In this document: positions 1 through 34,040 of the stretch, one piece after another | Layout: every line of letters starts with the position of its first letter | How positions within the stretch are numbered: position 1 is the stretch's first letter | From: a virus | DNA: 34,040 nt | Strand: one strand, 5' to 3' | UHGV virus genome: UHGV-0159305 | The notes under the pieces: generated by a model | Seen by the model: only the letters and a program-made list of their open reading frames with translations | Databases searched by the model: none | Told to the model about the DNA's origin: nothing | Translations under genes and position numbers: made by a program

Positions 1-74
1 GGCGTCACCCTGCGTGACTCCGGCGGGGGTAAGCACGCCCAGTGATACACTGAGCACGTTGTAGTTCAGGGGCT

Positions 75-106
75 GGCGGCCCGGGTCGGTGAGGGCCCGG
101 GCCGCC
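75..106. other. GC-only stem-loop (11-bp perfect inverted repeat GGCGGCCCGGG / CCCGGGCCGCC, 10-nt loop) immediately upstream of the terminase small subunit
   Basis: Read directly from the sequence. It is followed by the RBS GGGAAGGA and the ATG at 132. It could be a terminator of the upstream (lysis) genes or part of the packaging-site region. Confidence 0.4.
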
Positions 107-131
107 AGTTGCATTCAGGGAAGGATGTCGG

Positions 132-491
132 ATGGCAGACCGCAAACCGCCGGCACGGCTCAGCAAGTCAGCTCGAGCCCTTTGGGATGGCGTCACATCC
201 AAGTGGGATCTCCGTCCTGACGAGTTGCGTGTCCTCGAGGATGCGTGCCGTGAAGCATCCCTCGTCGATAGGATTGAACGGGAGCTCGGCTCCGACCTGC
301 TCACCCCGGGGTCCACAGGGCAAGTGCGAGCTCACCCGCTGCTCGGTGAAGTCCGCCAGCACCGCGTCGCCATGTCGCAGCTGCTGTCCCGCCTGAACCT
401 CCCCGACGCGGACGCTGAAGGTCGTGCGCAGGATGCCCGCACCCAGCATGCGCGACTCGCTGCGGTCGCCCGCTGGGGCGAGGCCCAGTAA
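132..491 (+). CDS. terminase small subunit (P27-family-like)
   Basis: 119-aa ORF directly upstream of, and overlapping (TAATG), the large terminase. The N-terminus (RLSKSARALWDGVTSKWDLRPDEL...LLT) resembles the P27-family phage TerS. RBS GGGAAGGA lies 6 nt before the ATG. Confidence 0.55.
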   Translation: MADRKPPARLSKSARALWDGVTSKWDLRPDELRVLEDACREASLVDRIERELGSDLLTPGSTGQVRAHPLLGEVRQHRVAMSQLLSRLNLPDADAEGRAQDARTQHARLAAVARWGEAQ

Positions 492-2233
492 TGGCCCGCG
501 CCCGGCAGGCCCCGGTCGTGTCGGACGACGAAATCGAACGGCGCGCGATCCGCGGCTACTACCAGCGCCTCCTCGCCGGCGGCACGCCACTGCCTGAGGG
601 TGCGCCCGTCGACGTTGTCGGCCCCGTCTGGTCCCGCCAAGAAGGGGCCTGGGAGCTCCCAGAGCGGACTATCGCCCTGGACGCGATGACATGGGCGTCC
701 CAGTGGCTGCGAGGCCCTGACGGGGGCCCGTGGAGGTTCACCGCCGAGCAGGCCCGCTTCCTCGCTTGGTACTACGCGGTCAACGAGACAGGCACATTCT
801 GCACGCCCACCGTCGTCCTGCAGCGCTGCAAGGGGTGGGGCAAGGACCCGCTCGCCGCCGTTGTGGCCTTGATCGCCCTGTGCGGGCCGTCTGTGCCCGC
901 GTCAGACGACGGCGGCGACACGTGGCACGGCCGGCCCGAAACGGACCCGTGGATCCGCCTGCTCGCCGTGTCCCAGGAGCAGACCCGCACCACGATGGGG
1001 AACATGCCGGCTCTGCTGCCACAGGAAACCCGCGAACACTACGCCCTGCACGTCGGCGCCGGCGGCGTGTCGCACAAGGACGGGTCCGCGGGAGTCATCG
1101 TCCCGATCACGTCCAACCCCGCCGCAGCCGAAGGTGCACGCGCCACCCTCACCGTCTGCACCGAAACGCAGAACTGGACCGCCTCCAACAACGGCATCGC
1201 CATGATGGGTGTCGTCCGCGGTGACGCCGCCAAGTCCCCGAAAGAACGCCAGGCCCGCGTCCTGCACCTGTGCAACGCGGCCCGCTCCGGTGTCGAGTCG
1301 GTCGGCCTAGCCGTCCGCGAAGCCCACGAACAAGGCCGCGACGCCGAGGCTGGCATCCTCTATGACTCACTCGAAGCCGACGCCACTGCCCAGCTCACCT
1401 ATGAAGCCGCCCCGGAGGTCGTGGGGGCGGTCCGCGGTGACGCCACCTGGCTGGTCCCAGACCGCATCATCCAAGACATCATGGACCCGTCCACGCCGCC
1501 GTCCGAGTCCAGGCGGAAGTGGTACAACCAGGTCGTTGCTGCCGACACCGCTTGGCTGGAACGGTCCGACTGGGACGCCTGCCTCGACAAGGACCTACCC
1601 GAACTCGACCCGGGCGACGAAGTCGCTGCGTTCTTCGATGGCGGCAAGTCCGACGACGCCACCGCCTGTGTGGCCGTGCGCATCTCTGACGGCGCCCCGT
1701 TCGTAGTCGGACTGTGGCAGCGGCCGCCGGACGCCCGTGCCCACGGGTGGGTCGCCCCCAGGGAGCGCATCGACACCGAGGTGCGCGACTTCGTTGAACA
1801 CCACAACGTGGTCGGCCTGTGGGCGGACCCGTCCCACGCCCTGGACGATGTCACTATGGAGCGTTTCTGGGACGGCATCGTAGACGGCTGGCACCAGGAC
1901 TACGGCCGGCGCCTCCCCCTGAAGGCGTCCCCGCAGCACGCCGTCAACTGGGACATGTCCGACCCGAAACACCACAAACAGTTCGTGTACGCCGCCCAGG
2001 CGCTCACCTCCGAGATCGACGCCCGACAGTTCGTCCATGACGGCGACCCGAGACTCCGCGCCCACGCACTCCACGCCGTCCGCTACCCCACCAAATGGGG
2101 CGTCTCAATCAGCAAAGACCACCGCGAATCCCGACGGAAGATTGACCTTGCTGTGTGTCTCATCGCGGCACGTATGATGAGGGCTGTATACCGCAACGGG
2201 CGCCGCAACCGATCGCGAGGGAAGATATGGTGA
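491..2233 (+). CDS. terL: terminase large subunit
   Basis: 580-aa ORF at the head of the structural module. It has an ATPase N-terminal half and a nuclease-like C-terminal half (acidic motifs such as FFDGGKSDDATACVAV). It is followed by the portal gene. Confidence 0.8.
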   Translation: MARARQAPVVSDDEIERRAIRGYYQRLLAGGTPLPEGAPVDVVGPVWSRQEGAWELPERTIALDAMTWASQWLRGPDGGPWRFTAEQARFLAWYYAVNETGTFCTPTVVLQRCKGWGKDPLAAVVALIALCGPSVPASDDGGDTWHGRPETDPWIRLLAVSQEQTRTTMGNMPALLPQETREHYALHVGAGGVSHKDGSAGVIVPITSNPAAAEGARATLTVCTETQNWTASNNGIAMMGVVRGDAAKSPKERQARVLHLCNAARSGVESVGLAVREAHEQGRDAEAGILYDSLEADATAQLTYEAAPEVVGAVRGDATWLVPDRIIQDIMDPSTPPSESRRKWYNQVVAADTAWLERSDWDACLDKDLPELDPGDEVAAFFDGGKSDDATACVAVRISDGAPFVVGLWQRPPDARAHGWVAPRERIDTEVRDFVEHHNVVGLWADPSHALDDVTMERFWDGIVDGWHQDYGRRLPLKASPQHAVNWDMSDPKHHKQFVYAAQALTSEIDARQFVHDGDPRLRAHALHAVRYPTKWGVSISKDHRESRRKIDLAVCLIAARMMRAVYRNGRRNRSRGKIW

Positions 2234-3600
2234 ACAACGGTAAGACGACCGTCCCCGGACCGTGGGACAGGCTCGTCAGCAACCACACGGAGGAGCTGGC
2301 CTGGACGCGTCAGCGCCGCGAAGATGTCGCCCCCCTCGCCGACCCGCACGGGCGGATGTTCGGCCTCGCCGACATTGACGGCGGCAGCAAGAACGAGGAA
2401 CGCCGCCGGCTCCGGCAGCTGTCCCTCGGGCCGACACTTGGCCTGCTCGTAGACACGCTCGCCCGGCAGCTGCTCTGCGACGGCGTGTCCCGCTCCGGGC
2501 TCACGGGGGACGCGGACGACAACGCCGACAGTCTGCACGCCATGTGGGAGCCGTGGGAGTACGCCGGGATGCCCACCAAGCAGACTGCCCTGTATCGGGA
2601 ATCCCTCATCGATGGTGTCGCCTACGTGGTTGCACTGCCCGGCCGCCCGCAGCCGCGGCTCCTGCCGCTCCCCTCGTCCCGCGTCGCATGCGGATGGGGT
2701 GGCGACCCGTCCGCTGAGTGGCCCACCGAGGTCGCTCTCCTGGACGGCGCCGGCAACCCCTGGCTGTACATTGACGACGGCGAAGTGGTCGACCCGAAGA
2801 CCGGCGAGATCACCGCCACTCACCCCGCCGGCGTGTGCCCTGTCGTCCGGTTCGCCCCCTACCAGGACCTCGCGGGCGCCTGCCCCGGCCTTGTGGACCG
2901 GCTCCGCCCCGCCGCCCGCAGGTACGTGAAGACCGTCAACGACAGGCTCCTCGTCCAGCACAACAACTCCTGGCGTGTCCGCACCGCCACCGGCCTCACC
3001 GACCCCGGCTCCCCCGAGGAAGCTGAGCGGCAGAAGGCGATCCTCGAGCACGCCGACATCCTCACCGGGGGCGAAGGCGTCCAGTTCGGCTCCCTGCCCG
3101 AAACCACTATGTCCTCCCTGCTCGACGCAGAGCGCGCCGATCTCGGCACGCTCGCTGCCCTTGCGTCCGTCCCATCCTGGGCGCTGTCCGGGTCACAGCT
3201 CGTGAACCTGTCCGCCGACGCGCTCGCCGAAGCTAAGAGCGCGGAACGCACCCACGTGGACGCCATCCAGCGGGCCTACGGTCGATCCATCGCGTCACTG
3301 CTGCGCCTCGCACAGGCGCAGGCTGGCCGGCGCGACCTCGCTGCCGACTACTCCCTCCGCATTGACTGGCGGGACACGGAAGCCCGCTCCCTGTCTCAGG
3401 CGGCCGACGCACTCGGCAAGCTCACGCAGTCGCTCGGCGTCCCTGCCGAACTGCTCTGGCAGCGCATCCCCGGCGTGTCGCCGCAGGAAGCCGATGAATG
3501 GCGGCAGTGGGCCGACCAGCACCCCGACGCCCTCACTCAGTACGCGCAAGCCCTCACCCCCAACCAGGGCGAAGGGGCCGACAACCCGCTGAAGGCCTGA
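2227..3600 (+). CDS. portal protein
   Basis: The ORF-track ORF 2155..3600 was trimmed to the ATG at 2227, which is preceded by AGGGAAG and overlaps the terL stop (ATGGTGA). Its ~457-aa size and its position between terminase and MuF/scaffold are typical of a portal. Confidence 0.75.
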   Translation: MVNNGKTTVPGPWDRLVSNHTEELAWTRQRREDVAPLADPHGRMFGLADIDGGSKNEERRRLRQLSLGPTLGLLVDTLARQLLCDGVSRSGLTGDADDNADSLHAMWEPWEYAGMPTKQTALYRESLIDGVAYVVALPGRPQPRLLPLPSSRVACGWGGDPSAEWPTEVALLDGAGNPWLYIDDGEVVDPKTGEITATHPAGVCPVVRFAPYQDLAGACPGLVDRLRPAARRYVKTVNDRLLVQHNNSWRVRTATGLTDPGSPEEAERQKAILEHADILTGGEGVQFGSLPETTMSSLLDAERADLGTLAALASVPSWALSGSQLVNLSADALAEAKSAERTHVDAIQRAYGRSIASLLRLAQAQAGRRDLAADYSLRIDWRDTEARSLSQAADALGKLTQSLGVPAELLWQRIPGVSPQEADEWRQWADQHPDALTQYAQALTPNQGEGADNPLKA

Positions 3601-3601
3601 C

Positions 3602-4372
3602 ATGCGGTGGGGAGCCGCCGCGGTCACCCTGTCTCACCAGCGGTCCATGACGCCGCTCGCCCAGGCGATCGCTGACGCCGCCCAGGAAGACGTCGACCGC
3701 CTCCGCGGCGGCGGCAGCATCGCAGAACGAGCTTTCATGGACGCCGCCCTCCGCCGTCAAGCCGCCGCTCGCCGGGCCGTAGACGCCGAGACAAGCCGGT
3801 ATCTGTCTCGCTACCAGACCGCGTCCGGGCTGCACATCACCCAGGACCTCGCCGGTGACGCCATGGAGGCCCGCGAGGTTGAAGTCATGACCCTGTCTGG
3901 TCCGGTCACCCGCAGGGTCGCGATCCGCGCCGGCGCGTCCGAAGCGGAAGCGCTCGCCCTCGCCCGCAAGCGGATGGGGATTGCCGCCGGGAAGCTCGCC
4001 CGTGACCGCGACCGGCTATCGGTCATCCGGTCAGCACGGAAATCCAAGCTCCGCGCCCGGCGCGTTGTCGTTGGGAAAACCTGTGCGTTCTGCTCCATGC
4101 TCGCCGCCCGCGGGCCCGTCTACACGCCGGAAACCGCGGCATTCCAGTCCCATCCGCACTGCGACTGCACGTACGAGATCAGCGACCAGACCCCGAAACA
4201 GTGGCTGCGGTCCAGTGCGACCAGCCATGAGGAAGCAATCTCAGACGCCTACGACCAAGCTGCAGAAGCCACCAAAGACATGAGCGACGGCAAAGCCCGC
4301 CGGCGGGAAATCCTCGAACACATGCGCCGACAGAACCCAGGCCTGTTCACCGACGGAATCCCCGGGAAGTGA
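3602..4372 (+). CDS. MuF-like head morphogenesis / minor capsid protein
   Basis: 256-aa ORF directly after the portal. Its C-terminal motif, KTCAFCS...HPHCDCTY, matches the HPNCRC-type ending of Phage_Mu_F / SPP1 gp7-family domains. Confidence 0.55.
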   Translation: MRWGAAAVTLSHQRSMTPLAQAIADAAQEDVDRLRGGGSIAERAFMDAALRRQAAARRAVDAETSRYLSRYQTASGLHITQDLAGDAMEAREVEVMTLSGPVTRRVAIRAGASEAEALALARKRMGIAAGKLARDRDRLSVIRSARKSKLRARRVVVGKTCAFCSMLAARGPVYTPETAAFQSHPHCDCTYEISDQTPKQWLRSSATSHEEAISDAYDQAAEATKDMSDGKARRREILEHMRRQNPGLFTDGIPGK

Positions 4373-4415
4373 TATAGACTGTGGGCGTCTCACAGAAACC
4401 ATGAGAGGAGGCCGC

Positions 4416-5021
4416 ATGGCTGACCGTCCTGGTCGCCCCGAAGAGGACGACACGAAGACCAGCGATGCGTCGCCCGTCCCCGCCGGTCAGGAGGACGCTG
4501 CGAAGCCCGCGGCTGCCCCCAAGGCGGCCAACGAGAGTGACGCCACGAACCCGCAGACTGACCGCGCTGCCGCGGACACGGAGGAGAAGCCCGAGCCGAC
4601 CGGCTCGGACAAGCCCGCCAGCCCCGCCGACGCCGACACGGCCAAGCCTGCAACCGCCCCTTCCTCCGCCGAGGCCGCCGAGGAGCCCGAAGCCGACGAC
4701 AAGGCCGGCGCGCAGCCCTCCGCCGCGCCGGCGGAGCCTGCCGTTGATTGGGAAGCTCGCGCTACCAGCGCCGAGAAGGAGCTCGCCGACCTGAAGCTGA
4801 AGGTCGCCGCCCAGAACGCCGCCGCCGAAGCCGGACTGCCCCCCGAGGCCGCCCAGTTCCTCCGCGGCGACAACGACGAAGAGATCAAGGCGGCCGCCGA
4901 AACGCTCGCCTCCCTCATCGCCCCCACCAGCCCCCTCGACCGGAACCCCGTCCCCCGTGGGCAGGAGCCGGACGACCGACCCGACCTCGCCACCATCGGT
5001 GCGAGGCTGTTCCGCAACTGA
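4416..5021 (+). CDS. capsid scaffolding protein
   Basis: The ORF track begins at 4401. The start was trimmed to the ATG at 4416, 4 nt after the RBS GAGAGGAGG. The protein is acidic, Ala/Pro/Glu-rich, with a coiled-coil C-terminal half, and lies immediately upstream of the major capsid gene. Confidence 0.65.
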   Translation: MADRPGRPEEDDTKTSDASPVPAGQEDAAKPAAAPKAANESDATNPQTDRAAADTEEKPEPTGSDKPASPADADTAKPATAPSSAEAAEEPEADDKAGAQPSAAPAEPAVDWEARATSAEKELADLKLKVAAQNAAAEAGLPPEAAQFLRGDNDEEIKAAAETLASLIAPTSPLDRNPVPRGQEPDDRPDLATIGARLFRN

Positions 5022-5039
5022 GCACCGAAAGGAAACCCA

Positions 5040-5969
5040 ATGGCTAACTTCGCAACCCCGGCCGTAAAGGTCGCCGAGTCGTCTGTCGCGGCTCTCCGTT
5101 ACCTGTCCGTCCTGCCCCGCACCATCAACCGCGACGCCGAGGCCGCCTACTCCGCTGGCTTCGGCACCACCGTTAACGTGCCGCTGCCCGTCAAGGCTGT
5201 CGCTAACGAGCTGTCCGCCGCCCAGCGGGCCAGCCGCACCGGGATCACCTACAACGACCTGACTCGCACGTACGTGCCCGTCACTCTTGACACGCAGATC
5301 TACTCCGCGGTCCGCCTGCCCTCCGACTGGCAGACCTGGACCCTGCAGGACTTCGAGAACGAGGTCGTCAAGCCCCAGGCACAGGCCGTCGTTGACATCC
5401 TGCCCGTCAAGATCGCGAAGCTGATGGAGCAGATTAATGCTCCCCAGGACTCCGACCCGAACGCTGCTCCCGTCGCCGTGACTGACGCGAAGGCCACGAA
5501 GCTGAAGGCTGACGGCTCCAACCTGTTCAACGTTCTTGCTCGCCTGACCCGCGTTCTCAACGCCCGCCAGGTCCCGTTCGACAATCGCTACCTGGCTGTC
5601 GGCCCGGCTGTCGGTGAGATCCTCCACGCGAACAAGGACCTGGCCAACGCCGCCTTCTCCGCCGACCAGGGCGACCTGCTTCACGAGGCCACCATTGGTC
5701 GCCTGTTCGGCCTGACCGTCGTCGAGGACCCGCGCCTCCCGCAGGCCCGCGCGATCGCCTACCAGAAGGACGCGTTCACCATGGCGCTGCGCGCCGCCGA
5801 CGTTCCGCTCGGCGCTTCGTTTGGCGCCAGCCACGCCGAGGACGGGTTCGCTATCCGTCAGATCGCCGACTACGACCCCGACCACACTGAGGACCGTTCC
5901 GTGCTCGACGCCTACTTCGGCGCCGCTGTCATGGACGCCCAGCGTGCGGTCGCCGTTGCGATCGGCTGA
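5040..5969 (+). CDS. major capsid protein
   Basis: 309-aa ORF after the scaffold gene, with RBS GAAAGGAAA. Codon usage is high-GC3 and consistent with strong expression. Size and position are typical of an HK97-fold major capsid protein. Confidence 0.75.
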   Translation: MANFATPAVKVAESSVAALRYLSVLPRTINRDAEAAYSAGFGTTVNVPLPVKAVANELSAAQRASRTGITYNDLTRTYVPVTLDTQIYSAVRLPSDWQTWTLQDFENEVVKPQAQAVVDILPVKIAKLMEQINAPQDSDPNAAPVAVTDAKATKLKADGSNLFNVLARLTRVLNARQVPFDNRYLAVGPAVGEILHANKDLANAAFSADQGDLLHEATIGRLFGLTVVEDPRLPQARAIAYQKDAFTMALRAADVPLGASFGASHAEDGFAIRQIADYDPDHTEDRSVLDAYFGAAVMDAQRAVAVAIG

Positions 5970-5977
5970 CATCAGCC

Positions 5978-6421
5978 ATGGCGAGTGAACCGCTCGCCCC
6001 GGTCGGCCTCCTCAGTGAGTGGCTCGGTGAGCCCATCACCGAGGAGGCCGATGTCAGTAGGGCGAAGATGTTGCTCCGGCGGGCCTCCACGATCGTCATC
6101 GAGGAGGCCGGCCGGCTCGCCCACCCGTGGACCGCTGCCGATGTCCCTGACGGCGTCCAACAGATCGTCCTGTCCTGTGCCGGGCGTGCGTACACGAATC
6201 CAGAGTCGTGGAACTACGAACGGCTGGACGACTGGATGGGCGGCGGCCGGCCAGTCCCCGAGGACGGCCTGTACCTGACCCCCACCGAACGGCGGTCCCT
6301 GCTGCTGTACGCAGAGGACGGACGCCCCAAGGGCATCGGCATAATGCGCACGACCCGCCCCGTGTGGCCGCCTGTCGGCTACGACGACGGCTGGGTCCGG
6401 TACATCCGGGAGAACGGCTGA
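5978..6421 (+). CDS. head-tail connector / adaptor (gp6-like)
   Basis: 147-aa ORF. The N-terminus (LAPVGLLSEWLGEPITEEAD..) is typical of gp6-like head-tail connector proteins. Confidence 0.55.
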   Translation: MASEPLAPVGLLSEWLGEPITEEADVSRAKMLLRRASTIVIEEAGRLAHPWTAADVPDGVQQIVLSCAGRAYTNPESWNYERLDDWMGGGRPVPEDGLYLTPTERRSLLLYAEDGRPKGIGIMRTTRPVWPPVGYDDGWVRYIRENG

Positions 6422-6792
6422 TGGCCCGGCCGAACATGCGCCGCCGTCGCGCGAACTGGCTGATGACAGACACGTGCGTGATCGACCGGCCGACCGGGTC
6501 CATGAACTGGAACCCGGACAAGAAGCGCGACGAGCCGACCCTGGAGCGTGTCTACGAAGGCAAGTGCAGGCTCCGGCAGCAGACGTCGTACGGGACAGCC
6601 CCGACCACTGGCGGTCACACGTACGAGCTGCAGCAGACGGAACTGCACGTCCCCTACGGCGTGTCGTACGAGGCTGCTGTCGGCGATGTCGCGACCGTGA
6701 CCGGCTACCGGTACCCGTTCCGTGTCCGGAGTCTGATCAACCAGACTCACCGGACAGCGAACCGGATGCTCGTAGACGCGGAGACCAACTGA
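6421..6792 (+). CDS. head closure / head-tail joining protein
   Basis: In-frame trim of ORF 6208..6792 to the ATG at 6421, which overlaps the upstream stop (TGATG). The 123-aa size and position suit a head closure protein. Confidence 0.5.
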   Translation: MARPNMRRRRANWLMTDTCVIDRPTGSMNWNPDKKRDEPTLERVYEGKCRLRQQTSYGTAPTTGGHTYELQQTELHVPYGVSYEAAVGDVATVTGYRYPFRVRSLINQTHRTANRMLVDAETN

Positions 6793-7169
6793 TGCCAGTC
6801 GACGTGTCCCAGCTGATGACGTTGGCCGCCGACTTCGCGTCCGCGGAGGAGGCCGGCCAGGCCGTCAAGGTTGGCGTGCAGAACGCGCTCGACGGCGCGA
6901 AGCAGCGCGCCCGCGACGCCTACAAGGGGTTCCCCAACAAGGGCATCGCGAAGGTCGGGGAGACATTCTCCTACGACTCGAAGGCGTCCGGCGGTGTCGT
7001 CCAGGCCGAGTTCGGCCCCACCAAGCCGAAGGGAGCCCTTGCGAACATCGCGATCTGGGGCACGTCCCGCGGCGGTGGCGGCCTTCCGCACCCGGCCGAC
7101 TTCATGGACGACAAAGTCACCTCGGAGATCGCCGACACGCTCGATGAGATAGTGAGGAAACTCGGATGA
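6792..7169 (+). CDS. HK97 gp10-family tail component (neck protein)
   Basis: In-frame trim of ORF 6474..7169 to the ATG at 6792 (TGATG overlap). The 125-aa size and its position between the head closure protein and the tail terminator support the call. Confidence 0.5.
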   Translation: MPVDVSQLMTLAADFASAEEAGQAVKVGVQNALDGAKQRARDAYKGFPNKGIAKVGETFSYDSKASGGVVQAEFGPTKPKGALANIAIWGTSRGGGGLPHPADFMDDKVTSEIADTLDEIVRKLG

Positions 7170-7588
7170 TACGCGTATCCCCGTTCGTGAAAGCGGTGGA
7201 GAAGGCCTGTCGCGAACGCTGCCGGTACACCGTGTACCTCGGCGAAGTCACGGCCGCCCGGCCCGACATGCCGTACATCCTCGTGAAGCTCCCCACCGTC
7301 AACATGGGTAACGGAGAGGCCCTCGACGGGCAGCTGCGGGAGCTTGCATACCTGCAGCCGATCACCGTGGTTGCCGGCACCGCCGACCGGCTCCTGGCCG
7401 TCCTCGACGACGTCCGCGGCGCCCTCGAAGGGTACGAACTGCGAGTCGGGGCCCAGTACGTGGAGCCCCTCAGGCTGTCGTACTCGTCTGGCATGTTCCG
7501 CGACGACCAGGTTGACCTACCCGAGAAAGGCCACCCGTTCTACGCGGTAGACATGTGGCAGATCCGGGCCGTCAACCGGAACAACTGA
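7166..7588 (+). CDS. tail terminator / tail completion protein
   Basis: 140-aa ORF that overlaps the upstream gene by ATGA. It sits directly upstream of the major tail protein. Confidence 0.5.
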   Translation: MIRVSPFVKAVEKACRERCRYTVYLGEVTAARPDMPYILVKLPTVNMGNGEALDGQLRELAYLQPITVVAGTADRLLAVLDDVRGALEGYELRVGAQYVEPLRLSYSSGMFRDDQVDLPEKGHPFYAVDMWQIRAVNRNN

Positions 7589-7654
7589 CCTACAACACCT
7601 ATACTGAAACCAAGTCTGGTACGCCCGCCAGAGTGCGGGAGAGAGGAAAACCCC

Positions 7655-8443
7655 ATGGGAACTTCAGTCCGCACCCTGGCCGACGGCCGCATTTCCGTCG
7701 TTGCCCTGGATGCCGCCCACAAGGCCGCAGACCCCAAGAACCCCTCCGTTGACGAGCTGAACGCCGGGCAGCGCCTCGAGATGTACGTCATGAAGTCGGA
7801 CTACAAGCTCGGCTCGAAGGGCAGCACGTCCGTCGAGGAGCCCGTCCTCGGCGCGCAGGGTAAGGGCACCGTCCCCGGCCCCGCCGAGTACGAGGGGCAG
7901 ATGTCCGTCTACTGGTACTTCGACGACAACGGCCAGTACGCGAACTCCGACGACAACAAGGCCTGGGAGCTGCTCTGCCAGACCGGCCGTGAGTTCGACA
8001 TTTACGAGCGCGAAGGCAAGCTGCCGACCGCCCCGTTCGCCGCCGGCGACCGTGTCGACTGGTACCACGTCGCCCCCGGCCAGCCGCAGAAGCCGGACGA
8101 CAGGACCACGTACACGAAGCGCACGATCAGCCTGTTCATCTCGGACGCCCTGGAGAACAGCATCGTTCTGGGCGGTGGCGCCACCGCCGCGCCGGTCATC
8201 TCGTCGATCGACCCGCAGAACAAGAAGGCCGGCGACACGGTCATGATTTCCGGCTCCAACTTCATTGGCGTGTCGTCCGTTACCTGCACGGTTGGCGGGA
8301 AGACCGCCCCTGTCGCGTCGTACACGGTTGTTTCCCCGACCGCGATCACCGCGACCCTGCCGCAGGGCGTGCAGACCGGCAACTTCATCGTCACGAACGG
8401 GAAGGGCGCCTCTGGCGGCTTCCGTTACACGGTCGGCGTCTGA
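7655..8443 (+). CDS. major tail protein with C-terminal Ig-like (IPT/TIG or Big_2-like) domain
   Basis: 262-aa ORF with RBS GAGAGGAAAA. The C-terminal ~80 aa (PVISSIDPQNKKAGDTVMISGSNF...VVSPTAITATLP) is a typical Ig-like decoration domain. A strong hairpin terminator follows. Confidence 0.75.
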   Translation: MGTSVRTLADGRISVVALDAAHKAADPKNPSVDELNAGQRLEMYVMKSDYKLGSKGSTSVEEPVLGAQGKGTVPGPAEYEGQMSVYWYFDDNGQYANSDDNKAWELLCQTGREFDIYEREGKLPTAPFAAGDRVDWYHVAPGQPQKPDDRTTYTKRTISLFISDALENSIVLGGGATAAPVISSIDPQNKKAGDTVMISGSNFIGVSSVTCTVGGKTAPVASYTVVSPTAITATLPQGVQTGNFIVTNGKGASGGFRYTVGV

Positions 8444-8457
8444 CGGTAGACTGGCCC

Positions 8458-8503
8458 GAAGGGCCCCGCGACTGGCGTGCGGTCTCCAGTCGCGGGGCCC
8501 TTC
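8458..8503 (+). terminator. stem-loop terminator after the major tail gene (18-bp perfect stem GAAGGGCCCCGCGACTGG / CCAGTCGCGGGGCCCTTC, 10-nt loop)
   Basis: Perfect inverted repeat read directly from the sequence, 15 nt after the stop codon. It has no U-tract, as is common in high-GC actinobacteria. Confidence 0.7.
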
Positions 8504-8540
8504 CATATGACCGCAGTAGACCGCACGAAGGGGACACGTT

Positions 8541-9080
8541 GTGACTGACACGTCCGCTATCACCGACACCAACCCGGTCGACGCTACCAACGGCAACGAC
8601 ACGCCGGAGAAGTTCGACCTGGCCTCCTGGATCAATGGATTCCAGCCGACCCGGAAGTCCTGCGTCCTGTACGGCCGCACCGACCTGCTCGCCACCATTG
8701 ACAGGCTTGACGCCGAAGCCTCCCTGCCGGGCCTGGATGGTGAGGAGAAGCGACGGATCCTGAACGAGGCGAACGCCACCCTTGATGAGCTGAAGGCGTC
8801 GGGCGTTGAGTTCGTCGTCCAGACGCTGTCCATTCATGCGCAGAAGCGGCTCGTGGATGAGCTGCGCGAGCAGTACGGCGCCGACGGCGAGAAGATCACC
8901 CACGAGATGGAGTGCGCGTTCATTGCTGCGCACATCGTGGAGCCGACCGGCGTCACCGCGGACGACATCGCCCGCCTGTACGACGCATCCCCCGCCCAGG
9001 TGGAGAAGCTGTCCAAGACGATCCGCGCCGTCGACATCTCCGAACCCACCATCACGGCCCCTTTCTCGTCCAAGTCCTGA
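8541..9080 (+). CDS. tail assembly chaperone (G-like)
   Basis: 179-aa ORF between the major tail protein and the tape measure, with a GTG start after GAAGGGGA. It ends just after the slippery heptamer. Confidence 0.7.
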   Translation: MTDTSAITDTNPVDATNGNDTPEKFDLASWINGFQPTRKSCVLYGRTDLLATIDRLDAEASLPGLDGEEKRRILNEANATLDELKASGVEFVVQTLSIHAQKRLVDELREQYGADGEKITHEMECAFIAAHIVEPTGVTADDIARLYDASPAQVEKLSKTIRAVDISEPTITAPFSSKS

Positions 9081-9448
9081 ACGGCCCCGCAGGACGGTGG
9101 ATCGCGTCCCAGGTGAAGCATGCGCTCGCCTGGGGGAAGCCGCCAACGGGGCTGCTCCGCCACTCTGGCGAGTGGTTGGAGGAGGACTACATCCTGGCTT
9201 CCGCGTACTCCATGTGGGAGGACGGCCTGTGCCCGTGCGGGTGCGGCTACCCGCGTGACGTCGCCTGGGACGAAGGCATGGACGGCTGGTTCGAAGCCCG
9301 CGAGGAAGTCTGCTACGCGAAAGCGGCCCGCGAACAGTGGGAGAACGAGCACTCCGAACGGAACAAGGACGGATCACTCCGCTACCCCCCGAAGCTCGGG
9401 TCCATGCTGTACGTCGCGGACGCCCGGGTAGAATTGCGGGCAGATTAG
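8541..9448 (+). CDS. tail assembly chaperone GT fusion produced by -1 programmed ribosomal frameshift at 9059..9065
   Basis: The ORF-track ORF 8912..9448 (frame -1 relative to G) reads ...FLVQVLNGPAGRW... exactly as predicted when CCC.UUU is re-paired after slipping on C_CCU_UUC. The extension ends 14 nt before the tape measure RBS. Confidence 0.65.
9059..9065 (+). other. -1 PRF slippery heptamer CCCTTTC (X_XXY_YYZ in the G reading frame)
   Basis: Codons gcC CCT TTC of the G frame are followed by an inverted repeat GTCCTG(9073-9078)...CAGGAC(9090-9095), which could form a stimulatory hairpin. Confidence 0.6.
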
Positions 9449-9461
9449 GTAGGAGGTTCCC

Positions 9462-12400
9462 GTGGCCGACAGGACAGTAGTCGTCAAGCTAACAGCCGAT
9501 GCTTCCGGCGTGAAGCAGGGGATGCAGCAGGCGTCAGACTCGACGAAAGCTGCCGCAACGGCCATGCAGGAGGCCGGCACTGCCGCAGAGGGCACCGGCC
9601 AGAAGATGGGCCAGTCTGCCGAGACCGGGAAGACGGGTCTTGCCGGTCTGGCTGAGTCCGCACGGCAGAACGGTGCGGCGTGGACGACGCTTGGCACGAC
9701 CGTGGCCGGCGCCGGTGCTGGCCTCCTCGGCATCGCCGGTATCGCCGGCAACATGGCGGCGAACTTCGACGCGTCCATGTCGTCGGTGCAGGCGGCCACG
9801 CACTCCTCGTCCGAAGAGATGTCGCAGTTGCGCGAGGCTGCGATTCAGGCCGGCGCCGACACGGCGTTCTCGGCTACTGAGGCCGCGTCCGGCATCGAGG
9901 AGCTCGCTAAAGCTGGCGTGTCCACGAAAGACATTCTCGCTGGCGGGCTCTCCGGGGCCCTCGACTTGGCCGCCGCCGGTGAGATCAGCGTGTCCGAGGC
10001 GGCGGAGACGGCCGCTACAGCCATGGTGCAGTTCAACTTGTCCGGCGATAAGGTGACACATGTCGCCGACCTGCTGGCTGCGGGGGCCGGTAAGGCGCAG
10101 GGCGGTGTCCACGACATGGCGTACGCCCTGAAACAATCAGGTCTCGTAGCCAGCCAGGCCGGCCTCAGTATCGAGGAGACGACCGGCTCCATCGCGGCAT
10201 TCGCGTCGGCGGGGCTGATCGGGCAGGATGCTGGTACTTCCTTCAAGACGATGCTGCAGCGCCTGGAGAATCCGTCCAAAGGTGCAAAGAATGCCATGGA
10301 TGACCTGGGCATCCACATTTACGACGCCCAGGGCCACTTCATTGGGATCACCGCCGTCGCCGAGCAGTTGCGCAACGGGATGAAAGACCTGGGCGAGGAG
10401 GAACGCAACACGGCGATGTCGACCATCTTCGGGTCGGACGCCATTCGTGCTGCGAACGTGCTGTACAACGAAGGCGGCGAGGGCATCCAGGGTTGGATCG
10501 ACAAGGTCAACGACGCCGGCTACGCCGCCGAGACCGCACGCCTGAAGCAGGACAACCTGAAGGGCGACATTGAGAAACTCGGCGGCTCCTGGGAGACCGC
10601 CATGATCAAGATCGGCTCGTCTTCGCAGGCGCCGGTAAGGTCGGTCGTCCAGCACATCACGTCCCTTGTCGACAAACTTGGTGAGCTTGGGTCTGGCACG
10701 CAGTCGATGATTTTCAACTTCACCGCGTTCGGCGGGGCGGCCCTGACCGCGGTCGGCGGCCTCATGGTGATGGCCCCGAAGATCGTTGAAATCCGTGACG
10801 CGATGACCACTTTGAATTGGACTGCCGCCGGGTTGAAGGGCAAGCTCGCGGAGGTCGCGACCGGCATGACTGGCTTCGGTCGCGCCGGCCGGATGATGAT
10901 CACCGCCGCGATGATTGAGGGCGTGAAGCACTACGGTGACACGGTTCGCCGCACCGGCGTGTCGGTCGACGAGATGACAACCGTCCTCGAGCATGGCGGG
11001 TCTGTGCTGAACAACCTGGACTTCGACCGCGGCAAGTACTCGATCCAGGAATACTCGCAAGCCCTGGCTGACATCAGCCGGCCCGGCGTGTGGAACGGCA
11101 TCGAGCAGCACGTAGCCTCTTTTGTGGACGGAATCACCGGTGCGTTCGGGGCGGACACGCGCTCCGACCTTCAGCGCACCAAGGATGCTTTGGAGACGAC
11201 AGGGAAGGCCCTGAGCGGCCTGTCGACCGACCAGGCGGTGTCGGCGTTCAAGCAATTGGCGTCCGAGATGACTAACGGGACGAATAGGTCGATGATCGAC
11301 CTCATCAACTCAATGCCCGACTACAAGGCGCACTTGAACGAGGTGGCGAAGCAAGCCGGCCTAACGGCGGATGACAACACTCGTTTGGCGTTGGCGCTCG
11401 GCCAGATCGACCCGAATGCCCAGCAGGCCGCGGGTGGCACGTCGCAACTGGACGCCGCAATCCGCAAAGCCAAGGAGGGGACTGACCAGATCATTCCCTC
11501 CTTGGCGGAGGTCGTCAAAGGGATCAAAACCTACGGCGACACGGTGATCGCAAACTCAAACGCTGACATCAAGTTCCAGGAGGCGTTGAAGAACGTTAAT
11601 GACGCTGTCCGCGAGAATGGCGCCACATTGGACATCACCACGGAGAAGGGACGAAAGAACCAGTCGGCCCTGAATGACCTGGCCAGCGCAACGTTTGCGC
11701 AAGTACAGGCCGCGCAGGCTGCCGGCGCCGGACAGGAGGAACTGCAGGAGAAAATGCAAACGGGGCGCGATGCATTTATTTCAGCGGCCGAGTCGATGGG
11801 GCTCACCGAGGACGAAGCCGTCGAGCTCGCCGACAAATACGGGCTTATCCCGGAGAAGGTGACGACCGAGGTTACGGCTGACACGAGCCAGGCGACCGAG
11901 GCCGCGAATGGTGCGACCGCCGATATTGACGGGATGACGGGGACGATTTCCATCTCCGGGGATGCCGCGAACGCCGACTACACGCTGACCGTGACGGCTG
12001 ACTCGATCAATGGCACGACCGGCGTCGTGGAGATTGACGCAGATAACGATCAAGGGCTAGCCGGATTGCAGGAGACCGTGCAGACGATCGACAACAGCGA
12101 TGGGACCGTGTCCATCCTCGGTGACGCGACCGGCGCCCGCTGGGAGAAGGATTCCGTCCACACTGAGATTGACAACACGACCGGCACGGTGACAATCTCT
12201 GGTAACGACCAGGCGTCCGGCAAGGTCAGGACCGTTAAGTACAACATCGATCAGCTGCACGACAAAGAGATCAGCATCACCACGAGGATCAAGCAGATCT
12301 TCACGTCGGTCGGCCACTGGATCGGAGACCACTGGCCGAAAGGCTCCTGGCTGCGGTCTGAGGGCGGCCCGATCACCCCGATCAAGGGGTATGCGAACGC

Positions 12401-12776
12401 TGGCGCCGTGTACGGTCCGGGCGGCCCGAAGGACGACTGGATTCCCGCGTGGCTGTCGAATGGCGAGCACGTCCTGTCCGCCGCCGAGGTGGCCGCCACC
12501 GGCGGACAGGATGCCGTGTACCGGCTGCGGAAGATGATCCGCGACGGGGAGATCCGCCAGTACATGGACGCGCGCAGGTTTGCGGACGGCGGCGCCGCCG
12601 ACGCTGTCGCCCCGACCATTGCAGGCTCCGGGTCCGTGTCCGTGAAGCAGCTCCGCAAAGCCATGGACGGGATGAACCTGGAACTCACCGTGGACGGGCA
12701 GACTACCCTGACAACCAGGATGAAGTCCGTCGCGGACGGCCGCATCGTCACCGCGAACCGAATGATGGGAAGATGA
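9462..12776 (+). CDS. tape measure protein
   Basis: 1104-aa ORF with a GTG start 5 nt after AGGAGG. It is Ala/Gly-rich, with predicted transmembrane/coiled segments, and sits in the canonical position after G/GT. Its length predicts a tail of roughly 160-170 nm. Confidence 0.9.
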   Translation: MADRTVVVKLTADASGVKQGMQQASDSTKAAATAMQEAGTAAEGTGQKMGQSAETGKTGLAGLAESARQNGAAWTTLGTTVAGAGAGLLGIAGIAGNMAANFDASMSSVQAATHSSSEEMSQLREAAIQAGADTAFSATEAASGIEELAKAGVSTKDILAGGLSGALDLAAAGEISVSEAAETAATAMVQFNLSGDKVTHVADLLAAGAGKAQGGVHDMAYALKQSGLVASQAGLSIEETTGSIAAFASAGLIGQDAGTSFKTMLQRLENPSKGAKNAMDDLGIHIYDAQGHFIGITAVAEQLRNGMKDLGEEERNTAMSTIFGSDAIRAANVLYNEGGEGIQGWIDKVNDAGYAAETARLKQDNLKGDIEKLGGSWETAMIKIGSSSQAPVRSVVQHITSLVDKLGELGSGTQSMIFNFTAFGGAALTAVGGLMVMAPKIVEIRDAMTTLNWTAAGLKGKLAEVATGMTGFGRAGRMMITAAMIEGVKHYGDTVRRTGVSVDEMTTVLEHGGSVLNNLDFDRGKYSIQEYSQALADISRPGVWNGIEQHVASFVDGITGAFGADTRSDLQRTKDALETTGKALSGLSTDQAVSAFKQLASEMTNGTNRSMIDLINSMPDYKAHLNEVAKQAGLTADDNTRLALALGQIDPNAQQAAGGTSQLDAAIRKAKEGTDQIIPSLAEVVKGIKTYGDTVIANSNADIKFQEALKNVNDAVRENGATLDITTEKGRKNQSALNDLASATFAQVQAAQAAGAGQEELQEKMQTGRDAFISAAESMGLTEDEAVELADKYGLIPEKVTTEVTADTSQATEAANGATADIDGMTGTISISGDAANADYTLTVTADSINGTTGVVEIDADNDQGLAGLQETVQTIDNSDGTVSILGDATGARWEKDSVHTEIDNTTGTVTISGNDQASGKVRTVKYNIDQLHDKEISITTRIKQIFTSVGHWIGDHWPKGSWLRSEGGPITPIKGYANAGAVYGPGGPKDDWIPAWLSNGEHVLSAAEVAATGGQDAVYRLRKMIRDGEIRQYMDARRFADGGAADAVAPTIAGSGSVSVKQLRKAMDGMNLELTVDGQTTLTTRMKSVADGRIVTANRMMGR

Positions 12777-12780
12777 CCGC

Positions 12781-14064
12781 ATGGCAACGATGAAAGCTTT
12801 CACGGCACAACACACGGGGATGCTGTCGCTGCAACCGAACCCCTCCCCCGAGGGGGCCGCCGCGATCCCCGTGTACGTGAAGTCCGACGACAACCGGGTG
12901 CTGATCTGGCATCCGACAGACTCGGAGTGCATCAGTGACCCGCTGGCGCCGATCGGCGAGGAAACCACATACACGCAAGTCGGCGCGGCAGACACGACGG
13001 CAACGCGCACGTCTATCGGCGCAGACATTATCTCCGACGAGACCGGCCATGTCGCCGTCAAGGGGCACATCGTCGAAGCGAACGAAGAGACGTTCTCTGC
13101 CGGGCTGACAACCCTGTCCACTGCCGCCGGCACCCTGGACCGGTGGGGCCAGTCCGCGGAGCCGCTGTCATACACGATCACGTACCGGACGAAAGGCAAG
13201 AGGGACTATGAGACGCTCCGCCAGTTGACGCAGCGCCCCGGCTACCTGATCGTCGCCCATGACGGCGACGCGTGCACGATCCCGTCATGCACGGTCCGGC
13301 CGATCCGTGTGGTCGCCGTACAGAAAGCGACCGCCCAGCAGACCGAGTCGCGCATCGCTGGCACCGTCCAGTGGGAACTGTCAGTCACGGAGCGGCCAGC
13401 GGAGATGGTCCGCCACACGGAGCAGTGGCTCGGCTTGTACGGCACCAGGATGGGGTCGTGGGCGCCGTGCGTCACTTGGGGCGAGTGGTTGGACTGGGAG
13501 GCGAAGCTCGCCGCCGGCGACGTGAAACGGAACGTCACGTACCTGTGGGGCGGGGCCACGCACCCGGAGGACGACAAGCTGCTCGGCAGCGACATCTCAG
13601 AGAACTGGTCGCCTCACGGTCGGCCAACCCGTGGCGGCGACGCCCGCACGGTCACGCCAACAGCGGGCACGACGTCGTTCCGCCAAGTGCCGGTCGGCCA
13701 CACTGTGGAGGTGTCCGCGTACGTGCGGCGCATTGGCAACGACCCGGACCTGTCGAACGTCAGCATGGGTCTGTGGCTGTCCGACGGTAATGGCCCGAAC
13801 TCCACGAAACGCTCCTTCGACCACCCGGACCGGCAGGACCGCAGCAAGCCGGACGCCAACCGCTGGGTGCTGCTGAAAACAACAACCACGATCCGCGCCG
13901 ACGCGGACTGGATTGCCCCGTGCATACTGCTCGATGGGAGTCCGCTGCCAACGATTGAGTTCGCCGAAGTCGGCATTGCAGACCTGTCACTGTCAGACAT
14001 TCCAGACATCGTGTCGCGCACGTACAACGACGTGTGCCGGTATGTGGCAGGGATGCCGTCATGA
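12781..14064 (+). CDS. distal tail protein (Dit-like) with C-terminal extension
   Basis: 427-aa ORF immediately after the tape measure, which is the conserved Dit position. Confidence 0.5.
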   Translation: MATMKAFTAQHTGMLSLQPNPSPEGAAAIPVYVKSDDNRVLIWHPTDSECISDPLAPIGEETTYTQVGAADTTATRTSIGADIISDETGHVAVKGHIVEANEETFSAGLTTLSTAAGTLDRWGQSAEPLSYTITYRTKGKRDYETLRQLTQRPGYLIVAHDGDACTIPSCTVRPIRVVAVQKATAQQTESRIAGTVQWELSVTERPAEMVRHTEQWLGLYGTRMGSWAPCVTWGEWLDWEAKLAAGDVKRNVTYLWGGATHPEDDKLLGSDISENWSPHGRPTRGGDARTVTPTAGTTSFRQVPVGHTVEVSAYVRRIGNDPDLSNVSMGLWLSDGNGPNSTKRSFDHPDRQDRSKPDANRWVLLKTTTTIRADADWIAPCILLDGSPLPTIEFAEVGIADLSLSDIPDIVSRTYNDVCRYVAGMPS

Positions 14065-15404
14065 GGCCCGGACCTAGCTTGTTTGACATGGCGCAGGCGG
14101 CCAGATGGCGTGTCCGCGTGGACGTCCGCTACGGCGGGGAAATCAAGTGGCGGGACCTACCCGTGTACAACGTCCAGCTGGACTGGGGGAAGCTCGGCAC
14201 GAGAACCGACTCGAACCCGTCCGCGCCCGCACGGCTGACGTTGAACGCTCCTAGGCAGCTGGCGGCGAAAGACCCGACAGACCCGCTGGCGAACTACGGG
14301 CAGGAGCTGTGCCCCGTCTTGGAGATCCGCCCCCGCGAAGGCGAGGGGTGGGACGTTCCGTTCGGTCATTTCCGGATCACTGAGTCGCCCGCGAACCCGG
14401 AGGAAGCGACCGTGTCCGCGAAAGACATGCTCCTCGATTTGGAGGAGAACCCGCTGCCGTTCCCGCACTCGCCGTGGCTGGGCGGGACGCTGCTGTCGGA
14501 GATGCGCCGCCTGAACCCAGTGCCGGAGCATACGTACATTTGGGTGGACCCGAAGGTCCAGAACGTCGCCCCGATGGCGTCGCTGCAGATGCCGCCGAAC
14601 CGGCTGGCGTCCGTGATCATGCTGGCGGACTCGTGCGGCGCTGACGTGCGCATGGGGTACGGCGGGAAGATCGAGGCGTACGCGCGCCGGGAGGATTGGG
14701 CGACTCCGGATGAGACGTACCCGTTGGCGTCGAAGCTCCTCATTGACGCGCAGCGGACGGAAGACCCGTCCGGCCGTCTGCCGAACATGATCGAGATCAA
14801 CGCGAAGGGTGACGGCACGAAGTCGTACTCTCTGTCCGGCAACAAGTCTTGGGCTGACGCGATCAAACGGTCCGAGCACGACACCGAGGTTGACGAGGCG
14901 CTGAACCTGCTATGGGAGAGCAAGCCCACGACGTCGGCGTGGGGGCAGAAAGACGAGCTATACCAGAACGCGAAGGATACCGCCTGGCAGTGGCGGCATA
15001 ACCTGTGGCCCGGCTGGGAGCGGGAGACTGACGACAAGGGGAAGACGACCGGCTGGAAGTCGAACTACACGTACGACTTCCACATCGGCATGCAGTACTA
15101 CGGCGCCCCCTACGACCCGAAGCACTACGGTCGGGTAACGAAGGTCACGGACCTGTCGTCGGACAAGTCCTGGTCGAAGATGGTCGAGCAGGCGAACGCC
15201 GACGCGTTCCATGCCCGCGACCGGCTTCCCTCCTGGAAAGTGGAGATGGCGTTCGACCCCCGCATCGAGATCGGAGACCTCCTCGCCTTCGAGATAAAGG
15301 AGGGCGAGTGGATTGCTATCATTGTCACGAGCTACTCGTGCTCACTGTCTGACGTGTCTCGCACGATGACGGTGATCGGACGGGAGGCTCGCCGCCACCT
15401 GTAA
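14061..15404 (+). CDS. tail tip / baseplate hub protein (Tal-like minor tail protein)
   Basis: ORF 14034..15404 trimmed to the ATG at 14061 (ATGA overlap). The ~447-aa size and its position after Dit support the call. Confidence 0.5.
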   Translation: MRPGPSLFDMAQAARWRVRVDVRYGGEIKWRDLPVYNVQLDWGKLGTRTDSNPSAPARLTLNAPRQLAAKDPTDPLANYGQELCPVLEIRPREGEGWDVPFGHFRITESPANPEEATVSAKDMLLDLEENPLPFPHSPWLGGTLLSEMRRLNPVPEHTYIWVDPKVQNVAPMASLQMPPNRLASVIMLADSCGADVRMGYGGKIEAYARREDWATPDETYPLASKLLIDAQRTEDPSGRLPNMIEINAKGDGTKSYSLSGNKSWADAIKRSEHDTEVDEALNLLWESKPTTSAWGQKDELYQNAKDTAWQWRHNLWPGWERETDDKGKTTGWKSNYTYDFHIGMQYYGAPYDPKHYGRVTKVTDLSSDKSWSKMVEQANADAFHARDRLPSWKVEMAFDPRIEIGDLLAFEIKEGEWIAIIVTSYSCSLSDVSRTMTVIGREARRHL

Positions 15405-15417
15405 AGGAGGAGACCGC

Positions 15418-18400
15418 ATGAGTGATAGCAGCCTGTACCTGGCGCTCCGTGAGGGCAGCCAGGCGTCTCAGCGTCGCGACACGACGATCCGCTGGGTGAA
15501 GGGCCGCGTTGTTGACACGGCGAAGACCGACCCGACCCTGCCGGCCGGGTGGGTGCGCGTCGGCATGCCATACGACAAGCCTGAAACGTACGTGGCGGGG
15601 GAAACTCCCGGCCTGTACACATGGCAGGGTGCGATGGTGACTGTCCGCCTACACCCGGACGGCACGCTGCTGTCTATCACGGACGGGCAGGACGAGCCCG
15701 GTGACGAGCGCACACAGATTGAGCGTCTCGGCCCGGCCGGCAAGGAAATCGCTGACGCAATGAACGACGCGGTGGACGCGAAGAAAGCCGCCGCGGAGGT
15801 GAAGACCCGCGCGGACAACGCGGCCAAAGACGCCGCCGCCGCGGCACGTGACGCGCAGACGGCGCGGGCGAAGGCTGAGGCTGCTGCGGCGTCGGTTGGC
15901 ACCGTGCAGGACTCCGTGAAGGGTCTGGACGGGCGGATCACCGCGGCGGACAAGGCCGCGAAGGACGCCGCTACGGTGGCTGACGCCGCGAAGACGACCG
16001 CCCAGCAGGCCGCGGAGACGGCGAAGCGCGCCGAGGATGCGATCAAGAACTCCGGCGACAACGCGAAGGCTGTGACCCTGGCCGAGGAGGCGAAGTCCCT
16101 GGCGCAGGCCGCGCGGACGCTCGCCGGCCAGGCGAACACGAAAGCGCAGGACGCCGCGAACGCCGCCACGACCGCGACGCAGAAGGCTGCCGACGCTGAC
16201 ACGGCCGCGAAGAAAGCTGATGCGAACGCTTCTGCAGTGAAGGCTGTCGCCGACGGTGCTTCTGCTGCTGCGAAGGCCGCACAGGCCGACGCACAGAAAG
16301 CGCAGGCGGACTACTCAACGTTGAAGGCGAAGCAGGATGCGTCCGCGGCCGACATTCTCGCCGCAAAGCAGAAGGCTGACGGTGCTGCGGCTGCCGCCCA
16401 GGGAGCAGCGGAGAAGGCCGACAAGGCGGCCGCCGACGCTCTCGGTGCCCGTAACGCCGCCGACCAGGCTTCCGCGAAGATGTCGTCACTGGACGGAAAG
16501 GTGACGATCGCCGCCCGTACGCCGCTGCCGTCTGACGGGCAGGGCAAGACGACCGGCTCGTTGTGGTGGGTGCAGGGCGCTGATGGGAAGCTCGGCCAGG
16601 CATTCGTGTGGAACGGCACCGTGTGGCGCCTGTCGCAGGCGGGGACGAACTTCATCGGCGACAAGGCGATCGGCTCTGCACAGATCGGCGACGCGGCGAT
16701 TGGTTCCGCACAGATCGCGGACGCTTCGATCACTGACGCGAAGATTGGCGGCCTGTCCGTCAGTAAGCTGATGGTGACGGGCGGGGCGAAGATGCCGCAG
16801 GCCGTGATTGACGTGATCACGTCTGACTCGGCTTTCCTTGGAGCGGTGGCGGCGCATTCGGTGTCCGTGGACCCGGAGAACATGGTGCGGGAGCCGTTGT
16901 TCGCTAGCTCGCCGTCGTCCGCGTGGACGGTGTCGGACACGAAGGCGGTCACGTTGGCGGCTACCGTGTCCGGCGCGCCCGGCGCCCTGGTGACCGGAGT
17001 GCGGTTCGTGAACGCTGCTGGCGCGAATACGTGGGCGCAGGCCACGCAGAAGGTCACGTTCCCCGCGGGGAAGCGGTGGGTGCTGCGGATGACGTACCGG
17101 TACAACTCCGGCAACTCTGGCACGCTGGTGGCGACTGCTGCGGCGAAGGAAATCTGCCGGCCGGTATACAAGGCTAACGATTACGGATGGCGGACCGAGG
17201 AGTGGTCGTGGACGCCGGACGTCGGCACTACGTCGACCATGTTCCAGCTGTCCGCCACGGCCGGCTGCCGCGCCGAGGTCGCGCTCGCGTCGTTGACGGA
17301 GGCCGTGGGCGCCACGAAACTGGCGCCGGGGTCGGTGACGTCGGACGCGATCTACGCCAGCAAGGAGCTGTGGGCGAAGCTCGCCGCGTTCGCGTCGGTG
17401 ACCACCGACATGCTGACTGCCGGCAGGGCGACCATCACCGGCACCGCGGTGGTCGGCGACCTGAAAGGTAACAACATCTTTGGGTCCAAAATCGTCGGGT
17501 CGTCCATGTACGCGTACTCCGAGGCCGCCGAGTCCCTCAACAAGAAAGGACTGCCCTACAAGGCGGTAGACGCGGACGCCGGCGACTGGAATTCCCAGGC
17601 GGTCCCTATGACGCGAGTGTGGGCGAACCGGTACGGCAACTCCGACAGCGACGGGCTGTGCACGATCACGTCCGCGTCGGACACTGAGATGACCGGCAAG
17701 TACACATCCAGGCTCGACTTCACGTACAACGCCTGCTGGGAGACGTATGTGGATCTCCCTGACGGCGACGTGTTCGATGCGACTTTGGATTTCTGGGTCG
17801 CCGACACTGGCGGCACGAGCGAGATGGAGATCGTCTTGCTCCGCGACGGCATTGAGCTGTCTCGCAACCGCACCCTGGACGGGTGGCAGACGATCAGTAT
17901 CGCGAACTGGAAGAAGGGGGATGCAGGGACGCGGCGCTACTACCTGCGCATCTTCCCGCTGTACTCGCCGACGAATGTCTCGTTCAAGGGTTTGAAGCTT
18001 TGGTATCGGACGCTGTATGACACTTCGACGATCCGCCTGAAGGGCAACTCGCTGCTGTTCCGCCAGTCGCAGCCTGACGACAAAGGGACCAATTCGTGGT
18101 TCCGCTTCACTAATGGGCAGATGTACGCGGCTGGCACCAATCAGCTAGAGTATCAGCGTCCGCTCAAATCATTGGTTATGCCGCCGCATTTCATTGGAAC
18201 AACGAATCAGCAGCGCGTCCTGCAGCGAAACTACTGGGAGTGGTGGCCGGGGAAACTCCAGAATGACACAGAGTGGTTCGAGTACGACGCCCAGGACTTC
18301 CGCATCGGGAAGAACAACATTCCACAGGCGGTATACAGCGGCCTGTACTGGGTCACTATTCAGGTGACGGCGAACAGCCACTACTCCTCGCTCTGGACGA

Positions 18401-18633
18401 CACTGCTCGTGGAGTTGAACCCAGCAGGGAACTGGGATCTGGCCGTAGGGAACTCTGTCGCCTTGGAGCCGGGCGTGCAGGGTGCGAAAGTGTCAGCCGC
18501 CGGGCTCATGCAGCTGCGCACGAACGTCCGCCTGTACTGGCACTTCGCGATCCGCACCCCCAACATGGGGTCCGAGAACGGCTGGCTCGAGCTTAATAAC
18601 ATGCGCTTGTCGGCGATGTACATTTCGAACTGA
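15418..18633 (+). CDS. tail fibre / receptor-binding minor tail protein
   Basis: 1071-aa ORF with RBS AAGGAGGAG. Residues ~120-340 form a long Ala/Lys/Asp-rich predicted coiled coil. It carries the tail-fibre-type repeat GDKAIGSAQIGDAAIGSAQIADASITDAKIGG and a large C-terminal globular region. Confidence 0.65.
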   Translation: MSDSSLYLALREGSQASQRRDTTIRWVKGRVVDTAKTDPTLPAGWVRVGMPYDKPETYVAGETPGLYTWQGAMVTVRLHPDGTLLSITDGQDEPGDERTQIERLGPAGKEIADAMNDAVDAKKAAAEVKTRADNAAKDAAAAARDAQTARAKAEAAAASVGTVQDSVKGLDGRITAADKAAKDAATVADAAKTTAQQAAETAKRAEDAIKNSGDNAKAVTLAEEAKSLAQAARTLAGQANTKAQDAANAATTATQKAADADTAAKKADANASAVKAVADGASAAAKAAQADAQKAQADYSTLKAKQDASAADILAAKQKADGAAAAAQGAAEKADKAAADALGARNAADQASAKMSSLDGKVTIAARTPLPSDGQGKTTGSLWWVQGADGKLGQAFVWNGTVWRLSQAGTNFIGDKAIGSAQIGDAAIGSAQIADASITDAKIGGLSVSKLMVTGGAKMPQAVIDVITSDSAFLGAVAAHSVSVDPENMVREPLFASSPSSAWTVSDTKAVTLAATVSGAPGALVTGVRFVNAAGANTWAQATQKVTFPAGKRWVLRMTYRYNSGNSGTLVATAAAKEICRPVYKANDYGWRTEEWSWTPDVGTTSTMFQLSATAGCRAEVALASLTEAVGATKLAPGSVTSDAIYASKELWAKLAAFASVTTDMLTAGRATITGTAVVGDLKGNNIFGSKIVGSSMYAYSEAAESLNKKGLPYKAVDADAGDWNSQAVPMTRVWANRYGNSDSDGLCTITSASDTEMTGKYTSRLDFTYNACWETYVDLPDGDVFDATLDFWVADTGGTSEMEIVLLRDGIELSRNRTLDGWQTISIANWKKGDAGTRRYYLRIFPLYSPTNVSFKGLKLWYRTLYDTSTIRLKGNSLLFRQSQPDDKGTNSWFRFTNGQMYAAGTNQLEYQRPLKSLVMPPHFIGTTNQQRVLQRNYWEWWPGKLQNDTEWFEYDAQDFRIGKNNIPQAVYSGLYWVTIQVTANSHYSSLWTTLLVELNPAGNWDLAVGNSVALEPGVQGAKVSAAGLMQLRTNVRLYWHFAIRTPNMGSENGWLELNNMRLSAMYISN

Positions 18634-18646
18634 GTAGGATGAGACT

Positions 18647-19336
18647 ATGAGTACTACCCGTTGGGATGGGGCGAAGGTCCCGACCGCGTCTGACCCGATC
18701 CTGTCCGCGTGGGGCGACTACGCGGACAGTGTGGGCACGTTCATCCGGTGCGCGTCGCAGGCGGAGGCGCAGGCCCGCCTGTCGCAGGCGCCCGCAGGCG
18801 TCGTGTCGACCGCACACCCGGCCATGTTCCTGATCGCCGGGGTGTTGTACTCGGCGGACGGGACCCGGTCCGGCAACCAGTACGTGCTGCAGCCGGTGGC
18901 TGGGTTCTGTGACGTGCTGGTTGACAAGACTGACGCCAGCAACGGCCGCGGCAGGCCGACGTCCGACCACACGACACGCCGGTGGGCGGAGACCGGGTTC
19001 ACCCTGCCGATCCGCTCGCTGCTGGAGTTCAGCCTGGACGTGTGCGTCAGCATCGTCCACTCCGACTTCGCCTCGGAGGCCGACAAGGACAAGGCGAACG
19101 GCTCCTACTACTTCGGGTTCATCCTGGACAACGCCGGCCTGTGGCAGACCGAGATTCAATACAACCGGACGTTCATGACCCACCACCTGTCGTGGAAGCA
19201 GGAGGTGCCGGCCGGCACGCACACCGCCGCCTACTCGACGTGCGGATCCTACGGCACGGACCCGTTCTGGCACTACGACGGCGGCGTCTACCCCGGCACA
19301 AGATTCCGGGTGATCAGCCTCGGCGCCGCCCGCTGA
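18647..19336 (+). CDS. hypothetical tail-associated protein
   Basis: 229-aa ORF in the distal tail module. No family was recognised. Confidence 0.4.
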   Translation: MSTTRWDGAKVPTASDPILSAWGDYADSVGTFIRCASQAEAQARLSQAPAGVVSTAHPAMFLIAGVLYSADGTRSGNQYVLQPVAGFCDVLVDKTDASNGRGRPTSDHTTRRWAETGFTLPIRSLLEFSLDVCVSIVHSDFASEADKDKANGSYYFGFILDNAGLWQTEIQYNRTFMTHHLSWKQEVPAGTHTAAYSTCGSYGTDPFWHYDGGVYPGTRFRVISLGAAR

Positions 19337-19344
19337 CACCTCCT

Positions 19345-19386
19345 GTTACCTGCTGTGCCTGTGAGATCATAGGTGCAGCAGGTAAC
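19345..19386 (+). terminator. stem-loop (11-bp stem GTTACCTGCTG / CAGCAGGTAAC, ~20-nt loop)
   Basis: Read directly from the sequence, in the 74-bp gap after 18647..19336. Confidence 0.4.
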
Positions 19387-19410
19387 TACTATCCCGGAGG
19401 GGTGTCTGGT

Positions 19411-20718
19411 ATGGCCACTATGGGGCCTACAGAGGAAAGGAAGCGGCGCACCGAAGCGCTGCGTGGCTGTGTGATCGCGTCCGCGAACGGGGCGCCCGAC
19501 GGGAAGCTGTGGGCGCAGCGAGCTCGCCAGCTGGGGATCACTCACATGCGAATCACGGATTTGTTCGGCGACGGCACCGCCCAGGCCTTGAACAATGGCG
19601 GCGACAAGCTCGGCGAGCTCGACCAGAAGGTGCGGTGGGCCCGCGACGCGAACATTCGGTTCTGGCTGGACCTGTCCTACGTACGGAACCTGTTCATCAA
19701 GGAGAAGGTGAACCCGTACTACAAGACGTGGCAGGAGTGGCTTCCGTACTTCCGAGAGGTGCTGTGCAGGGATTTCCCTGACTCGAACGTCCCCTACCAG
19801 GACTACCCGACGTTGGACTGTGTCGCCCTGGCCGGGGAGCCGATGGTGCTGTGGGGCAACGATAACCCAGTCCAGCAGGCGGGGACGGCCGACCAGTATG
19901 TGTGGTCACTGCTACAGCAGGTGGAGGCGGTGCGCCGCCTCGGGTATGACGGCCCTATCGCCGCGGGCGGGTTCATTCACCTTGGTTCCGACGGCCGCGG
20001 CAGGGACGCGCACGGCGACCTGTTCGATCAGGTGGCTCGCATGCCCGAGGTGGATGTGTTCACCGCGCACGGGTACGACAACCCCTCCGGGGACGCGCTC
20101 CGGAACCTGGCACGGATTGCGACGCAGGCGGGGAAGCCGTTCATCCTGGAGGAGGTCGGCTTCAACGACAAGACTGACGATGCGAAGGCTGCGAAGCTGG
20201 CGGCGTTCGCCGATGTCGCGTCCCTTTCTGGGTTGAACGGCGTCGGCTTGTGGAACATCGGCCAGTATGGCGACTTCGACGTGCGCCCTGACACGGGCCC
20301 GAAGTCGGCGGCAGCGTGGTTGCAGGTGGTTGACGCGGTCGGCGCCCGCAGGCCGGCGGCCTCCGGTGGCGGCGCCCCTGCCCCGGCGGCACCGGAGTGG
20401 ACGGAGTTCGCCGGCAGCATGACTCCCAGCGACAGGTTCATTGCATGCCTGACCGGGCACGCCTTGTGCGTGGGCCCGAAGTCGGAGTGGGGGTCGGTGT
20501 CGGTCTCCGCTGTCGGGCAGAAGCGGCTCGCGACGATCCCTGCCACCGTGTTGGGCGACGCGAAACCGCAGCGGACCTGTTATCCGCTGCTGAAGGCGGA
20601 TGGCACGTCAGACGGTGCGACCGTCGAGGTGTGGCCGAACAAGACGGTGATCGTGAACATCCCCCCGGGCGGCGCCGGGAAGCGGGTCTGCCCGATGATG
20701 TACGCCCCGCTGGCGTGA
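19411..20718 (+). CDS. putative glycoside hydrolase (GH5-like TIM barrel), tail-associated
   Basis: The ORF-track ORF 18982..20718 overlaps the upstream gene. It was trimmed to the in-frame ATG at 19411, preceded by GGAGGGG. Residues match the GH5 pattern: R...H...N(D)NP (acid/base region), HGY, and FILEEVGF (hhTEhG-type nucleophile) at the expected spacing. Confidence 0.45.
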   Translation: MATMGPTEERKRRTEALRGCVIASANGAPDGKLWAQRARQLGITHMRITDLFGDGTAQALNNGGDKLGELDQKVRWARDANIRFWLDLSYVRNLFIKEKVNPYYKTWQEWLPYFREVLCRDFPDSNVPYQDYPTLDCVALAGEPMVLWGNDNPVQQAGTADQYVWSLLQQVEAVRRLGYDGPIAAGGFIHLGSDGRGRDAHGDLFDQVARMPEVDVFTAHGYDNPSGDALRNLARIATQAGKPFILEEVGFNDKTDDAKAAKLAAFADVASLSGLNGVGLWNIGQYGDFDVRPDTGPKSAAAWLQVVDAVGARRPAASGGGAPAPAAPEWTEFAGSMTPSDRFIACLTGHALCVGPKSEWGSVSVSAVGQKRLATIPATVLGDAKPQRTCYPLLKADGTSDGATVEVWPNKTVIVNIPPGGAGKRVCPMMYAPLA

Positions 20719-20753
20719 GTGTCGCCTCAGTCCAGGCCGCGCATACTGGCCTC

Positions 20754-21227
20754 ATGCATGAGCTTGACTTCCCTCCGTTCCCTGCCGAGCTGGTCGGCGC
20801 GGCGTTCGCTGCCGTGGCGTCGTGGATTGGCTGGCTGTTCGCCCGCGCGGACAAGACGTCCGACCGGCGGGTAGAGGCGTTGGAGGCGGCCACGAAGTCG
20901 TTGAACGACAGGGTGGCCACCCTGGAGCGGTCCAGGGAAAAGGCTGAGGCGGCGCGCGACCTCGCGGAGGAGGAGGCGCACCGCCTCAGGGTGCAGGTGT
21001 TCCGGTTGGAGGAGTATGCGGCTGGGCTTATCCGGTGGGGTCTGTCGTTGATCCGGATGATCACCCCAGAGTCCCGCCCGCCGGCGCCGCCGTCACCGCC
21101 AGCCGGTCTCGAGGACGTGAGCGATCTGTGTGGCAGCGTCGTGGCGGCTAGTTCCTTTCCAGCGGACGCCCGCCCCGGTCACGTACCAGGTGATGCCCCG
21201 CCGGGTGAGGGTGACTCGGGTTCCTGA
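20754..21227 (+). CDS. membrane-anchored coiled-coil protein
   Basis: Trimmed from ORF 20397..21227 to the first in-frame ATG. It has an N-terminal transmembrane helix (LVGAAFAAVASWIGWLFA) followed by a charged coiled coil. GC3 is ~88% up to ~21100 and lower in the Pro-rich tail, which overlaps the convergent gene. Confidence 0.4.
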   Translation: MHELDFPPFPAELVGAAFAAVASWIGWLFARADKTSDRRVEALEAATKSLNDRVATLERSREKAEAARDLAEEEAHRLRVQVFRLEEYAAGLIRWGLSLIRMITPESRPPAPPSPPAGLEDVSDLCGSVVAASSFPADARPGHVPGDAPPGEGDSGS

Positions 21228-21350
21228 TGGGCGTCGGCCTCTGCGGATGACGGCTTCGCGGGGGCCGGTCGCTACTTTCAGTTTGGTTCGGTCGAGGCCG
21301 CACGCGTCGATGATGGTGAGGGCCTCGCTGATGACTCCTGCTGGGGTCAT
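21093..21350 (-). CDS. hypothetical protein
   Basis: 85-aa ORF with RBS GGGAG 10 nt upstream. It has higher GC3 than the convergent + ORF in the overlap. It is the last gene of the minus-strand cassette. Confidence 0.4.
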   Translation of the reverse strand: MTPAGVISEALTIIDACGLDRTKLKVATGPREAVIRRGRRPSGTRVTLTRRGITWYVTGAGVRWKGTSRHDAATQIAHVLETGWR

Positions 21351-21351
21351 G

Positions 21352-21522
21352 TCAGTTCACTCCCAGCCACTGCCAGAGACCCCAGATGGTGAGGGCGGAG
21401 CCGAGGGTGATGAGGCCGGTGGTGAGGCCTGCGATGGCGTAGGCGGCGCCGGCGAAGACGAGCTCTCCGGCCCGGTTGAGTCGCCGGTCGAGGCTGCTGT
21501 TGTGGGGGGCTGCGTGGCGCAT
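21352..21522 (-). CDS. small transmembrane protein (56 aa; MRHAAPHNSSLDRRLNRAGELVFAGAAYAIAGLTTGLITLGSALTIWGLWQWLGVN)
   Basis: It is below the 60-aa cut-off of the ORF track. The perfect RBS GAAAGGAA lies 7 nt upstream of the ATG. It fills exactly the gap between its two neighbours, and its stop lies 2 nt before the next start. Confidence 0.45.
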   Translation of the reverse strand: MRHAAPHNSSLDRRLNRAGELVFAGAAYAIAGLTTGLITLGSALTIWGLWQWLGVN

Positions 21523-21534
21523 CGGTGGTTCCTT

Positions 21535-21759
21535 TCAGTTGGTGCGGACGATGACGATGGAGCCGGCGGGGGCGGTGGCGTAGGAGCCTTTCTGGGTGCC
21601 CGCGCAGCCTCCGCGGAGGGTGAGGGTCCGGTAGGCGGGCCGGCCGGGGGTCGGCTGGTTGGATTCGACCCTCCAGGTGGCTCCTTCGCGGATGATGAGG
21701 GAGCCGGCGGAGACGCTCTCAATGGGGGTGGGTTTGGTCGGCTGGTGGGGGTACATCAT
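21535..21759 (-). CDS. hypothetical protein
   Basis: 74-aa ORF with RBS GGAAGGAA 6 nt upstream of the ATG-ATG. Its stop overlaps the RBS of the next gene. Confidence 0.45.
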   Translation of the reverse strand: MMYPHQPTKPTPIESVSAGSLIIREGATWRVESNQPTPGRPAYRTLTLRGGCAGTQKGSYATAPAGSIVIVRTN

Positions 21760-21795
21760 TTGGGGTTCCTTCCTGAGGTCGGGGGTGGCGACCGT

Positions 21796-22014
21796 TCACC
21801 TGTTGTCCTGGGTGCCGGCCTGGATGGCGTCTTTGAGGGCGCTGTAGATGCTATCGAGGGTGTCTGTGGGGCTGTAGGGGACGCGGATCGGCTGTCCGTC
21901 GCGGGGGAGGATAATGACCCGCCCATCCTCGACGGTGGCCTTGGTGTGGGCGGGGAGGTCTTGGTCGACGATGACGTTCCAGGCGGCGGTCAGGGCGATG
22001 GTGGCGGTATTCAC
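21796..22014 (-). CDS. hypothetical protein (72 aa)
   Basis: The ORF-track ORF 21796..22071 was trimmed to an internal GTG, preceded by the very strong RBS AAGGAAGGAA at 6-nt spacing. Confidence 0.4.
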   Translation of the reverse strand: MNTATIALTAAWNVIVDQDLPAHTKATVEDGRVIILPRDGQPIRVPYSPTDTLDSIYSALKDAIQAGTQDNR

Positions 22015-22084
22015 GTCTAGGTTCCTTCCTTGTTGGACTGACGGGAACAATACTGCACCCCTGGCTTCCACCTGTCAACGCCGT

Positions 22085-22112
22085 CCCCCGTGAGGCTCGT
22101 CACTCACGGGGG
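22085..22112 (-). terminator. stem-loop (10-bp stem CCCCCGTGAG / CTCACGGGGG, 8-nt loop) downstream of the metallophosphoesterase gene
   Basis: Perfect inverted repeat read directly from the sequence, 80 nt after the stop codon at 22192. It probably separates two leftward transcription units. Confidence 0.5.
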
Positions 22113-22191
22113 AGGCCCCGCCCTCTCGCGCACCTCAAGGGGTGGGGAAGGCGGGGCCGAGGGATGTCGCGGGCCGCGACTCCAGGGTACC

Positions 22192-23346
22192 TCAGGACCA
22201 GAGGCGCCAGGCGGACGATGTCCCGCCGCCCAGCTCGAACGTCAGCAAGCGCGGGAGAGATGACTCCCCGGACGCGTTCTGGAACCAAGAGCTGCCCGGG
22301 TCCATCGTCGGTGCGCAAATGATCTGCCGGCTGTCACCGACCGTCTGCACGGAGAAGGAATGCCAGTGCCCGTGCAGGAGCACGCGGGCGTCCTGCATGC
22401 CCGCCACGCAGCCGAACGCCTGCCCGCGGAACCAATCCGCGACCCGGCTCTTCGAGCCGGCGGCATGCCCGTGAGTGACGCCCATGACCGTCCCGTCAGC
22501 GGCGCGCACGGTCAGCGACTCCAAGCGCTTCTCTGGCGTCTCGAACCGGATGTGCTCGTAGCCGGGGCGACCCTCGACGATCTGCTGGATGTTGTCGGCG
22601 ATCAGCAGGCCGTAGTCGTCCCCGGGGAACGAGGCCCGGTTGGAGCGGCCGACGCCGGTGCGGACCTGGCAGTGGTTCGATGGCACAGCCACGTAGGTAA
22701 CCTCGGGGGCGGCGGCAGCCAGCGACCGGAGCGCGTCGGCGAGCAGTGCCTGCGCGGTCCGGATCTGATAGGTGAGCGGTAGGTCATTGGTCTGCGCCTG
22801 CGACACCGTATTGCTGAACCCTTCGGTAGAGTCGCCACAGTCAACGAGGATGACCCGCCGGTACTGGCCGGCCGCATAGTCGGCGACCCGAGCGACGGCG
22901 GCACGGACGCGACGGACCGTCTCCTCGGTGCCGCCAGCCCGGTCGGTCTTCCCGATCTGCAGGTCTGACACAACCACCACAAGCGTTGCCTGGCCGGTCG
23001 GCGTTGCGGGCGCCTTGACCGACTCCGCGAAGATCGGCGTCAGGTCCTCGAACCGTTTCGCCTGCACCTCGCCGCGCTCAATAACACCCGGCTTGTACGT
23101 GATCTTCTCGTATGACCCGTCCTGCAGGCGGACGGTCTTCCCTCGGGCCGTGATGGCTTCTACGGGCACGCCGAAGTACTCGTCGACACCTCCTTTGGCG
23201 GCCTCGCTGCGGCGCTTCAGTGCCTTCCTGTGCCTCCTGACGGCCGCCTCCGAGGTACCGAACTCGTCGGCGATCCCCTGGTTGGTGCGCCGCTGATGCT
23301 GTGGCAGGGCGTCGTTCTCGAGGATTGCCTCGTCAAGGGGAGTCAC
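22192..23346 (-). CDS. calcineurin-like metallophosphoesterase with N-terminal sigma-region-4-like HTH
   Basis: The ORF-track ORF 22192..23574 was trimmed to the GTG at 23346. RBS GAAGGAGGT lies 6 nt upstream, and the start overlaps the NrdH-like gene's stop by GTGA. MPE motifs are VVVSDLQIG, VDCGDSTEGF, VPSNHCQ, THGHAAG and LLHGHWH. The first ~45 aa carry an HTH (QRRTNQGIADEFGTSEAAVRRHRKAL). Confidence 0.6.
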   Translation of the reverse strand: MTPLDEAILENDALPQHQRRTNQGIADEFGTSEAAVRRHRKALKRRSEAAKGGVDEYFGVPVEAITARGKTVRLQDGSYEKITYKPGVIERGEVQAKRFEDLTPIFAESVKAPATPTGQATLVVVVSDLQIGKTDRAGGTEETVRRVRAAVARVADYAAGQYRRVILVDCGDSTEGFSNTVSQAQTNDLPLTYQIRTAQALLADALRSLAAAAPEVTYVAVPSNHCQVRTGVGRSNRASFPGDDYGLLIADNIQQIVEGRPGYEHIRFETPEKRLESLTVRAADGTVMGVTHGHAAGSKSRVADWFRGQAFGCVAGMQDARVLLHGHWHSFSVQTVGDSRQIICAPTMDPGSSWFQNASGESSLPRLLTFELGGGTSSAWRLWS

Positions 23347-23621
23347 TCGCCGACCTCCTTCTTGTAGTTGTTCACCCACGTGCGGAGCTTGAACATGTTG
23401 AACCCGGCCCAGTGGGCGAGGGTGTCGCCGGTGTGCTTGTCGACCACATAGCAGACGGGGGCGGCCGTGTAGTTGTTGGCTGTGGCGATCGCCTGGGCCG
23501 TGTCGTCGTCCTTGTACTTCGTTTCCAGGTACGGGGTGTTGTTCTTCGTGAGGTACCGCTTCGAGGACCGGCACTGCTGACAGGACGGCTGGGACGCGAT
23601 CATGATCTCGAATGAAGCCAT
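23343..23621 (-). CDS. nrdH: NrdH-like glutaredoxin / thioredoxin-fold redoxin
   Basis: 92-aa ORF with a CxxC motif (SCQQCRS) near the N-terminus and an overall glutaredoxin-like pattern (..APVCYV..). RBS GAAAGGAA lies 7 nt upstream. Confidence 0.55.
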   Translation of the reverse strand: MASFEIMIASQPSCQQCRSSKRYLTKNNTPYLETKYKDDDTAQAIATANNYTAAPVCYVVDKHTGDTLAHWAGFNMFKLRTWVNNYKKEVGE

Positions 23622-23712
23622 TGACTTGTTCCTTTCGTTTTATAAGGGTTTACGTGTAGTGAGGCGGGTGGGGGGTACTCCCGGCTGGTTTCCCTCCCAC
23701 CCGTTTCCCGCA

Positions 23713-24111
23713 TCAGAACGGGGCGTTGAACGTGTTGGACGTGGTCGGTGCGAGCGCCTGCACACCGCCGGCCTTGTCGGCCTTCTTCACATAGCCGAGG
23801 AGTCTCGGGAACCGCACCTCGAGGGCGACACCGGACTTGGCTCCAGACTCCCAGTTCCGGCGGGTGAGCGTCCCGGTCACGGAGACCTGGTCGCCCTTGT
23901 GGAGGATGTCGCCGAGGTAGTTCTCCCGGTCCCCGAAGAACGTGACGTCGATGTACAGGGGGTCGCCGTCGTCCTCCCACTGCTTCGTGTCGCGGTTCTG
24001 CTGCCGTCGCGTGGCGGCGAGGGCCAGCTTCAGCATGGCGGTGCCGGACTGTGCGTACTTGATCTCCGGGTCCCTGGTGAGCGTCCCCGTAACGGTGATC
24101 TCAGCGGCCAT
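23713..24111 (-). CDS. ssb: single-stranded DNA-binding protein
   Basis: The ORF-track ORF 23713..24150 was trimmed to the ATG at 24111 (MAAEITVTG...), preceded by GAAAGGAA at 5-nt spacing. The OB-fold pattern (TGTLTRDPE...W.D.....Y..V..FG..AEN....L.KGD.V.V.G.L..R.WE...) is present, with an F-ending acidic tail. Confidence 0.8.
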   Translation of the reverse strand: MAAEITVTGTLTRDPEIKYAQSGTAMLKLALAATRRQQNRDTKQWEDDGDPLYIDVTFFGDRENYLGDILHKGDQVSVTGTLTRRNWESGAKSGVALEVRFPRLLGYVKKADKAGGVQALAPTTSNTFNAPF

Positions 24112-24481
24112 TGGTGTTCCTTTCGTTGAACAGGTTGATGATGGTGACAAGGTCGGTGACGGTCATGGTGACCCACTGGTCTTCGGGTTTGCCGTTGCCG
24201 TGTCTCTTGTGGATGACGACTCCGGCTGCCCCTCCGATGTTGCCGGCTTCAGTATGGGCTTCCCTGGTCCACTTTGGCAAGTCCATCCGGGTAACGTTTT
24301 TGCATTCGATGGCGATGCGTTTACCCGCGAGGTGGACGCCGGCGATGTCGCCAGAGTCACGCGCCCCGGTTTTGACTTGCCGGTCGACGTGGAGGCCGTA
24401 CAGCCGGTCGTTGAGGTGGTCGGCGATGAGCCGCTCGAACCGGGAGCCGGCCGCTTTCGCGGACTTCAGGTTGCGTCCCAT
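24101..24481 (-). CDS. PD-(D/E)xK nuclease, Holliday-junction-resolvase-like (Hjc/RecU-like)
   Basis: 126-aa ORF with the motif E...D(SGDIAGV)...IAIECK, typical of restriction-endonuclease-fold resolvases. It lies in a recombination module with SSB and RecT. Confidence 0.5.
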   Translation of the reverse strand: MGRNLKSAKAAGSRFERLIADHLNDRLYGLHVDRQVKTGARDSGDIAGVHLAGKRIAIECKNVTRMDLPKWTREAHTEAGNIGGAAGVVIHKRHGNGKPEDQWVTMTVTDLVTIINLFNERNTNGR

Positions 24482-24843
24482 GCTTCACACAGCTCCTTCT
24501 CGACTTGGTCGTAGATGGCGGCCAGTTGAGTCTGCAGGTACTCGCGCATCTGGATGGTGTCTTCCTGCCTGGCGGTCAGGTAGGTGACAGCGTCGGCGAA
24601 GTGCGCCTGCAGGCTGTCGAGGCCGGTCTGCCAGGAGTCGTGGGCGGCGATGTTGTCGACGTGCCTGCGCGCGTACCAGCGGGCCTTCGCCATGTCTTCT
24701 CCGTACGTGGCGCCGTCCTTGACGCCGGCGCGGAGCGCGTACTTCAAGACGTTCCCGATCAGGAATGTTTCCCTTTCAGTCAGGTAGATGACCTCGACGG
24801 GCCACTTCGTGTAGTGGTCGGGGTGGTTCACGTTGTCGCTCAT
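24466..24843 (-). CDS. DUF3310-family phage protein
   Basis: 125-aa ORF with the N-terminal motif VNHPDHYTKW, characteristic of DUF3310. It overlaps the dUTPase stop by ATGA. Confidence 0.5.
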   Translation of the reverse strand: MSDNVNHPDHYTKWPVEVIYLTERETFLIGNVLKYALRAGVKDGATYGEDMAKARWYARRHVDNIAAHDSWQTGLDSLQAHFADAVTYLTARQEDTIQMREYLQTQLAAIYDQVEKELCEAWDAT

Positions 24844-25514
24844 GAGATCACCGCCATGGGAGTGCCGGTGGTGTCAGCCCGATACTGGTCCCACCCTCCG
24901 GCGTGACCGGTCTTGACGGTCCTGATGACGGACAGGCCGTCCGCCTGTTCGTATCCGATGCCGCCGCCGGCGAGGACGGCGATGGGGGTGTCGTTGCCGA
25001 AGCGGAAAGCCGCGTCCTGCAGCTGTCCCATGAGGCGACCGATTGTGAGGGTGCCGGTCTCCTGGGTGGCGTAGTCGCGGGCTGTAGCACCGCTGCCGGT
25101 GGATCCGAAGCCTCCCGTGCCGCGGTCGGTGTCGTCCTGGACGGCGCCCTTGACAACTTCGATGGCGGGCAGCTTGTGGATGATCAGCTGGCAGATGCGC
25201 TCCCTGGCGGCGACCAGCACCGGCTCCGCGAGGACGGCAACGAGGACCTTCAGGTTGCCTCGGTAGCCGGAGTCAATGACGCCGGCACCGTGCGGAATGA
25301 CTAGCCCCTTCGCGCCGGCCGAGGAACGCAGGACCAGTTCCCCGTAGTAGCCGTCGGGGATGGCGACCCGGATGCCGAGGTCGATCGTGTACACGGCGCC
25401 ACGGCGGACAAGGCAAGTCTGCCCTTCGGGGACGTACAGGTCCAGACCCGCGTCCGTGTCGTGTGCCCTGGTCGGGTCCTGCACGTTCATTGTCTTCTGG
25501 ACGGTGAGCTTCAT
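24840..25514 (-). CDS. dut: dUTPase with ~80-aa C-terminal extension
   Basis: The ORF-track ORF 24840..25535 was trimmed to the ATG at 25514, with GGAAGGAA 5 nt upstream and an ATGA overlap with the upstream gene. dUTPase motifs DAGLDLY, GVIDSGYRG and RGTGGFGSTG are present. About 80 aa follow motif V. Confidence 0.8.
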   Translation of the reverse strand: MKLTVQKTMNVQDPTRAHDTDAGLDLYVPEGQTCLVRRGAVYTIDLGIRVAIPDGYYGELVLRSSAGAKGLVIPHGAGVIDSGYRGNLKVLVAVLAEPVLVAARERICQLIIHKLPAIEVVKGAVQDDTDRGTGGFGSTGSGATARDYATQETGTLTIGRLMGQLQDAAFRFGNDTPIAVLAGGGIGYEQADGLSVIRTVKTGHAGGWDQYRADTTGTPMAVIS

Positions 25515-25879
25515 GAGTGTTCCTTCCTGCTCCATGGGGACCGGTCTCTGCCCCTGGTCAAATCATGCGGCTCGGCGTGGTATTTGTCAATGTCGCCTTC
25601 GTCCCAGGCGAGCGGGGAGTGGGCGCCGGCGGCGACGGCGGTCTCGTGCGCCACCTGCGACCCGTAGTTCACGGGAGCGAGATTGCACTGGTTACGGGAC
25701 CATGCGCACGCGATGAGGAGCCTGTCTTCTTCGGGCACGTACTCGCCGGCCCGGCCTTTCTGGATCGACTTGAGTTTCACTCCGGCCATGTCGGCGATCC
25801 GCTGCTCGGAGTGGCCGATCCACATGAGTGACAGGATCCGCCGCTGCACTCCGATCGGGGTGATGGTACGGAGTTTCAC
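25511..25879 (-). CDS. HTH DNA-binding protein (sigma-70 region-4-like)
   Basis: The ORF-track ORF 25511..25987 overlaps RecT. It was trimmed to the GTG at 25879, which overlaps the RecT stop by GTGA. The segment VQRRILSLMWIGHSEQRIADMAGVKLKSIQKGR resembles the sigma region-4 HTH. The start assignment is uncertain. Confidence 0.4.
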   Translation of the reverse strand: MKLRTITPIGVQRRILSLMWIGHSEQRIADMAGVKLKSIQKGRAGEYVPEEDRLLIACAWSRNQCNLAPVNYGSQVAHETAVAAGAHSPLAWDEGDIDKYHAEPHDLTRGRDRSPWSRKEHS

Positions 25880-26565
25880 TGCTCCCCCTGCGGCTCCGGG
25901 TTGACTCCTGCCTCCCACTTGTCGATGACGGCGGACAGGGAGTCGGGGTCGTCCATGCTGGCGCCGGCGGCCTGCGCCTGCTGCCACACCTCGTTGGCGT
26001 CCCGGCCGGTCTCGTGGCAGTAGTCCATGAGGATGGTGCGGGTCATGTCCCGCTGCGTGTGGTCCTGTGCGGGCTTCTGCGGGGCGTTCTGTGCGGGCGT
26101 GGACTCCAGTTCCTCGGGCGTGTATACGGTGCCCGCAAGGGCGTCAGACGCGCCCTGACGGCACACCTCGGTGATGGCCCTAGCGCGGAGCATCTGCCTC
26201 GGGTACTGCTGCCATGGTCCGCGGCTTCCCCACAGGCCAGCGGCCTGCGCCTTGCTCTTGTCCCAGGTGACGGTGAACTCGTAGTCGGTGTCGTCGGCGC
26301 GGATCAGGGTGGCGGTCACGGAGTCGCCGTCCTCGCGGAGGCGCAGCTTGTGTCCGGCGCGGCGGACTACGGCGCCCATCAGGTCCGCGGACATCGTCAT
26401 CTTGCCGCGAGCCACGACCATCGACTGCATCACCTGCGTGTACGGGACGCCCAGCGCGTCGCCGATGTCCATGGCCCACACAATGTCAGCGGGCTTGCCC
26501 CGGTACTCGGCGGGGATCAGTGAGGACTGGGCGACGATCTTCGCGTGCTCGATGCGGTCTGTCAT
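25876..26565 (-). CDS. recT: RecT-family ssDNA annealing protein
   Basis: The ORF-track ORF 25876..26631 was trimmed to the ATG at 26565, with GAAAGGAA 7 nt upstream and an ATGA overlap with the upstream gene. The N-terminus shows the RecT pattern (AQSSLIPAEYRGKPADIVWAMDIGDALGVPYTQVMQSM..VV.GK). Confidence 0.7.
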   Translation of the reverse strand: MTDRIEHAKIVAQSSLIPAEYRGKPADIVWAMDIGDALGVPYTQVMQSMVVARGKMTMSADLMGAVVRRAGHKLRLREDGDSVTATLIRADDTDYEFTVTWDKSKAQAAGLWGSRGPWQQYPRQMLRARAITEVCRQGASDALAGTVYTPEELESTPAQNAPQKPAQDHTQRDMTRTILMDYCHETGRDANEVWQQAQAAGASMDDPDSLSAVIDKWEAGVNPEPQGEQ

Positions 26566-26864
26566 TGAGGTGTTCCTTTCGTTATTGTGCCGAGAAGTTG
26601 GCTGGCTACGTCCGCGGGGTGGGCGTCGCATTGGTATGGCATATCGACGGTTGAGCGGCCGGCGTACATGGTGACTCCGGCCCGCCCTACATGGACGGTC
26701 ATGAGGTCTCGGTCACCCCAGTAAATGTACAGGGTTGCGGCCTCACTGTCAACTAGGGGCTCTTCGACGAGATAGTCGGGGCCGGGGTGGTCGCGGAGGC
26801 AGACGTCGGCGATGACCTTCGCCATGGCGATCCGGTCCGCGACACCGGCGTGACGGCCGATCAT
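26562..26864 (-). CDS. hypothetical protein
   Basis: 100-aa ORF coupled to its neighbours by ATGA overlaps at both ends. Confidence 0.45.
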   Translation of the reverse strand: MIGRHAGVADRIAMAKVIADVCLRDHPGPDYLVEEPLVDSEAATLYIYWGDRDLMTVHVGRAGVTMYAGRSTVDMPYQCDAHPADVASQLLGTITKGTPQ

Positions 26865-27145
26865 GACCGCCCCTCGCGGGCGTCATTGAGGGCCTCGCGG
26901 ATCGCGTTGTAGATGGCGTCCTTGGTGCCGTTCGGGTCGCACGCGTAGCGGCTGCCACCGGCGTCGAGGGTGTACAGACCGTCCTCGTCTACGCCGGCGA
27001 CCATGTTGCCTCGCTCAGTGCGGGCCTCGATGTACGGGGACCCGTAAGTGGTGCGCCGGAACGCGGCGTACTCGCCCTGGCCGAGGTGGTTGCGGATCGC
27101 CTCGAGGAGGGGCATGAGAAGGCGGGCCTGGTACAGAGGTGACAT
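26861..27145 (-). CDS. hypothetical protein
   Basis: 94-aa ORF with RBS GAAAGGAA 6 nt upstream of the ATG at 27145. Confidence 0.45.
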   Translation of the reverse strand: MSPLYQARLLMPLLEAIRNHLGQGEYAAFRRTTYGSPYIEARTERGNMVAGVDEDGLYTLDAGGSRYACDPNGTKDAIYNAIREALNDAREGRS

Positions 27146-27324
27146 TGGTGGTTCCTTTCAGCTGTGGCGGATGTTGATTGTCTGGATGCGCCCGGTGGCC
27201 GGGTCGGTGTAGGAGACGTGCTTCCAGTCGGCCATCTCAGCTCGTTCGACGCGGCGCCTGTACCTGGCGGCTGCGGCCTTCGCCGACTCGGACCGATTCT
27301 TCATTGCGGTGTTCTGTGGGATTC

Positions 27325-27615
27325 TCATGGCAGTGGTAGGTTTCTCAAAATGTTTTCCGCGCCGGCTTCGGCGTTCTTGTATTCAAATACCGGGGCCTGC
27401 GGGAGCGGCTTATTGGACGAGGCGACAACGATATTGAGGTCATTGTTGATGACCGCTACGCCGCGGCCTGGAATCACGATTGCGAACTTCTGGACATTCC
27501 CCATCGCGGACATCACGGTGACCGGCTTGGCCTCGGCGGGGAATCCGCGGCGACCGATCTCCTTCGCGATGTCGTTGGCCATGGACCAGGGGTCCTTCTT
27601 CTTGTGCCAGAGCAT
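27325..27615 (-). CDS. hypothetical protein (96 aa; MLWHKKKDPWSMANDIAKEIGRRGFPAEAKPVTVMSAMGNVQKFAIVIPG...)
   Basis: This is the real C-terminal third of the spurious-looking ORF 27325..27993. It starts at the ATG at 27615, overlapping the upstream stop (TGATG), with RBS GAGGAG 5 nt upstream. Confidence 0.4.
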   Translation of the reverse strand: MLWHKKKDPWSMANDIAKEIGRRGFPAEAKPVTVMSAMGNVQKFAIVIPGRGVAVINNDLNIVVASSNKPLPQAPVFEYKNAEAGAENILRNLPLP

Positions 27616-27908
27616 CAGTTCTCCTCGAGGGAGAGGAAGCCTCCAACGATTCGGCCGGAGTCCTTGAACGCGATCGGGTAGGAGACGTGGGCGCCGAGCT
27701 TCGACACGTACACGATGCGGTTGTGGTGGACGGCGACCTTCGCGGTGCAAGTGGTGCTGCCATTCTCGGCGATGGCGACCACGGCGGCGCCCGGGTAGCC
27801 GGCCCGGCCGACCTCGGTGGCGACAGCGCCGTAGCCGATCGTGTTCTCGCGGACCCACTTGGCGATGAGGGTCGCGGTGTCGTTCTGGGCGGTGGCTGAC
27901 AGGTACAT
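27615..27908 (-). CDS. hypothetical protein
   Basis: 97-aa ORF with RBS GGAAGGAA 6 nt upstream. Its amino-acid composition is plausible, unlike the overlapping ORFs in the other two frames. Confidence 0.45.
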   Translation of the reverse strand: MYLSATAQNDTATLIAKWVRENTIGYGAVATEVGRAGYPGAAVVAIAENGSTTCTAKVAVHHNRIVYVSKLGAHVSYPIAFKDSGRIVGGFLSLEEN

Positions 27909-27952
27909 AGGGTGTTCCTTCCTGGGGCTGTAGGAGCGTTTCTGAGGGCTGT

Positions 27953-28213
27953 TCAGCGGGTGGCTGTCGCCTGGTACCGGGGCTGGGCTGCAAGGGCCTC
28001 AGCGTGGCGGAGAGTGGCCTTCCTGCGGTTGCTGGACCGGGTGGCCTTGATGGCGACGGGCAGTCCGATGATCAGGGCCGGGACGGTAGCCGGGCCAACC
28101 CCGCCGGCGAGGAGGCCGGCGACCGCGCCGAGCACGACGACGATCGAGATGGTGGCGACCCAGGTGATCAGGGTGGTGGCTGCCTTGCTGGGGAGCTGGG
28201 TGGCGGCGTTCAT
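27953..28213 (-). CDS. small membrane protein (2 predicted transmembrane helices)
   Basis: The ORF-track ORF 27953..28273 was trimmed to the ATG at 28213 (MNAATQLPSK...), with AAGGAGGAA 4 nt upstream. It is the first gene of the leftward operon. Confidence 0.5.
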   Translation of the reverse strand: MNAATQLPSKAATTLITWVATISIVVVLGAVAGLLAGGVGPATVPALIIGLPVAIKATRSSNRRKATLRHAEALAAQPRYQATATR

Positions 28214-28636
28214 TTGGTTCCTCCTTGGTTGACCTGATGGGATCAATGTACGGCGTGTCGACACACCGGTCAACCCATGTCGCCGTGACGTTGGTCACCG
28301 TGTAGGGAGGTGGGTAGGGGTATCAAAATGAGCCGACCCACCCGGCTCAAAATGAGCCCCAAACCTTATCTAAGAAGATAAACACCCCCCTACCCCCCAC
28401 GACGCGGGTCGGGGGCGCATCCCAGGCCCGACACCCGCCGGCGCCGGCGGCGGACAGCTGTGGACGAGGCACCGCCCCGCACGGGCGGCACCTGCTACTG
28501 TTGACCCGTTGGTTGACAGCTGGCCGGGTTTTCGTTGTGTTCCTACCGGCCAGCCGGGGCCCGGGTTGAGCCACGAAGCTCCCCGGGCCCCCACCAACAG
28601 GCCAACAGGAACACAGCACAGGACAACGGAGAAGAC
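28214..28636. promoter_or_regulatory. divergent control region between the leftward early operon and the rightward replication operon
   Basis: A leftward promoter candidate has -35 TTGACC (28273..28268), a 17-nt spacer and -10 TACATT (28250..28245). The 10-bp perfect palindrome GTGTCGACAC (28255..28264) lies in its spacer. Further elements are the palindrome GTGACgttgGTCAC (28285..28298), direct repeats TCAAAATGAGCC at 28323 and 28347, the AT-rich palindrome TTATCTaagaAGATAA (28366..28381), and tandem TTGACc/TTGACA at 28501 and 28513. Confidence 0.55.
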
Positions 28637-29440
28637 ATGGAGTACTACAACACTCAAGTCATCGGGGCCATCAACATCCGCCCCTACTGGAGAACGCGCG
28701 ACCTCACCGGCGCGGACATCGCCACCCTCACCGCACTCTGCACCTGGTGGAACTGCGAGCGCATCTACCCCTCCAAAGACGCCATCCAGGCCCGCTCCGG
28801 CCAGTCGCGTGCGGCGACCACCCGAGCCCTCGCCCGCCTCACCGAACTCGGCATCATCGAAACCCGCCACACCGCAGGCAACACCAACGAATACGCCATC
28901 CACCTCGACGCTCTCCTCAACCACGACGGCCTCGTAGCAGCAGGCGCCAGCAGCCACGACCGCCTCACCGAACGGCCCCACACCTACAAGCCGCTCACCC
29001 CCGTCGCAGACCGAGTCACCGAAGACGACATCGCACGTGCGCGAGCCAGGCACGACAAGGCTGCAGCCAAGAAGCAGGCGCAGAAAGCGCAGGAAGCCCA
29101 GGAGCGAGCCGAATTCAACAAGGTGTACCCGGGCACCAAGGCGACCATCAGAGACTGGCAGAAAGCCCGACAGCACGCCGAGGCACGGGAAATCACCGAC
29201 GGTGCCAAAGCGTACGCAGACCAGTGCCGCCGCAGGGAAACCCCAACCCGCTACATCCGCACCGCACGCCGCTGGCTCGAAGACCACGACTGGGAGAACT
29301 ACCAACCCACCCAGCCAGCCGACACTACCGACCGACTCGGCAACCCCCACATCAACGACGCCGACCTCGTCAACGCCGAAGCCACCCCTGAACTCATGGC
29401 CAACATCGCAGCCATGTGGGACAACGCAACCAACAACTGA
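28637..29440 (+). CDS. replication initiator / helicase-loader-like protein with winged-helix DNA-binding domain
   Basis: The ORF-track ORF 28535..29440 was trimmed to the ATG at 28637. An N-terminal wHTH-like segment (IATLTALCTWWNCERIYPSKDAIQARSGQSRAATTRALARLTELGIIE) is followed by a charged coiled region. It lies immediately upstream of DnaB. Confidence 0.5.
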   Translation: MEYYNTQVIGAINIRPYWRTRDLTGADIATLTALCTWWNCERIYPSKDAIQARSGQSRAATTRALARLTELGIIETRHTAGNTNEYAIHLDALLNHDGLVAAGASSHDRLTERPHTYKPLTPVADRVTEDDIARARARHDKAAAKKQAQKAQEAQERAEFNKVYPGTKATIRDWQKARQHAEAREITDGAKAYADQCRRRETPTRYIRTARRWLEDHDWENYQPTQPADTTDRLGNPHINDADLVNAEATPELMANIAAMWDNATNN

Positions 29441-29461
29441 CACACCAGACAGGGAACACAA

Positions 29462-30715
29462 ATGGAAACCACTACCCTCGAACAGTGCCTCATCGGCTCA
29501 GCCCTCGCCGGCAACGAAGCGCAAACCGACACCACCTGGGCCACCACCCCAGACATGATCGCCAACACTAGGTACGCCACCATCTGGGGAATCATCCGCG
29601 ACCACTGGGCAATGGGCAGAATCCCCACCCCGGCGTCAGTCCTCGCGGAGGTGCGACGCCCGGCCACCGGCGAAGACATCCTCGACTGCGTCCACGCCTC
29701 AGTGAACCCCACAGACGCAGACCACTACGCCCGCCTCGTCCAAGAAGCCTCCGCCAAACGGGACGTCCATGACGTACTCACCCGCGCCGAGCAGCTCCTC
29801 CAGGGCGACTCCACCGCCGCCGAGGTCGCCTCATGGGCGCAGTCTCACATCGGATCCGCCGCCCCCGACGGTGACACCGTCTCCATGCCCTCCCTTGTCG
29901 ACCAGTGGTACACGGCGAGGAAGGCTACCGGTGTCCGCACACCATGGACCGCAATCAACGACATCATCGGCATGCACCGGGACGGCGGCCTCCACGTCAT
30001 CGGTGCCCGACCCGCAGTGGGCAAGACCCTGTACGGCTTGTACCTCGCGTCCTGCGCCGCACGCAATGACAGGCACGTCCTCTACGTATCCATGGAAATG
30101 CCCGCCCGTGAACTCCTGCCTCGACTGCTGTCCCAGGCCACCGGCATCGCACTGAAGTACACGACCAGGGAGGAGCAGGCACCCGCCGACGTCGCTGACA
30201 TCCTCAACCGAGCAGCAGCCCAAGTCGCCGCCATGCCGATCCACATCAGCGACAAGGCCGGCATGTCCGTCGAACAGGTCGCAGCATCGGCCCGCACGCT
30301 CCACCACAAGAAGAAGCTCGGCGCGGTCGTCATCGACCACATGCAGCTCCTCGCCCCGTCCCGCGGTGTGCCCGGCTCCTCGCTCCGAGAGGTAGTCACC
30401 TACCAATCCAGGGCGCTCAAGGAACTGGCCCTCGAACTGGACGTCCCAGTGTTCGCCCTGTCGCAGCTGTCCCGTGCATCCGAGATGAGAGACGACCTCG
30501 CCCCGAAGCTCGCCGACCTCCGCGAGTCAGGCAGCATCGAGCAGGACGCGGACACTGTCACCCTCCTCAGCCTGCCTGTCCGTAACGGCGTCCCCGACCG
30601 GACGCGACTCGCCGTATCCGTAGCCAAGAACAGGCACGGCGCAACCGGCGACGCGGAACTCATCCGCCAGCCCGCCATGGCCGTGCTCGCAGAACCTACC
30701 CGAGAAGGCCACTGA
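29462..30715 (+). CDS. dnaB: DnaB-family replicative helicase
   Basis: 417-aa ORF with Walker A GARPAVGKT, SMEM, VVIDHMQLL, ALSQLSRASE and LRESGSIEQDAD, matching DnaB motifs H1-H4. Confidence 0.85.
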   Translation: METTTLEQCLIGSALAGNEAQTDTTWATTPDMIANTRYATIWGIIRDHWAMGRIPTPASVLAEVRRPATGEDILDCVHASVNPTDADHYARLVQEASAKRDVHDVLTRAEQLLQGDSTAAEVASWAQSHIGSAAPDGDTVSMPSLVDQWYTARKATGVRTPWTAINDIIGMHRDGGLHVIGARPAVGKTLYGLYLASCAARNDRHVLYVSMEMPARELLPRLLSQATGIALKYTTREEQAPADVADILNRAAAQVAAMPIHISDKAGMSVEQVAASARTLHHKKKLGAVVIDHMQLLAPSRGVPGSSLREVVTYQSRALKELALELDVPVFALSQLSRASEMRDDLAPKLADLRESGSIEQDADTVTLLSLPVRNGVPDRTRLAVSVAKNRHGATGDAELIRQPAMAVLAEPTREGH

Positions 30716-30732
30716 CAGCCACGCAGACAAGC

Positions 30733-30769
30733 GAACGCCCCCCGCCCGGTACTCGGGTAGGGGGCGTTC
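30733..30769 (+). terminator. stem-loop terminator after dnaB (GAACGCCCCC...GGGGGCGTTC, ~15 bp pairing)
   Basis: Read directly from the sequence, 18 nt after the dnaB stop. Confidence 0.6.
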
Positions 30770-30863
30770 CCGTTGGGCCGGCAGCGGCGCTCACACAGCC
30801 TCCGTGTACACAGGGGGGACGAGTACCATAAGAACACCCGCACCAACCAATAGGAGACCGCAC

Positions 30864-31076
30864 ATGACCCGCACTCTCTACATAGTCGCCGCCGTCGCAG
30901 GCGCCCTCTCCGCCATCCACGCCGCACTCCTCTGGTATGCAGGCCTCACCACCGGGGAACTCGACATCTCCACCAGCCTCCTCTGGACGGTCGTCTCCGC
31001 CGTCTGCCTCGCATCCCTCCGCCCCATCCGCTGGGCCAGGAAGCACGGCAACCACCCAGGCTTCCACCGCCGCTAA
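30864..31076 (+). CDS. small membrane protein (2 transmembrane helices)
   Basis: The ORF-track ORF 30804..31076 was trimmed to the ATG at 30864 (MTRTLYIVAAVAGALSAIHAALLWYAGL...), with RBS GGAGA 7 nt upstream. Confidence 0.45.
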   Translation: MTRTLYIVAAVAGALSAIHAALLWYAGLTTGELDISTSLLWTVVSAVCLASLRPIRWARKHGNHPGFHRR

Positions 31077-31083
31077 CCACCAA

Positions 31084-31118
31084 GGATCCCCCGACACCAA
31101 CACGGTGCCGGGGGATCC
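31084..31118 (+). terminator. stem-loop (10-bp stem GGATCCCCCG / CGGGGGATCC, 15-nt loop)
   Basis: Read directly from the sequence, 8 nt after the stop of 30864..31076. Confidence 0.5.
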
Positions 31119-31234
31119 GTCCACCTCCATGCAATCACCGCACCACCCAACAACCGACAGGGACCTTGTACCCAGGTAGACCGGGTGGCCCATTCCCGCG
31201 CCCGCGCCCCGTTGGGGCTATGACACCAAACCCA

Positions 31235-31430
31235 TAGATATCTAGGTAGTAGACAGTAGGCGCCTGTGGATATGTGGACAACCCCGCCTACCGTTGCAAC
31301 CCCAACGCCCACCACCCCACAACCACCTGTGGATAACTCGAGGGGCGCAGTGGATTACCTGTATGCACAACCACTTACCCACAGGTTATCCACAACCAAT
31401 CCACAAGGCTTCCCACCCGGTTACCCACAT
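31235..31430. promoter_or_regulatory. origin-like DnaA-box / iteron cluster, preceded by the AT-rich palindrome TAGATATCTA (31235..31244)
   Basis: Eight 9-mers fall within 165 bp, on both strands. Two are rc TTATCCACA (31328..31336; perfect) and + TTATCCACA (31386..31394; perfect). One is rc TTGTCCACA (31273..31281; the actinobacterial consensus). The 8/9 matches are rc ATATCCACA at 31265 and + TTACCCACA at 31375 and 31421. The 7/9 matches lie at ~31350 and ~31397. Several are extended to the 11-mer TTATCCACAGG. Confidence 0.5.
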
Positions 31431-31567
31431 GACCCAACACACAGGGGAGGGCTAAAGTCCCAGCCCGGGGTCAACCTTCAGACACCAGCAGCCCCCCAAC
31501 CACCCCCCACCCACCAAGGACCTAGACACACCACCCCACCACCCCACCGCCCCACTACCATAGGCGC

Positions 31568-32020
31568 ATGACATGGACCACCAGCGACCGACGGCAACGA
31601 CTCCCAAAAAACTGGAACCAAATCCGAAAACAAATACTGCAAACAACAAACGGAAAATGTGCAGGCCTCGCCGACCCCGGGTGGGGTACCGGGTACTGGG
31701 AGGATGGCCCCGCGGGCACCCCCTATGCCGGCCCCCGGTGGCACCACACCGACTGCACAACACTCGCCACAGATGTGGACCACATCCAACGAGGAGATTT
31801 AAACAGGTCAGGCAACCTCCAACCCCTGTGCCACGCCTGCCATGCCGCCAAGACCACCGCCGAGGTCCGTGCAATACACGCACACAAGACACGCATGCGA
31901 ACACGACCGACACCACAACATCCTTGCGACAAACAACAAAACAAAGCGAAACGAAACGAAAAGCAAAAACGAAACAAAACAAGCGAAACGCAAACCAAAA
32001 ACCGCGAACGCGAAATCTGA
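31568..32020 (+). CDS. HNH endonuclease (C-terminal ~45 aa is low-complexity translation of an A-rich tract)
   Basis: The HNH motif CAG...DVDHIQRGDLNRSGNLQPLCHACHAAKT is present. The reading frame runs on through the (GAAAC)n tract, giving a KQQNKAKRNEKQKRNK.. tail. Confidence 0.7.
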   Translation: MTWTTSDRRQRLPKNWNQIRKQILQTTNGKCAGLADPGWGTGYWEDGPAGTPYAGPRWHHTDCTTLATDVDHIQRGDLNRSGNLQPLCHACHAAKTTAEVRAIHAHKTRMRTRPTPQHPCDKQQNKAKRNEKQKRNKTSETQTKNREREI

Positions 32021-32050
32021 AACGAAACGAAAATCCGCTGCGAAAAAACG
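31928..32050 (+). repeat. purine/A-rich low-complexity tract with two copies of GAAACGAAACGAAAA (31948..31962 and 32019..32033) and related GAAAC units
   Basis: Read directly from the sequence. Roughly 60% A in a ~70% GC genome. It spans the HNH stop codon. Confidence 0.6.
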
Positions 32051-32070
32051 ACCGGCACCCCTGGCGGTGA

Positions 32071-32104
32071 CTCCCCCGCCCCCACACACGAAAGACCGGG
32101 GGAG
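32071..32104 (+). terminator. stem-loop (8-bp stem CTCCCCCG / CGGGGGAG, 18-nt loop)
   Basis: Read directly from the sequence, downstream of the HNH stop and the A-rich tract. Confidence 0.4.
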
Positions 32105-32228
32105 ATAGCAACTCCGCGGCTGGATGCTCCTTGCCACACGTTTTCCCCGTGACGACCGCCACTCGACCGGCCCGTTACCCTGGAACCAACCACCCCGACC
32201 CGACGGGGTGCAACAGACAGGAGGGCAG

Positions 32229-33626
32229 ATGTCAGCATCACCCGCAACCGCCGCAGCCCAGATGGAGTACTGGGCCACCTGCGGCCCCGGAAAGCCGCAG
32301 GGAGGTGACTACAGCGTCGGCTACTCGCAGCCCGACCGGTGGATGGCGTACGAACGGTCCACGGACCTCGGCTGGCTCACCGCGGACGCCAACATGGACT
32401 GCTCCGCCGGTGTCGCCGCGGCCTGGAACTTCGCTTTCCATGCGGACGGCGAGCCCTGGGACTCGTCCGTTATGTTCCCCAGGGACACGTACACCGGCAA
32501 CATCCGCGGCTACGCCACCTCCAGGGGCTTCGAGGATGTCCACTGGGACGACAGCAGCCTCTACCCCGACGGCGGCCTTCAGGTCGGCGACCTGATCCTC
32601 TCTGAGGCGGCCTCTGGCGGCGCCGGCCACGTCGCCATGGTCACCAAGAACGGCCTGTCCGAAGCTTGGATCGCCGAGGACGGGTCAATCGACGGGTACA
32701 TCGGCGACCAGACCGGCTCTGAGTGCCGGTGCGTGTCCTATGAGGGGCACCTGTACACGCAGACGGCCCGGTGGACGCACTGTCTCCGCTATCTCGGCGG
32801 CACCGCGGCGCCTGTTCCGCCGTCGCAGGAGCAGTCACGCGCCTCGCACGACGGGTACGAGCTGTCCTACGTGCAGCAGGCTGTGCTCCGCGCCGCTGAC
32901 AACGTCGGATGCCCCTGGTGGGCTGCGCTCGCGGCCCTGTGGATGGAGACCGGCGAGTATGGCGCGAACATCTTCGGCCATGACGCCGGCGGCGCCTACT
33001 GCGGCGGCGGCGAAGTCACCGAAGCAAAGTTCCGGGACTTCTACGCACAGATCAGCGCTGGGGCCGCGTCCAACGGCGTCGGCCCGCTGCAGGTCACGTA
33101 CCCCGGCTACTTCTTCAACGACCCCGACCGGGCTTGGTGGGACCCTGAGAAGTCCGCCGAGGTCGGCTGTGGCATCATCCGGGACCTCATTAACGCGGAA
33201 GGCGACTCGTACGAGGACCTGAAGCGTGTCGGATCCCGCTACAATTCGGGTAGCGCGTACGGCGCCTACGAGGCGTACGGCGAACCCTTCAGCGACCGGT
33301 GCAGGTCGTGGTACAACTACGGGCGCCCCAACGGCGCAGGACAGGAGGCATGGGAAATGGCTGAAGGCGTTGACCTTCTCAGGGAGATCAGGGATCTGTT
33401 CAGGTCCGGGCAGGCTGGCGACCACTTCGCCGGCGACATGAACTGGTACGCGAAGGCGACCTACGAGGAGACCAAGGCGATCCACGCTGCGGTTGACAAG
33501 GTCCTCGACGCGTTGACCCCCGGCCAGGAGGGCGTCAAGTCTGCGGGGGCGATCTACGGTGCTGTCAGCGACATTCGCGCCGCCGTGAAGCCCGCCGACG
33601 TTGAGCGGCCCGACGCTGCGAAGTGA
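32229..33626 (+). CDS. endolysin (N-terminal NlpC/P60- or CHAP-like Cys/His peptidase, central lysozyme-like transglycosylase-type domain, C-terminal region)
   Basis: The ORF-track ORF 32124..33626 was trimmed to the ATG at 32229, with GGAGGG 3 nt upstream. It has a Cys-His pair (MDCSAGVAAAW ... GHVAMV) and an SLT-like motif (LWMETGEYGANIFGHDAGGAY ... GPLQVTYPGYF). A holin gene lies downstream. Confidence 0.7.
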   Translation: MSASPATAAAQMEYWATCGPGKPQGGDYSVGYSQPDRWMAYERSTDLGWLTADANMDCSAGVAAAWNFAFHADGEPWDSSVMFPRDTYTGNIRGYATSRGFEDVHWDDSSLYPDGGLQVGDLILSEAASGGAGHVAMVTKNGLSEAWIAEDGSIDGYIGDQTGSECRCVSYEGHLYTQTARWTHCLRYLGGTAAPVPPSQEQSRASHDGYELSYVQQAVLRAADNVGCPWWAALAALWMETGEYGANIFGHDAGGAYCGGGEVTEAKFRDFYAQISAGAASNGVGPLQVTYPGYFFNDPDRAWWDPEKSAEVGCGIIRDLINAEGDSYEDLKRVGSRYNSGSAYGAYEAYGEPFSDRCRSWYNYGRPNGAGQEAWEMAEGVDLLREIRDLFRSGQAGDHFAGDMNWYAKATYEETKAIHAAVDKVLDALTPGQEGVKSAGAIYGAVSDIRAAVKPADVERPDAAK

Positions 33627-33751
33627 CCCCACACATCGTCCCGTGCGCCGCCCACTGGTTCGCCGCTGCGGCGATCCTGGGCGCGTACTGGGTCGGGCGG
33701 CTCGAAGGCCGTCAAGAAACAACAGAGGAGAAAGATGAACCTGACTGCTGA
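33623..33751 (+). CDS. possible 42-aa transmembrane protein in the lysis cassette (VTPHIVPCAAHWFAAAAILGAYWVGRLEGRQETTEEKDEPDC)
   Basis: GTG start overlaps the endolysin stop by GTGA, the coupling pattern used throughout this genome. It has one hydrophobic helix. It overlaps the holin start by 17 nt in another frame. It is too short for the ORF track. Confidence 0.3.
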   Translation: MTPHIVPCAAHWFAAAAILGAYWVGRLEGRQETTEEKDEPDC

Positions 33752-34040
33752 GCAGAGTGCGACCCTGACCGCTGTGGCTGCCGTCGCGTGGCCCTTCGTC
33801 CAGGCGGCCCTGGACAAGCCGTACTGGACTGCGGGCAAGCGTCGTGCCCTGACCCTGGCTGCGGTTGTTCTGATCGCTGCGGGCACGTACTTCGTGGGCG
33901 CCTACCCGGCGACCGCTGAGGCTGCTGTCACCCAGCTTCTGTCCGTTGCCGGTCTCGTTCTCGGGGCTTTCAACGTTCTGAAGAGTGTGAAGATCAACGG
34001 CATTTCGATCCTCGACTGGGCGGGCATTGTCACCCCCGGC
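33735..34040 (+). CDS. holin-like membrane protein (5' partial; runs off the window end)
   Basis: ATG at 33735 lies 4 nt after GAGGAG. The frame is open to the end of the window (102 codons). Two to three hydrophobic helices are predicted (LTAVAAVAWPFVQAAL; ALTLAAVVLIAAGTYFVGAY; LLSVAGLVLGAFNVL). It sits directly after the endolysin. Confidence 0.55.
   Translation, partial: MNLTAEQSATLTAVAAVAWPFVQAALDKPYWTAGKRRALTLAAVVLIAAGTYFVGAYPATAEAAVTQLLSVAGLVLGAFNVLKSVKINGISILDWAGIVTPG

What the first reader, a model, noticed from the sequence alone, without database searches (positions are those of the whole stretch)
28214..28636. Dense operator-like architecture in the 420-bp divergent early/replication control region
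The leftward promoter candidate is TTGACC-17-TACATT. Its spacer is filled by a perfect 10-bp palindrome GTGTCGACAC, an operator-in-promoter arrangement. The palindrome is flanked by inverted GGTTGACC/GGTCAACC copies. A second palindrome GTGACgttgGTCAC follows. Then comes an unusually AT-rich ~65 bp block with two 12-bp direct repeats TCAAAATGAGCC (24 bp apart) and the palindrome TTATCTaagaAGATAA. Then come C6-TA-C6 and the tandem GTTGAC/TTGACA motifs 12 bp apart. No repressor gene is recognisable in the window. The binding protein could be one of the unknown small early proteins, one of the two sigma-region-4-like HTH proteins (25511..25879, or the N-terminus of 22192..23346), or a host factor.
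Basis: seen in the sequence. Interest (0 to 1): 0.55.

Follow-up and report, generated by a model that had tools for sequence, protein, structure and literature searches.

The report
Phage replication origin and control region
This 420-bp gap between two back-to-back gene blocks of an uncultured high-GC phage holds the binding sites of the phage's own replication starter protein (most likely its replication origin), two promoters and a folded RNA leader; it is a new, well-resolved example of a known kind of control region, not a new kind.

Summary
Within the window alone, only the 12-nt direct repeat beats chance. About 40 related metagenomic phages show which elements matter.

1. The leftward promoter is conserved. 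Its spacer is an invariant 16-bp palindrome, more conserved than the promoter hexamers. GTGAC-N4-GTCAC is also invariant.

2. The "direct repeats" are two 15-bp dyads (6-3-6), 24 bp apart. They differ between phages but match within each phage. Their sequence type tracks residues 47, 59, 62, 63 and 66 of the winged-helix recognition surface of the adjacent Rep protein (28637-29440). It tracks nothing else in 2.1 kb. The dyads abut an invariant AT-rich block, the least stable 20-mer in the genome. This is most likely a lambda-like, Rep-dependent origin.

3. The TTGAC motifs are not -35 boxes. They lie just after a conserved extended -10 and start a covariation-supported three-helix RNA leader. 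A loop of that leader pairs with the rep Shine-Dalgarno.

The binder of the invariant palindromes is unknown. A conserved DnaA-box array at 31265-31429 is a rival or second origin.

New member of a known kind.

The parts
27953..28213 (-). First gene of the leftward block (86-aa membrane protein). Its ATG is at 28213..28211 and the RBS AGGAGGAA is at 28225..28218.
   Evidence: ORF list. Syntenic homologue found in 21 relatives by tblastn. Weak TauE-like transmembrane hit.
28245..28273 (-). Leftward sigma-70-type promoter: -35 TTGACC at 28273..28268, 17-nt spacer, -10 TACATT at 28250..28245. The start site is inferred near 28238.
   Evidence: Consensus scan. Hexamer identity is 0.87 and 0.92 across 39 relatives, and relatives keep TAGATT, a TAnnnT -10. 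The start site is not mapped.
28252..28267 (.). Palindrome filling the promoter spacer. It reads GGCGTGTCGACACACC here (14 of 16 symmetric) and is a perfect GGCGTGTCGACACGCC in relatives. Candidate operator for a conserved dimeric factor that is not Rep.
   Evidence: Identity 0.97, the highest of any block. Unique in the window. In IMG/VR the 16-mer occurs only in this phage group plus 2 unrelated chance hits.
28285..28298 (.). GTGAC-N4-GTCAC (equivalently GTGA-N6-TCAC), centred about 53 bp upstream of the inferred leftward start site. Second invariant dyad; binder unknown.
   Evidence: Arm identity 0.91 and 0.99 against 0.67 for the spacer. No other perfect copy in the window.
28320..28334 (.). 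Iteron 1, GTATCA-AAA-TGAGCC. The right arm is cognate and the left arm deviates from the cognate sequence.
   Evidence: Always 41 nt before the AT block in relatives.
28344..28358 (.). Iteron 2, GGCTCA-AAA-TGAGCC, a perfect 6-3-6 dyad. Inferred Rep dimer site, ending 2 nt from the AT block.
   Evidence: Site type co-varies with the Rep recognition helix.
28360..28398 (.). Invariant block CAAACCTTATCTAAGAAGATAAACA followed by CCCCCCTACCCCCC. The AT-rich part (28361-28384) is the inferred DNA-unwinding element. The role of C6TAC6 (28385-28398) is unknown.
   Evidence: Identity 0.93 and 0.98. 28365-28384 is the least stable 20-mer of the 34-kb genome: -20.4 kcal/mol against a mean of -30.4, sd 2.4.
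28399..28492 (.). Variable GC-rich spacer. It holds a semi-conserved CGCCGGnGGCGG near 28440-28456, a window-specific 16-bp GC palindrome at 28435-28450, and a weak DnaA-like box TGTGGACGA at 28459-28467.
   Evidence: Identity 0.46-0.58, and 0.77 for the semi-conserved block. No consistent fold across relatives. A DnaA-like box with at most 1 mismatch is present in only 13 of 40 loci.
28493..28501 (+). Rightward extended -10 promoter, TGcTACTGT. The start site is inferred near 28508.
   Evidence: G4, T6, A7 and T11 of TGnTAnnnT are invariant in 35 sequences, while the -35 position varies. The start site is not mapped.
28508..28598 (+). Structured rep leader RNA. P1 pairs 28508-28513 with 28593-28598. 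P2 pairs 28519-28525 with 28548-28554. P3 pairs 28556-28565 with 28582-28591. P3b pairs 28568-28571 with 28578-28581.
   Evidence: RNAalifold. Pair counts: 27 pairs, 99.7% paired, 9 pairs with compensatory changes, 0 of 500 shuffles as good, and the signal collapses when partners are slid. One-sided changes are G-U on the plus strand. No Rfam match.
28530..28537 (+). Anti-Shine-Dalgarno segment UUUCGUUG in the loop of P2. It pairs with CAACGGAG at 28624-28631.
   Evidence: Four pairs beside the GUUG/CAAC core are 97.9% paired, against 81.9 +/- 2.2% when partners are shuffled (0 of 5000). C-G/U-A and G-C/U-A swaps occur, as do the core variants GUCG/CGAC and GCUG/CGGC.
28624..28639 (+). CAAC, the rep Shine-Dalgarno GGAG (28628-28631) and the ATG (28637-28639).
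28637..29440 (+). rep, a 267-aa winged-helix replication-initiator homologue. Specificity residues are 47 (28775-28777) and 59, 62, 63, 66 within recognition helix 58-70 (28808-28846).
   Evidence: phrog_270 'replication initiation protein', E 1.7e-16. HTH_36 hit. Distant homologues are HTH_36, some with DnaD_N. AF2 helices at 47-54 and 58-70 with a wing at 74-88, pLDDT 85-89 in that region. Covariation.
29462..30715 (+). DnaB-type replicative helicase gene, immediately downstream of rep.
   Evidence: DnaB_C and AAA_25 on homologues. blastn matches to annotated DnaB-like helicases.

Best explanation
The gap is the replication and early-transcription control centre of a small, apparently lytic phage of an actinobacterial host. 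It has four modules.

(1) Origin module (28320-28398). Two 15-bp dyad iterons, 24 bp apart, are bound by dimers of the adjacent Rep protein through its winged-helix recognition helix. They abut an invariant AT-rich block that melts. The phage DnaB helicase, encoded next to rep, is then loaded. Divergent transcription on both sides would supply negative supercoiling.

(2) Leftward promoter (28245-28273). Its spacer is an invariant 16-bp palindrome, and a second invariant dyad, GTGA-N6-TCAC, lies upstream. These are sites for a conserved factor other than Rep. A protein sitting on the spacer would block RNA polymerase.

(3) Rightward extended -10 promoter (28493-28501).

(4) A roughly 130-nt rep leader. 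It folds into a three-helix junction, and one hairpin loop pairs with the rep Shine-Dalgarno, limiting or gating Rep translation.

Shown here: conservation, the Rep-iteron co-variation, and the RNA covariation. Inferred: actual binding, origin firing, repression, start sites, and the direction of the translational effect.

My estimates for the sub-claims:
- Rep binds the dyads: about 0.9.
- They constitute an origin: about 0.6-0.65.
- The leader structure is real: about 0.85.
- The spacer palindrome is an operator: about 0.6.
For: Rep-iteron coupling:
- Across the 31 loci that give both the iterons and the Rep helix, out of 34 distinct loci, site classes A-D partition exactly with Rep residue 47 and helix residues 59, 62, 63 and 66.
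- Normalised mutual information reaches 0.73 for Rep. It stays at or below 0.57 for the nine other flanking proteins that had 16 or more orthologues. HNH and the 500-aa protein reached 0.61 and 0.73 on only 12-13 bimodal sequences and were discounted.
- A 2.1-kb scan shows only two peaks: the iterons and rep codons 44-64. The roughly 400 bp between them stays low.
- Leader hairpin variants lying in between assort independently of iteron class. The coupling is therefore functional, not linkage.

Blind test: Rep helix variants were picked first and their contigs fetched afterwards. Familiar helices came with the expected sites, and new helices came with new sites.

Structure: the co-varying residues lie at the N-terminus of helix 2 and on one face (i, i+3, i+4, i+7) of helix 3 in the AF2 model.

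Origin reading:
- Rep matches phrog_270, a replication initiation family, and precedes dnaB.
- The sites occur only at -41 and -17 from the invariant AT block.
- That block is the least stable 20-mer of the genome.
- In lambda, two iterons plus the AT-rich tract are the minimal unit that unwinds (PMC7466680).

Promoters.

Leader.
Against: - No experiment of any kind. The host is unknown and no relative exists in isolated phages or bacterial genomes.
- A positionally conserved array of 6-7 DnaA boxes, next to the least stable 25-40-bp segment of the genome, lies at 31219-31429. It could be the real origin or a second one.
- There are only two iterons and an AT tract of about 24 bp.
- Rep's family assignment rests on one remote-homology library. 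Structure search finds only generic MarR/IclR/Fur-like winged helices, so Rep could be a regulator.
- The mutual-information statistics are not corrected for phylogeny.
- The palindrome's binder is unidentified.
Confidence: 0.6

Rival explanations
1. Rep is a MarR-like transcription factor and the two dyads are its operator, for autoregulation or an early switch. Replication starts elsewhere, for example at the DnaA-box array at 31219-31429 using host DnaA and the phage DnaB.
For: - The fold and sequence searches see only a generic winged helix of the MarR/GntR/IclR kind. One public source names the protein MarR-like.
- Conserved DnaA-box array beside the genome's least stable 25-40-bp segment.
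- Diversifying operator/regulator specificity is also typical of phage immunity regions (general knowledge).
Against: - The dyads overlap neither promoter. They lie 45-90 bp upstream of the leftward -35 and about 135-175 bp upstream of the rightward -10.
- They are locked at a fixed distance from an invariant AT-rich block.
- Rep matches a replication-initiation family over residues 29-237, well beyond the HTH. Distant homologues hit DnaD_N.
- rep sits directly before dnaB.
Confidence: 0.25
2. One reading: the repeats and palindromes are one operator cluster for a repressor-like factor. Candidates are a small early protein, one of the two sigma-region-4-like HTH proteins, or a host protein.
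For: - The spacer palindrome and GTGAC-N4-GTCAC are invariant and need a conserved binder.
- The exonuclease N-terminal HTH is invariant and the 122-aa HTH protein is conserved. Both remain candidates for those two sites.
Against: - For the repeats: their type varies between phages while those candidate proteins do not track it. Rep does.
- A host factor cannot explain four or more site classes in phages that are otherwise 80-90% identical in this region.
Confidence: 0.05
3. The repeats act as RNA or DNA hairpins: a leftward intrinsic terminator or a small RNA. The hairpin TGAGCCGggtgggtCGGCTCA followed by TTTTGA on the minus strand fits this.
For: Two terminator-like hits on the minus strand at 28349..28329 and 28358..28335. 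Any pair of dyads can also pair with each other.
Against: - The central A run is a T run in some relatives, and mixed within L003, L004 and L009. The G-run spacer is a C run in others. So no strand or U-tract is conserved.
- RNA hairpins give no reason for the two copies to stay alike within a genome while diverging between genomes.
- No conserved leftward promoter lies upstream.
Confidence: 0.03
4. The structured element at 28508-28598 works as single-stranded DNA, for example a priming or primosome-assembly signal beside the origin, rather than as an mRNA leader.
For: It lies about 110 bp from the AT block. G-T pairs are tolerated in DNA hairpins. No transcript data exist.
Against: - It begins 6-7 nt after a conserved TGnTAnnnT.
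- Its hairpin loop co-varies with the rep Shine-Dalgarno region. That only makes sense in mRNA.
Confidence: 0.07

Closest known systems
Lambdoid phage origin (ori-lambda) with O protein
   Same: - Repeated initiator sites, each an imperfect or perfect inverted repeat, next to an AT-rich tract.
- Two iterons plus the AT tract are the minimal unwinding unit, and negative supercoiling is needed (PMC7466680).
- The initiator's N-terminal DNA-binding part and the iterons are type-specific between related phages (my recollection of the classical lambda/phi80/82/P22 comparisons, not checked here).
- The initiator gene is followed by the gene for the helicase-delivery function.
   Different: - The origin lies upstream of rep in an intergenic gap between divergent promoters, not inside the initiator gene.
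- Two (rarely three) 15-bp sites, not four 19-bp sites.
- Rep is an HTH_36-type winged helix with only a marginal match to an O-like family (phrog_678, E 0.007).
- The phage brings its own DnaB instead of a P-type loader.
PLE satellite RepA_N and ori modules of Vibrio cholerae
   Same: The DNA-binding N-terminal domain of the initiator and the semi-palindromic iterons of an intergenic origin co-vary as a swappable module while the C-terminal domain stays conserved. Cognate pairs are required for replication (PMC8263062).
   Different: - A different protein family (RepA_N) and roughly 30-bp iterons in three copies.
- Whole-domain swaps there. Here specificity mostly changes by a few residues on one helix face; class D replaces most of the helix.
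- Diversification there is driven by a known phage nuclease that targets the origin. No such pressure is known here.
Iteron plasmid origins (P1 oriR, F, R6K, pPS10, RK2)
   Same: A winged-helix Rep, repeated sites, an AT-rich unwinding element, and rep next to the origin (review PMC4980987, listed but not read; otherwise my own knowledge).
   Different: - Plasmid iterons are directly repeated asymmetric sites bound by Rep monomers, with a separate inverted repeat at the rep promoter for dimer autorepression. Here the sites are themselves dyads and none overlaps the rep promoter.
- Adjacent DnaA boxes are not conserved here.
Pseudoknot or long-range control of replication-initiator translation (IncI-alpha/IncB repZ/repA leaders)
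   Same: A hairpin loop in the leader of a replication-initiator mRNA pairs with sequence at the ribosome-binding site and so sets how much Rep is made (my recollection of the ColIb-P9 and pMU720 work, not checked here).
   Different: - In those plasmids the pseudoknot activates translation and is countered by an antisense RNA and a leader peptide.
- Here the loop pairs with the Shine-Dalgarno itself, which suggests inhibition. No antisense promoter or leader peptide was seen.
- No sequence or Rfam relationship.
Operator placed between the -35 and -10 hexamers (classical steric repression of a sigma-70 promoter)
   Same: A perfect dyad fills the 17-nt spacer of a consensus-like promoter and is more conserved than the hexamers.
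   Different: No repressor is identified. There is a single copy only, unlike the multi-operator OR/OL arrays or the dispersed stoperators of cluster A mycobacteriophages.

Membership tests
Lambda-type iteron origin | Two or more repeated initiator-binding sites with internal dyad symmetry | tested here: met
   Two 6-3-6 dyads 24 bp apart, three in L006 and L075.
Lambda-type iteron origin | AT-rich, easily melted tract directly beside the proximal iteron | tested here: met
   The AT tract 28361-28384 starts 2 nt after iteron 2 and contains the genome's least stable 20-mer. It is invariant in relatives.
Lambda-type iteron origin | Iteron sequence specific to the DNA-binding domain of the cognate initiator | tested here: met
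   Exact partition of site class with Rep residues 47, 59, 62, 63 and 66. Mutual-information peaks only at the iterons and rep codons 44-64. Blind test on new helix variants agrees.
Lambda-type iteron origin | Origin located inside the initiator gene | tested here: not met
   The sites lie about 280-320 bp upstream of the rep start codon. No further copy occurs in rep or anywhere in the window.
Lambda-type iteron origin | Initiator homologous to lambda O | tested here: inconclusive
   Only phrog_678 'replication initiation O-like' at E 0.007. The best hit is phrog_270 at E 1.7e-16. The only Pfam hits were below threshold: HTH_36, MarR_2, HTH_IclR.
Lambda-type iteron origin | Fragment supports initiator-dependent replication | not testable with these tools
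   Needs a host and a replication assay.
Iteron-plasmid origin (Rep winged-helix family) | Asymmetric direct repeats bound by Rep monomers, plus an inverted repeat at the rep promoter | tested here: not met
   The units are symmetric, and their orientation (AAA or TTT centre) flips freely between relatives. No Rep-type site lies at the rightward promoter.
Iteron-plasmid origin (Rep winged-helix family) | DnaA box(es) adjoining the iterons or AT tract | tested here: not met
   A box with at most 1 mismatch at 28459-28467 occurs in only 13 of 40 loci, and is perfect in 3.
Phage immunity region (repressor with OR/OL-type operators) | Operators overlap promoter hexamers or the spacer | tested here: met
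   True for the 16-bp palindrome in the leftward spacer. Not true for the iterons.
Phage immunity region (repressor with OR/OL-type operators) | A recognisable repressor gene, and usually an integrase, nearby | tested here: not met
   No CI/Cro-like, integrase or other repressor family in Pfam, PHROG or NCBIfam scans of the ORFs at 21.1-33.6 kb. No prophage copy in 185,579 bacterial and archaeal species genomes.
Stoperator-type dispersed repressor sites (cluster A mycobacteriophages) | Many copies of one asymmetric site spread over the genome | tested here: not met
   Each motif occurs only in this gap.
CRP/FNR-type site (for GTGA-N6-TCAC) | TGTGA-N6-TCACA dyad centred near -41.5 or -61.5 | tested here: inconclusive
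   The core GTGA/TCAC is invariant, but the flanking T and A are G and G. The centre is about -53 from an unmapped start site. The resemblance comes from memory only.
Known RNA families (Rfam 15) | Match to a curated covariance model | tested here: not met
   No hit at gathering score in the window. Only noise (E 0.19 or worse) at the leader.
DnaA-dependent oriC-like origin (for the element at 31219-31429, outside the finding) | Cluster of DnaA boxes next to an AT-rich tract | tested here: met
   All 3 perfect boxes and 3 of the 9 one-mismatch boxes of the genome fall in 165 bp. Positions are conserved in 19 loci. They are adjacent to the least stable 25-40-bp segment. Function is untested.

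The most novel reading that the evidence does not exclude
A population of near-identical lytic phages maintains at least six mutually orthogonal Rep/origin specificities, generated by a handful of substitutions on one helix face with matching changes in both iterons. This could reflect an ongoing conflict over the origin. Candidates are a satellite or competing phage that hijacks Rep, or a host or rival nuclease that targets the iterons, as Odn does to PLE. In addition, the phage may run two origins: this Rep-dependent one and a host-DnaA-dependent one at 31.2-31.4 kb. Rep supply would be gated by a new pseudoknotted leader RNA.
Probability: 0.2. Interest if true: 0.7.

Novelty: new member of a known kind. 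Interest (0 to 1): 0.5.

Why it matters
- Origins of actinobacterial phages are hardly mapped. This one can be pinned to about 80 bp, and its initiator named, from sequence comparison alone.
- The roughly 40 natural Rep/iteron pairs amount to a ready-made specificity table for a winged-helix protein. K or R at residue 47 goes with G at arm position 2, and W goes with T. R or K at residue 59 goes with C at arm position 4. The table can be tested directly by EMSA and used to build orthogonal replicons for high-GC Gram-positive hosts.
- The leader is a compact, covariation-supported RNA motif with no Rfam family. It appears to control translation of a replication initiator.
- The invariant promoter-spacer palindrome marks a still unidentified regulator common to the whole phage group.

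Tried and rejected
- DNA similarity to isolated phages: megablast found nothing. Sensitive blastn found only 50-140-nt dnaB fragments. tblastn with Rep found nothing. No annotated relative could be used. Microbacterium phage Pickles13 has a different layout.
- tRNA or attP idea for the AT-rich block: no tRNA genes, no integrase, no prophage copies.
- Rfam: nothing.
- Dispersed-operator idea: each motif is single-locus.
- Host-regulon idea for the 16-bp palindrome: in IMG/VR it occurs only in this phage group plus two unrelated coding-region hits.
- Conserved hairpin in the variable GC spacer 28399-28492: folds differ from phage to phage.
- Inverted repeat GGTGGGTAGGGG/CCCCTACCCCCC enclosing the origin module (I7): the G-rich arm is poorly conserved and absent in some relatives.
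- DnaA box within the gap: not conserved.
- Other candidate iteron binders: twelve flanking proteins and the exonuclease HTH show no class-specific residues in a DNA-binding region.
- Structure search with the AF2 model: only generic winged helices at E of about 0.01 or worse. Overall pLDDT is 56, so the C-terminal half is uninformative.
- PDB sequence search: one marginal GntR/FadR-like hit.
- GTYRAC enrichment, 5 copies in the gap: partly explained by TTGAC-like promoter and leader sequences. Left unexplained.
- One failed structure job and a few script errors had no bearing on the results.
Full report
**Context**

The window is 34,040 bp at about 65% GC and looks like a complete small siphovirus-type genome.
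- The plus strand carries the terminase small and large subunits and a long run of large ORFs to about 21 kb that I did not scan. I take these to be the capsid and tail genes.
- A leftward block runs from 28213 down to about 21.1 kb. It encodes a membrane protein, small unknowns, RecT, a 122-aa HTH protein, dUTPase, a RusA-like resolvase, SSB, a thioredoxin-like protein and an exonuclease with an N-terminal HTH.
- A rightward block starts at 28637. It encodes a replication-initiator homologue (Rep), DnaB, a small membrane protein, HNH and a 500-aa unknown.
- The finding (28214-28636) is exactly the gap from which the two blocks diverge.
- No isolated phage resembles the window at DNA level, and Rep has no tblastn match there. 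The large terminase is 44-45% identical to those of Microbacterium and Bifidobacterium phages.
- Rep is common in metagenomes: 297 homologues, with the best 120 at 82% identity or above. Sources call it hypothetical or MarR-like.
- No relative exists in 185,579 bacterial and archaeal species genomes, and no integrase or repressor family was found. The phage is probably lytic and its host is unknown.

**Checking the observation**

All listed motifs are present. Simulations of the 423-nt region show that a 10-bp palindrome (42%), a 5-N4-5 dyad (50%) and a 6-N4-6 dyad (16%) are unremarkable. A 12-nt direct repeat within 60 nt is rare, at 0.75%. The in-window case for a "dense operator architecture" is therefore weak except for the repeat. 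None of the motifs recurs elsewhere in the genome.

**Comparative data**

I collected 22 IMG/VR loci, 31 metagenome loci and 9 loci fetched through chosen Rep variants. All are syntenic. This gave 39 distinct copies of the gap.

Mean pairwise identity by block:

| Block | Identity |
|---|---|
| Leftward -10 | 0.92 |
| Spacer palindrome | 0.97 |
| Leftward -35 | 0.87 |
| GTGAC arm / GTCAC arm | 0.91 / 0.99 |
| N4 between the arms | 0.67 |
| Iterons | 0.55 |
| AT block | 0.93 |
| C6TAC6 | 0.98 |
| Variable spacers | 0.46-0.58 |
| Extended -10 | 0.76 |
| Leader | 0.87 |

**Leftward promoter and invariant dyads**

TTGACC-17-TACATT is the only intergenic consensus promoter pointing into the left block. 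In relatives the spacer is the perfect 16-mer GGCGTGTCGACACGCC; the window has one G-to-A change.

GTGAC-N4-GTCAC behaves the same way, with fixed arms and a free centre. Because these sites never vary while Rep's recognition helix does, Rep is not their binder. Two conserved candidates are the invariant N-terminal HTH of the exonuclease and the 122-aa HTH protein. A host protein is also possible.

In IMG/VR the 16-mer is confined to this phage group, apart from two chance hits. The GTGA-N6-TCAC core resembles CRP/FNR sites. That is only a recollection and the flanks do not fit.

**The repeats are Rep sites**

In relatives the repeat region is the least conserved part of the gap, yet within each phage the two copies match. 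Each unit is a 15-bp dyad of 6-3-6 form. I call the classes:
- A: GGCTCA-AAA-TGAGCC
- B: GTMTCA-AAR-TGAGAC
- C: GTGCCA-AAG-TGGCAC and GTGCAA-AAA-YTGCAC variants
- D: GGAACA-AMN-GTTCC

The units are always 24 bp apart, centre to centre. They always start 41 and 17 nt before the invariant AT block and are found nowhere else. The A/T centre can be AAA or TTT, and the inter-unit spacer can be a G run or a C run. Orientation is therefore irrelevant, which argues for a symmetric protein site and against a terminator.

I tested which protein follows the classes.
- Among the flanking proteins, only Rep has class-specific columns clustered in a DNA-binding region. Normalised mutual information reaches 0.73, against 0.57 or less for the nine others that had 16 or more orthologues. 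HNH and the 500-aa protein scored 0.61 and 0.73 on only 12-13 bimodal sequences and were discounted.
- Class A goes with K47 and SRA-T/V-TR. Class B goes with W47 and SR(P/A)TVAR. Class C goes with W47 and SR(R/K)TVA(R/N). Class D goes with Q47 and DLTDRGVRK.
- A column-by-column scan of 2.1 kb in 29 loci shows just two peaks: the iterons themselves and rep codons 44-64. The 400 bp between them stays low.
- The two leader-hairpin variants located in that interval occur in classes A, C and D alike. Recombination has therefore separated neighbours, but not the iteron/helix pair.
- In the AF2 model the wHTH region is confident (pLDDT 85-89, against 56 overall). Residue 47 starts helix 2, and residues 59, 62, 63 and 66 form one face of helix 3, followed by a beta wing. 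A marginal alignment to a GntR/FadR-type wHTH places them at positions that, as I recall, contact bases in FadR.

As a blind test I tabulated helix variants among 120 homologues and only then fetched their contigs.
- K47/SRPTTTR came with class A sites.
- W47/SRATIAR came with GTCTCA sites.
- W47/SRKTVANSL came with GTGCAA/CTGCAC sites.
- The new helices R47/SRRTISNSI, L47/SRRTINHSL and R47/SRPTVAR came with new sites: GGGCAA-GAA-CTGCCC, GTGCAA-AAA-TTGCAC and GGATCA-AAA-TGAGCC.
- Tentative rules follow. K or R at 47 goes with G at arm position 2, and W goes with T. R or K at 59 goes with C at arm position 4.

**Why an origin**
- Rep matches phrog_270, "replication initiation protein", at E 1.7e-16 over residues 29-237. 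Its distant homologues are HTH_36 proteins, some with DnaD_N. rep is followed at once by dnaB.
- The sites overlap neither promoter. They are locked to an invariant AT-rich block that contains the least stable 20-mer of the genome.
- In lambda, iterons are imperfect inverted repeats. Two iterons plus the AT tract suffice for unwinding, and negative supercoiling is required (PMC7466680). Divergent promoters on both sides would provide that supercoiling; this step is my inference.
- The co-varying N-terminal domain and origin module has an experimentally proven parallel in PLE satellites (PMC8263062).

**The main caveat**

Outside the finding, the 490-bp non-coding stretch 31077-31567 contains three features.
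- A perfect 10-bp-stem hairpin.
- The least stable 25-40-bp segment of the genome.
- Six to seven DnaA boxes in conserved positions: three on the minus strand, then three or four on the plus strand.

This oriC-like element could be a second origin, the main origin, a DnaA sink, or a control element for the late genes. It is why I put the origin reading of the iterons at only about 0.6. Within the gap itself, a DnaA-like box is not conserved.

**Rightward promoter and leader**

Upstream of the TTGAC motifs lies TGnTAnnnT (28493-28501). Its G, T, A and T are invariant in 35 sequences and there is no conserved -35, as in extended -10 promoters.

Six to seven nucleotides later the sequence folds into P1, P2, P3 and P3b.
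- On 35 sequences, 27 pairs are 99.7% paired and 9 pairs carry compensatory changes.
- No shuffle of 500 reaches this, and sliding the partners destroys the signal.
- Single-sided changes are G-U on the plus strand, so the element acts as plus-sense RNA.

The loop of P2 is invariant in GUUGUGUUCC.
- Its 5' part pairs with the sequence running into the rep Shine-Dalgarno. In the window, UUUCGUUG (28530-28537) pairs with CAACGGAG (28624-28631).
- Across 35 sequences the four pairs beside the GUUG/CAAC core are 97.9% paired, against 81.9% in shuffles (0 of 5000). They include C-G/U-A and G-C/U-A exchanges and two compensated core variants.
- Single-sequence folding also prefers a loop-to-tail helix.
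- The simplest reading is a pseudoknot, or an alternative helix, that masks the ribosome-binding site and limits Rep synthesis. What relieves it is unknown.
- No Rfam family matches.

**Verdict**

The region is real and functional, but it is a composite rather than an operator cluster. It consists of a Rep-specific iteron/AT-rich module that is probably the origin, a leftward promoter with an invariant candidate operator, an extended -10 rightward promoter, and a structured rep leader with an anti-Shine-Dalgarno loop. Each module has close conceptual precedents, so this is a new member of a known kind. Its value lies in the unusually clean natural specificity series and in a new RNA motif.

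Noticed in passing
window 31219-31429, within the non-coding stretch 31077-31567: An oriC-like element. The least stable 25-40-bp segment of the genome (..CATAGATATCTAGGTAGTAGACAGTA) is followed by 6-7 DnaA boxes: minus strand at 31265, 31273 and 31328, plus strand at 31375, 31386 and 31421. All three perfect TTRTCCACA matches of the genome are here, and the positions are conserved in 19 related loci. It could be a second origin, the main origin, a DnaA sink, or late-gene control.
   Followed up: partly
window 31085-31118: Perfect 10-bp-stem hairpin, GGATCCCCCG(14 nt)CGGGGGATCC, just after the small membrane-protein gene. It is conserved with compensatory changes in relatives (for example GGATCCTCCG..CGGAGGATCC in L017). 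It is likely a terminator or attenuator between the early genes (rep, dnaB) and the downstream genes.
   Followed up: partly
window 31266-31571: The 101-aa ORF listed here has no PHROG hit. It overlaps the DnaA-box array and a C-rich tract that carries large indels in relatives. It is probably not a gene.
   Followed up: partly
window 28385-28398: CCCCCCTACCCCCC is almost invariant (identity 0.98) in all relatives, yet no function can be assigned. The partly complementary G-rich tract at 28309-28320 is not conserved.
   Followed up: partly
It is specific to this window. The overlapping CGCCGGnGGCGG is semi-conserved (identity 0.77) and lies about 60 bp upstream of the inferred rightward start site.
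   Followed up: partly
window 28320-28334; loci L001, L007, L010: Iteron 1 of several class A phages is a hybrid. The right arm is cognate (TGAGCC), but the left arm resembles class B/C half-sites (GTATCA, GTGTCA). It may be a weaker site or a trace of specificity switching.
   Followed up: no
loci L006 (3650-3715) and L075 (about 820-912): Some relatives carry three iterons instead of two. The extra copy lies 22 bp upstream in L006, and the extra copy in L075 is degenerate. This suggests array growth by duplication.
   Followed up: no
window 28228, 28257, 28269, 28500, 28512: Five GTYRAC hexamers fall in the 423-bp gap, against about 0.6 expected from the genome-wide density of 49 in 34 kb. 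This is partly explained by TTGAC-like promoter and leader sequence and is otherwise unexplained.
   Followed up: partly
window 22192-23346, minus strand (residues 1-48): The exonuclease carries an N-terminal HTH (..QHQRRTNQGIADEFGTSEAAVRRHRKALKRR) that is nearly invariant in 11 relatives of all iteron classes. It is a candidate binder for the invariant palindromes.
   Followed up: partly
whole window: The genome appears to be two transcription units. They diverge at 28214-28636 and converge near 21.0-21.1 kb. An HNH gene (31568-32020) lies about 2 kb before the window's right end, with the terminase genes at the left end (132-2233). No relative of Rep was found in 185,579 bacterial and archaeal species genomes.
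   Followed up: partly

What the first reader, a model, noticed from the sequence alone, without database searches (positions are those of the whole stretch)
31235..31445. Chromosome-origin-like cluster of DnaA boxes inside a phage replication/lysis junction
Eight DnaA-box-like 9-mers lie within ~165 bp, in both orientations. Two are perfect E. coli-type boxes (TTATCCACA at 31386..31394 and its reverse complement at 31328..31336). One is a perfect actinobacterial-type box (TTGTCCACA, reverse complement at 31273..31281). Several 8/9 variants (TTACCCACA x2, ATATCCACA) follow the 11-mer pattern TTATCCACAGG. An AT-rich palindrome TAGATATCTA and a GTAG-repeat stretch lie immediately 5'. This density and mixed orientation is what a DnaA-dependent origin looks like, not what a random 200 bp of 70% GC DNA looks like. 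It lies downstream of the phage's own initiator-like protein and DnaB. The phage may therefore recruit or titrate host DnaA. Alternatively these may be iterons for the phage initiator that happen to mimic DnaA boxes.
Basis: partly seen in the sequence, partly recalled or inferred. Interest (0 to 1): 0.8.

Follow-up and report, generated by a model that had tools for sequence, protein, structure and literature searches.

The report
Chromosome-style DnaA origin in a phage
A 220-base non-coding stretch of this uncultured actinobacterial phage looks like a miniature bacterial chromosome origin, and it is conserved across a whole phage family. The phage therefore probably starts copying its DNA with the host's own initiator protein, DnaA.

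Summary
Six of the eight window-wide matches to TTATCCACA (at most one mismatch) lie in 31265-31429. Chance predicts 1.7 for the whole 34 kb.

The site is non-coding. It sits between a terminator hairpin after the initiator/DnaB/90-aa genes and an HNH gene that opens the packaging operon. The same layout recurs in about 40 related metagenomic phage contigs. It also recurs in a sister clade whose initiator is only 37% identical and whose spacers no longer align.

Sequence information is confined to the 9-mer TTAYCCACA. The left double box (TGTGGATAT/GTGGACAA) follows a 5-bp GC spacer, a run of TAG triplets and the local AT-rich patch. In sequence, strand and spacing this matches the published bacterial basal unwinding system of B. 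subtilis, Streptomyces and Arcanobacterium. However, only two triplets are in register.

To the right lie five co-oriented boxes spaced 11-12 bp, facing the left set. This resembles the opposed box arrays I recall for E. coli oriC.

Best reading (about 0.55): a DnaA-dependent origin at which host DnaA opens the DNA and the phage winged-helix protein loads the phage DnaB.

Rivals: a non-origin DnaA site, iterons for the phage initiator, or packaging sites.

Verdict: a new variant of a known kind. Binding and origin activity are untested.

The parts
31084..31118 (+). GC-rich hairpin (GGATCCCCCGACACC/GGTGCCGGGGGATCC). It probably terminates the initiator-DnaB-90aa operon and marks the left edge of the non-coding region.
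   Evidence: Inverted repeat I4, 15-nt arms, 93% complementary. Conserved in relatives, with compensating arm changes visible in the alignment.
31206..31218 (.). Short GC palindrome GCCCCGTTGGGGC to the left of the AT-rich patch. Its role is unknown; it may act as a clamp or boundary for unwinding.
   Evidence: Present in 20 of 36 distinct family sequences. The sister clade has GGGGCTTCGCCCC at the equivalent place. Pairwise identity is 0.92-0.98 in this block.
31218..31259 (.). Locally AT-rich patch (60% A+T in a 34% A+T genome) that includes the palindrome TAGATATCTA (31235-31244). This is the candidate unwinding region.
   Evidence: Only 1.4% of genome 20-mers reach 60% A+T. 31211-31275 is among the AT-richest 40-mers in the genome. 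AGATATCT is conserved in both clades.
31243..31259 (+). TAG run, TAG-G-TAG-TAG-ACAG-TAG (in relatives TAG-G-TAG-TAG-A-TAG-TAG). It resembles DnaA-trios (3'-GAT-5') on the strand and side expected for a basal unwinding system.
   Evidence: Five TAG in 25 nt is unique in the genome, and 0 of 300 simulations reach it. Conserved in 36 distinct sequences of two clades. The published B. subtilis scaffold strand is TAGTAGAAGTAATAGTAG-GGCC-TGTGGATTTGTGGATAA.
31260..31264 (.). A 5-bp GC-only spacer (GCGCC) between the TAG run and the first box.
   Evidence: The length is fixed (5 bp, 6 in one variant) while the sequence varies freely: GCACC, GGGCC, GTGCC, GGGGC and others. Published spacers are CCGG, CTCG and CGCG.
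31265..31281 (-). Double DnaA box with an 8-bp offset. B1 is ATATCCACA (31265-31273, next to the trios). B2 is TTGTCCACA (31273-31281; TTATCCACA in most relatives).
   Evidence: It has the same overlapping 17-bp arrangement as B. subtilis boxes #7/#6. B1 is invariant in the sister clade.
31313..31321 (+). Weak box (CACCCCACA here; CTATCCACA or xxxTCCACA in relatives), facing B3.
   Evidence: The CCACA core is conserved in both clades.
31328..31336 (-). Box B3, a perfect TTATCCACA.
   Evidence: Twelve of 21 relatives have a perfect box and the rest have one or two changes. CTGTGGATAACT is conserved in the sister clade.
31349..31357 (-). Box B4, TAATCCACT. It is weak (two mismatches) in every relative, yet conserved as such.
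   Evidence: The GTGGA core is conserved in the sister clade.
31358..31374 (.). Central element (CCTGTATGCACAACCAC) between the two opposed box sets. It is highly conserved within the main family and replaced by a different sequence in the sister clade. It is a candidate site for the clade-specific phage initiator (inference).
   Evidence: Pairwise identity is 0.92-0.96 within the family. It does not align with L151-L153.
31375..31429 (+). Array of five co-oriented boxes starting at 31375, 31386, 31397, 31409 and 31421, spaced 11, 11, 12 and 12 bp. Sequences: TTACCCACA, TTATCCACA, CAATCCACA, CTTCCCACC (TTACCCACA or ATATCCACA in relatives) and TTACCCACA.
   Evidence: The most divergent family member, L020, has five near-perfect tandem boxes. 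The sister clade also keeps an array of five.
31478..31556 (+). C/A-only tract (C47 A22 G7 T3 of 79 nt; G-runs on the other strand) that leads into the HNH gene. Many assemblies of this family break here.
28637..29440 (+). Phage 'initiator' of 267 aa. It has an N-terminal winged helix, a long helix and a conserved C-terminal helical part. Proposed role: adaptor or loader for the phage helicase.
   Evidence: Matches phrog_270 at 2.8e-16 and HTH_36 weakly. Gene calls of 267 aa. AlphaFold model: pLDDT 70-86 for residues 25-88 only. Fold matches are only MarR/Fur-type winged helices.
29462..30715 (+). Phage DnaB-type replicative helicase.
   Evidence: DnaB_C 1.3e-58 and phrog_19 1.1e-71.

Best explanation
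The segment 31206-31429 is a compact, chromosome-type (oriC-like) replication origin that works through the host initiator DnaA.

Proposed sequence of events:
1. Host DnaA binds about ten 9-mer boxes. A left set faces left: the B1/B2 double box, B3 and the weak B4. A right array of five boxes at 11-12-bp phasing faces right.
2. From the double box, ATP-DnaA extends across the 5-bp GC spacer onto the TAG (3'-GAT-5') run of the top strand. It then opens the adjoining AT-rich patch (31218-31259), as in the bacterial basal unwinding system.
3. The phage winged-helix 'initiator' then delivers the phage DnaB helicase to the bubble. It may be positioned by the clade-specific central element.
4. Host primase and polymerase complete the replisome, because the phage encodes neither.

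Shown: the sequence architecture, its statistical unusualness, and its conservation across two phage clades.

Inferred: DnaA binding, melting at the TAG/AT patch, the adaptor role of the phage protein, and origin activity itself.
For: 1. Box density is far above chance.

2. A logo of 185 aligned sites gives T.72 T.78 A.90 Y C.93 C1.0 A.99 C1.0 A.85, with flanks under 1 bit. This is the DnaA 9-mer.

3. The layout recurs in about 20 IMG/VR and about 24 metagenome contigs of the family. Box start offsets are 0, 8, 63, 110, 121, (132), 144 and 156.

4. A sister clade keeps the boxes, the TAG run and AGATATCT, although its initiator is 37% and its DnaB 47% identical and every spacer has diverged.

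5. The predicted recognition helix of the phage winged-helix protein differs between the clades: SRAATTRALARL against GRRTFCESLRRL. The boxes do not differ.

6. The left module matches published origin unwinding modules. Written 3'->5':
   - Phage family: AATAGGTG-TATAGGTGT-CCACG-GATGAT...
   - B. subtilis: AATAGGTGT-TTAGGTGT-CCGG-GATGAT...
   - S. coelicolor: AATAGGTGC-CATAGGTGT-CCGG-GATGATGATGAC
   - Arcanobacterium haemolyticum (Actinomycetaceae): AATAGGTGT-CAAAGGTGT-CTCG-GATAATGAT...

7. The spacer keeps its length while its sequence varies.

8. The TAG run is unique in the genome, and the adjoining patch is in the top 1.4% for A+T.

9. Unrelated viral contigs and cultured phages carry the same 9-mer at 11-bp phasing. 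Among the ones aligned to this window's proteins (L027-L150), only the same-family contig L123 encodes a relative of this initiator within the fetched flanks. The factor they share is therefore a host protein.

10. The phage has DnaB, SSB and recombination genes. No polymerase, primase, integrase or DnaA-like DNA-binding domain was detected among 58 candidate ORFs.

11. The site lies directly after the replication genes, in DNA that is non-coding. Indels are not multiples of three, and there is no Rfam family or promoter-like site.
Against: - Only two TAG triplets are in register next to the spacer. Single-base interruptions follow (GAT GAT A GAT GAT G GAT). The published search rule of at least three consecutive NAN triplets is therefore not met, and three triplets were the functional minimum in B. 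subtilis.
- T-to-C at box position 4 (TTACCCACA) is frequent. From memory, this lies outside the stringent E. coli consensus TT(A/T)TNCACA.
- The phage encodes its own 'replication initiation protein', and no separate binding site for it was identified.
- One family contig (L017) lacks the whole module.
- The GC-skew turning points lie at about 9 kb and 28.4 kb, not here, although skew follows gene blocks in this genome.
- DnaA-box clusters in T5 and in T7-like phages are probably not origins, so a box cluster alone does not prove an origin.
- The host is only tentatively Actinomyces, and its own origin was not examined.
Confidence: 0.55

Rival explanations
1. Host DnaA binds the cluster, but the site is not the origin. 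It could be a DnaA sink that stalls host chromosome initiation as phage copies accumulate. It could be a DnaA-dependent switch for the downstream HNH/terminase/structural operon. Or it could be a tether of phage DNA to membrane-bound DnaA, as proposed for T5.
For: - Conserved sets of 8 DnaA boxes occur in the T5 first-step-transfer region, far from the mapped origins.
- T7-like E. coli and Klebsiella phages carry 8-box arrays. From general knowledge, that group does not need DnaA for replication.
- The cluster sits exactly between a terminator and the first gene of the late operon.
- Other viral contigs have box arrays beside HNH or terminase genes (L111, L121).
Against: - A pure sink or operator does not need a TAG-trio / GC-spacer / double-box module with fixed spacing, nor an adjoining AT-rich patch. 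Both are the most conserved parts of the region.
- The T7-like arrays lack such a module.
- No promoter-like site was found in 30700-32100.
Confidence: 0.22
2. The 9-mers are iterons for the phage's own winged-helix initiator (28637-29440), which happens to recognise a DnaA-box-like sequence. Host DnaA would not be involved.
For: - The only strongly iterated motif near the replication genes is this one.
- The protein matches a PHROG annotated 'replication initiation protein'.
- Box variants such as TTACCCACA are tolerated at several positions.
- The cluster is absent from Microbacterium phage Appa, which has a similar gene order but an unrelated initiator sequence.
Against: - The motif is the exact DnaA consensus, and its information stops at 9 bp.
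- It is unchanged in a clade whose initiator is 37% identical with a different predicted recognition helix.
- The same 9-mer and phasing occur in phages without this protein.
- No DnaA-domain-IV-like fold or family was found in the initiator.
- A winged-helix iteron binder gives no reason for the DnaA-trio-like run.
Confidence: 0.13
3. The repeats are recognition sites for the small terminase near the packaging cut site, comparable to cosB.
For: - About ten family contigs end or start in the C-rich tract 80-120 bp to the right of the last box, some with adapter sequence attached.
- An HNH gene, which typically accompanies cos-type terminases (general knowledge), follows immediately.
Against: - A second contig-end hot spot lies in another C-rich tract at about 32070-32090. 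This points to a sequencing or assembly difficulty rather than a unique physical end.
- The ends scatter over about 40 nt.
- The terminase genes are 2.6 kb away.
- A terminase site that coincides with the DnaA consensus in unrelated phages is unlikely.
Confidence: 0.05

Closest known systems
Bacterial chromosomal origin (oriC) with the basal unwinding system: tandem DnaA boxes, GC spacer, DnaA-trios and an AT-rich region (B. subtilis incC; predicted in S. coelicolor, Arcanobacterium haemolyticum, Corynebacterium glutamicum; PMC8287927, PMC6669920, PMC10721633)
   Same: - A co-oriented double box, with the consensus box distal and the weaker box next to the trios.
- An 8-bp box offset, as in B. 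subtilis.
- A 4-5-bp GC spacer.
- GAT GAT triplets on the same strand and side, followed by an AT-richer patch.
- Further boxes upstream, in either orientation.
- Two opposed box sets with 11-bp phasing. From memory, this recalls the left and right halves of E. coli oriC.
   Different: - It lies in a roughly 34-kb phage with no dnaA or dnaN nearby.
- The whole element is about 220 bp.
- Only two triplets are in register before single-base interruptions.
- The phage adds its own winged-helix protein and its own DnaB.
Plasmid and phage-plasmid origins that combine DnaA boxes with Rep iterons (P1 oriR, pSC101, F, RK2). This comparison rests on general knowledge and was not tested here.
   Same: A mobile element that encodes its own initiator yet carries host DnaA boxes at the origin. 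The DnaA boxes flank a central element-specific site.
   Different: In those origins, Rep iterons of about 19-22 bp dominate and DnaA boxes are few (one to five). Here the DnaA boxes are the only iterated motif, and a trio-type unwinding module is present.
The DnaA-box sets of the phage T5 injection-stop region (bioRxiv 10.1101/866236)
   Same: A conserved, precisely arranged set of about eight DnaA boxes in non-coding phage DNA, noted as reminiscent of oriC.
   Different: The T5 boxes come in pairs 3 bp apart inside large inverted repeats in the terminal repeat. They lie far from the mapped origins and have no trio module. The proposed role there is injection arrest, not replication.
Chromosomal DnaA-titrating box clusters (E. 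coli datA from general knowledge; B. subtilis DnaA-box clusters, PMC2533591, found but not read here)
   Same: A dense cluster of high- and low-affinity boxes outside oriC that could soak up DnaA.
   Different: Those loci lack an unwinding module and do not fire. Here the trio-like run and the AT patch are the best-conserved parts.
Lambda-type origins (iterons for the O protein inside or beside the initiator gene). This comparison rests on general knowledge.
   Same: Gene order of initiator followed by helicase or helicase-loader, with the origin close by.
   Different: The repeats here are the host DnaA 9-mer rather than an initiator-specific 18-19-mer. They do not change with the initiator.

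Membership tests
oriC-type DnaA-dependent origin | A cluster of several DnaA boxes matching TTATCCACA (0-2 mismatches), denser than chance | tested here: met
   Six boxes with at most one mismatch and two with two mismatches lie in 165 bp. Chance predicts 1.73 per 34 kb. The logo is the DnaA 9-mer.
oriC-type DnaA-dependent origin | Basal unwinding system: DnaA box or boxes, a spacer of at most 16 nt, then at least three consecutive NAN triplets (3'-GAT-5' preferred) on the defined strand | tested here: inconclusive
   Box pair, orientation, strand and the 5-nt GC spacer all match. Only two triplets (GAT GAT; GAT GAC in this window) are in register. Three more GAT follow after single-base shifts. 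By my hand reading, no frame gives three consecutive NAN triplets. The rule itself is quoted.
oriC-type DnaA-dependent origin | An AT-rich unwinding element next to the boxes | tested here: met
   31218-31259 is 60% A+T in a 34% A+T genome, within the top 1.4% of 20-mers. This is modest in absolute terms.
oriC-type DnaA-dependent origin | DnaA binds the site, and the fragment supports initiation | not testable with these tools
   This needs gel shift or footprinting, a strand-separation assay, a plasmid replication test or marker-frequency data.
Iteron origin bound by the element's own initiator | The repeat sequence is specific to the initiator and changes with it | tested here: not met
   A sister clade with a 37%-identical initiator and a different predicted recognition helix keeps the same 9-mers. 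Among the tandem-box contigs tested (L027-L150), only the same-family contig L123 encodes a relative of this initiator in the fetched flanks, yet the others carry the same 9-mer. This is inference, not a binding test.
Iteron origin bound by the element's own initiator | Repeat units of about 17-22 bp with information across the whole unit | tested here: not met
   The units are 11-12 bp. Information is confined to 9 bp, and the flanks carry under 1 bit.
Terminase recognition repeats next to the packaging cut site (cosB-like) | Repeats adjacent to the mapped genome end, on the terminase-gene side | tested here: inconclusive
   Contig ends cluster 80-120 bp to the right of the array. They scatter over about 40 nt, and a second hot spot exists in another C-rich tract. 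The true ends are unknown.
DnaA-titrating box cluster (datA-like) | Many boxes with no unwinding module, which reduce free DnaA | not testable with these tools
   The boxes are present, but a trio-like module is also present. Any titration effect needs in vivo measurement.

The most novel reading that the evidence does not exclude
A widespread family of uncultured, apparently lytic actinobacterial phages from human samples carries a complete, miniature chromosomal-type origin: double box, GC spacer, DnaA-trio-like run, and opposed phased box arrays.

On this reading, host DnaA does the origin recognition and melting. The phage 'initiator' is really a DnaD/DciA-like adaptor that loads the phage's own DnaB.

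The unexplained DnaA-box arrays seen in many other phages, including cultured T7-like E. coli and Klebsiella phages, would then be parts of a general and largely unstudied phage strategy of plugging into the host DnaA system.
Probability: 0.3. Interest if true: 0.8.

Novelty: new variant of a known kind. Interest (0 to 1): 0.62.

Why it matters
If host DnaA fires this origin, phage replication in an abundant group of human-associated actinobacterial phages would be tied to the host's DnaA-ATP level, and so to its growth state.

Multiplying phage genomes, each with about ten boxes, could also drain DnaA from the host chromosome.

The 220-bp element would be a portable minimal origin. It could be used to test the basal-unwinding model outside a chromosome and to build vectors for Actinomyces-like bacteria.

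The element also makes a specific question testable: what does a phage 'initiator' do when the origin reads like oriC? Finally, it draws attention to unexplained DnaA-box arrays in cultured phages, where experiments are easy.

Tried and rejected
- **Cultured relatives.** A nucleotide search of 28300-33000 and a protein search of the initiator against 50,697 cultured phage records found nothing. Only TerL (45% identity to Microbacterium phage Footloose) and DnaB (about 35%) gave distant hits. Microbacterium phage Appa has a similar replication gene order but no box cluster.
- **Bacterial genomes.** No relative of the initiator exists in 185,579 species genomes. The endolysin-like protein gave only a weak host hint: 50% identity to Actinomyces oris and 53% to an 'Atopobium' MAG contig.
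- **Initiator structure.** The model is confident only for the N-terminal winged helix. Fold, PDB-sequence and NCBIfam searches gave nothing beyond MarR/Fur-type domains. A DnaD-like or DnaA-like fold could be neither shown nor excluded for the C-terminal half.
- **RNA and promoters.** The Rfam scan and the promoter/terminator scan of 30700-32100 found nothing usable.
- **GC skew.** The turning points at about 9 kb and 28.4 kb follow gene blocks and were judged uninformative about the origin.
- **Genome ends.** I tried to place the physical ends from contig ends. The 14-mer scan was mostly chance hits. The ends fall in two C-rich tracts and scatter, so I dropped the claim that the cluster sits at a cos end.
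- **Hidden ORF.** A protein ORF (31266-31571) is rejected because it matches no family and relatives carry indels that are not multiples of three.
- **Strict trio search.** A strict trio search across the other tandem-box viral contigs found canonical modules in only a few, such as L103.

Full report
**What the window is**

The 34,040-bp window is a complete, circularly permuted phage genome. Its last and first 700 bp are contiguous in four related contigs. G+C is 66%.

Gene order runs as follows:
- small and large terminase (132-491, 491-2233), portal, head and tail genes on the + strand;
- a leftward block at 22192-28273 with exonuclease, RusA, DUF3310, dUTPase and RecT;
- a rightward block with a 267-aa 'replication initiation' protein (28637-29440), a DnaB helicase (29462-30715) and a 90-aa protein that I judge by eye to span the membrane (30804-31076; not tested).

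After a GC hairpin (31084-31118) comes 450 bp of non-coding DNA that holds the finding. An HNH endonuclease (31568-32020) and a protein with an endolysin-like domain (32124-33626) follow.

Among 58 candidate ORFs, no polymerase, primase, integrase or DnaA-type DNA-binding domain was detected. An SSB is present. No cultured phage is close. TerL is 45% identical to that of a Microbacterium phage. The host is probably an actinobacterium from human samples. The only hint is 50% identity of the endolysin-like protein to an Actinomyces oris locus.

With at most one mismatch to TTATCCACA the window has 8 matches. Shuffles give 1.73, and none of 100 reaches 8. Six of the 8 lie in 31265-31429. Two more sites have two mismatches. 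Two sites that are degenerate here are good boxes in relatives.

**Conservation**

The initiator identifies 22 IMG/VR contigs (73-86% amino-acid identity, genomes of 33-35.6 kb) and 37 metagenome contigs. Hundreds of protein variants exist.

Every contig that reaches the region has the cluster with the same geometry, with one exception. Leftward-facing boxes start at offsets 0, 8 and 63. Rightward-facing boxes start at 110, 121, (132), 144 and 156.

A logo of 185 aligned sites reads T.72 T.78 A.90 T/C C.93 C1.0 A.99 C1.0 A.85, and the flanking positions carry under 1 bit. So the unit under selection is the 9-mer DnaA box, not a longer iteron.

Some positions are always strong, such as B2, B3, B5 and B6. 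Others are always weak yet conserved as weak, such as B4 TAATYCACT and B7 CAAWCCACA. From general knowledge, this mix of anchor sites and low-affinity sites is typical of oriC.

**The sister-clade test**

An exhaustive profile search shows that the initiator family is narrow, with one neighbouring cluster at 39% identity. Phages that encode this neighbour (L151-L153, L307-L312; initiator 35-40% identical, DnaB 47% in L151-L153, G+C 68.5% in L151-L153) have an intergenic region that no longer aligns with the window.

The exceptions are these islands:
- AGATATCT;
- the TAG run;
- a 5-bp GC spacer;
- TGTGGATAT-GTGGAxAA;
- TCCACA...CTGTGGATAACT;
- a GTGGA core;
- an array of five rightward boxes.

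The start offsets are again 0, 8, 63, 110, 154 and 165.

The phage protein has an N-terminal winged helix (residues 25-88, pLDDT 70-86). Its predicted recognition helix differs at most positions between the clades. If that protein read the 9-mers, they should have drifted with it. They did not.

**The same 9-mer in unrelated phages**

The pattern TTATCCACA-NN-TTATCCACA occurs in at least 120 IMG/VR contigs of all base compositions. Forty-one of them have five or more boxes per 300 bp. Apart from L123, a contig of this same family, none of the loci tested encodes a relative of this initiator in the fetched flanks.

Two cultured lytic phages, Klebsiella vB_KpP_FBKp16 and Escherichia P483, carry eight co-oriented boxes in unannotated spacers. 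The shared factor is therefore a host protein. From established knowledge, the protein that recognises TTATCCACA is DnaA.

**The unwinding module**

Five TAG in 25 nt occurs nowhere else in the genome and in none of 300 simulated genomes.

The run lies on the top strand, directly 5' of a GC-only 5-bp spacer and the double box. The published B. subtilis scaffold strand reads TAGTAGAAGTAATAGTAG-GGCC-TGTGGATTTGTGGATAA. The phage family reads TAGGTAGTAGATAGTAG-GCACC-TGTGGATATGTGGATAA.

The two share several features:
- the strand and the side;
- the GC spacer;
- the 8-bp offset of two overlapping boxes;
- a weaker box next to the triplets and the consensus box distal.

The table of predicted modules in the same paper lists S. 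coelicolor and Arcanobacterium haemolyticum (family Actinomycetaceae) with the same plan.

Across 36 distinct family sequences the spacer keeps its length while its sequence varies. That is the expected footprint of a spacing element. The adjoining 42 bp are 60% A+T, in the top 1.4% of the genome.

There is one caveat. Only the two triplets next to the spacer are in register. Single-base interruptions follow, and their position is conserved while their identity is not (GAT GAT N GAT GAT G GAT). The published rule of three or more consecutive NAN triplets is therefore not met, and three triplets were the functional minimum in B. subtilis.

**Most likely mechanism**

1. Host DnaA occupies the strong boxes and fills the weak ones cooperatively.
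2. The oligomer that starts at the double box reaches the TAG strand and opens the AT-rich patch.
3. The phage winged-helix protein brings in the phage DnaB. It may be placed by the central element 31358-31374, which is conserved within each clade but differs between them.
4. Host primase and polymerase do the rest.

Only the architecture and its conservation are shown. Every biochemical step is inferred. I put DnaA binding at about 0.75 and origin function at about 0.55.

**Rivals**

- *Non-origin DnaA site (0.22).* A titration sink, a switch for the late operon that starts 140 bp downstream, or a membrane tether as proposed for T5. This is the main rival, because box clusters in T5 and T7-like phages are probably not origins. 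Those clusters lack the trio module. No promoter-like site was found here.
- *Iterons for the phage initiator (0.13).* Weakened by the sister-clade result and by the 9-bp information limit.
- *Terminase sites (0.05).* About ten contigs end or start in the C/A-only tract at 31478-31556, some with adapter attached. But the ends scatter over 40 nt, and a second hot spot lies in another C-rich tract near 32080. I therefore read these as hard-to-sequence G-rich templates, or at best as unresolved.

**Evidence against the main reading**

- The triplets are interrupted.
- TTACCCACA variants are frequent.
- One contig (L017) lacks the whole module, by a deletion or mis-assembly at a CCCAC microhomology.
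- GC skew gives no support.
- The phage has an initiator of its own, and its DNA target remains unknown.

**Novelty**

DnaA boxes at plasmid and P1-type origins, and the T5 box sets, are known. My literature searches found no description of a trio-type unwinding module together with opposed phased box arrays in a lytic phage that also encodes its own initiator and helicase. I file the finding as a new variant of a known kind. It has clear and inexpensive experimental tests.

Noticed in passing
L276 1511-1670 (Klebsiella phage vB_KpP_FBKp16, MW394389.1, about 4.1-4.3 kb) and L277 1429-1554 (Escherichia phage P483, KP090453.1, about 37.25-37.38 kb): Two cultured lytic T7-like phages each carry eight co-oriented DnaA boxes in unannotated spacers. 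Most are perfect TTATCCACA. They are phased at 11-12 bp in P483 and more widely and unevenly spaced (11-33 bp) in FBKp16. No TAG-trio module lies beside them.
   Followed up: partly
IMG/VR loci L031-L150 (for example L103, L111, L121, L093/L055): At least 120 viral contigs of all base compositions contain TTATCCACA-NN-TTATCCACA, and 41 of them have five or more boxes per 300 bp. L103 (a 95-kb contig) has a textbook module, GTAGTAGTAG-GGGC-TGTGGATAATGTGGATAA. L111 and L121 have box arrays right beside genes that by eye look like HNH/terminase genes (not confirmed by a family search). Some of these contigs may be mis-binned bacterial DNA.
   Followed up: partly
window 31478-31556 and about 32070-32090: Two C-rich tracts with almost no G or T on the top strand (G-runs on the other strand). 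Many independent assemblies of this phage family end or start in them, several with Nextera or TruSeq adapter attached. This is either a physical genome end or a sequencing failure on G-rich template; it was not resolved.
   Followed up: partly
L017 8560-8640 (IMGVR_UViG_3300009963_000020): One family contig lacks the whole module. The sequence jumps from just after the terminator hairpin to the fourth box of the right array, at a CCCAC microhomology. It is either a real deletion variant or an assembly artefact.
   Followed up: partly
window 28274-28534: The spacer between the divergent leftward and rightward early operons holds an exact 12-mer, TCAAAATGAGCC, twice (28323 and 28347, 24 bp apart). 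It also holds the palindrome TTATCTAAGAAGATAA. These are probably operator sites for an unidentified regulator.
   Followed up: no
window 31206-31218: [quoted passage not shown] The sister clade has a different palindrome (GGGGCTTCGCCCC) at the equivalent place, so the symmetry rather than the sequence seems to be kept.
   Followed up: partly
window 28717-28973: Three copies of a roughly 20-nt repeat (CCTCGCCCGCCTCACCGAAC) lie inside the initiator gene, spaced 111 and 126 nt apart. Both spacings are multiples of three, so these may be repeats within the protein rather than DNA sites.
   Followed up: no
window 28637-29440; P0122: The best-conserved part of the initiator between the two clades is the C-terminal stretch AEFNxxYP...W..AR.HA...AKAYA.QC.RR.T.RYI..AR.WL..H.WE, not the winged helix. 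It matches no known family. It could be the surface that contacts DnaB or DnaA.
   Followed up: partly

What the first reader, a model, noticed from the sequence alone, without database searches (positions are those of the whole stretch)
31928..32050. Extraordinary A-rich (GAAAC)n tract with a duplicated 15-mer spanning the HNH stop codon
In a ~70% GC genome this ~120-bp stretch is ~60% A and almost purely purine on the + strand. The 15-mer GAAACGAAACGAAAA occurs twice (31948 and 32019), with many GAAAC/CAAAAC units between. The HNH reading frame runs through it, giving a 45-aa Lys/Asn/Gln/Arg-rich tail. Real HNH domains end ~50 aa earlier, so part of the HNH ORF is probably fortuitously open. 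Candidate roles are a DNA-unwinding element partnering the DnaA-box cluster ~500 bp upstream, a protein-binding repeat array (for example for a late activator, or a packaging signal near the genome end), a slippage-prone tract, or a bent or thermally unstable region.
Basis: seen in the sequence. Interest (0 to 1): 0.6.

Follow-up and report, generated by a model that had tools for sequence, protein, structure and literature searches.

The report
A-rich tract beside phage cos site
The adenine-rich stretch is real, but it is most likely a non-coding DNA element just inside the right cohesive end (the cos packaging site) of a small phage of a high-GC Gram-positive (actinobacterial) host, which the neighbouring HNH nuclease gene happens to read through; what it does is still unproven.

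Summary
The tract (31928-32050) is real: 56% A, 3% T, 7 SD above the genome mean, with the 15-mer present twice. It is not a conserved HNH domain. HNH homology ends at an invariant His-Pro (residues 118-119). The 31-aa tail shows no third-codon-position signal. Relatives carry nonsense and frameshift variants, and one lineage stops before the tract yet keeps it.

The main result is the tract's position. The window is a closed 34,040-bp phage genome. Its cohesive-end site lies 46 bp downstream of the tract, with a predicted 10-nt 3' overhang CGGGGGAGAT (32097-32106). This rests on homology to both termini of isolated phages and on 12 metagenomic contig ends within -10..+12 of the junction.

Four lineages (HNH 44-57% identical) keep an A-rich, T-poor tract of near-constant length at -180..-57 from the end. 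About 48 more distant HNH relatives and four isolates lack it.

Best reading (confidence 0.45): a composition-constrained accessory arm of cos, acting at the DNA level in packaging.

Rivals:
- an unstructured RNA spacer in an HNH-to-lysin transcript
- a weakly useful basic protein tail
- a neutral repeat relic

The replication-unwinding idea is not supported. Interest is modest.

The parts
31556..31561 (+). -10-like hexamer TACCAT, 6 nt before the HNH ATG (candidate promoter for a leaderless HNH mRNA)
   Evidence: A TANNNT hexamer sits at the same spacing in all four lineages although its sequence differs (TACCAT, TAGGAT, TACCCT/TACACT, TAGGGT). No Shine-Dalgarno sequence is visible. The promoter role is inferred.
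31568..31927 (+). HNH endonuclease core (residues 1-120), ending at the invariant His-Pro motif
   Evidence: PHROG 333 HNH endonuclease, E = 1e-24. Phage homologues align to residues 1-119/121. H118 and P119 are invariant, and Footloose HNH ends 4 residues later. Third-codon-position diversity exceeds first and second.
31928..32050 (+). A-rich, T-poor degenerate (RAAAC)n tract; the finding itself; -179..-57 from the cos junction
   Evidence: composition and repeats; conserved composition, length and position in four lineages; no period-3 or codon signal.
31928..32020 (+). Part of the tract translated as the HNH tail (residues 121-150 plus the TGA stop)
   Evidence: Tail variants in relatives (nonsense, frameshift). 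dN/dS 0.39-0.61 against 0.25-0.35 in the core.
32045..32057 (.). Last A-run of the right arm (AAAACGACCGGCA); imperfect inverted repeat of 32132-32144 across cos
   Evidence: 77% complementary. Lineage g2 has CGAAAACC / GGTTTTCG in the equivalent places.
32059..32065 (+). CCCTGGC box, conserved in all four lineages and in a 49.5-kb relative
32071..32104 (.). C-rich segment with inverted repeat CTCCCCCG / CGGGGGAG; the most conserved stretch of the region
   Evidence: Nucleotide diversity (pi) 0.046 in g1 and 0.028 in g2. The hairpin itself is not kept in g2.
32097..32106 (+). Predicted 10-nt 3' cohesive end CGGGGGAGAT; right end of the virion DNA
   Evidence: Contigs L267 and L279 stop at ...GAC, just before it. 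Footloose ends ...GGTCGCCGGGGAT, and Bernal13, Mendokysei and Attoomi end ...AT.
32107..32116 (+). First bases of the left genome end (AGCAACTCCG)
   Evidence: Isolates start AGCCGCTCCG (Footloose) and AGCACCTGTG (Bernal13, Mendokysei). Contig L028 starts AGCAAT; L020 and L039 start TAGCAA.
32140..32148 (+). T-run GTTTTCCCC at +34..+42; candidate small-terminase site by analogy with HK97
   Evidence: T-rich patch at +20..+40 in g1, g2, g3 and in Footloose, Bernal13 and Mendokysei. The HK97 small-terminase site lies at +15..+29 and has an essential A-tract (PMC11331095). The analogy is inferred.
32176..32181 (+). -10-like hexamer TACCCT upstream of the lysin gene
   Evidence: A TANNNT hexamer is kept in g1/g2 (TACCCT), g3 (TACCTT) and g4 (TAACCT). 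The promoter role is inferred.
32229..33626 (+). Endolysin gene, first gene after cos
   Evidence: Pfam PF25309 endolysin-like domain; 95-98% identical across g1 and g2.
132..491 (+). Terminase small subunit
   Evidence: PHROG 1496, E = 3e-20; 37-43% identity to annotated TerS genes of Footloose, Bernal13, Mendokysei, prophi91-3 and Bbif-1.
491..2233 (+). Terminase large subunit
   Evidence: 45% identity to Footloose TerL over the full length.

Best explanation
The tract is a composition-constrained, functionally non-coding DNA element. It forms the inner part of the right arm of the cohesive-end (cos) packaging site of a 34-kb cos/HNH-type phage.

Shown:
- The window is a closed genome.
- The cut site is about 46-56 bp downstream of the tract.
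- An A-rich, T-poor tract of nearly fixed length lies between the end of the HNH core and cos in four diverged lineages.
- The tract persists whether or not it is translated.

Inferred mechanism:
- During concatemer processing the terminase complex (large subunit, ring-shaped small subunit, HNH helper) meets this 125-bp run of short A-tracts just before the nick site.
- The narrow-groove, easily deformed and easily melted A-runs would serve as a shape-read docking or positioning surface, or as a host nucleoid-protein site. The last run mirrors a T-run on the other side of the cut.
- This would help halt and place the nucleases on cos, in the way the A-tract of the HK97 small-terminase site or the I1/cosQ accessory sites of lambda do.

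Translation of about 90 nt of the tract as a Lys/Asn/Gln-rich HNH tail follows from the absence of T, and so of stop codons. It is not the reason the tract exists.
For: (1) Position.
- Window end and start are contiguous in relatives, so this is a complete circularised genome.
- Both termini of the end-determined Microbacterium phage Footloose align with 32106|32107. The TerS-related Mycobacterium phages Bernal13 and Mendokysei also start AGC... and end ...T.
- Two contigs stop at ...GAC, 10 nt before the junction. Nine start between -7 and +12, three of them fused to Nextera adapter remnants. One shows a snap-back duplication there.

(2) Independence from coding.
- HNH homology ends at His-Pro 118-119. 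About 48 more distant relatives mostly stop 4-8 codons later.
- Diversity by codon position in the tail is 0.190/0.233/0.200 in g1 and 0.069/0.135/0.094 in g2. The core shows a clear third-position excess.
- There is no period-3 signal.
- Among 10 g1 sequences, 2 carry a nonsense codon at 131, 1 a double frameshift and 2 a +1 frameshift.
- In g3 the stop precedes the tract.
- About 35 nt of the tract always lies beyond the stop.

(3) Selection on composition, length and place.
- A is 45-61% and T 3-9% in g1-g4. Other non-coding stretches of the genome have 15-26% A.
- The distance from His-Pro to the junction is 177-180 nt in g1, 176-177 in g2 and 173-174 in g3, although HNH identity is only 44-57%.

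(4) Linkage.
- HNH, tract, cos core, TerS and TerL differ between g1 and g2 (50-62% protein identity). The lysin lying between cos and TerS is 95-98% identical.

(5) Precedent.
- HK97, also HNH-dependent, needs an A-tract in its small-terminase site, and the small terminase stalls the motor at cos (PMC11331095, PMC9410871).
- SPP1 has small-terminase sites on both sides of the cut, and lambda has an upstream termination subsite (PMC4669245).

(6) Symmetry.
- The last A-run is an inverted repeat of the left-arm T-run in g1 and g2.
Against: - No direct evidence of protein binding or of a packaging defect. The argument rests on position, conservation and analogy.
- The nearest isolates with the same type of end (Footloose, Bernal13, Mendokysei, Attoomi) have no A-rich tract in their last 260 nt. 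It is therefore not a general requirement of this terminase family.
- In HK97 the small-terminase site is on the other side of the cut. This phage has a T-run there that fits that role better.
- Sequence conservation inside the tract is weak. Between-lineage identity is 0.60-0.72 against 0.56-0.61 for shuffled sequences. It tracks the HNH gene rather than the cos core or TerS.
- A-runs are spaced at half a helical turn, and predicted curvature is ordinary.
- The strict strand asymmetry (A, never T) is not needed for a duplex-shape function. It matches a regional sense-strand bias over 28-32 kb, which fits an RNA-level role equally well.
- Tail dN/dS is below 1 (0.39-0.61), and all 17 g2 and g4 tails are intact. 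Some protein-level value cannot be excluded.
Confidence: 0.45

Rival explanations
1. RNA-level element. The tract is an unstructured, A-rich and U-poor spacer in a transcript that starts at a promoter directly upstream of HNH (leaderless mRNA). That transcript runs across the joined cos into the lysis and terminase genes. The spacer would affect transcript stability, processing, termination or read-through between HNH and the late genes.
For: - A TANNNT hexamer lies exactly 6 nt before the HNH ATG in all four lineages, with no Shine-Dalgarno sequence.
- Every gene from 28.5 kb through cos to the terminase is on the + strand.
- The asymmetry is strictly sense-strand (A, not T). It is the extreme of a regional A>T, C>G sense-strand bias.
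- The tract is predicted unpaired while the flanks fold.
Against: - No Rfam family matches, and there is no intrinsic terminator on the + strand.
- C/G is only 1.4, and poly-A-like RNA is a poor Rho substrate (general knowledge, not tested here).
- A second conserved -10-like hexamer upstream of the lysin gene suggests the lysin need not depend on read-through.
- There is no covariation to test, because nothing is paired.
- The near-fixed distance to the cut site has no obvious RNA rationale.
Confidence: 0.2
2. Protein-level function. The tract exists to give the HNH nuclease a disordered, positively charged Lys/Asn/Gln/Arg tail that helps it hold DNA or terminase. A-rich DNA encodes such a tail in any frame, so frameshifts are tolerated.
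For: - The HNH frame runs through about 90 nt of the tract in g1, g2 and g4. The tail is 31 aa in g1 and g2, with the stop at a homologous TGAAAC.
- All 9 g2 and all 8 g4 tails are intact. dN/dS is 0.39-0.61, below 1.
- One g1 genome carries two compensating frameshifts that restore the C-terminus.
Against: - In g3 the gene stops before the tract, yet the tract is retained.
- L003 and L210 truncate the tail to about 10 aa and still keep the remaining 85 nt A-rich.
- About 35 nt of the tract always lies after the stop.
- There is no third-position excess and no period 3.
- About 48 more distant homologues and the isolates have no tail.
- Synonymous divergence in the g4 tail is lower than in its core (0.164 against 0.263). 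This points to nucleotide-level constraint.
- The AlphaFold model was uninformative (mean pLDDT 41).
Confidence: 0.12
3. No function. The tract is a relic of an expanded pentanucleotide microsatellite, or a decayed small gene like Footloose gene 72, that has hitch-hiked next to cos.
For: - Degenerate period-5 repeat structure.
- Highest nucleotide diversity of the region in g1 (pi 0.21-0.26).
- Small indels and variable homopolymer lengths after the stop.
- Absent from related isolates, which carry a 159-nt ORF in that position.
Against: - In a 66% GC genome, 45-61% A with 3-9% T has been kept in four lineages whose HNH proteins are only 44-57% identical. Other non-coding DNA here has 15-26% A.
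- Length is 126-129 nt in ten g1 genomes, and the distance to cos varies by 7 nt or less across g1-g3.
- In g2 the first 50 nt of the tract is among the most conserved DNA of the region (pi 0.039).
Confidence: 0.12
4. DNA-unwinding element of a replication origin, working with the DnaA-box cluster at 31265-31429.
For: - The DnaA-box cluster is real: six boxes with at most one mismatch in 170 nt, three of them perfect.
- The tract is the least stable 100 nt of the genome.
- A replication initiator and a DnaB helicase gene lie just upstream.
Against: - The separation is 500 bp, with a complete, conserved HNH gene in between.
- A nearer A-rich patch exists at 31600-31660.
- Lineage g3 keeps the tract but has no DnaA-box-like site within 3 kb upstream of the lysin gene.
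- The tract keeps its spacing to cos, not to the boxes.
Confidence: 0.03

Closest known systems
cos region of HK97 (HNH gp74-dependent cos phage), including the small-terminase site with its 9-bp A-tract
   Same: - An HNH gene lies next to cos, with small and large terminase genes and a roughly 10-nt 3' overhang.
- An A/T-tract beside the cut is read through DNA shape and deformability.
- The small terminase stalls the motor at cos, and HNH stimulates cutting (PMC11331095, PMC9410871).
   Different: - The HK97 site is 15 bp long and lies +15..+29 on the left-end side.
- Here the tract is about 125 bp, lies on the right-end side (-179..-57) and consists of 13-17 short A-runs.
- A separate T-run at +34..+42 is the better positional counterpart of the HK97 site.
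- A lysis cassette sits between cos and TerS.
Lambda cos accessory subsites: cosQ (upstream, needed for termination) and cosB with its I1 bend site for the host protein IHF
   Same: These are accessory DNA flanking the nick site that is not itself cut. cosQ lies on the side packaged last. I1 works through DNA bending by a host protein (PMC4669245).
   Different: - cosQ is a highly conserved 7-bp sequence. The tract here is long, low in complexity and poorly conserved in sequence.
- Lambda has 5' overhangs and no HNH protein.
- No IHF-type consensus was found or tested here.
SPP1 pac region (small-terminase sites on both sides of the cut)
   Same: Recognition DNA lies on both sides of the cleavage site (PMC4669245). 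From my own recollection, not checked here, pacL contains A-tracts with intrinsic bending.
   Different: SPP1 is a headful (pac) phage. Here the A-runs are spaced 5-6 nt apart, not in helical phase, and no strong curvature is predicted.
Genome ends of Microbacterium phage Footloose and Mycobacterium phages Bernal13 and Mendokysei
   Same: - Related TerS and TerL (37-45% identity).
- The same junction pattern (...AT | AGC...), a C/G-rich right terminus and a T-run at +20..+40.
   Different: - None has an A-rich tract in the last 260 nt.
- Footloose has a 159-nt ORF between HNH and the end.
- TerS follows cos directly, with no lysis cassette.

Membership tests
cos (cohesive-end) packaging site of an HNH-dependent terminase system | Unique genome termini at a fixed staggered cut | tested here: met
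   The evidence is indirect. Both ends of three end-determined isolates align with 32106|32107. Twelve contig termini fall within -10..+12: two at ...GAC|, and one each at AGCAAT, TAGCAAT and TAGCAAC. Adapter remnants and a snap-back duplication occur there too. No virion read data were available.
cos (cohesive-end) packaging site of an HNH-dependent terminase system | HNH, TerS and TerL genes adjacent to the site | tested here: met
   HNH ends 86 nt before the junction. TerS and TerL lie about 2.1 kb after it, beyond the lysin and a holin-like gene. These genes co-vary as a module between lineages.
cos (cohesive-end) packaging site of an HNH-dependent terminase system | The tract itself is required for cutting or packaging | not testable with these tools
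   This needs packaging, transduction or in-vitro cleavage assays.
HK97-type small-terminase binding site | Short site with an A/T-tract 15-30 bp on the left-end side of the cut | tested here: not met
   The tract is on the right-end side at -179..-57. A T-run at +34..+42 (32140-32148) fits the position better.
Lambda cosQ-type termination subsite | Short, highly conserved sequence just upstream of the nick site | tested here: not met
   The tract is 125 nt long, with pi up to 0.26 within g1 and between-lineage identity barely above shuffled controls.
C-terminal domain of the HNH endonuclease family | Conserved in homologues and under protein-level purifying selection | tested here: not met
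   - Homology ends at residue 119-121.
- About 48 distant relatives lack a tail.
- There is no third-position excess.
- Nonsense and frameshift variants occur.
- g3 stops before the tract.

dN/dS of 0.39-0.61 leaves room for weak constraint.
DNA-unwinding element of a DnaA-dependent origin | AT-rich element directly adjacent to, and co-occurring with, the DnaA-box cluster | tested here: not met
   The element is 500 bp away with a gene in between. g3 has the tract without boxes.
Phased A-tract intrinsic bend | A-tracts repeated every 10-11 bp, giving strong predicted curvature | tested here: not met
   Spectral peaks fall at 5-6 nt and none at 10-10.5 nt. In a wedge model the end-to-end/contour ratio is 0.956, only the 5.7th percentile and not among the top peaks. 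The model parameters were recalled from memory.
Intrinsic transcription terminator / known RNA family | GC hairpin followed by a U-run on the transcribed strand, or a match to an Rfam model | tested here: not met
   No + strand terminator and no relevant Rfam hit.

The most novel reading that the evidence does not exclude
The tract could be a new kind of cos subsite. It is a roughly 125-bp, T-free array of short A-runs spaced at half a helical turn. Such DNA would be straight, stiff and easily melted. It would act on the last DNA to enter the capsid. It might serve as an approach or brake signal that slows the terminase motor just before the terminal cut. Alternatively it might be the segment that ends up inside the portal and tail channel and leads DNA ejection. 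Nothing like this has been described for cos phages as far as the papers I read show.
Probability: 0.15. Interest if true: 0.6.

Novelty: new variant of a known kind. Interest (0 to 1): 0.35.

Why it matters
If the tract is a working part of cos, then packaging sites of HNH-dependent phages can include long, low-complexity arms that are read by composition on the side packaged last. The HK97 model does not describe this, and motif-based cos prediction would miss it.

In practical terms:
- The work fixes the genome ends and the likely 10-nt overhang for an uncultured clade of about 34-kb actinobacterial phages from human-associated metagenomes.
- The annotated HNH C-terminus in these genomes should not be taken as a domain.
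- The work defines a small, testable DNA segment for packaging assays.

If the tract turns out to be neutral or only an RNA spacer, the finding is ordinary.

Tried and rejected
- blastn of 31200-32300 against isolated phage genomes gave no match.
- The genome-collection scan with HNH found only unrelated HNH genes.
- The single metagenome scan used a pattern that was too degenerate and was swamped by chance hits. It still yielded two relatives, L210 and L234.
- L005-L008 are unrelated HNH phages.
- Pfam did not detect the HNH domain at E <= 0.01; PHROGs did.
- The word-indexed protein search returned only six close relatives.
- The AlphaFold2 model of the HNH protein had mean pLDDT 41 and was unusable for judging the tail.
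- The cos-proximal hairpin CTCCCCCG/CGGGGGAG is not significantly stable and is not kept in g2. I do not treat it as a structure.
- Alternative + frames were checked, including a TTG/ATG-started 48-aa basic ORF. They are broken by a stop in L004 and by indels elsewhere.
- Minus-strand ORFs across the tract are open only because the minus strand lacks A there.
- No sigma-70-type promoter was found in 30.7-32.4 kb.
- A further scan for the cos core in viral contigs found only clade members plus one chance hit.
- A literature search found no described close relative or host.
- The host was not identified. The best protein matches are to phages of Microbacterium, Bifidobacterium and Mycobacterium.
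Full report
**1. Observation**

Positions 31928-32050 are 56% A, 24% C, 17% G and 3% T in a 65.8% GC sequence. They contain the most A-rich 123-nt window of the 34,040 nt (0.569 against mean 0.183, sd 0.054). The next non-overlapping window reaches 0.398. The same stretch holds the most AT-rich window and the least stable 100-nt window (z = 3.5).

GAAACGAAACGAAAA occurs at 31948 and 32019. The second copy begins inside the HNH stop codon (TGA, 32018-32020). Tandem Repeats Finder reports a degenerate 5-nt array and a 32-nt higher-order repeat.

- The tract is 73% purine, not almost purely purine.
- The genome is 66% GC, not about 70%.
- The tail is about 31 aa, not 45-50.

Because T is nearly absent, no stop codon can form on the + strand. 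Because A is nearly absent on the complement, none can form there either. All six frames are therefore open, and the open frame says nothing by itself.

**2. Genome context**

The window carries these genes:
- terminase small subunit (132-491) and large subunit (491-2233), then portal and structural genes
- a leftward block with an exonuclease, a RecT-like protein and a dUTPase
- a rightward block with a replication initiator (28535-29440), a DnaB helicase (29462-30715) and the HNH gene (31568-32020)
- an endolysin (32229-33626) and a 116-aa holin-like ORF that runs across the window's end into its start

In relatives the last and first 400 nt of the window are contiguous (for example L018, 4812|4813). 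The window is therefore a closed, arbitrarily opened genome of 34,040 bp. An ENA metagenome scaffold of 34,058 nt encodes the identical HNH protein. No isolated phage matches at the DNA level. The nearest isolates by protein are Microbacterium phage Footloose, Bifidobacterium phage Bbif-1 and several Mycobacterium phages.

**3. Where the HNH protein really ends**

- tblastn against 50,697 phage genomes aligns homologues only to residues 1-119/121.
- In an alignment of four lineages plus Footloose, His118-Pro119 is invariant. Footloose HNH ends four residues later.
- Among 80 viral-contig relatives, the roughly 48 with 44% identity or less mostly stop 4-8 codons after this His-Pro(-Gly) motif.

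The tail therefore comprises residues 120/121-150.

**4. Relatives**

Searches with the HNH gene, the lysin, DNA patterns and exact-protein look-ups gave about 30 contigs of the same phage clade, 30-35.6 kb where complete. They fall into four lineages.

| Lineage | Members | HNH identity to the window |
|---|---|---|
| g1 | window plus 9 others | 82-93% |
| g2 | 9 or more | 51-57% |
| g3 | L038, L041, L279 | about 44% |
| g4 | 8-10 | about 48-53% |

- All four lineages have an A-rich, T-poor tract between the His-Pro codons and a conserved CCCTGGC box. A is 45-61% and T is 3-9%.
- Other non-coding stretches of the window have 15-26% A.
- In the 48 distant relatives, the highest A fraction in any 100-nt window within 420 nt downstream of HNH is 0.15-0.38, with one at 0.47. 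In the clade it is 0.48-0.65.
- The last 260 nt of Footloose, Bernal13, Mendokysei and Attoomi contain no such tract.

The tract is therefore a clade-specific feature that has been maintained. It is not an assembly artefact.

**5. Is it kept for the protein?**

Evidence against:
- Nucleotide diversity (pi) by codon position in the HNH core shows the expected third-position excess: 0.092/0.069/0.134 in g1 and 0.074/0.062/0.132 in g2. The tail shows none: 0.190/0.233/0.200 and 0.069/0.135/0.094.
- There is no 3-nt periodicity.
- Among ten g1 genomes, five have the canonical 150-aa product. Two (L003, L210) carry a nonsense codon at 131 and have lost the usual stop. One (L245) has -1 and -2 indels that shift the middle of the tail into another frame. 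Two (L246, L247) have a +1 insertion that changes the C-terminus.
- In g3 the gene stops at ...NVTQVI*, before the GAAAC-rich tract. The whole tract is then untranslated yet retained.
- About 35 nt of the tract always follows the stop.

Evidence for some protein-level value:
- All 17 g2 and g4 tails are intact.
- g1 and g2 tails are both 31 aa.
- dN/dS in the tail is 0.61, 0.39 and 0.45 for g1, g2 and g4. In the cores it is 0.35, 0.29 and 0.25.

These ratios come from about 31 codons. They are confounded by nucleotide-level constraint: g4 tail dS is 0.164 against 0.263 in its core.

I conclude that the tail is probably made and tolerated, perhaps mildly useful. It does not explain why the tract exists.

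**6. The tract lies just inside the physical genome end**

Three lines of evidence agree.

(a) Homology to determined termini.
- Footloose ends ...CTCACCCTAAAAGGTCGCCGGGGAT and starts AGCCGCTCCGGTCC...GTTTTTTCGCCCCTGG.
- The window reads ...CACACGAAAGACCGGGGGAGAT|AGCAACTCCGCGG...GTTTTCCCCGTG.
- Bernal13 and Mendokysei start AGCACCTGTGG... and have T-runs at +24..+40. Bernal13 ends ...AT and Mendokysei ends ...TT.

(b) Metagenomic contig termini.
- On the right side, L267 (a 33,730-nt contig, g4) and L279 (g3) stop at ...GAAAGAC and ...GAAGAC(T), 10 nt before the junction. L096 stops at +4.
- On the left side, genuine phage sequence begins at -7, -1, -1, +1, +5, +5/6, +9, +10 and +12 in nine contigs.
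- Three of those nine are fused there to Nextera adapter remnants. A tenth contig (L013) has a snap-back inverted duplication centred there.

(c) Module linkage. The segment is part of a module that changes together with the terminase genes (section 8).

Removal of 3' overhangs during library end-repair would leave exactly ...GAC on the right and AGCAA... on the left. I therefore predict a 10-nt 3' overhang, CGGGGGAGAT, at 32097-32106 (CGCCGGAGGT in g2). The tract then occupies -179..-57 relative to the junction. The HNH gene is the last gene of the virion DNA. The lysin, the holin-like gene, TerS and TerL are the first.

**7. Constraint on place and length**

The distance from the His-Pro codons to the junction is 177-180 nt in g1, 176-177 in g2 and 173-174 in g3. 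Tract length in g1 is 126-129 nt.

Sequence conservation is weak. Between-lineage identity is 0.60-0.72 against 0.56-0.61 for composition-matched shuffles (z = 2.3-5.8). Within g1 the tract is the most variable segment (pi 0.21). The C-rich segment next to the cut is the most conserved (pi 0.046 in g1, 0.028 in g2).

What is conserved, then, is composition, length and position.

**8. Linkage to the packaging genes**

| Protein | g1 vs g2 identity | g1 vs g3 identity |
|---|---|---|
| Lysin | 95-98% | 64% |
| HNH | 51-57% | about 44% |
| TerS | 50-53% | 72-76% |
| TerL | 62% | 77% |

- g3 shares the g1 overhang and flanks. The cos core therefore tracks the terminase, while the tract tracks the adjoining HNH gene.
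- This mosaic pattern ties HNH, tract, cos and terminase together as a packaging module.
- It gives no sign of lineage-specific sequence matching between the tract and TerS.

**9. Physical properties**

- A-runs of 3-8 nt (10-17 per tract) recur every 5-6 nt, about half a helical turn. There is no 10-10.5-nt signal.
- A wedge-model calculation gives ordinary curvature: an end-to-end/contour ratio of 0.956, the 5.7th percentile and not among the eight strongest peaks. The dinucleotide parameters were recalled from memory.
- The last A-run (32045-32057) is an imperfect inverted repeat of the left-arm T-run (32132-32144). g2 has CGAAAACC / GGTTTTCG at the equivalent places.

**10. Other roles tested**

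- Origin unwinding. The DnaA-box cluster is real: six boxes with at most one mismatch between 31265 and 31429, and it is kept in g2. It is 500 bp away with HNH in between. g3 has no such box within 3 kb yet keeps the tract.
- Known RNA or terminator. There is no relevant Rfam hit, no + strand intrinsic terminator and no sigma-70-type promoter.
- RNA spacer. A TANNNT hexamer sits exactly 6 nt before the HNH ATG in all four lineages, with no ribosome-binding site. This suggests a leaderless HNH transcript that would run through the tract and, on circular or concatemeric DNA, across cos. The strict A-not-T asymmetry is the extreme of a regional sense-strand bias. This reading stays open.

**11. 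Comparison with known systems**

- HK97 also depends on an HNH protein. Its small terminase binds a 15-bp site at +15..+29 whose 9-bp A-tract is essential through its deformability. The small terminase stalls the motor at cos, and the HNH protein stimulates cutting (PMC11331095, PMC9410871). Here the T-run at +34..+42 is the positional counterpart of that site. The long A-rich tract lies on the opposite arm.
- Lambda has an upstream termination subsite, cosQ, but it is a conserved 7-mer. Lambda cosB uses a host-induced bend. SPP1 has small-terminase sites on both sides of the cut (PMC4669245).
- The tract therefore resembles known accessory cos or pac DNA in position and in being A-tract-based. 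It fails the defining features of each specific subsite.

**12. Verdict**

The best-supported reading is a composition-constrained accessory arm of cos, acting at the DNA level in packaging or termination.
- That the tract is not kept for its coding capacity, and that it lies beside the genome end, I hold with high confidence.
- That it works in packaging I hold at about 0.45. The RNA-spacer reading is the main rival at 0.2.
- It is a new variant of a known kind and of modest interest.

Its practical results are a mapped cos site for an uncultured phage clade and a correction to the apparent HNH C-terminus.

Noticed in passing
window 31556-31570 and equivalents in L016, L038, L265: A TANNNT hexamer lies exactly 6 nt before the HNH ATG in all four lineages, although its sequence differs (TACCAT, TAGGAT, TACCCT/TACACT, TAGGGT). 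There is no Shine-Dalgarno sequence. HNH is probably expressed as a leaderless mRNA from its own promoter.
   Followed up: partly
window 32176-32228: Upstream of the lysin gene there is a conserved -10-like hexamer (TACCCT; TACCTT in g3, TAACCT in g4). It is followed by a hairpin that is kept as a structure while its sequence differs: CCCCG-ACCCGA-CGGGG at 32193-32208; GCCCCG...CGGGGC in g3; GGCGGCCG-AC-CGGCCGCC in g4. The hairpin sits just before the ribosome-binding site. This may be a leader stem controlling lysin expression.
   Followed up: no
window 31265-31429: A cluster of six DnaA-box-like 9-mers with at most one mismatch, three of them perfect: TTGTCCACA at 31273, TTATCCACA at 31328 and 31386. 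It is arranged as inverted groups, is the densest such cluster in the genome, is kept in lineage g2 and is absent from g3. It is a likely origin or regulatory region.
   Followed up: partly
window 32107-34040 plus 1-491: Unusual gene order. The lysis cassette (endolysin and a 116-aa holin-like ORF spanning the window junction, 33735 to 45) lies between cos and the small terminase gene. Lysis genes are therefore the first genes of the virion DNA.
   Followed up: partly
window versus L016/L017/L026/L032/L035: Mosaicism. The lysin is 95-98% identical between lineages whose HNH, TerS and TerL are only 50-62% identical. This implies recent exchange of either the lysis cassette or the packaging module.
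   Followed up: partly
window 31084-31118: A strong hairpin, GGATCCCCCG...CGGGGGATCC (DNA fold -16.4 kcal/mol, z = -5.2), follows the 90-aa ORF 30804-31076. It has no T-run and may be a terminator.
   Followed up: no
window 20000-32100: Sense-strand composition bias in the non-structural genes. A exceeds T and C exceeds G on the + strand over 28-32 kb (AT skew up to 0.45 per kb). The reverse holds over 21-28 kb, where the long ORFs are on the - strand. The HNH N-terminus uses A-ending codons despite the 66% GC genome.
   Followed up: no
L013, L025, L030, L040 (IMG/VR contigs): Public viral contigs carry library artefacts at the phage left end. Three have Nextera adapter remnants. L013, a 70,333-nt contig of about twice genome length, has a snap-back inverted duplication.
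   Followed up: no
window about 31520-31550 (CACCACCC repeats, 31527-31560): A second cluster of contig ends lies at -560..-586 from cos (L014, L021, L023, L027). It sits in C-rich low-complexity DNA just upstream of HNH. These are probably assembly breaks at the boundary of the variable module rather than physical ends.
   Followed up: no
L089/L345 (IMGVR_UViG_3300045988_137719, 49.5 kb): A larger, different phage has a closely related cos core (CCCCTGGCCCCGACTCCCCCCGCCCCC...GACCGGGGGAGTT|AGCATT). Its contig starts at -49, so whether it also has an A-rich arm is unknown.
   Followed up: no
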